From the IMG/VR virus record IMGVR_UViG_3300020576_005736: a stretch of 20,000 bases of DNA; one strand, 5' to 3'. This DNA is from an uncultured virus (IMG/VR IMGVR_UViG_3300020576_005736) (lineage: Duplodnaviria > Heunggongvirae > Uroviricota > Caudoviricetes). The translations under genes and the position numbers were made by a program. The notes under the pieces are model-generated. The model saw only the letters and a program-made list of their open reading frames with translations. It was not told the origin of the DNA and did not search any database. This document shows positions 1-20,000 of the stretch, in pieces (position 1 is the first letter of the stretch; each line of letters opens with the position of its first letter).

Positions 1-258
1 ACCACGCTTCTTGAGCATGATCTGCTCGTAGTTCTTGTCACGGAACTTGCCGGCCTTCTTGTAGAAGACACACTCTGTCTGACCAACAAAGATCGAGATA
101 GAGATACTCTCTCGCAGAAGAACCGCGACAGCATACTTCAGACCAGTCCCGAAGTAGCCGATAGGATTGTTGGTGTTGGGCTTCGACGACACTCCGAAGA
201 CGCTGAACGCCTCCATGTCGAGAAGTGTCGGTGTTCTGAATACAACTCTGTTGCTCAT
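1..258 (-). CDS. 5' part of a GHKL/HATPase_c-like phage protein (runs off the left edge)
   Basis: Not in the ORF track (no stop in window). ATG at 258 with AGGAG SD. Translates MSNRVVFRTPTLLDMEAFSVFGVSSKPNTNNPIGYFGTGLKYAVAVLLRE...; the GxSxK...IGxFGxGLKxA motif matches the GHKL ATP-lid/G2 box. Confidence 0.65.
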   Translation of the reverse strand, partial: MSNRVVFRTPTLLDMEAFSVFGVSSKPNTNNPIGYFGTGLKYAVAVLLRESISISIFVGQTECVFYKKAGKFRDKNYEQIMLKKRG

Positions 259-275
259 ATGTCTTCTCCTGGCAG

Positions 276-1394
276 CTAGTCCATGCGCCCATGCGGATGG
301 AAGTCGATCACAACGGGGAATCGGGGAATACCGTCCGGCGTTGGAGTGAAGTAGCGAACAGTGACCTGCCCACCAATGTACGTCTGTCTGTTCTCGAGGA
401 GCTTCCTCGTGAACTCCTGATTACCACGAATGCCTGCCTTCGGCCTCTCTCCGTTGGCCAGTCGTCTGTCTCCGGGCAGCATGAACTCCACCTTCTTGGC
501 GTAGCCAGCCCAGTTCCCAATTCCCTCCATGATGTCCGTAAGAGTGAACTCCTCGGTGATGAACTCCTTGCGCTTCAGCAGGTGCTTGCTGCGCTTGTGC
601 TCGTAGGGTGCGTCGAGCTTGACAATCTGTCCCTCGTATCCGTCCTCGAGATACTGTCCGTACAGATCTGTCAGACGGTCGCCCGAGTCAGCTCGATGAG
701 TCTGAACCATAACTACAGGAGACTGGGGCTTGCTGAAGTAGAGAGTGTTGAGGGCACGAAGAAGTTCTCGTCTGTAGGAGAATATGTGGTCTCCTCCAGT
801 GATCACGTCATACACGTGAAACTGGATAACCTCTCGTGAGGCTGCTCTCTCCTCGTCTCCGACGTTGCGCTTACGAACAATTGAGGAGATAGTGTTGAAG
901 TCGTCTCGCAGAGAGTGATTGTAGAGCTCACCGTCGAGGGTGATACCAGGCAGCGCCGTGAAGATCGGAGCCAGAGCCTCCTTAACATGATCTATGTTAT
1001 AGTGAGGCTGGAACTCTCGAGAGAACGCGCCGTGGCGAGATATCAGAGCACGGATACCATCGAGCTTCGGCTGCGAGAATATCGGAAAGAGAACCTCTCG
1101 CTGATTAGCGAAGTTCTGCGCCAGCATAGGCGACTTCGGCAGATTGTAGATCTCGTCGACTGTCTCACGATAGTCTCGGTCCAGCTTCTTCCTGCGCTCG
1201 GCATGAGCTTCGAAGAACGCCTGCTGATCGTGACTCCTGCCCTGCTTACCCTCGCAGACAGTCCATCCAGAGACGACCTGCTTACCGTCTAGCAGACCGG
1301 CGATAGTTCGCCACTGACGACCGTCCACCTCTGCTGACCATACTCGAATCTTCTTCCTGGTGTCGAGGGTATAGATCTCTCTAATCTTGAGCAT
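276..1394 (-). CDS. lig: ATP-dependent DNA ligase (372 aa; likely start ATG 1394 rather than 1481)
   Basis: Nucleotidyltransferase motifs: I (QPKLDGIR), III (LDGELY), IIIa (FHVYD), IV (EGQIVK), V (LLKRK), VI (PRFPV). GGAGG SD upstream of 1394. Confidence 0.95.
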   Translation of the reverse strand: MLKIREIYTLDTRKKIRVWSAEVDGRQWRTIAGLLDGKQVVSGWTVCEGKQGRSHDQQAFFEAHAERRKKLDRDYRETVDEIYNLPKSPMLAQNFANQREVLFPIFSQPKLDGIRALISRHGAFSREFQPHYNIDHVKEALAPIFTALPGITLDGELYNHSLRDDFNTISSIVRKRNVGDEERAASREVIQFHVYDVITGGDHIFSYRRELLRALNTLYFSKPQSPVVMVQTHRADSGDRLTDLYGQYLEDGYEGQIVKLDAPYEHKRSKHLLKRKEFITEEFTLTDIMEGIGNWAGYAKKVEFMLPGDRRLANGERPKAGIRGNQEFTRKLLENRQTYIGGQVTVRYFTPTPDGIPRFPVVIDFHPHGRMD

Positions 1395-1572
1395 GTGACC
1401 TCCGTGCAAGATATCTGGTGACTCGAGACAGACCGATGACACCAAGGACAATGATGGTCGCGAGAAACAGCATCGCAGCAACCACTACGACGAAGACTCG
1501 AACCAGAATGGCGAGGGACATGAGTCCCAGGACTGCGAGGATAGCAACAATGACTATCATGTAGCTGCTCAT
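1381..1572 (-). CDS. small membrane protein (63 aa, about 2 TM segments)
   Basis: GAGGA SD, long hydrophobic run, tight packing between neighbours. Confidence 0.65.
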   Translation of the reverse strand: MSSYMIVIVAILAVLGLMSLAILVRVFVVVVAAMLFLATIIVLGVIGLSRVTRYLARRSHAQD

Positions 1573-1582
1573 GACCAGATCC

Positions 1583-2158
1583 TCACGGTATGTCGACTAC
1601 AATGTAGCCCTTCTTGACATCATGAACGATGTCGCCTGCCAGGCCTCCGAGAGCAAGATACTCGCTCACGCTCATGCCGACCTTGTACAGCTTGAACCGA
1701 TCGTAGGACTTGGTGTTGGGAATCTTGGGATTGCGCTCGACTAGCTGAACTATCACACGCGGATCGTGCTTGCGCTGGTACTGCACTCTGGCGGCGATGC
1801 GCTTCGGAAGTCCCCCGGTCCCTGCCGGCTGACCTCGACGATGCCCTATTGGGAGAGGAAGCGGTCGTCCCTCAATATCCGTGAGGGGTATGCCAGTCTC
1901 TCCTCGGGCACACAGATAGATGGGCTTCTCGAGAAGACAGCACAGAATGTCGCACCAGAAGGTCTCGGTCCGGGTTGCCATGGTCATGACGACCTCTGCG
2001 TGGGACAGATGCTGGCACTTCTGAGCCAGAGTCTCTCCAGTGGCTATCCGGGGGTCTGGCGGTTCCGGAACCAGTCGAGAGTTGTACAGATGGTCCCAGA
2101 GCGCCAGCGTCTGTACTCTTGAAAGTCTCTTGTATAGATCTGTATGTTGTTGAATCAT
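1583..2158 (-). CDS. hypothetical protein, NPKxP-domain paralog 1 (191 aa)
   Basis: C-terminal DPRVI..NPKIPNTKSYDRFKLY..GGLAGDIVHDVKKGYI. N-terminal part aligns by eye with 3189-3806. Confidence 0.85.
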   Translation of the reverse strand: MIQQHTDLYKRLSRVQTLALWDHLYNSRLVPEPPDPRIATGETLAQKCQHLSHAEVVMTMATRTETFWCDILCCLLEKPIYLCARGETGIPLTDIEGRPLPLPIGHRRGQPAGTGGLPKRIAARVQYQRKHDPRVIVQLVERNPKIPNTKSYDRFKLYKVGMSVSEYLALGGLAGDIVHDVKKGYIVVDIP

Positions 2159-2447
2159 TGAGGAAGCCCCGATATCCGAGACTGAATTCGCTGCCGACTC
2201 AGTTCTACGGTTTGAGTTGAAGGATAGTGGTTGCTACGCAGACTGAGTAGGGGAGAGAGTGTCTCTCCTCTCTTATTAGTTCACTTCTTGCTCTTAAGGC
2301 AGGAGCAGGGCTGAGACGTCCAGCCCTCCAGAGCTCTTACACACCAGAACGCTCGAGGTCCGTAAGACTCAGGAGGATCCAGCAACTTACCACGGGGCAC
2401 GAATTTCGTCTTTGCGCTGTGGCAAGTCTTGTTGAGACGCTTGTCTG

Positions 2448-3023
2448 TCACTCACTCTTCTCCTCAGTGGTGGATTCCGAAGCGGTAGTCTCGGGAAGCG
2501 GACCGAGGCAGATGTAGCCGTGATCACGATCCCAGTGCAGAGTGGACAGGGCCAGCTTGCGACTGTAGCCCGCATCCACCATGGCCTTGACGAAACTCTC
2601 GCCAGTCGCAACCGACTCAGCCTCGACGTCTCCGACCACCTTCTCGTAGATCACGAACGTGTCGAACGCTCGCGAGCCAGGGCGCTTCGGATTGTTCGAG
2701 ACCAGGAGGTGCAGCTGCGCCGAGAGATCCAGCGTAGTGGCACCGACACGAGGAGCACCCTCCTCGGCAGGAGTCTTGGCAGCCGAGGGCTTCTCGGTCC
2801 CCCACACGAGAGACTCGTCCTCACCCTCGCGCAGAACGGCATGACCGTGCATCTGCAAGAGCTCATCTCGAGCCTTCTCCAGTCTCGCAACACCAGTCTT
2901 GGCGTCACGGAACTTCTTCACGAAGTCCTCCTCAGATCGACCGAGAAGGGGCTGTGCAGCATTATACGCAGCCGTCAGCTGGGCCATGGTCAGGCTCGTG
3001 AAGTCATCAACAGTATTCGGCAT
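2448..3023 (-). CDS. hypothetical protein, NPKxP-domain paralog 2 (191 aa)
   Basis: GAGGAG SD; contains NPKRPGSRAFDTFVIY...LHWDRDHGYI. Confidence 0.85.
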   Translation of the reverse strand: MPNTVDDFTSLTMAQLTAAYNAAQPLLGRSEEDFVKKFRDAKTGVARLEKARDELLQMHGHAVLREGEDESLVWGTEKPSAAKTPAEEGAPRVGATTLDLSAQLHLLVSNNPKRPGSRAFDTFVIYEKVVGDVEAESVATGESFVKAMVDAGYSRKLALSTLHWDRDHGYICLGPLPETTASESTTEEKSE

Positions 3024-3124
3024 CTTACTCTCCTCTGTTAGCCGCCACTGGGTTGAGACGGGTTTTCGCTGGCGGCGATATCAGGGTTGCGCGATACTCA
3101 GACTAGCGCAACCCTAATAGACGT

Positions 3125-3152
3125 ATGATACTCCAACTGGACAGGGTGTAAA
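3125..3152 (-). promoter_or_regulatory. sigma70-like early promoter TTTACA-N16-TATCAT
   Basis: -35 at 3147-3152 and -10 at 3125-3130, intergenic. Predicted +1 (~3118) coincides with the start of a 13-bp hairpin (3080-3118). Confidence 0.6.
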
Positions 3153-3188
3153 GCCCCTACGGCGTGCAACACCCTATCTATTTTTGCA

Positions 3189-3806
3189 TCAGGACTCGAT
3201 CTGCTGAGCCGCCCACTCCTCGAGAGTGACGACTTTGATGAAGCCCTTGCCGAGATCGTACTGGACGTCGGCCTTGGTGCCGCCAGCCTTGATGAACTCA
3301 GCGATAGACTGGCCGACAGTGTAGAGCGCATAGCGCTGAAAAGCGGCGGACGAGGGCTTCTTGGGATTCGGGGCTACGAAGGAGATGATGCGAGGATCGT
3401 CAGGAGACGGAGCCGGACCCTTGGTCCCAGGCTCGTAGGTCACCTTCTCCTTCTTCGGACCGTGGGAACGAGAGCCGTTCGGACGAATGTGAGGACCAGC
3501 CTGCTTGTCAGGTCGACCAGTCGGCTCGGGATAGTTGCGAGTCAGAGGTTGAGACATGAGAATCTCTAGAATCTTGGGATCCAGAGTATCCCCGCATGCC
3601 ACGACCACGTCGACGTGAGCGACATCCTGGAGATGCTCGGCGAGCTTCTCAGCATCGGGCTCCTCACTGTCGAGGATGTCCGGAACCAGTCCGGCCTCAT
3701 GACACGCATTCCAGAGAGTAGCCACCTGCTCCTCGTCCATCTGCGAGAGATACTTGGTGTAGAGAAGTTCATTCTCGGTGTTGGCGGCGGTATTGTTGTC
3801 AGACAT
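3189..3806 (-). CDS. hypothetical protein, NPKxP-domain paralog 3 (205 aa)
   Basis: C-terminal DPRII..NPKKPSSAAFQRYALY..GGTKADVQYDLGKGFI; acidic N-terminal domain. Confidence 0.88.
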   Translation of the reverse strand: MSDNNTAANTENELLYTKYLSQMDEEQVATLWNACHEAGLVPDILDSEEPDAEKLAEHLQDVAHVDVVVACGDTLDPKILEILMSQPLTRNYPEPTGRPDKQAGPHIRPNGSRSHGPKKEKVTYEPGTKGPAPSPDDPRIISFVAPNPKKPSSAAFQRYALYTVGQSIAEFIKAGGTKADVQYDLGKGFIKVVTLEEWAAQQIES

Positions 3807-3827
3807 AGTTGCTCATTCCTCTTTGGT

Positions 3828-3889
3828 GCCCTGACTCATCAGTGCCGGGTGGGCGTATCCGGCAGACAGGCCGAGTGGCCTGTTTCGTC
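3828..3889 (-). ncRNA. type II hammerhead ribozyme with loop I/3'-tail pseudoknot (predicted cleavage between 3865 and 3864)
   Basis: RNA: GAC GAA ACAGGCC-ACUC-GGCCUGU C^ UGCCGG-AUACGCCCAC-CCGGCA CUGAUGA GUC A GGGC. Complete core (CUGAUGA, GAAA, GUC site), stems I-III, GCCC/GGGC pseudoknot. Confidence 0.9.
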
Positions 3890-3939
3890 TCACTCCCACT
3901 CCCACTCGTAGTCTCACTCCCACTCCCACTTGTAGTCTC
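3887..3939. repeat. 24-bp tandem duplication of the 3' end of the upstream gene
   Basis: gtctcactcccactcccact(c/t)gta x2 plus gtctc. Confidence 0.9.
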
Positions 3940-4516
3940 GCTCCTGAAGCGTGACCTTGCGGATCCGAACGTAGTCCGGAATTAGAAGACCGAGTTCCCG
4001 AGCCTCGACTCGAAGATCTCTGAGCCTGTTATCGATCTGCTCAGGATCGTCTGTCAGAGCTTCCTCGAGAAGGTGGGTGACCTTGATACTTCCACCTCCT
4101 GAGGCAGAGCACGTGGCCGAGGTGTTCCTGTAGGACAGATAGACGGTCCTGTCTGCACCCTCAGGAGACATGATGACCACATAGGCCACAGCGTCTGAGT
4201 CCATGCGAGGAGCCTCGTCGGCGACGGGTGCCGGGGAGGTGGCTGTCGTCCGCTCCTCGTCCATGTTCACGAGACGAAAGAGCTGCCCTCCGTACATGTC
4301 TCCGTCACGAATGACGTTGATGGTGTCTCCGTCGATGACGATGGTGTGACCGACTGTGTTGTACTGAACATCGTCCGCGATGAGAGGATCCTTGGACTCG
4401 CATCCCTGGAAGGCGTCCCAGTCAGTTTCCGTGAACTCACGGAAACTGGAGAGAGCGATCTTTCGCAGAAGTCCCAGAGCAGTCACGCTCGTCCTGATGT
4501 CAATTGGCGATCCCAT
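3914..4516 (-). CDS. hypothetical protein (200 aa; likely start ATG 4516)
   Basis: Strong AAGGAGGAG SD before MGSPIDIRTS; overlaps the upstream stop. Confidence 0.8.
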   Translation of the reverse strand: MGSPIDIRTSVTALGLLRKIALSSFREFTETDWDAFQGCESKDPLIADDVQYNTVGHTIVIDGDTINVIRDGDMYGGQLFRLVNMDEERTTATSPAPVADEAPRMDSDAVAYVVIMSPEGADRTVYLSYRNTSATCSASGGGSIKVTHLLEEALTDDPEQIDNRLRDLRVEARELGLLIPDYVRIRKVTLQERDYKWEWE

Positions 4517-4964
4517 GAATCTCCTCCTTCTTGATGTAGTATCTCGGGAACTGGACTGACTCGAGACGAGAGATGGTAGTCTCGAGAGTTGTGGTGAACG
4601 TCTCCTCCTCGGGAGGAAGCAGCCTTCCCATGTCACATCGTCGGTGCACGTGGTCCAGAACTGCTCGAAGCGCGTAGCTCACGTTGTCTCGACGGTCGCG
4701 GCGCGCCGCGCCGCGCTTACGCCCGGAGGCGTAATGCTGGAACTTTAGCACATCGTCGGCATCGACCGAGAGAGGCTCTGGGATCCTGAGACTGTCCAGC
4801 TCGTCAGCTACATTTCTGAGCAACTGCACGCGAGCCATACCATTCAGGCGAGTATCTCCCCGGTCCGTCACCCCTCGTATGTCGGACACGAGAGACTGGA
4901 GTTCCGACCGGGCAATTGCAAGAGCCTCTCGGACTGACGTCCTGTAGGTCTTGACAGGCATCAC
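4500..4964 (-). CDS. hypothetical protein (154 aa)
   Basis: GGAG SD; 4-nt start/stop overlap with the upstream gene. Confidence 0.75.
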   Translation of the reverse strand: MMPVKTYRTSVREALAIARSELQSLVSDIRGVTDRGDTRLNGMARVQLLRNVADELDSLRIPEPLSVDADDVLKFQHYASGRKRGAARRDRRDNVSYALRAVLDHVHRRCDMGRLLPPEEETFTTTLETTISRLESVQFPRYYIKKEEIHGIAN

Positions 4965-5281
4965 ATGTCTCCTTCCTTGGCGGAGTAGAGCAGGAGGACA
5001 AAGTCCGCTGCAGGGTCCTGCCCGTTCATGATCTCCATGGAGTCAGAGAAGGCAGGAAGCATACAGGGCGACCGACCATCGCACCACTTCTTGACCTCGT
5101 CAGCGATGCTGAACTTCATAGACTTGATCTGGAGGTATCGCTCGATGTTGTCGAGCATGGGGCGAGTCATCGGACCGCCAGAGAGGCTCGGACCTCTCGA
5201 CTCGATCCCACCCTCACGAAGAGCCGTCGTGACTCCAAGGAAGAGGTTGGGATGGGAACTCTGATCGTACATAATGTTCAT
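4961..5281 (-). CDS. hypothetical protein (106 aa)
   Basis: GAGGAG SD; directly downstream of the promoter at 5313-5341. Confidence 0.75.
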   Translation of the reverse strand: MNIMYDQSSHPNLFLGVTTALREGGIESRGPSLSGGPMTRPMLDNIERYLQIKSMKFSIADEVKKWCDGRSPCMLPAFSDSMEIMNGQDPAADFVLLLYSAKEGDM

Positions 5282-5312
5282 GGCATCTCCTCGCCGTTCT
5301 ACCTATACCCTA

Positions 5313-5341
5313 ATACTACGCTATCTGCAGGGCGTAGTAAA
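5313..5341 (-). promoter_or_regulatory. sigma70-like early promoter TTTACT-N17-TAGTAT with internal 8-bp inverted repeat
   Basis: Near-identical to 7118-7146; TACTACGC/GCGTAGTA arms overlap the -10 and -35. Confidence 0.8.
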
Positions 5342-5344
5342 GGG

Positions 5345-5617
5345 CTAAATTTGCATCATGTCCAGATGATTGACCAGCGGAAGGAACGGACGAGGCATCT
5401 CGAGAAATGCACGAAGCTCCGGAAGAGCTCCGTCAGGACTCCTCATGACCAGCTCGGTGACCTCAGAGGAGGAGACGAACTCCTCATTCTTCGGAGCTCC
5501 AGGCCCAATCTGATGAACACGAGTCCAGCCGCCAGGCTGATCAGGAGTTCTGCGGATCTCGATCCGTCCCATGTACATGGTCTTCTGATAGACCACAGCG
5601 TCCTTCTTCTTAGACAT
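5345..5617 (-). CDS. hypothetical protein (90 aa; start MSKKKDAV)
   Basis: GAGGAG SD before ATG 5617. Confidence 0.7.
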   Translation of the reverse strand: MSKKKDAVVYQKTMYMGRIEIRRTPDQPGGWTRVHQIGPGAPKNEEFVSSSEVTELVMRSPDGALPELRAFLEMPRPFLPLVNHLDMMQI

Positions 5618-5831
5618 CTTTGACTCCTCTCTGGATGCTGAGAACGACGCGGGTTTTGTAGTCAGAAGCTGAGTTCTCCTGGAAGATCTTCGTTCCCTCA
5701 ACACAAAGGTTCAGGAAGACCTGAGGATCAAGAGCCACAACCTTGTGCTTATGATGATTGACTGCCAGCCACAGCTGGTAACCATCGAAAGACAGGTAGA
5801 CTCCATCTCCAATATGAGTGGATTTCACCAT
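5610..5831 (-). CDS. small phage hypothetical protein (73 aa; HIGDGVYLSFDGYQLWL motif)
   Basis: AGGAG SD before ATG 5831. The motif resembles a recurrent small phage protein family (from memory, not searched). Confidence 0.75.
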   Translation of the reverse strand: MVKSTHIGDGVYLSFDGYQLWLAVNHHKHKVVALDPQVFLNLCVEGTKIFQENSASDYKTRVVLSIQRGVKDV

Positions 5832-6055
5832 TTCTGGTCTCCTGTCTTCGAGCCGACGGCCCAGCGATTGTCGGTCCACACTGCGAAGAAGTAAGCCTTG
5901 AGCTCCTCCGACACAGTGAAGTACGAGCGAACGTGGTCGGGGAGTTCGTGCTCCTGGACCTGAGTTGTGTGCTTCCGCTTCTCGTCGTAGATGAGGAAGG
6001 GAGCGTTGACCGGAAAGAGCGGTCGCTGAATCTTGACGATCTGATCAGTCATCAC
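5825..6055 (-). CDS. hypothetical protein (76 aa)
   Basis: Overlaps both neighbours; GGAG SD. Confidence 0.7.
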   Translation of the reverse strand: MMTDQIVKIQRPLFPVNAPFLIYDEKRKHTTQVQEHELPDHVRSYFTVSEELKAYFFAVWTDNRWAVGSKTGDQKW

Positions 6056-6557
6056 ACGCTCCAGAAGTCACGACAGGCACTGCGGAACTCCAGAGAGTTT
6101 CTCTCCCAGATCTGTCGGCGCATCTCATCGAGAGACTCCTGTCTAGCAGTGAGGACATCATCAGTGAGAACATCACACTGCTCGTCTGCACTCAGAGCAT
6201 CTGAGCACGTCTGGTAGATCTCAGCACAGACGTCCAGAGAGACAGAGTCCTCAGAGGTCAGGAACTCTCGGATCTTCTCGTCCTCCACGTGGTCCCATGG
6301 ACCCATAGTCCACTCAACCGACGGCCAGTAGACGATGACTCCGAGCCCCATGCTGTCTGCGTGCGAGTCCCGTATCATATCTGACAGCTGGTCAACATCG
6401 AGATTCGAGCACCTGACCATCCGAGAGATGATCTCGTTCTGCCCGGGACCGTCAACGCCCACACAGGAGCGTCCGTACATTCCTCGTCCGGAGTAGGACC
6501 GAGGTCTGAGTCCAACGCCTTCAGAGCGCGGACCAGAGTATCACAATCAATATTCAT
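6052..6557 (-). pseudogene. phage 'YSGRGMYG...CVGV' family protein split by a 1-bp frameshift near 6522 (mutation or sequencing error)
   Basis: ATG 6557 (GGAG SD) gives MNIDCDTLVRAL. The -1 frame continues EGVGLRPRSYSGRGMYGRSCVGV...DSMGLGVIVYWP to the stop at 6052. Confidence 0.65.
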
Positions 6558-6580
6558 TCTTGCTTCTCCGCTTTGGGTGT

Positions 6581-6633
6581 CTCCCGAGGATCAGTCCTCG
6601 GGAGTGTCTCTCGGTGAGGAGGATCAGTCCTCG
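6581..6633 (-). other. twin hairpins GAGGA-CUGA-UCCUC (one has a perfect 10-bp stem, 6581-6604)
   Basis: gaggatcagtcctcg at 6586-6600 and 6619-6633; no U-tail. Confidence 0.6.
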
Positions 6634-6845
6634 TCGTCCTCATCTTCGTGATCGTTGACCTCCTCGACCTCGTAGGCGGAGTCCTCCTCGTACCACTCAG
6701 CACCCTCGAAGATCTTGTGATGAGGATTGTCCTCGTCGGCTCCAGCCTCGACCATCTCCGTGGCCTTGTCCTCGTCCTCAGCCTCCACAGTGATCGTAGC
6801 GACATGGAGGACAGTGCGAGCAACCTTCACGTCAAACTTGGGCAT
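6624..6845 (-). CDS. small very acidic protein (73 aa; 27 D/E vs 5 K/R)
   Basis: GAGGAG SD before ATG 6845 (MPKFDVKVARTV...EDEDDED). Confidence 0.85.
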   Translation of the reverse strand: MPKFDVKVARTVLHVATITVEAEDEDKATEMVEAGADEDNPHHKIFEGAEWYEEDSAYEVEEVNDHEDEDDED

Positions 6846-6856
6846 CTTGCATCTCC

Positions 6857-6925
6857 TCGGTCCTGACTCGTCAGCGCCGGACGGACCAATCTCCTGGCGG
6901 ACACGCTCACTGAGCGTGTTTCGTC
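6857..6925 (-). ncRNA. type II hammerhead ribozyme with pseudoknot (predicted cleavage between 6900 and 6899)
   Basis: RNA: GAC GAA ACACGCUC-AGU-GAGCGUGU C^ CGCC(A)GGA-GAUUGGUCCG-UCCGGCG CUGACGA GUC A GGACCGA. Complete core; UUGGUCC/GGACCGA pseudoknot. Confidence 0.88.
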
Positions 6926-7086
6926 TTCGCATGCTGATCGCCTACGGGAACCAGATCTCGGCAGTCGCTCAGGGGAGCGCGGCTCGGCAGGATCTTCGCG
7001 ACAGCCCACCTCACTGTACCGATGACGACGGACAGCAGGACGAGCAACTCAACAACCTCAATGATAAGAGCAAGCATTCGGACCAT
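6907..7086 (-). CDS. small membrane protein (59 aa, MVRMLALIIEVVELLVLLSVVIGTV...)
   Basis: Below the ORF-track cutoff. GAGGAG SD, directly downstream of promoter 7118-7146; its stop lies in hammerhead stem-loop III. Confidence 0.7.
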   Translation of the reverse strand: MVRMLALIIEVVELLVLLSVVIGTVRWAVAKILPSRAPLSDCRDLVPVGDQHAKTKHAQ

Positions 7087-7117
7087 GATAATCTCCTCTG
7101 GCGGCTTTATAAGTATA

Positions 7118-7146
7118 ATACTACGCTATCTGCGCGGCGTAGTAAA
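7118..7146 (-). promoter_or_regulatory. sigma70-like early promoter TTTACT-N17-TAGTAT with internal 8-bp inverted repeat
   Basis: Near-identical copy of 5313-5341. Confidence 0.8.
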
Positions 7147-7160
7147 GCTTCATTTTTGCA

Positions 7161-7379
7161 TCAGCCTCGCTTCCATGACCACGGACGAGGCGGACGCGAC
7201 CACACATGAGTCTCGACTGCGCCCTGACGGAACTCAGCGTTCATGCGAGCAATGGCTGCATCGAGAGTCTCCTCCTCGGTCACAGTGACCCGTCCGTCCG
7301 ACCAGTCAGTGACAACTGCGTGCTCAGCGATGTCGGGGAGGCGAGCGAGGCCGAGTCTCAGGCGGAACCATCTCAGCAT
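7161..7379 (-). CDS. hypothetical protein (72 aa)
   Basis: AGGAG SD. Confidence 0.7.
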   Translation of the reverse strand: MLRWFRLRLGLARLPDIAEHAVVTDWSDGRVTVTEEETLDAAIARMNAEFRQGAVETHVWSRPPRPWSWKRG

Positions 7380-7388
7380 GGTGATCTC

Positions 7389-7529
7389 CTATCGGTAGAG
7401 TGAGTGATGACACACGTCGTATGAGTGAGTCTCGAGACACCGAGCCATCGCATCACGGTCGGACAGACCGGACAGACAGACCCAGACGATGAGGAGCAGC
7501 GCTCCTCCGAGCAGTATGCGATCGGTCAT
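7389..7529 (-). CDS. small putative membrane/secreted protein (46 aa, MTDRILLGGALLLIVWVCLS...)
   Basis: GGAGGAG SD, ATGA overlap with the upstream stop, hydrophobic N-terminus. Confidence 0.65.
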   Translation of the reverse strand: MTDRILLGGALLLIVWVCLSGLSDRDAMARCLETHSYDVCHHSLYR

Positions 7530-7870
7530 CTCTTCTCCTCCGCTGAGAACCACAGGCAGTCCTCAGACTCACTGAACCACTGAACCACCTTCGGACGATA
7601 CTTCTCATCGATCTTCAGATGAATCTCATTCGGGTTGTCCTGACGGACGTTCTCCGCACGGATCTTTCGTTTAATGAGCTGAGCGTTCACCGCATGGGAC
7701 GGTGCCTTCGCGATCACAAGCATGGTGTGGTTCCTCGTTAGCCTCAGCTCACCGTCGGGTGATCTGGTGCTGGTTGCTGCGCGTGGTGCGCCTTGGTCAG
7801 AGCATAATCGCTCACGGATAGGGCGGCGCTCGTCCGAGCAGTATGCGATCGGTCATTTCTCCACCTCCGC
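7499..7870. repeat. ~45-bp dispersed direct repeat of a gene junction (about 7499-7543 and 7826-7870)
   Basis: gcgctc(c/g)tccgagcagtatgcgatcggtcat...cctccgc present twice. Confidence 0.85.
7526..7723 (-). CDS. hypothetical protein (65 aa)
   Basis: GAGGA SD; lies between the two repeat copies. Confidence 0.65.
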   Translation of the reverse strand: MLVIAKAPSHAVNAQLIKRKIRAENVRQDNPNEIHLKIDEKYRPKVVQWFSESEDCLWFSAEEKR

Positions 7871-8173
7871 AGTACGACGCCAGACTCGAACACCAGGGGT
7901 CGGAGGGTGCTCCTTCCCGTCGTCAGTCCACGACTCGGTGGTCTGCTTCGTGATGAGGAAGTACAGGATCCTTCCGCTCTGCCGGAACTGTACTGCCCGG
8001 ACGCTGATGCGTCGCTGGAGGACGGCAGGAGAACAGTTGTACGCTGACGCTGGTACGAAGAAGGAGTCGCCCTCTTCCAGTGCACAGATGACCTCCGACA
8101 GATCGGAGGTGCCCCGAGAGCCGGAGCTTCGACCAGTGGGTACAGGGATATTCTTCTGAATCGTGATGCTCAT
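7853..8173 (-). CDS. phage hypothetical, putative small DNA-binding protein (IQKNIPVP...LEEGDSFFV...GVRVWR; 106 aa)
   Basis: GGAGG SD before ATG 8173. The motif pattern resembles a widespread small phage family (from memory). Confidence 0.75.
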   Translation of the reverse strand: MSITIQKNIPVPTGRSSGSRGTSDLSEVICALEEGDSFFVPASAYNCSPAVLQRRISVRAVQFRQSGRILYFLITKQTTESWTDDGKEHPPTPGVRVWRRTAEVEK

Positions 8174-8586
8174 GACAGACCTCCTGAGAAGATGAACGTG
8201 GTGAGGGCACCCCCCTCCTGGAACCAACAGTCCGTGAAAGACACGATAGTGATGTCTTGGTACGAATACTTCACCATCTCCACAATGCAGCCAGTCTCCT
8301 TGTTCTCCCAGATCACCGTTTTGCTCGACTTCGGGGCCTCCGCGAAGATCGTCCGAACCATCGCTCCGACCAGCCACCCCATCTCACGAAAGTCATCCTC
8401 CTCGCTCTCCGAGAAGAAGATAGCCGCTCTTCCAGGGAGTCTGCGTACAGTATCCTCCCACTGGTCCAGATCGAACTCCTTGCGGAACTCGGCCACGGAC
8501 TGAGGAAGTCCGTCCGGAGATGCCATCTTGATCACCTCGTCTAGGGCATGGCTGAATGAGGGAAGAAGAACAGTTGCTTTGGTCAT
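8170..8586 (-). CDS. hypothetical protein (~138 aa; likely start 8586)
   Basis: GGAG SD; first gene after promoter 8671-8699. Confidence 0.75.
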   Translation of the reverse strand: MTKATVLLPSFSHALDEVIKMASPDGLPQSVAEFRKEFDLDQWEDTVRRLPGRAAIFFSESEEDDFREMGWLVGAMVRTIFAEAPKSSKTVIWENKETGCIVEMVKYSYQDITIVSFTDCWFQEGGALTTFIFSGGLS

Positions 8587-8670
8587 CACAGATTCTCCGA
8601 GCTCTTCTTGAGAATAACGTAGTTCATCAGTACCTCCCATAGTGCTAGTTAGCTATACGCTAATAAACTT

Positions 8671-8699
8671 ATTATACGTATAGCCTAAACGCAAGTAAA
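8671..8699 (-). promoter_or_regulatory. strong sigma70-like promoter TTTACT-N17-TATAAT
   Basis: Perfect -10, 17-bp spacer, A-rich stretch upstream. Confidence 0.85.
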
Positions 8700-8769
8700 G
8701 CGGTATTTTACGATGAGCGACCGGCGGAGCTCGCACGGAGCGACGAAAACCCCACCCGGACGAATCGGG

Positions 8770-8855
8770 CGGAGCGACGGACAAAGAGGACACGGAGCGA
8801 CGGACAAAGAGGACACGGAGCGACGGACAAAGAGGACACGGAGCGACGGACAAAG
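8770..8855. repeat. 23-bp tandem repeat x3.7 (cggagcgacggacaaagaggaca)
   Basis: Exact units at 8770, 8793 and 8816, partial at 8839; no T on the + strand. Confidence 0.95.
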
Positions 8856-8867
8856 TACCGACGCGCG

Positions 8868-8898
8868 AAAGCCGCCCTAGGGCAGACCCTAGGGCGGC
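8868..8898 (-). terminator. terminator-like hairpin (12-bp perfect stem, short U3 tail)
   Basis: GCCGCCCTAGGG-CAGA-CCCTAGGGCGGC followed by UUU on the - strand. Confidence 0.5.
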
Positions 8899-9108
8899 CA
8901 GCGGAGAGGATAGCGGACTAGGCCAAGTAGCCGGCGGACCGAAGCCACGTAGCCGTAGCCGCAAGGCGACGCGCCCGAGCGGCGGCGCGGCGCGCAGGGA
9001 CGGACGGACAAACGCGGACGGGCACACCGGCGCAAGCGAATACAAGGTAGCGGCGGAGAGCGGACTTAGACATAGATAACCCCTAAGAAAGAATAGGATA
9101 TAAGCGGT

Positions 9109-9135
9109 AAAGCTAGGCGGGGTAGCCCGCCTAGC
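9109..9135 (-). terminator. terminator-like hairpin after gene 9158-9457
   Basis: GCTAGGCGGG-GTAG-CCCGCCTAGC followed by UUU on the - strand; adjacent (TAGCGCG)x3-4 repeat at 9132-9158. Confidence 0.6.
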
Positions 9136-9157
9136 GCGTAGCGCGTAGCGCGTAGCG

Positions 9158-9457
9158 CTACCCTACCAAAAGGTAGCCCTTACGTATATCGTATAAAAAA
9201 TCGGCCCGGTTAGCGCCGTTTTTTACCGCTAGCGCTTGGGCTAGCGTAAACGGGGCGGCGGGGTAAAGCGCGTAGCGCGCGTAGGCGGCGCTACCGGGTT
9301 TTTTGGGGTTAGGCGTAACCGCCGTTACGGTTACGGTTAGCGGCGCGCCGCCTACGTAGGCGGTAGGGTTACGCGGCGCTACCGCGTTAGCTACCGGCGG
9401 TAGCGTAGCGGCGGTAGGCGTAGCGGCGGTAGGCGTAGCGGCGGTAGCGTTAGGCAT
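9158..9457 (-). CDS. NPKxP-domain paralog 4 (99 aa), first gene of the early arm, encoded in dinucleotide-restricted DNA
   Basis: NPKKPGSAAYARYALY...GANRADFLYDIRKGYL aligns with the three paralogs. It has its own promoter, AGGGG SD and terminator; the N-terminal PTAAT repeats come from a 15-bp DNA repeat. Confidence 0.9.
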   Translation of the reverse strand: MPNATAATPTAATPTAATLPPVANAVAPRNPTAYVGGAPLTVTVTAVTPNPKKPGSAAYARYALYPAAPFTLAQALAVKNGANRADFLYDIRKGYLLVG

Positions 9458-9471
9458 TTGTAACCCCTAGT

Positions 9472-9509
9472 TAGCCCCTAGCGGGGCGGGTAGCCCCTAG
9501 CGGGGCGGG
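9472..9509. repeat. 19-bp tandem repeat x2 (tagcccctagcggggcggg) in the 5' leader, each unit a small hairpin
   Basis: Exact copies at 9472 and 9491. Confidence 0.9.
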
Positions 9510-9541
9510 TAGGGCTAGCTACCTAGCTAACCCTTAAACTA

Positions 9542-9570
9542 ACCTTATACCCTAGCCCCTAGCCCGTAAA
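9542..9570 (-). promoter_or_regulatory. sigma70-like promoter TTTACG-N17-TAAGGT
   Basis: Same TTTAC -35 family, 17-bp spacer, AT-rich upstream; +1 (~9535) coincides with the hairpin at 9511-9534. Confidence 0.65.
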
Positions 9571-9697
9571 GTTATTTAATACTTATGGTATACTACGGCT
9601 AAACTATAGCTATACTTTACTAGGTTTTTTTACCTAGTAACTATACTTATATTAGGTATAATACCCTAAATGGTTACTACGCTATACTACTATTAGC

Positions 9698-9718
9698 CTT
9701 TAGTATAATATACTAAAG
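9698..9718. promoter_or_regulatory. 21-bp palindrome CTTTAGTATA-A-TATACTAAAG (candidate protein-binding site)
   Basis: Perfect 10-bp arms; a second inverted repeat TTACTAGG/CCTAGTAA lies at 9617-9640. Confidence 0.5.
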
Positions 9719-10606
9719 TATTAGCCGCCCGTATAGGGCTAGGTATACGGTGGTGGTCGGTCGGACCGTGGCTAATTCACGTGTTTCCAGGTCACTCTTC
9801 TGACAATATCTGACACAGCTGCTGGGTGGGATCCTGGCAATCTCTCTGTCCAGCTTCTCGCATACAAGCATTGTTCTCTCCTGCTCTCTGTCCCGACTAT
9901 ACAGTACCACCGTCTCGTAGTATAGGCGCTACGCGGGCGGCGGTAGTAGGGCGGCTGCGAGGTAGCTGGGGACCGCTGGGAGGGTCGCTGGAGCCTGTGG
10001 TAGCGGGCGGCGGTAGTAGGGCGCGGGGCGGCGGCTAAGGCGGTCCTGTGAGGATGGGAGGGGCGCGGCTATAGGGCATCTGACATTGACGACTGAGTGG
10101 TTATTCTGTCATCAGGATGAGGTTAGGGTATGGAGGGCTGGGGACAGAGAGCGGCGCAGCCCGAACCTCGTACACATGACGTGAGTCCTCATGCAGAGAT
10201 CAGTATTACGTCACCAATAGTTTAAGCGCGCACCCTATTAGCACCCTTAATAGGTGCATATGTACAGCTAACCCCTTGTAATATAAGGACTTTTCAGCCC
10301 TCGCGTACGCACGCCTATATACGTGTCGCAGGTAAAAAATTTTCGTGCCGCCAGAAAATAGACGACTAATATTCGTAATAAGCCAATAACACTCTTATAT
10401 TTCAATAACTTAGATCCTATTAGTCCGCCTATTACGCCTTTCCAGAGGTTCCGATCTAATAGCTTTTTACGTGGATCTGAATAATCGGGGAGGGCGTAGC
10501 TGTTCAAGATTACGAGATACTTGCTCACATGACGTATATATGCGCGCGTGGGGGATTGTGCCAGAACTCCTCCCCGGCTATACTTGTCTGAAAGTAGGAG
10601 GATCTC

Positions 10607-10825
10607 ATGACAAAGAGAGCGACGTTCGTCCTTCCTTCGGGGAAGGTGCTTCAGCTCACTGAGCGTAAGGCTCAGCGAAAGACAGCTATCAACAAGACGA
10701 AGACAAAGATCCAGGAGCTTCTTCAGTCAGCAGACAGCACACGAACAACAAGGAAGATGACTCCAGAAGAGGTCAGAGAGCAGCTGAGATGGAATAAGGA
10801 TGTACACAATGCACGCAACAGCTGA
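10607..10825 (+). CDS. basic hypothetical protein (72 aa)
   Basis: AGGAGG SD; TATACT -10 candidate at 10579-10584. Confidence 0.7.
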   Translation: MTKRATFVLPSGKVLQLTERKAQRKTAINKTKTKIQELLQSADSTRTTRKMTPEEVREQLRWNKDVHNARNS

Positions 10826-11342
10826 GCTCGTACGATCAGTACTTCGATGGTCTCTCACTGTGGTTGCACACGAGGAGGCTGCGCACGGGCGCTTTCCCGG
10901 TCCCCGCATCTCTCAGTTCTGCCTCGGTAATCTGATGTCCAGGACTGACCCTGCGACTGCTGCTGCCATCGCCAAGGAGATCGCCGAGATCGAGAAGGCG
11001 GAGGAGACAGACATCTACATGGACTCGCTCATCTCCTGTATCAGAGCAAGCTGGGGACAGAGAGCTCCTGGCAAGCCGCGCAGAACAGGAGCCGAGGACA
11101 CTGTCATGGTGGCGAGCCGAATGGTCTCTGCTCTCAGACAGTTCAGCAACAGCCAGGACAGAGAACTCATGGAGGTGTGCTGCTCTGTGAAGACCTGGAA
11201 GCAGGTGGAGAAACTGATGCCAGGTAGAGTCTGGTCGTCTATTCGGGACGACTTCGAGAAGCTCTCTCGACGCTTCTACCTGAAGGAGAGCCACACAGTC
11301 TGCGCGACCGCAGAGTTCATTACTCAGCTCTCCAAGAAGTGA
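10809..11342 (+). CDS. hypothetical protein (~177 aa), possible late-transcription regulator
   Basis: AAGGA SD before ATG 10809. Function is inferred only from its position upstream of terS and a helical C-terminus. Confidence 0.7.
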   Translation: MHATAELVRSVLRWSLTVVAHEEAAHGRFPGPRISQFCLGNLMSRTDPATAAAIAKEIAEIEKAEETDIYMDSLISCIRASWGQRAPGKPRRTGAEDTVMVASRMVSALRQFSNSQDRELMEVCCSVKTWKQVEKLMPGRVWSSIRDDFEKLSRRFYLKESHTVCATAEFITQLSKK

Positions 11343-11386
11343 CAGAAAATAATTTCGGCGACGAGAACTTTTTAGCTTGTGTTTTT

Positions 11387-11414
11387 CTGCCAACTAGGCT
11401 AAACTCGGTATAAT
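11387..11414 (+). promoter_or_regulatory. candidate promoter for the terminase operon (CTGCCA-N16-TATAAT)
   Basis: Perfect -10 at 11409-11414 just before the GAGGAG SD; T-rich upstream. Confidence 0.5.
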
Positions 11415-11429
11415 GAGGAGATTCCGCCA

Positions 11430-11957
11430 GTGAGCGATTCAGGTACATTTATCGAGAGCGCGAAGGGAGGACCAGGTGGCTGGGGTCCCGAGCGGCTCTC
11501 CAAGATTCCTGAGTACAAGCTCCAGATCGTGGAGCTTATCGCCTCTGGTCTGTTCGTCTCCGAGATCTGCCAGCAGATCGGTATCACCCCACCCACGGTC
11601 CGCAAGTGGCGAGCCGAGGACAAAGAGTTCGACGAAGCCTACACTGACGCAGAGGCTCAGGTCACTGACACTCTGGAGAAGGAGGCGATCCGTCGAGCTC
11701 GGAACGGTGTCCTCGAGCCTGTGGTCTCTGGTGGCAAGGTCGTCATGGACCCAGCCAATCCAGGAGAGGTACTCCAGGTTCGTCGCTACAGCGACGGACT
11801 TATGCAGTTCCTTCTCAAGGGTCGTCGTCGCGACGTCTACGGAGACAAGCGCGAGGTCGAGGCGAAGGTCGGTATCGATGTCGTCGGAGCCAAGTCCTCT
11901 CTGGAGGCCAAGTTCGCGGCTGCCGCAGCCGCTATAAGCGAAGGATCCGGAGAATGA
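11430..11957 (+). CDS. terS: terminase small subunit
   Basis: N-terminal HTH (EICQQIGITPPTVRKWR..D.EF), LEKEAIRRA..G...YSDGLMQFLLKG motif, position upstream of terL. Confidence 0.85.
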   Translation: MSDSGTFIESAKGGPGGWGPERLSKIPEYKLQIVELIASGLFVSEICQQIGITPPTVRKWRAEDKEFDEAYTDAEAQVTDTLEKEAIRRARNGVLEPVVSGGKVVMDPANPGEVLQVRRYSDGLMQFLLKGRRRDVYGDKREVEAKVGIDVVGAKSSLEAKFAAAAAAISEGSGE

Positions 11958-12151
11958 CCACTGCTGTCACTGTTGACGCTCATGCAGGCTGGCCTGTGCG
12001 AGTCACCCTCATCGATCAGTCGCCGGACGGAATGACTCAGTCTGAGTCTGTGCAGATCGTCGCCGCGAACACGAAGCAGGCCTTCTATGTCTGGAATGGT
12101 CGGGACATCAAGGTCCACGAGCTTCAGCCCGGAGAAGTCTCCGAAGAGTAA
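11954..12151 (+). CDS. small hypothetical protein between terS and terL (65 aa)
   Basis: ATGA overlap with the terS stop; GGAG SD. Confidence 0.75.
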   Translation: MTTAVTVDAHAGWPVRVTLIDQSPDGMTQSESVQIVAANTKQAFYVWNGRDIKVHELQPGEVSEE

Positions 12152-12166
12152 TCACTGAGGACAGTC

Positions 12167-13540
12167 ATGCTCACAGCAGCCACGCTTCGCAAACTCCCGG
12201 CTGCTGCGCGTAGCGACTTCTTCTCGTCTCTATCGGACGAGGAGGCTGCTGTCCTCATGTTCGACTGGAACTTCTGGGCTCGACACGACCAGAAGATGCC
12301 CGATGCTCTCCTGGACACGTCCAGTCCTATCGTTACATGGCTCGCTCTGGCTGGTCGCGGCTGGGGCAAGACACGTGTTGGCTCTCAGGCTCTCATTGAC
12401 GAGGTCTACCATGCCAGAGCTGGACGCATTGCTCTTATTGCAGAGACTGCAGCTGACGCTCGCGACGTCATTGTGGAGGGCGACTCTGGCATTCTGGCTT
12501 GCTCACCTCCCTGGTTCCGACCAGCGTACGAGCCGTCCAAGCGACGACTCACCTGGCCGAACGGAGCTTTGGCCTTCACGTTCAACGCTGTAGAGCCAGA
12601 CCAGCTTCGCGGTCCGCAGTTCGACTTTGCCTGGGGAGACGAGCTTGCTAAGTGGCGCTATGCTCAGGAGACTTTTGATAATCTCCAGTTTGGTCTTCGT
12701 CTTGGGCGTCGTCCTCGACAGATCTTCACGACCACTCCTCGACCGATCAAGATCGTCAGAGAGATGGTCAACGACCCCACAGTATTTGTCACGCGTGGGC
12801 GCACACTCGACAATGCGGACAACCTGGCAGCGAGCTTCCTTGCTCAGGTGAAGCGCAAGTACGAGGGGACACGTCTCGGCCGACAAGAGCTCGAGGCAGA
12901 GATCCTTCTCGACACTCCAGGTGCTCTGTGGACGAGGTCTATGCTAGAGGCTGCGTACCTGAAGCCTCTGGAGACTGAGGTGTTTCCAGCACACATGTTT
13001 TCTCGAATAGTGGTTGCCATCGATCCGGCAGTCTCCAACGAGGAGGGGTCGGACGAGACGGGCATTGTTGTTGCAGGTATTCGTGCTAGCGACGATCATG
13101 TAGTCGTGATCGACGACCAGAGCGGAAGATACTCCCCAACAGAGTGGGCTCAGAAGGCTGTCTTCCTGTTCAGGAAGTTCTCTGCAGACCGAATCGTGGC
13201 AGAGGTGAATCAGGGCGGTGACATGGTTGAGACGACCATTCGCATGATCGACCCGAACGCTCCATACAAGAGCGTCCATGCCAGTAAGGGCAAGGTCACT
13301 AGAGCAGAGCCTGTCTCTGCTCTGTACGAGAAGGGATGGGTCCATCACATGGGGTCATTTCCTATTCTAGAGGACCAGATGTCCCAGTTTGCCAGAGACT
13401 TCGACAAGAAGATCATGGGGTTCTCGCCTGACAGGGTTGATGCTCTGGTCTGGGCGATCACTGAGCTGAAGATCGACATAGGCGACGGAACTGCCATCAT
13501 CGACTTCTATCGGAAGCAGACTGAGGGAAAAGAGATATGA
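12167..13540 (+). CDS. terL: terminase large subunit
   Basis: Walker A AGRGWGKT, Walker B FAWGDE, motif III TTTP, RNase H-like nuclease IVVAIDPA..DETG..PDRVDA. Confidence 0.95.
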   Translation: MLTAATLRKLPAAARSDFFSSLSDEEAAVLMFDWNFWARHDQKMPDALLDTSSPIVTWLALAGRGWGKTRVGSQALIDEVYHARAGRIALIAETAADARDVIVEGDSGILACSPPWFRPAYEPSKRRLTWPNGALAFTFNAVEPDQLRGPQFDFAWGDELAKWRYAQETFDNLQFGLRLGRRPRQIFTTTPRPIKIVREMVNDPTVFVTRGRTLDNADNLAASFLAQVKRKYEGTRLGRQELEAEILLDTPGALWTRSMLEAAYLKPLETEVFPAHMFSRIVVAIDPAVSNEEGSDETGIVVAGIRASDDHVVVIDDQSGRYSPTEWAQKAVFLFRKFSADRIVAEVNQGGDMVETTIRMIDPNAPYKSVHASKGKVTRAEPVSALYEKGWVHHMGSFPILEDQMSQFARDFDKKIMGFSPDRVDALVWAITELKIDIGDGTAIIDFYRKQTEGKEI

Positions 13541-14145
13541 CTCTTCCTGTCTTTCCGACTCTGACGGGAGTAGACTGGGACATTGAGCGGAAGATACTGT
13601 GGGCGACTAACAGGTACGTGTCCGTGTCTGGCCTCAGAACAAGCAGCCCGCTCAGGACTCTTCCAACAAGATCTTGGAAGATCCGGATCTCTCTCCTCAG
13701 GTCTGGAGTCTTTCAAGGACAGACACTGACTGAGATGGAAAGTCTTGCTGGGCTGTACAACACATGCTGTGGTGCAGCATATCCCTTCTCGTACAGAGAC
13801 GATACTGACAGCACTGCTGTGGCACAGGTGTTCGGGACAGGTACTGGGTCTGCTAAGACGTTCCAGCTCTGTCGATCTGTCGGGGGATTTGTCGAGCCAG
13901 TGTACCTTCCTGGATCCCCGATCTCTGTCTATAAGAACGGAGTGGTACAGTCCCCATCCTCGTACTCTGTCGGACCCACGGGCCTGGTGACGTTCAATAC
14001 TGCTCCTGCATCAGGGGTCGTCCTGACCTGGTCTGGATCGTACAGCTGGCTGTGTCGGTTCGATGAGGACAGTCTTGAGACTGTCCAGACGATGCCAGGT
14101 AGGTTCTCCGTCTCTTCTCTCTCGTTCACATCGGAGCTGTTATGA
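13537..14145 (+). CDS. DUF2460 / TIGR02217-type distal tail protein (GTA-like)
   Basis: FGTGTGSAKTFQL, VTFNTAPASGVVLTWSG..CRFDED motifs; synteny with DUF2163 and NlpC. Confidence 0.8.
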   Translation: MTLPVFPTLTGVDWDIERKILWATNRYVSVSGLRTSSPLRTLPTRSWKIRISLLRSGVFQGQTLTEMESLAGLYNTCCGAAYPFSYRDDTDSTAVAQVFGTGTGSAKTFQLCRSVGGFVEPVYLPGSPISVYKNGVVQSPSSYSVGPTGLVTFNTAPASGVVLTWSGSYSWLCRFDEDSLETVQTMPGRFSVSSLSFTSELL

Positions 14146-15146
14146 AGTCGTGCACTCCTGCTCTGGCCGCACTGTTGGACAGCGGGATGTACCTGGACGG
14201 AACGTCACTTCCTGATACGTTCGTCCCGTTTGATCTCTACACAATAACACTGACTTCAGGAGTGGTGCAGACACTTACCACGGCCAACGTACCCATCTAC
14301 GCCCCAAGCACTGACATCTTTTCGGCGCCAAGTGTGTTTACCCCTGAGGCTGACGTGTGGTTCTCCGGAATGACGTGGCTTCCGAGCGTGATCGATGCCG
14401 GAGGAACCAGGTCTACTGGTCGGTGGAGAGTAGGTCTGGACACAGACACATGGACGATACATCTGTCGCCGAGGAAGACGCATCCTGTCACTGGCGCTGC
14501 GGATCCGGATACTGTGGCGGGCATTCCCTGGGCCACAGCTGCCAGAACAGGCATGCTCGACCACGCAGACGTCATCGTGTCGCGAGCATACTTCAGCTCG
14601 CTTCCGACGTATCCTGTACCGGATCCTGGTGCTGTTCCTGTTGGTACTCTGACGCTATTCCGTGGTACTATCGGAGACATGGAGATCACTGACTCCAGCA
14701 TCACCATTGTCGTCTCAGACTACAAGTCTGTCTTCGACCAGCTGGTTCCTCGAAATGTGTATCAGTCGGGGTGTCCCCACCAGCTGTACGACAGTCACTG
14801 TGGTCTCTCGTCGTCAGCATTTGCAGTCTCTGGAACGGTGGCGGCGGGCTCCACGCGGTCCAAGATCCGAGGAACTGTGTCGTCTCCGAGCGGGTCTGGA
14901 TCATGGGTCCTCGGAAGGATGAAGATTACGTCAGGGCCGAACGCAGGTATCAGCAGACTGATAACTGCCTGGAGTGCAACACCTGGGTTTACACTGATGA
15001 CACCGTTCCCGTACTCGGTGACACCGGGAGAGACGTTCATGGTCTATCCAGGGTGTAACAAGACCCTGGCAGCGTGCACTCTGTTCAATAACACCGTGAA
15101 CTTTGGGGGTAATCCGTTCATTCCAATCCCGGAGGTGTCACTGTGA
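14142..15146 (+). CDS. DUF2163 / BR0599-type baseplate hub (lambda gpL-like) protein
   Basis: CPHQLYDSHC and GCNKTLAAC...NFGGNPFIP cysteine motifs. Confidence 0.88.
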   Translation: MKSCTPALAALLDSGMYLDGTSLPDTFVPFDLYTITLTSGVVQTLTTANVPIYAPSTDIFSAPSVFTPEADVWFSGMTWLPSVIDAGGTRSTGRWRVGLDTDTWTIHLSPRKTHPVTGAADPDTVAGIPWATAARTGMLDHADVIVSRAYFSSLPTYPVPDPGAVPVGTLTLFRGTIGDMEITDSSITIVVSDYKSVFDQLVPRNVYQSGCPHQLYDSHCGLSSSAFAVSGTVAAGSTRSKIRGTVSSPSGSGSWVLGRMKITSGPNAGISRLITAWSATPGFTLMTPFPYSVTPGETFMVYPGCNKTLAACTLFNNTVNFGGNPFIPIPEVSL

Positions 15147-15574
15147 CAACCGTCTCTCGCCAGACAATTCTCGACGAGGCACAGTCATGGCTAGGGACAC
15201 CGTTCCATGACTGTGCCTCGGAGAAGGGCGTGGGTGTTGACTGCGCAATGCTGCTGAAGAAGGTCTTTGAGAACTCCGGGGCTGTAGAGTTGTTCGATGC
15301 CGGAATCTACTCTCCACAGTGGTTCCTGCATCGGGATCAAGAACTCTTCATGGACACTGTTCGTAGATACGCACGGGAAGTCTCAGAGGACGAGGTTCTG
15401 CCTGGCGACATTGTTCTGTACAAGATTGGAAGATGCTACGCTCACGGTGCAATCGTTGAGTCCTGGCCGCATAGCATAATCCACGCACACAAGGCATCTG
15501 GTAGAGTTATCAGGACTACTGCTGATGACTCTGATATGCGCGGGCGACTTCGGAAATTCTTCACACTGTGGTGA
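15143..15574 (+). CDS. NlpC/P60 family tail-associated peptidase
   Basis: WLGTPF..GVDC catalytic Cys, followed by HGAI and IIHA histidines. Confidence 0.9.
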   Translation: MTTVSRQTILDEAQSWLGTPFHDCASEKGVGVDCAMLLKKVFENSGAVELFDAGIYSPQWFLHRDQELFMDTVRRYAREVSEDEVLPGDIVLYKIGRCYAHGAIVESWPHSIIHAHKASGRVIRTTADDSDMRGRLRKFFTLW

Positions 15575-15578
15575 CTTC

Positions 15579-18500
15579 ATGGGCGGATTCTTTAGCACTG
15601 GAAAGAGGGTCAATAATCAGACCCCAGTTGCAACGAGCCTGCGCGCACAGACCTCTGTCCAAGGACGGGCGAAGACGATCGGGTGGGGGCAAAACCGAAT
15701 TGCCGGTAACGTTGTGTGGACGGGCGACTTCCGAGCCATCAAGCAGTCGTCTGGTGGTAAGGGAGGCGGAATCGGCGGTAAGGGTCAGCCTGGATCGTAC
15801 ACGTACCGGTCTTCGTGCATCATCTCGCTTGGTAATGGTCCTATCGACAGTGTTCGTACGCTCTTCAATGGAACAGCTGTAGACTTCTTCTATCCCCCGG
15901 ATGCCTCGGTTCTGGAGGACCTCAAGAAGCTAAATATCAAGCCGAAGTACAATGATCCTGCGTATCCTGCGACGTTTCTTCTGGGAACGCAGGTACAGAC
16001 TTCGTGGCCATATCTCTCGACAACGCATGCAACAGAGGCTCTTGCCTATCGTGGAGAGGTACTTGCCTGCTTCGCGAACTTGAACCTTAACAGCTCTCCG
16101 TCCATTCCGAACCTCACGTTCGAGGTGCGATGGGGACTGAACTCATCTGCAGGGAGCCCTGCTGCTGACGTCAACCCTGCCGATGTCATTGTGGATCTGA
16201 TTGGGAACGATGTCTATGGTCTGAATGGGTTTCCTAGCGCTCTTCTCGACTCTCTTGGTTCCTTTCGACTGTACTGTCGTGCACTGGGGTTGTTCGTTAG
16301 CCCCGTTCTCAACAGCCAGGTGGCTGCGTCCAGCTTCTTAATGGATCTGACAAAGAGCTTGTGCGCTGAGTTCCGCTGGAGTTCGGGGAAGCTCGCGATA
16401 GTCCCGTATGTAGACTACACTGTTACCGGTAACGGAGTGACCTTTACTCCGGACACGACAGCTCAGTATGTAATCTCTGAGGATGCTCTCATTCCGATCG
16501 ATGGGGACGGTGGTGCATCTGTAAAGCTGATTGTTAAGAGGGCTGCGCCCTCGAAGAAGGTGAACAAGGTTCAACTGGAGTATCTCGATCGCTCAAATCT
16601 CTATAATCCTGCGACCATCTACGCTGTGGATGAGGCTGGGGTGATCGATGCGGGGAGTGTTCGTCTTAGCGATCTTCGCAGTAATCATCACTTTTGCATG
16701 GAGTCTGCTGCGTCTGCTGCGTGTGGTCTTCAGCTGGAGAGAGAGCAACATACCACCCGGTTCACGTTCTGCCTACCAGGTAAGTTCGTGCGTCTCGACC
16801 CTATGGATATCGTCACGCTCAGCCTCCAAGACACTAGTCTTGGGCTCGTGAACGTCTCTGTTCGGATTCTTGAGATTACGGAGACGGACCAGCGTACTTT
16901 GATGTGTGTAGCGGAGGAATTCCTCGGTGTAGCTACTCCATCCAGTCGGGTTCATCAGCGTAGCAGTGGTGACGCCTCTAACTCAAACGTGGATCCAGGA
17001 GAGATCAATCCTCCGTTCGTGTTCGAGCCTCCGTGGAAACTTGCTGGTAGCCTGGAGATCTGGGTTGCTGTCTCAGGCGCGGACATTGCGAACTGGGGTG
17101 GATGCCATGTGTGGGTGTCCTTTGACGGAGTTTCGTACTCACGTGCAGGCTCGATTGAAGAGCCAGCCCGGACGGGCGCACTCGTGCAGTCTCTCGCCAC
17201 CATCGCAGTATCCGGGGACAACCCAACACTTGACAACACTCACACACTTCGAGTGTCAACAGCTGAGAGTGGTGGAGAGTTGTTCTCTGGATCGTCGCAG
17301 GATGCTGGCGTTGGTAACACTTTGCTTCTCGTTGGTAATGAATATCTCTCCTACACAACAGCCACGCTCGTGGCACCATCTGTGTACGATCTGACAGGTC
17401 TCGTGCGAGGTCTGCACGGCACTACAAGCACTGTCTCGGCCCATGCTGTGGGTACTCGCTTCGTTCGTGTTGATGACACTGTGTTAAAGATTCCGTACAC
17501 AGCGGCCCAGATTGGGTCGTCAGTGTACGTCAAGATGACGTCATTCAACATCTTCGGTACGTCCGATGTATCTCTCGCTGATGTTGATCCGGTCACTATC
17601 ACTCTGGCCGGGACGAGCAGAACTCCGGCTACCCTCAGCGCTCTTGGGATCGAGAGCGAGATTGATGCTGCGATCTCGGATGCGATTGTTGCTGAACTCG
17701 TGCCAATCTCGGCTGCGATTGAGGTGAACGCTGACGCTAACCGAGTGGCTCATGCAGCGGATGACGAGCTCCGTCGTATGATCGTTGTCGGCTCTGAGGA
17801 CGTGCACCTAAACAGTGCAGCTGGCCACATGGTGGCTCAACAGCTCGCTGCCGACGCTCTTGGAGCTGCTGACAGAGCAGCTGCAGCCGTAGAACGGACG
17901 CAACAGATTGTCTCCGATGCGAGTGAGCAGGCTGCATCTGACCGCCTTGTAGTGGCTGCTAAGATTGACGACAGCTTTGCAGCTGTCGCTCAGGTGGAGA
18001 TCGCATCCGTCAATCGCGACAGGTCTATTGCGGGAACCATCGATCAGACAGTTGCCACTATCAACGGAGAAACTGGCACTCTGGACGCGGCTGTGGCCAG
18101 CATGGAGGCTCGCCGTGCCGGAGAGGCTGCGTCGGCGCTGGCCGCGCAAGCTCTTGCGGGAGTGGACAAGTCAAGTGTTGCTCTTGCTGAATTGGATAGA
18201 TCGCTCGCATCGGATCGGAGTGTCTGGATCGCTCGCATCGGGGAGGCTGAGTCTGCCATCGAGCGACAGACGCAAGTGATGACTGAAGCCGACCAAGCTC
18301 TGGCTCAGGACATCCTTACTCTATCAGGAACTGTGTCGACAGACCTCGCGACAGTTGACGGTCGTATCGACACTCTAGATCAGGTGCTTGCTACAGAGCA
18401 GGCTGTATCAGCAAGTCGCTCGGACACGCTGACATCAGGTATTGCTTCTGGTGAGCAGGATGCCGCCCTGATTGCGGCCCTTGCCCATTTTGCTGCAGGG

Positions 18501-20000
18501 GAGCAGATAGGTCAGCTATCCCAGACAGTGAATATCACTCTGTCCGGTATCAAGAGGTCTGAGTCGACTGTTAGTGACCTTACAAGGTCAGTTGCGGATA
18601 TCTCTGACGTCATGACAGCCCGCTTTGGTATAATCAGCGCGGACTACACAAGTTTGGTGCAGGCACAGGCGTCAGCACTCGGGGCGCTGACGGCGTCGGT
18701 CGTCGGCATTTCGGCCACGTCGTCGGCCGGCACGGCGGGCGGGCGCATTCAATTCGTCACGTCGTCGTCGCCCGGCTCCGGCGTGCAAGCGGCTTATGAA
18801 TTGCAGGTCAGCGGCACGGTCGGCGGTGCATTCAATGCGGCCGGACTGCGCGTGCAATACAACACGGACGGGTCGACGGCGATTGTGCTGTCAGCCGACA
18901 GGTTTTTTGTCGAGGCCGGCGCGTCGCGCCGGACGGTGTTCGTCGCCAATAGCGACGGGTTCACCCTCGCCGGCGTGACGCGGTTCGAGTCGACCGTGCG
19001 CTCGATCGCGACGAATGCAGACGGCTCGCCTAAGTGGCAGATCAAGCCGACGGGCGAGATCATCGCGACTGACGCCATGATCTCGGGCATCATCAAGGGC
19101 GCGACGCTGGACGTGGGCGAGGCGCTGCGCTTTGGCGACGGCGCCCGTCTGCGCAACGGGCAATTACCGTGGCCGTATGCGTTTTTCGACTACCTGCACG
19201 AATTTTATGTCGACCCGTCGCTTGCTGTGCAGCGCGTCGGCATTTCGCCCGAGCGCATCGGGCTCGCGTTGAATATCGCGCAACTCGGCATCGACTCCGC
19301 GTCCTCCGCGTCTCTCGACGCCGACCGGAAATTGATGGCGCCTGTCGGCGCGGGCAACGGGACGCTCGGCGCCTGGCTGATGCCGGACGGGACGTTCCGC
19401 AAGACGGGCTCGCTCACGACGTTGCCCACTTATGGCGACCAATCGCAGGGCGACGTGCATCCGCTGATCTGGGATCCGGATTTCTCACTGCAAAGCGGGA
19501 CGCCGAAGACCTGCATCTGCTGGGCGCGCGGCGAGGATGAAATGCTCACGGTTCCGGCCGGCGTATCGTCGCTGACGCTCAAATTGTGGGGAGGCGGCGG
19601 ATCGTGCCCCACAACTCTCATCTCACGCACGGCCGGCGCTGGCGGCGCAGTGCAACTCACGCTTGCTGTTACGCCGGGCGAGAAACTGCGAATTACGGTC
19701 GGTCTCGGCGGCTGCTTCGGCGACGCGCGGACGTTTGGATATTGGTCAGGCGCGAGCGCGCCGCATGTGGATAGCCCGATCAACGGGTTCGCGCGCGCCG
19801 GCAAGGGGCTGTTCAACGCGACGCCGCTCCAGACCGCGAGCGGCGGCGGCGCGACGATGGTCTCGCGCATCAATGCGGATGGGTCTGAGACGATCCTCGG
19901 CATTGCCGGCGGCGGCGGCGCGGCGTCGACTAGCGCGGACGGAACGCCCGGTGGACCCTACCAGTCCGGCGTGACCGGCGGCGCGGGTGGCGCCGACGGC
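15579..20000 (+). CDS. large tail-tip / host-specificity (gpJ- or megatron-like) protein, 3'-truncated (>1474 aa)
   Basis: ATG 15579 (MGGFFSTGKR...GNVVWTGDF..GGKGG..YTY). Absent from the ORF track, consistent with a frame open to the window end. Contains an Ala-rich helical middle, a gpJ-like 'LSADRFFV' segment and a Gly-rich domain (TVPAGVSSLTLKLWGGGG). Confidence 0.9.
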   Translation, partial: MGGFFSTGKRVNNQTPVATSLRAQTSVQGRAKTIGWGQNRIAGNVVWTGDFRAIKQSSGGKGGGIGGKGQPGSYTYRSSCIISLGNGPIDSVRTLFNGTAVDFFYPPDASVLEDLKKLNIKPKYNDPAYPATFLLGTQVQTSWPYLSTTHATEALAYRGEVLACFANLNLNSSPSIPNLTFEVRWGLNSSAGSPAADVNPADVIVDLIGNDVYGLNGFPSALLDSLGSFRLYCRALGLFVSPVLNSQVAASSFLMDLTKSLCAEFRWSSGKLAIVPYVDYTVTGNGVTFTPDTTAQYVISEDALIPIDGDGGASVKLIVKRAAPSKKVNKVQLEYLDRSNLYNPATIYAVDEAGVIDAGSVRLSDLRSNHHFCMESAASAACGLQLEREQHTTRFTFCLPGKFVRLDPMDIVTLSLQDTSLGLVNVSVRILEITETDQRTLMCVAEEFLGVATPSSRVHQRSSGDASNSNVDPGEINPPFVFEPPWKLAGSLEIWVAVSGADIANWGGCHVWVSFDGVSYSRAGSIEEPARTGALVQSLATIAVSGDNPTLDNTHTLRVSTAESGGELFSGSSQDAGVGNTLLLVGNEYLSYTTATLVAPSVYDLTGLVRGLHGTTSTVSAHAVGTRFVRVDDTVLKIPYTAAQIGSSVYVKMTSFNIFGTSDVSLADVDPVTITLAGTSRTPATLSALGIESEIDAAISDAIVAELVPISAAIEVNADANRVAHAADDELRRMIVVGSEDVHLNSAAGHMVAQQLAADALGAADRAAAAVERTQQIVSDASEQAASDRLVVAAKIDDSFAAVAQVEIASVNRDRSIAGTIDQTVATINGETGTLDAAVASMEARRAGEAASALAAQALAGVDKSSVALAELDRSLASDRSVWIARIGEAESAIERQTQVMTEADQALAQDILTLSGTVSTDLATVDGRIDTLDQVLATEQAVSASRSDTLTSGIASGEQDAALIAALAHFAAGEQIGQLSQTVNITLSGIKRSESTVSDLTRSVADISDVMTARFGIISADYTSLVQAQASALGALTASVVGISATSSAGTAGGRIQFVTSSSPGSGVQAAYELQVSGTVGGAFNAAGLRVQYNTDGSTAIVLSADRFFVEAGASRRTVFVANSDGFTLAGVTRFESTVRSIATNADGSPKWQIKPTGEIIATDAMISGIIKGATLDVGEALRFGDGARLRNGQLPWPYAFFDYLHEFYVDPSLAVQRVGISPERIGLALNIAQLGIDSASSASLDADRKLMAPVGAGNGTLGAWLMPDGTFRKTGSLTTLPTYGDQSQGDVHPLIWDPDFSLQSGTPKTCICWARGEDEMLTVPAGVSSLTLKLWGGGGSCPTTLISRTAGAGGAVQLTLAVTPGEKLRITVGLGGCFGDARTFGYWSGASAPHVDSPINGFARAGKGLFNATPLQTASGGGATMVSRINADGSETILGIAGGGGAASTSADGTPGGPYQSGVTGGAGGADG

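Follow-up and report, generated by a model that had tools for sequence, protein, structure and literature searches.

Why should one strand of a phage genome be free of the dinucleotides TC and TG over several hundred nucleotides while their complements, GA and CA, remain frequent on that same strand? The question is raised by positions 8767–9098 of a 20,000-nt stretch of DNA (hereafter the window) from an uncultured virus of the Caudoviricetes (IMG/VR IMGVR_UViG_3300020576_005736), whose whole record (G001) comprises 62,065 nt. Throughout, S denotes C or G, TS the steps TC and TG, and SA the steps CA and GA. The + strand of this 332-nt zone contains 99 A, 90 C, 127 G and 16 T; 15 of the T residues are followed by A, one by T, and none by C or G. 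The last TC lies at 8765 and the next such step at 9189, leaving a TS-free run of 424 nt (8766–9188). The same strand carries 42 GA and 19 CA, a total of 61 SA that is at expectation (64.7), and the − strand bears a normal load of 61 TS. Both parts of the original prediction, a + strand devoid of TC and TG and rich in GA and CA, are thus borne out by the counts.

An asymmetry of this kind could vanish once the low T content of the zone and its 23-bp repeat are corrected for. It persisted through both corrections, because the shuffles and the analytic probability hold whether or not the repeats are collapsed. Zero TS was not reached in any of 50,000 mononucleotide shuffles of 8767–9098 (mean 10.5, minimum 2), and the analytic P at the local composition is 3.9e-8, or 3e-9 when the genome-wide P(S|T) of 0.706 is used. 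Collapsing the 23-bp repeats from four copies to one (263 nt, 15 T) gave a P of 5.5e-8, and again none of 50,000 shuffles was free of TS (minimum 3). The depletion of TC and TG in 8767–9098 is therefore confirmed as real.

A single island of ~1.1 kb (8641–9750) takes in this zone as its left part, cleared on one strand. In the adjoining two-strand zone (9099–9750, 652 nt), 7 TS were found against 85 expected and 2 SA against 77 expected; the four steps (TC 2, TG 5, GA 0, CA 2) add up to 9, with ~162 expected. T makes up 25% of the bases of this zone, present as TA or TT apart from the 7 TS, and the steps in reverse order are plentiful (CT 42, GT 47, AC 35, AG 50). The depletion rule is directional, only the base 3′ of T being of consequence, and it matches the published TG/TC motif discussed below. 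The predicted passage from depletion on both strands, through depletion on one, to normal composition was also observed, with 8641–8766 as an intermediate stretch. T is followed by S in 7 of 161 cases in 9099–9750, 0 of 16 in 8767–9098, 4 of 25 in 8641–8766 and 77 of 106 in 8170–8640; A is preceded by S in 2 of 145, 61 of 99 and 12 of 39 cases in the first three of these stretches. When the whole record was scanned in segments of 200 nt, which hold on average 31.3 TS and 30.5 SA, four or fewer TS were encountered only at G001 51247–52368 (8636–9757 of the window) and four or fewer SA only at G001 51687–52413 (9076–9802). An assembly artefact was ruled out, as contigs from two different studies span the zone, X1 with 1 difference (8826–12000) and X3 with 20 differences (8826–9770), and break only at the 23-bp tandem repeats.

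The elements in and around the island are collected in Table 1. The zone had been placed between the first gene and the main early promoter, which is roughly right: a promoter-like sequence lies at its left and the −10-like cluster at its right. Among the candidates scanned, the −35/−10 pattern was fitted only by the left-hand one, whose −35 variant TTTACT contains no TG; the TATACT cluster did not fit it. The first TATACT of the cluster is preceded by TGG, as in an extended −10 element, and from its motifs the cluster may well function as a promoter. A terminator scan found no canonical terminator in 8400–11500 and did not call the hairpin at 9113–9134; transcription could therefore run leftward through the one-strand zone. 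The 23-bp repeats are unique in the genome, a search allowing up to three mismatches returning the four copies and one poor match. The array lies 57 nt from an AT-rich stretch (8641–8710); a check for an iteron-type origin identified no initiator, and the primase and helicase genes are ~25 kb away. The product of the 156-aa gene has no Pfam or PHROG match, and none of 9 pattern matches to this first leftward gene in viral contigs was confirmed as a relative. The 18-nt box at the right edge is kept in both related phages, with one base changed in one of them. It has three matches in viral contigs, one of which (L101) is an unrelated coding match, and at least 119 in metagenome contigs, nearly all of them due to chance; by blastn only L201 (460 nt) is related. 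An Rfam scan gave a single sub-threshold snoRNA match, and a tRNA scan found none.

Table 1. Features of the island and its borders (window coordinates)
Feature	Position	Strand	Basis and remarks
First long gene of leftward block, 156 aa	8170..8640	−	ORF list; composition normal; left limit of island
Sigma-70-like candidate promoter facing left	8671..8699	−	TTTACT, 17-nt spacer, TATAAT; consensus scan 10/12, consensus match only
One-strand zone	8767..9098	+	16 T, 0 followed by C/G; 61 TS on − strand
Four tandem 23-bp direct repeats, core CACGGAGCGACGGACAAA	8768..8860		Repeat search; no T on + strand
Perfect 12-bp inverted repeat, 4-nt loop, GCCGCCCTAGGG / CCCTAGGGCGGC	8871..8898		Repeat search
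Two-strand zone	9099..9750		TC, TG, GA, CA almost absent
9-bp GC-rich hairpin CTAGGCGGG gtag CCCGCCTAG	9113..9134		Read from sequence; just downstream of 99-aa gene
99-aa gene, recoded to avoid the four steps	9158..9457	−	Homologous to genes of two related phages and to 9 further database proteins
Two exact 19-bp direct repeats TAGCCCCTAGCGGGGCGGG	9472..9509		Repeat search; upstream of 99-aa gene
AT-rich cluster, five TATACT on + (9589, 9611, 9642, 9683, 9709), one on − (9702)	9586..9714	+	Motif positions
18-nt box ACGGTGGTGGTCGGTCGG at right island edge	9747..9764	+	Alignment; TS-dense on + strand

The region had been regarded as a non-coding buffer, a description that does not fit all of the two-strand zone, which holds the conserved 99-aa gene. 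The gene is real and obeys the step rule at the cost of its own protein. It contains 6 forbidden steps in 300 nt, whereas its two homologues contain 46 (318 nt) and 57 (468 nt); ordinary genes carry 30–33 per 100 nt. Residues that no codon can encode without such a step (M, H, Q, D, E, C, W) account for 4 of its 99 positions; one homologue has 12 of them in 105 residues and the other 16 in 155. The six exceptions are Met1, Gln74, Asp86, Asp90, one Leu TTG and one Pro|Lys junction. Three paralogues of the C-terminal domain of the protein (~60 aa) are encoded in the early block. A degenerate pattern built on its PNPKKPG stretch matched 24 loci, of which two encode a protein of this type, both of them the relatives already known. 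No PHROGs family was found for the protein and its paralogues, and no match at 0.9 or above was found in the ESM Atlas. An AlphaFold model (mean pLDDT 61) predicts a strand, three helices and a strand. The model was checked for likeness to solved winged-helix DNA-binding domains: Foldseek returned nothing at E ≤ 0.001, and the best VIA-align Z values (4.2–4.8, to RRE, PriA-WH and MetAP2-insert domains) are below the noise level stated for the tool.

Comparison with related phages, proposed along with the original prediction, gave a divided answer: the same trend, in weaker form, is seen at the same locus of two close relatives, and it is absent from more distant phages that carry the kinase described below. 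In the window, the share of T that is followed by S is 0.06 for the 99-aa gene and likewise 0.06 for the promoter cluster; the corresponding pairs are 0.30 and 0.16 in the relative G002, which carries the kinase, and 0.46 and 0.26 in the relative G003. In the genes neighbouring the island this share is 0.73–0.78. The closest protein relatives are P0003, at 89% identity, and P0009, on a contig of 63.8 kb. The one-strand zone of G003 is poor in T but not free of TS (9 of 18 T over L007 3608–3910), its longest TS-free run is 146 nt, and its promoter cluster is only mildly depleted. At the position of the 23-bp array, L007 has different tandem repeats that are likewise T-free. Where L007 has forbidden steps, the window has altered the T/A 7 + 7 times and the neighbouring S 9 + 8 times; change at both positions with about equal frequency points to the dinucleotide, and not a damaged T, as what is being removed.

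Further afield, no island was found in the whole genomes of PhiJL001, PaMx11 and MP1412 (longest TS-free runs 64, 63 and 75 nt) or in 57 IMG/VR loci (885,493 nt) around kinase homologues, where the longest TS-free run, 133 nt in L275, was set aside as a poly-Glu coding repeat. A 109-nt SA-free run upstream of terS in MP1412 is not comparable because it consists of simple repeats and has TC on the same strand. Searches for DNA likeness between the window and known phages, near or distant, gave no match. A TerS scan yielded two loci, of which only L007 is close. A TerL scan yielded 73, of which only L016 and L015 are close, the latter sharing its record with L007; no TS- or SA-free run in these 73 loci exceeds the 146 nt of L015. 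Brevundimonas phage Polewnik (TerL 53%) was also considered, but bases 1–50000 of its genome contain no such zone and no annotated kinase.

The genes of the phage suggest what the forbidden steps may stand for. A 5-hmdU DNA kinase is encoded at G001 27398–28528 (Pfam HMUDK_hel, E 3.6e-43; 148 bits, the cut-off being 25, over residues 43–366 of 376), an assignment confirmed by a family search on G001; it is 38–45% identical by tblastn to the kinases of PhiJL001, PaMx11 and MP1412. A thymidylate-synthase homologue (Pfam Thymidylat_synt, E 7e-16) is 38–42% identical to its counterparts in the same three phages, that of PhiJL001 being annotated as similar to the dUMP hydroxymethylase of SPO1; the Pfam matches do not separate hydroxymethylase from methylase activity in this family. 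Also encoded are a dCTP-deaminase/dUTPase-like protein, a YfbR-like HD nucleotidase, a TAGT glycosyltransferase and two Pyr_excise-like proteins. No aGPT-Pplase or AADT-type transferase was detected among 73 proteins (E ≤ 0.001) or among 9 unassigned neighbours (E ≤ 1), and the Pyr_excise-like proteins and the TAGT glycosyltransferase might stand in for the missing transferase role. A genome-wide excess of TC and GA (ratios 1.46 and 1.35) was dropped as support for modification; it is non-discriminating because phages without the kinase reach 1.23–1.28.

By analogy with phages that possess this pathway, the DNA of the present phage probably carries a modified thymine. In the DNA of M6, ViI and phiW-14, the restriction-resistant sites are reported to be mostly TG/TC, a preference that the authors credit to the kinase (PMC6449724). 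For SH-Ab 15599, modification is described as preferentially at TG, to a lesser extent at TC and much less at TT or TA (PMC13458397). The kinase of the present phage presumably shares the preference for TS, in so far as it can be read across from kinases of 38–45% identity and from restriction patterns as opposed to direct mapping. The missing dinucleotides of the island are exactly the TG/TC context given for 5-hmdU-derived modifications in these reports.

We consider it somewhat probable that the island 8641–9750 cannot be hypermodified by the phage's own enzymes and that the early control region is thereby kept bare. Most likely the phage would replace T by 5-hydroxymethyl-U at replication, after which part of the 5hmU bases would be decorated, starting with the 5-hmdU DNA kinase. 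Since decoration sits on T before G or C in those phages for which it has been mapped, a strand without TG and TC would stay bare. Decoration would then be missing from both strands in 9099–9750, where the promoter-like cluster and the small first gene lie, and from the + strand alone over the repeat array between the 99-aa gene and the leftward early promoter (8767–9098). The injected, fully decorated genome would have to be read immediately by host proteins, chiefly RNA polymerase, and bulky groups in the major groove could hinder such reading. One study reports that templates with 5hmU are well transcribed by E. coli RNA polymerase and that phosphorylation by 5-HMUDK lowers transcription to 10% of that level (PMC6457204). 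The purpose of the island, the reason for its strand asymmetry included, is inferred. Why only one strand was cleared is a matter for a guess: the bare + strand would be the template of leftward transcription, its bareness extending exactly to the point where the first long early gene has its start codon. The last option in the original prediction, a + template strand kept free of modified T, is favoured by the encoded 5-hmdU kinase pathway together with the published TG/TC context. The proposed purpose does not explain why 1.1 kb, with a whole gene, is bare when promoters need tens of base pairs, nor how the decorated early genes further to the left are transcribed.

Other processes could leave a similar pattern. 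Local mutational decay, in which hypermodified T or its processing by the phage's glycosylase-like proteins causes mutations in DNA that is frequently single-stranded or under heavy transcription, TS steps being eroded where selection is weak and bareness bringing no benefit, would account for an island that is mostly non-coding, for exceptions in the 99-aa gene that fall at conserved residues as if purifying selection opposed the bias, and for a degree of depletion that varies strongly among close relatives, as drift might give; the two Pyr_excise-like proteins could supply the processing. Against it, the share of T followed by S is still 0.48 in the adjoining 849 nt on the right, also mostly non-coding, and 0.37–0.82 in the genome's 16 other intergenic gaps. 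A lesion at T does not predict that S is altered about as often as T, nor that T is retained at a quarter of the bases of 9099–9750, and the 99-aa gene, on its reduced set of amino acids, still keeps its frame and motif. We regard this explanation as unlikely. Less likely still is a by-product of protein-binding arrays, such as origin or regulator sites, unrelated to base modification; the purine-rich 23-bp iterons and the numerous repeats of the TAGC/GTAGCG/CTAG type would be the binding sites. The region is indeed dense in direct repeats, with 13 families (including 4 × 23 bp, 3 × 15 bp and 2 × 19 bp) and with 16 TAGCG and 9 GTAGCG in 659 nt, and the T-free tandem repeats of L007 occupy the same place with a different sequence. 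However, the signal is left intact when the 23-bp repeats are collapsed, the rule extends over a GC-rich spacer, hairpins, a protein-coding gene and an AT-rich cluster, and the absent motif is precisely the published modification context.

Two further explanations invoke host nucleases. If a Type IV-like enzyme recognised the decorated base, the island could be the DNA exposed first or longest and therefore cleared of targets. Such protection draws on the same evidence from composition and pathway as the bare control region does, and it offers a direct reason for a single bare strand: one would be enough against enzymes that require both strands to be marked. The remaining ~61 kb carries the motif at full density, though, so that a nuclease would still find its targets once that DNA has entered, and we give this possibility a low probability, similar to that of the binding arrays. 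The original prediction had favoured a restriction-safe buffer, in which the absence of SA or TS from one strand prevents palindromic sites, bipartite Type I sites and inverted pairs of Type III sites. Sites containing TC, TG, GA or CA are excluded on the depleted strand, and the strand bias of Type III sites in T7 (for example EcoP15I) counts in favour of such a buffer. The rule excludes 4 of the 16 palindromic tetramers and 30 of the 64 palindromic hexamers, leaving 12 and 34 possible, and these remaining palindromes are not avoided. Palindromic 4-mers occur at 63 per kb in the one-strand zone and 102 per kb in the two-strand zone, compared with 57 genome-wide, and palindromic 6-mers at 15, 26 and 14 per kb, respectively; CTAG, GCGC, CCTAGG and GCTAGC are frequent in the island zones. 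Palindromic sites are thus ~1.8-fold enriched in the two-strand zone, and no deficit of Type II sites relative to the genome is evident. In a modified genome, moreover, a bare region would have less protection than any other DNA, and restriction avoidance is to our mind very improbable as the origin of the island. The island has in common with the avoidance of restriction sites and the strand-biased Type III sites of phage genomes such as T7 a deficit of short motifs arising from conflict between DNA and protein, with a strand-specific component, but the deficit here is local (1.1 kb of 62 kb) and affects four dinucleotides, not a site, and palindromes are enriched.

The bare control region, our preferred explanation, admits a bolder extension, which we offer tentatively and think rather less probable: the phage may write its own modification map into its sequence, with a bare control region, a gene written in a 13-amino-acid alphabet and a hemi-decorated stretch, bare on the + strand and fully loaded on the − strand, over the 4 × 23-bp array as a strand-specific signal. 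Through the hemi-decorated stretch, the first host RNA polymerase could have a clean template as far as the first early gene; alternatively, the stretch could allow a regulator to distinguish parental, decorated DNA from newly replicated, undecorated DNA.

With the known 5-hmdU hypermodification phages (M6 and PaMx11 of Pseudomonas, ViI of Salmonella, phiW-14 of Delftia, SH-Ab 15599 of Acinetobacter) the present phage shares the kinase homologue, the thymidylate-synthase-like enzyme and enzymes of the nucleotide pool. It differs from them in having a TAGT-type glycosyltransferase where no aGPT-Pplase or AADT was found, and its modification is predicted from its genes. A motif-free island or region is not described in the accessible portions of the published work found on these modifications. 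A parallel can be drawn to the CpG islands of vertebrate promoters, where the target motif is kept and protected from the modifying enzyme. Like them, the island would be a regulatory region free of a genome-wide base modification; unlike CpG islands, it has lost the target motif itself, on one strand or both.

To our knowledge, what is known of the placement of hypermodified thymidine is indirect and comes from the restriction patterns of a few phages, and the literature found does not address what the modification costs a phage in the expression of its own genes. An island cleared of TG and TC would provide independent, evolutionary evidence that the TS context is real, the clearing having been strong enough to reshape a protein. 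It would likewise be evidence that the mark interferes with some need of the phage and that this need can be strand-specific. Such islands may offer a cheap means, from sequence only, of predicting the target motif of uncharacterised DNA-modification systems and of locating early control regions in uncultured phages. If the phage does write its own modification map, maps of dinucleotides would by themselves be enough to show which motif an unknown DNA-modifying enzyme targets and which DNA has to remain readable.

The + strand of 8767–9098 had been predicted to lack TC and TG (together TS) and to retain frequent GA and CA (SA, which is TS read on the opposite strand). The counts agree exactly: TC 0, TG 0, GA 42, CA 19. 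By dinucleotide count, the 16 T residues of this strand fall into 15 TA steps and one TT, and the uninterrupted TS-free run extends from 8766 to 9188. SA on the + strand is at expectation (61 observed versus 64.7 expected); the − strand carries a normal load, 61 TS in 332 nt. The asymmetry outlasts correction for low T content (0 of 50,000 shuffles had zero TS, P ∼4e-8) and collapse of the four 23-bp repeats (P = 5.5e-8). The strand-specific absence of TS in this zone is confirmed and is highly non-random. Its position between normal DNA and a zone depleted on both strands was likewise borne out, with 7 TS versus 85 expected (P 1.5e-41) and 2 SA versus 77 expected (P 3e-44) in 9099–9750.

The clearing of TS from the + strand runs from about 8641, where the first long early gene has its start codon, to about 9750, and that of the − strand is narrower (about 9076 to 9802). 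The constraint is directional and concerns only the 3′ neighbor of T; CT, GT, AC, and AG are plentiful. Scanned in sliding windows, the complete virus record G001 (62,065 nt) has no other such place (window base 1 is G001 42612, and the window extends 546 nt past the end of the record). The island sequence is reproduced by contigs of two independent studies.

Features of the island and its surroundings (window coordinates)
Feature	Position	Strand	Remarks
First long gene of leftward block	8170–8640	−	normal composition
Predicted sigma-70-like promoter	8671–8699	−	TTTACT-17-TATAAT
Four 23-bp direct repeats	8768–8860		no T on + strand; unique in genome
Perfect 12-bp hairpin	8871–8898		followed by GC-rich DNA
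Second hairpin	9113–9134		
99-aa gene	9158–9457	−	
Two 19-bp repeats	9472–9509		
AT-rich cluster	9586–9714		TATACT five times on + strand, once on − strand
Conserved 18-nt box	9747–9764		ACGGTGGTGGTCGGTCGG; right edge of island
Four paralogous early proteins	1583–2158, 2448–3023, 3189–3806, 9158–9457	all −	

Each 23-bp repeat has about seven TS on the − strand and zero on the + strand. The 18-nt box, with consensus ACGGTGGT(G/C)GTCGGTCGG, recurs at 4627–4645 of L007, a locus of the relative G003, and at about 4943–4960 of L016, a locus of a related phage. It is kept in all three related phages despite diverged surroundings and may signal packaging, an origin, or the start of transcription. The 849 nt of mostly non-coding DNA to its right have an ordinary TS fraction of 0.48. 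No convincing gene was seen in this stretch of about 850 nt (9758–10606), of which 10119–10598 is TA-rich; together with the island it makes about 2 kb with one small gene only.

That open reading frame, which encodes 99 aa, is on sequence grounds a real gene. Two related phages carry a homologue at the corresponding position (105 aa in L007, 155 aa in L016), and nine further relatives were found in databases. A C-terminal domain of about 60 aa (motif NPKKPGSAA..RY.LY...D..YD..KG) is common to this protein and three larger ones from early genes of the window; the family matches nothing in Pfam or PHROG, and matches to winged-helix-like folds are weak only. The recoded gene within the island is the shortest of the four paralogues. 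Enumeration of the genetic code indicates that avoiding TC, TG, GA, and CA on both strands bars M, H, Q, D, E, C, and W. These residues account for 4 of 99 positions, versus 12 of 105 and 16 of 155 in the homologues. Forbidden steps number 6 in 300 nt, versus 46 in 318 nt and 57 in 468 nt, and ordinary genes have 30–33 per 100 nt. The six steps, which are also six of the nine exceptions in the entire two-strand zone, are the start ATG, Gln74, Asp86, Asp90, one TTG Leu, and one Pro|Lys junction. In the nearest database relative (P0003, 89% identical), a His stands where the window protein has a Tyr. The reduced residue set and the scarcity of forbidden steps thus point to a pressure strong enough to reshape the protein, with the conserved core held.

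The expectation that relatives would have a similar zone was borne out in part. Two close relatives, G002 (TerL 85%, complete, kinase present) and G003 (TerL 88%, a 23-kb fragment), are depleted at this locus too, though less strongly. The fraction of T residues in TS steps is, for the small gene and the promoter-like cluster respectively, 0.06 and 0.06 in the window, 0.30 and 0.16 in G002, and 0.46 and 0.26 in G003; in neighboring genes it is 0.73–0.78. A 152-nt spacer of G002 has the one-strand asymmetry (TS at 3 of 18 T versus SA at 17 of 34 A). In G003, other tandem repeats lack T on the corresponding strand and the TS-free run is 146 nt, but 9 of 18 T in the whole 303-nt zone are TS, which indicates T-poverty rather than TS-avoidance. 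A second intergenic stretch of G003 (locus L015, 114–234), with neither TS nor SA on either strand over about 115 nt, holds two TATACT elements and suggests small cleared promoter regions elsewhere in the lineage. In a third population variant, from a riverine metagenome (run X5), window 7837–9945 is replaced by 703 other letters. Besides the island and the promoter cluster, this block takes in the genes at 7853–8377 and 8170–8640; the locus acts as an exchangeable module.

In distant kinase-bearing phages the zone is absent. No island lies anywhere in the genomes of PhiJL001, PaMx11, and MP1412 (longest TS-free runs 64, 63, and 75 nt) or in 57 IMG/VR loci (885,493 nt) around kinase homologues, where the longest run of either kind, 133 nt, is a poly-Glu repeat. 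A 109-nt SA-free tract upstream of terS in MP1412 (L013 35090–35197) consists of simple GTAA/TATC repeats and is not comparable. Being weaker in close relatives and absent in distant kinase phages, the island is lineage-specific, fast-evolving, and extreme in this phage.

The genome is that of a tailed phage of about 62–65 kb; the window encodes an ATP-dependent ligase, small and large terminase subunits, GTA-like distal tail genes, and a large tail protein. The gene order at 12167–20000 is unusual, with the large terminase followed directly by the distal tail genes (DUF2460, BR0599-like, NlpC/P60, and a tail protein of >1491 aa); the portal, a 1019-aa portal-MuF fusion, lies elsewhere (G001 3852–6911). 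At 18600–20000, G+C rises to 65–70% in the Gly/Ala-rich C-terminal part of the large tail protein. PolA, AEP primase, a UvrD-like helicase, and ribonucleotide reductase are also encoded.

A 5-hmdU DNA kinase is encoded elsewhere in the genome (HMUDK_hel, E 3.6e-43), 38–45% identical to the kinases of PhiJL001, PaMx11, and the M6-like MP1412. Also present are a thymidylate-synthase homologue, a dCTP-deaminase/dUTPase-like protein, a YfbR-like HD nucleotidase, a DUF3310 protein, a TAGT-type glycosyltransferase, and two Pyr_excise-like proteins. Judged by homology, the kinase, the thymidylate-synthase homologue, and their partners form a gene complement typical for thymidine hypermodification. 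G002 encodes homologues of the kinase (63%), the glycosyltransferase (67%), and one Pyr_excise-like protein (64%), but not of the second Pyr_excise-like protein or the ligase. A search of the phage proteins for an aGPT-Pplase/AADT transferase gave no hit.

The original prediction favored a restriction-safe buffer. Restriction avoidance does not pass its simplest test, a deficit of palindromic sites: the rule bars only 4 of 16 palindromic tetramers, and palindromes reach 1.8 times the genome-wide frequency in the two-strand zone and match it in the one-strand zone. Purely mutational decay of TS steps is disfavored, as TS fractions stay at 0.37–0.82 in the flanking non-coding DNA and in the 16 remaining intergenic gaps, T is kept as TA or TT, and, relative to related phages (changes unpolarized), the neighboring C or G is altered about as often as T. 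A by-product of the repeat arrays is unlikely because sequences as different as repeats, hairpins, AT-rich stretches, and a coding region all obey the rule, and the signal survives repeat collapse.

In DNA of M6, ViI, and phiW-14, TG and TC were reported to dominate restriction-resistant sites, and a preference of the 5hmdU kinase for TS was proposed (Flodman et al., 2019, PMC6449724); exact modification motifs had been described as not yet known (Lee et al., 2018, PMC5889632). In phage SH-Ab 15599, modification is reported to favor TG, with TC less and TT/TA much less modified (NAR, 2026, PMC13458397). The island rule shares its direction with this context, in that the base 3′ of T counts. 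The simplest reading, and a somewhat probable one, is that hypermodification of the island is not possible. Both strands would then escape it over the promoter cluster and small gene, and the + strand alone in the repeat array. Evasion of a modification-dependent host nuclease draws on the same evidence, which does not discriminate between the two, and is considered improbable. Unlike the restriction-based interpretation, the closing alternative of the original prediction, a + strand kept as template without modified T, is supported by the pathway genes and the TG/TC context. On this reading, the island would be a variant of motif avoidance tied to DNA modification; a literature search found no published description of such motif-free islands.

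The + strand is the template for leftward transcription, and its clearing reaches from the promoter cluster leftward to where the first long early gene begins. Although two hairpins with short T runs lie in this span, a terminator scan called no canonical terminator there. With E. coli RNA polymerase, 5hmU templates were reported to give 2.5–3.5 times the transcription of natural DNA; after phosphorylation by 5-HMUDK, transcription fell to 10% of that from 5hmU templates and 37% of that from natural DNA (Vanikova et al., 2019, PMC6457204). As a guess, the strand asymmetry could instead reflect a hemi-decorated binding array read by a regulator or origin protein. Our preferred account of the asymmetry, itself a guess and the least secure part of the interpretation, is a bare template: the first kilobase read from the injected, decorated genome would stay free of modification.

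Follow-up and report, generated by a model that had tools for sequence, protein, structure and literature searches.

A transcription unit nearly free of thymidine before G or C in an uncultured tailed phage, and its possible exemption from the phage's own DNA hypermodification

Organization of the locus

The window analysed here is the whole 20,000-nt stretch of an uncultured virus of the Caudoviricetes (IMG/VR record IMGVR_UViG_3300020576_005736). It carries, at the head of a leftward early-looking gene block and adjoining the packaging genes, an island in which the dinucleotide steps CA, TG, GA and TC are almost missing. The near-identical record G001 (62,065 nt; near-complete, 99% complete) served as the genome-wide reference for the window. 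The features of the locus are as follows:

9099..9750, both strands: island almost free of T followed by G or C (direct count, shuffles and scan of G001)
9158..9457, minus strand: gene for the 99-aa protein P0001 (10 homologues, 56-89% identity)
9464..9468, minus strand: putative Shine-Dalgarno-like AGGGG, 6 nt before the ATG at 9457 (sequence reading)
9472..9509, no strand assigned: two 19-nt direct repeats (TAGCCCCTAGCGGGGCGGG; repeat family D5) in the 5' leader of P0001
9510..9748, minus strand: putative AT-rich promoter zone (sequence reading)
9749..9764, plus strand: conserved 16-mer GGTGGTGGTCGGTCGG at the island edge, a candidate packaging or end site
9900..10080, plus strand: G-rich repeat block (repeat family D4) to the right of GGTGGTGGTCGGTCGG, of putative function
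8712..9097, plus strand: T-poor block with 23-nt tandem repeats at 8770-8855 (repeat families D1 and D2)
8643..8712, minus strand: second patch without the four steps (step-free run of 49 nt, 8644-8692)
8170..8640, minus strand: next leftward gene, 156 aa, the likelier start being the ATG at 8626 behind GGGAGG
3189-3806, 2448-3023 and 1583-2158, minus strand: ORFs of three larger paralogues carrying the P0001 C-terminal domain (hmmsearch)

Four TTTA(C/G)N -35-like hexamers and several TATA-type -10-like hexamers were recognised by eye in the promoter zone, one putative promoter being made up of TTTACG (9570-9565), a 15-nt spacer and TATAAG (9549-9544). A consensus promoter scan returned no site within this zone, because the TTGACA consensus itself contains banned steps. 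Over 8500-10900 the same scan gave 3 sites, versus 1.5±1.3 in shuffles, of which just one (8699-8671) is on the relevant strand. This site is a putative near-consensus sigma-70-like promoter inside the second patch (TTTACT at 8699-8694, 17 nt, TATAAT at 8676-8671; 10/12 matches) and precedes the next leftward gene. Both promoter-like regions display -35 hexamers of the TTTAC type, avoiding the banned steps of TTGACA. Between the promoter zone and the start of P0001, each TAGCCCCTAGCGGGGCGGG repeat could form a CCCC/GGGG hairpin, as judged by eye. The gene at 8170-8640 has a normal dinucleotide content (150 steps versus 135.2±5.4 expected) and matched no Pfam or PHROG family.

On the plus strand, which is the template of leftward transcription, TG, TC and TT are nearly missing from the T-poor block, where each 60 nt includes 1 to 7 T; the ORF 8653-9045 (minus strand) in this block was treated as spurious, its translation being of low complexity. 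All the T residues of GGTGGTGGTCGGTCGG lie on one strand and each of them is in a TG or TC context. Together with the G-rich repeats, which include 21-nt copies at 9933-9953 and 10003-10023 that are candidate terminase or initiator binding sites, this 16-mer stands between the island and the terminase genes. A search of Rfam over 8400-11000 yielded one sub-threshold chance match only, and a terminator scan found none.

Extent and conservation of the dinucleotide depletion

A direct count gave 9 of the four steps among 651 in the island (GA 0, TC 2, CA 2, TG 5), exactly the figures of the initial annotation, whose reading of the TTTACG -35 hexamer, the AGGGG Shine-Dalgarno sequence, the TAG stop codon and the amino-acid composition also proved correct. 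The depletion was confirmed by 2000 mononucleotide shuffles of 9099-9750, which contained 162.6±8.6 such steps (minimum 137). The four classes make up 29.5% of the steps of the whole window, and their number per 100 nt is 1-2 inside the island versus 23-44 away from the intergenic region. When a sliding window of 200 nt was run over G001 (mean 61.8±10.0 steps), the island gave 1-6 and every other position at least 24, so that it is the sole stretch of such depletion in the 62-kb record.

The four classes amount to one two-strand rule, namely that T almost never precedes G or C. This rule is kept near its theoretical limit even within the conserved protein-coding gene. The gene for P0001 contains 6 steps, the minimum for the protein being 4 (forced by one Met, one Gln and two Asp); the two avoidable ones are a TTG Leu codon and a CCC-AAA junction, and both plus-strand TC steps correspond to the two GAT codons. 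Synonymous recoding with the codon usage of the phage produced 64.7±4.8 steps, the lowest value being 47 in 5000 runs and 45 in 3000 runs. The protein lacks E, C, W and H and contains a single M, Q and S (AGC) and two D. That the purge affects both strands points to a constraint at the level of DNA rather than RNA.

The extent given in the initial annotation, 9099-9750, holds for the four-step purge, the boundaries of which are sharp (9098 and 9751), but on the plus strand TG and TC are absent or nearly so over a wider region, from about 8643 to 9750. CA and GA are also absent at 8643-8712 and 9099-9750, and are abundant in the T-poor block (8712-9097). The genome outside the island is enriched in the same context, with 70% of T lying before G or C at 55.7% GC, and the four classes account for 0.317 of the steps in coding DNA versus 0.247 expected. 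A genome-wide avoidance in non-coding DNA was rejected, since, with the island region left out, these classes make up 0.292 of the steps in non-coding DNA and 0.317 in coding DNA. TA is three-fold over-represented in the island (110 versus about 36 expected), which raised the idea of RIP-like or APOBEC-like deamination; this was dropped because CT/AG is undepleted and the GC-rich half is still GC-rich.

In three relatives (G002, G003 and G005) the lowest count per 200 nt at the same position was 11, 22 and 15 steps, respectively, with genome means of 59-62. The depletion is present in these related phages, but weaker. Synonymous sites of their P0001 orthologues show it as well (z -5.5 and -8.4), and six control genes of the window have no synonymous depletion (z +2.3 to +3.9). 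Relatives also have T-free repeat blocks at the position of the T-poor block (in L001, 2941-3000 contains 0 T in 60 nt), and L001 carries three repeats of ~34 nt where the window has its G-rich block. In G001, G002, G003 and G005 the GGTGGTGGTCGGTCGG 16-mer precedes the P0001 orthologue by about 300 nt, and among 54 viral contigs with this 16-mer only G002, G003 and G005 have a depleted flank.

A DNA search with 8600-10600 against 50,697 phage records gave no match. Other phages with a PF18723 gene (M6, PhiJL001, G006 and G008) are without such an island, and nothing comparable was seen in 57 viral contig stretches around PF18723 genes (885 kb), where the lowest count was 10 steps in 200 nt, from a phage of 36% GC. 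A CA/TG-poor island was likewise absent from the first 6 kb of the record of E. coli phage ECML-117. No RNA run was among the public runs listed as containing the stretch, and a full-text literature search found no paper describing such islands.

The P0001 family and the thymidine-modification genes

P0001 consists of a variable N-terminus rich in Pro, Thr and Ala and of a conserved, putatively winged-helix-like domain in its C-terminal ~55 aa (NPKKPGSAA.ARYALYP...T...G..RADFLYDIRKGY), the latter sharing homology with the C-terminus of PhiJL001 gp18 (hhalign 96.9%, E 1.9e-10). The AF2 model (pLDDT 77) has helices at 57-62, 72-77 and 84-93 and a strand at 96-98. A Foldseek search of this model against the PDB returned nothing at E<=0.001, and in VIA-align residues 53-99 reached Z 2.5-3.5 to the winged-helix domains of IclR, Fur, MecI and MCM8, values within the noise range. 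No Pfam or PHROGs family was matched even at E<=10, tblastn against the 50,697 phage records gave no match at E<=1, and no longer fused form scored, which is weak evidence. The three larger paralogues, detected with the A1 profile (hmmsearch; E 8.6e-17 for 3189-3806, 1.8e-3 for 2448-3023 and 1.3e-6 for 1583-2158), lie downstream of P0001 in the same leftward gene block and have a normal dinucleotide content. Overall, the family has 5 paralogues in the phage, one of which is always encoded just upstream of PF18723, and it may represent a candidate reader or targeting module for discriminating between modified and unmodified DNA. The protein encoded upstream of PF18723 has 233 aa.

G001 encodes a 5-hydroxymethyl-dU-type kit like that of PhiJL001. 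It includes a PF18723 (HMUDK_hel) protein (L077:7398-8528; E 3.6e-43; 38% identical to M6 gp55), whose nearest cultured match is PhiJL001, a phage of the same family as M6, and a thymidylate-synthase-like protein (L077:10444-11493; PF00303, E 7e-16; 41% identical to M6 gp58) that is probably a dUMP hydroxymethylase rather than a methylase. Other members are a dCTP deaminase-like protein, an HD nucleotidase, a T7-1.7-like nucleotide kinase, a TAGT glycosyltransferase and two Pyr_excise-fold proteins. As in M6, hydroxymethylase-like, HD and PF18723 genes are present. Unlike in the canonical M6/ViI pathway, neither PF18748 (the P-loop 5-hmdU DNA kinase of the M6 gp54 type; 0 of 5 records at E<=1, G001 included) nor PF18724 (the amino acid:DNA transferase; no match in G001) was found, the phage instead having a PhiJL001-type kit with a TAGT glycosyltransferase. 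Searches for M6 gp54 by tblastn and phmmer found nothing, and Walker A motifs occur in the helicase and the terminase only. In a published reconstitution, M6 gp55 was reported to be dispensable (PMC8989533). No gene for Mom-type adenine modification at SA was among the families found.

TG/TC is the context reported for thymidine hypermodification in M6, ViI, phiW-14 and SH-Ab 15599, and is the very context banned from the island; in SH-Ab 15599, dapT is described as lying mostly in TG, less in TC and rarely in TT or TA (PMC13458397). As the canonical kinase and transferase were not found, the modification chemistry and the TG/TC context of the present phage are extrapolated from these other phages. 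According to one report (PMC4838386), bulky groups in the major groove stop bacterial RNA polymerase, probably at the initiation step. In another (PMC6457204), 5-hmU templates gave 250-350% transcription, which fell to 37% of natural DNA after phosphorylation by 5-HMUDK.

Possible roles of the island

The explanation that we favour, with slightly better than even confidence, is that the island is kept free of the phage's own thymidine hypermodification to allow initiation by host RNA polymerase on the infecting DNA. It had been put forward in the initial annotation as an alternative reading (a unit free of base modification in SA/TS contexts and readable by host polymerase), and is preferred here because a 5-hmdU-type kit is present and the TG/TC context has been published for four other phages. 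The infecting DNA would be fully modified, and the island would carry 5-hmU with no bulky adducts, which would allow host RNA polymerase to bind the tandem TTTAC-type promoters and the first gene to be expressed quickly. Its product would be P0001, which is small and winged-helix-like and whose family is always encoded beside the modification gene. On the template strand, the context-free region would run ~400 nt further, up to the second promoter. If lambda, SPP1 and P22 are a guide, the island would lie on the last-packaged, first-ejected side of the conserved site upstream of the terminase genes. Against this explanation stand the missing canonical kinase and transferase, the dispensability of M6 gp55 and the lack of an island in the other PF18723 phages and contigs examined. 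Moreover, the early genes further downstream have a normal TG/TC content, so that host polymerase must be able to elongate on modified DNA, and the purge of the coding part is left unexplained. As a general rule, we would propose only tentatively that phages with context-specific hypermodification keep a small "blank" boot unit whose promoters and first gene have been cleared of the enzyme's target step.

The leading early region of T7 has tandem host promoters and a first gene that encodes an anti-restriction protein, and in T5 the first-step-transfer DNA is the leading early region. The locus resembles both leaders in that several sites similar to host-polymerase promoters are followed by a small first gene, beside the packaging genes. 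It differs from them in that P0001 has no known anti-host function and that placement of the island at first entry is only putative. To our knowledge, the leading regions of T7 and T5 do not lack whole dinucleotide classes. For M6, ViI, phiW-14 and SH-Ab 15599 no exempt island has been reported, and the scans of M6 and PhiJL001 revealed none.

Should exemption from hypermodification be correct, thymidine hypermodification would carry a cost in DNA readability, which the phage pays by rewriting a whole transcription unit, protein included. The missing dinucleotide of such an island would then reveal, from sequence alone, the specificity of an uncharacterised modification system (here T before G or C, for a PF18723/TAGT kit lacking the known kinase), a prediction of use in viromes, where virion DNA cannot be analysed. 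The exempt island and the rest of the genome would form a natural pair for the study of bacterial RNA polymerase on modified templates, and P0001 would define a new small DNA-binding-like protein family linked to a modification gene cluster.

That unmodified DNA is needed for a purpose other than transcription, either at a replication origin or at a packaging or ejection end, is in our view an unlikely alternative. For an origin, iteron-like 23-nt repeats would be coupled to an AT-rich unwinding element whose opening would be impeded by duplex-stabilising adducts; for an end, the requirement would concern terminase termination, the end held in the tail, or ligation after entry. In favour of such a role, the tandem repeats at 8770-8855 lie next to an AT-rich stretch (9540-9720), and the conserved 16-mer and the G-rich repeats are on the terminase side of the island. 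The purge of a GC-rich coding gene, for which promoter function alone does not account, also favours such a role, as does the report that phiW-14 fragments ligate poorly (PMC6449724). Against it, tens of bases, not 650, would suffice for an unwinding element or a cut site, and the conserved 16-mer is itself full of TG/TC on one strand. In addition, among the assembled contigs, to which this comparison is confined, those of run X1 bridge the site and those of run X2 break at 9777-9779 in low depth, the IMG/VR class of records being linear without end repeats.

We regard as rather improbable that the first-entering DNA evades a host defence reading short GA, TC, CA or TG words (restriction-modification, Dnd or Ssp) or a modification-dependent nuclease directed against hypermodified T, until an early anti-defence protein is made. 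The unit does head a leftward early-looking gene block beside the packaging genes, T7 and T5 are precedents, and nucleases targeting hypermodified phage DNA are reported to exist (PMC12191111). However, in comparison with 293 equal-sized genome windows, palindromes of 4 bp (67 versus 36.5±8.3), 6 bp (17 versus 8.8±3.4) and 8 bp (5 versus 2.2±1.5) are about two times more numerous in the island, and CTAG is 24-fold more frequent in it than elsewhere (21.5 versus 0.9 per kb), so that the island is not site-poor in general. A ban on two dinucleotide classes is moreover far wider than any known recognition site, and P0001 resembles no known anti-restriction protein in Pfam, PHROG and structure searches. 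The generic stealth cassette of the initial annotation, thought to avoid restriction and defence motifs, is thus unsupported as it was stated. As in the avoidance of restriction sites or palindromes by phages, selection at the level of words overrides codon choice and even protein sequence here; unlike in such avoidance, palindromes are enriched and the ban falls on a two-letter step, locally and not genome-wide. A rule on two-letter steps fits a dinucleotide-specific process better than it fits motifs of 4-8 bp, and the ban most likely concerns the phage's own enzyme.

There is little probability that TG and TC were lost as a mutational by-product of error-prone repair of modified T, for example by host glycosylases acting on the first-entering DNA, with no functional selection. 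The degree of purging varies among relatives, as expected of a slow process, and the excess of TA would also fit, yet the P0001 protein is conserved with its gene only 2 steps above the theoretical minimum, the replacements are of many kinds with no single substitution type, and the island boundaries are sharp. Finally, we give virtually no credence to the idea that assembly or amplification has placed an artefact between two genuine phage segments. The sequence is of low complexity and rich in repeats, and many homologues lie on short contigs, but runs of several studies yielded contigs that contain the stretch, including a variant that carries 20 differences over 8826-9770. In addition, the gene product belongs to a conserved protein family, and the same layout recurs in three divergent relatives.

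A dinucleotide-purged island in a divergent gap

Between positions 9099 and 9750 of the window, the dinucleotides CA, TG, GA and TC (the four banned steps) are depleted far beyond chance. The initial annotation had counted about 9 of them in about 650 bp; our recount gave exactly 9 of 651 (GA 0, TC 2, CA 2, TG 5), against 162.6 ± 8.6 (minimum, 137) in shuffles preserving the base composition of the island (n = 2000). Their share in the whole window is 29.5%. The near-identical record G001 (62,065 nt; 99% complete according to CheckV), with which the window has all sampled words in common, stands in for the genome, the window starting at its base 42,612. Over 200-nt windows, G001 averages 61.8 ± 10.0 steps; the island has 1 to 6, and no other window falls below 24. 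Outside the island, 70% of T precede G or C at 55.7% GC, and coding DNA is enriched in the four classes (fraction of 0.317 vs 0.247 expected).

The window is a piece of a tailed-phage genome. The island lies in a 2-kb divergent gap separating leftward genes (below 8640, an ATP-dependent DNA ligase among them) from rightward genes (from 10607, among them those for both terminase subunits and for GTA-like distal tail proteins). The gene order at 12167-15574 is unusual in that the GTA-like genes (DUF2460, BR0599, NlpC/P60) come immediately after the one for the large terminase subunit, and G001 3852-6911 encodes a 1019-aa protein in which portal and Mu-F-like domains are fused.

The same layout with a weaker island was found in three related contigs (genome means, 59-62), with lowest counts per 200 nt of 11 in G002 (TerL 85% identical), 22 in G003 (TerL 88% identical) and 15 in G005. 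Their orthologues of P0001, the 99-aa island product, are depleted at synonymous sites (46 steps vs 72.8 ± 4.9 expected; 43 vs 88.5 ± 5.4), which removes the objection, foreseen in the initial annotation, that orthologues might lack the bias. No comparable island was found in phages M6 and PhiJL001, in the PF18723 carriers G006 and G008, or up to 10 kb from the PF18723 genes of 57 viral contigs. The 6 kb examined of phage ECML-117 showed none either, and a full-text literature search returned no paper describing dinucleotide-purged islands. Sequencing run X3 contains a close variant that shows 20 differences from the window over 8826-9770 and has 55 other letters in place of 9770-9961; this TG/TC-rich stretch of ~190 nt, an indel adjoining the island, is absent from L001, a stretch of a relative.

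Step-free runs of at least 30 nt number 22, against 0.3 expected at random; the island and its immediate surroundings account for 13. Pairs of GC-rich, step-free stretches of 35-47 nt, resembling the island in style (GGGCGGG, CTAGGGTAGC), occur at G001 13657-13764, 20057-20181, 39673-39796 and 41249-41370. Window 10200-10560 and G001 20380-20790 (L077 380-790), both intergenic and mildly poor in the four steps, carry a similar cassette (ggtaaaaaatttt, cctatatacg, repeated aatag/ctaatag words) in apparently opposite orientation.

Anatomy and coding of the island

The four steps reduce to a single rule on both strands, namely that only T or A comes after a T, so that every A/T run is shaped T...A; TA shows a three-fold excess (110 vs about 36 expected). 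In the direction of transcription, leftward, the features are:

9749-9764: conserved 16-mer
9510-9748: AT-rich zone; four hexamers of the form TTTA(C/G)N, many of TATA type
9472-9509: two 19-nt repeats, hairpin-capable
5' of the P0001 gene: AGGGG, then ATG at 9457
9457-9158, minus strand: P0001 gene, 99 codons, stop TAG
8712-9097: T-poor block of ~390 nt, plus strand almost without T, CA/GA plentiful, 23-nt tandem repeats
8699-8671: near-consensus promoter, TTTACT-17-TATAAT (promoter scan), inside a second patch that lacks the four steps

As the plus strand of the T-poor block is the template for leftward transcription, this block and the step-free parts together give a template strand without TG/TC for ~1.1 kb; both strands are free of TG/TC in the two promoter-bearing parts and the P0001 gene. 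If T is modified, modification of the T-poor block would be dense on one strand and nil on the other. The gene next after the second promoter is of normal composition. Similar T-poor plus-strand blocks occur in relatives at L001 2880-3120 (0 T in 60 nt at 2941-3000) and L002 2870-3040; all three have 22-23-nt tandem repeats, and their leftward transcript would be without A. Just downstream of P0001, a putative 51-codon ORF (8918-9073, minus strand), encoding an Arg/Ala-rich low-complexity product, has the ribosome-site context TAGGGGTTA-N-ATG in common with it.

The P0001 gene is real and coded against the banned steps. Its product has 10 homologues (56-89% identity), and 23 columns of the C-terminal part are invariant. 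The gene contains 6 banned steps, the theoretical minimum for the same protein being 4 (imposed by one Met, one Gln and the two invariant Asp); recoding with phage codon usage gave 64.7 ± 4.8 (minimum, 47; n = 5000). Six other window genes, three of them paralogues, show no depletion (z +2.3 to +3.9). The amino-acid sequence itself has shifted: of the residues that no step-free codon can encode (D, E, H, Q, M, W, C), P0001 has 4 and its homologues 6-26, and P0001 has Tyr at a position where 8 of 11 sequences share a His.

A thymidine-modification kit

In G001, M6 gp55 has a 38% identical counterpart, which belongs to PF18723 (E 3.6e-43), and M6 gp58 a 41% identical one, a thymidylate-synthase homologue. 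The rest of the kit consists of a dCTP deaminase-like protein, an HD nucleotidase, a T7-1.7-like nucleotide kinase, a TAGT glycosyltransferase and two Pyr_excise-fold proteins. A search with the PF18723 protein hit 100 phage records, M6/YuA-like Pseudomonas phages for the most part; the nearest is PhiJL001 (44.7%). Flodman et al. report that TG or TC is common to the restriction-resistant sites of M6, ViI and phiW-14, and propose the T within TG/TC as the one converted (PMC6449724); in phage SH-Ab 15599, dapT occurs predominantly at TG, with TC second and TT or TA rare (PMC13458397). As late as 2018 the motifs were described as unknown (PMC5889632). The island's rule is the exact absence, on both strands, of this published context.

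According to one study, M6 gp54 (PF18748) is the kinase and gp51 (PF18724) the transferase, and gp55 (PF18723) was dispensable in vitro (PMC8989533). A PF18748 profile search matched none of five records (G001, G002, G006, G008 and PhiJL001), in agreement with BLAST and phmmer searches with M6 gp54, and PF18724 did not match G001 either. The kit thus belongs to the PhiJL001 type, on which we found no chemical data in the literature searched. PF18723 is not the kinase, and the canonical kinase and transferase were not found, which lowers our confidence in a reading by hypermodification; what the modification of this phage is, and in which context it falls, is extrapolated from other phages.

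The P0001 model (AF2; pLDDT 77) has three helices and one strand in residues 43-98. Foldseek against PDB gave no match at E<=0.001, and winged-helix structures matched weakly (VIA-align Z 2.5-3.5). The best viral structural match, PhiJL001 gp18 (E 0.046; TM 0.54), was confirmed by profile comparison (96.9%; E 1.9e-10). Five proteins of G001 have the P0001-type domain, one of them encoded directly upstream of PF18723:

G001 26447-27259 (L077 6561-7262): gene just upstream of PF18723, product ending in a P0001-type domain

This arrangement holds in all five PF18723 records examined for it (G001, G002, G006, G008 and PhiJL001), M6 excepted, where the position is held by the P-loop 5-hmdU DNA kinase; no kinase was recognised in the five. 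P0001 may have a DNA-binding role tied to the modification system.

Proposed early expression on modified DNA and its alternatives

The conserved 16-mer, the terminase genes and a set of G-rich repeats are all to the right of the island. Phages lambda, SPP1 and P22 begin packaging in front of the small terminase gene or inside it and proceed into that gene, so that DNA on the opposite side of the start point is packaged last and ejected first. On this analogy, the island would be the first DNA to enter. Contigs from sequencing run X1 bridge the site, and those from X2 break at 9777-9779 at low depth. The 16-mer, a conserved GGTGGTSGTCGGTCGG(TCGG) element and a candidate cos or pac site, precedes the P0001 orthologue by ~300 nt in all four related phages:

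window 9749-9764
G002 59179-59194
G003 15678-15693
G005 ~29952-29967

In the most likely reading, held with moderate confidence, the island would be exempt from thymidine hypermodification that the phage itself directs at TG/TC, and would serve early expression on modified DNA; this builds on extrapolated enzyme specificity and on genome ends placed by analogy. Bacterial RNA polymerase is blocked by bulky groups in the major groove, probably at the initiation step (PMC4838386), and 5-hmU templates support 250-350% transcription by the E. coli polymerase, falling to 37% of natural DNA after 5-HMUDK treatment (PMC6457204). A unit without the target context would retain the stimulating 5-hmU and avoid inhibiting adducts, a benefit that would apply on infecting DNA, prior to any phage protein. 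TTTAC-type hexamers in both promoter-like regions equal TTGACA minus the banned steps.

Transcription does not account for the coding part, which is purged as thoroughly as the promoters though genes further downstream have normal four-step content. For this reason we keep as a rival that an unmodified stretch is needed as a replication origin or DNA end. Generic restriction-site stealth, the main proposal of the initial annotation, is not supported, the island being richer in palindromes (67 of 4 bp, 17 of 6 bp, 5 of 8 bp) than 293 equal-sized genome windows (36.5 ± 8.3, 8.8 ± 3.4 and 2.2 ± 1.5), with CTAG 24-fold denser than elsewhere in the genome. Among the island's palindrome types CTAG is second only to TATA in frequency; in the remainder of G001 it is strongly under-represented (0.9 per kb vs ~3.8 expected from base composition).
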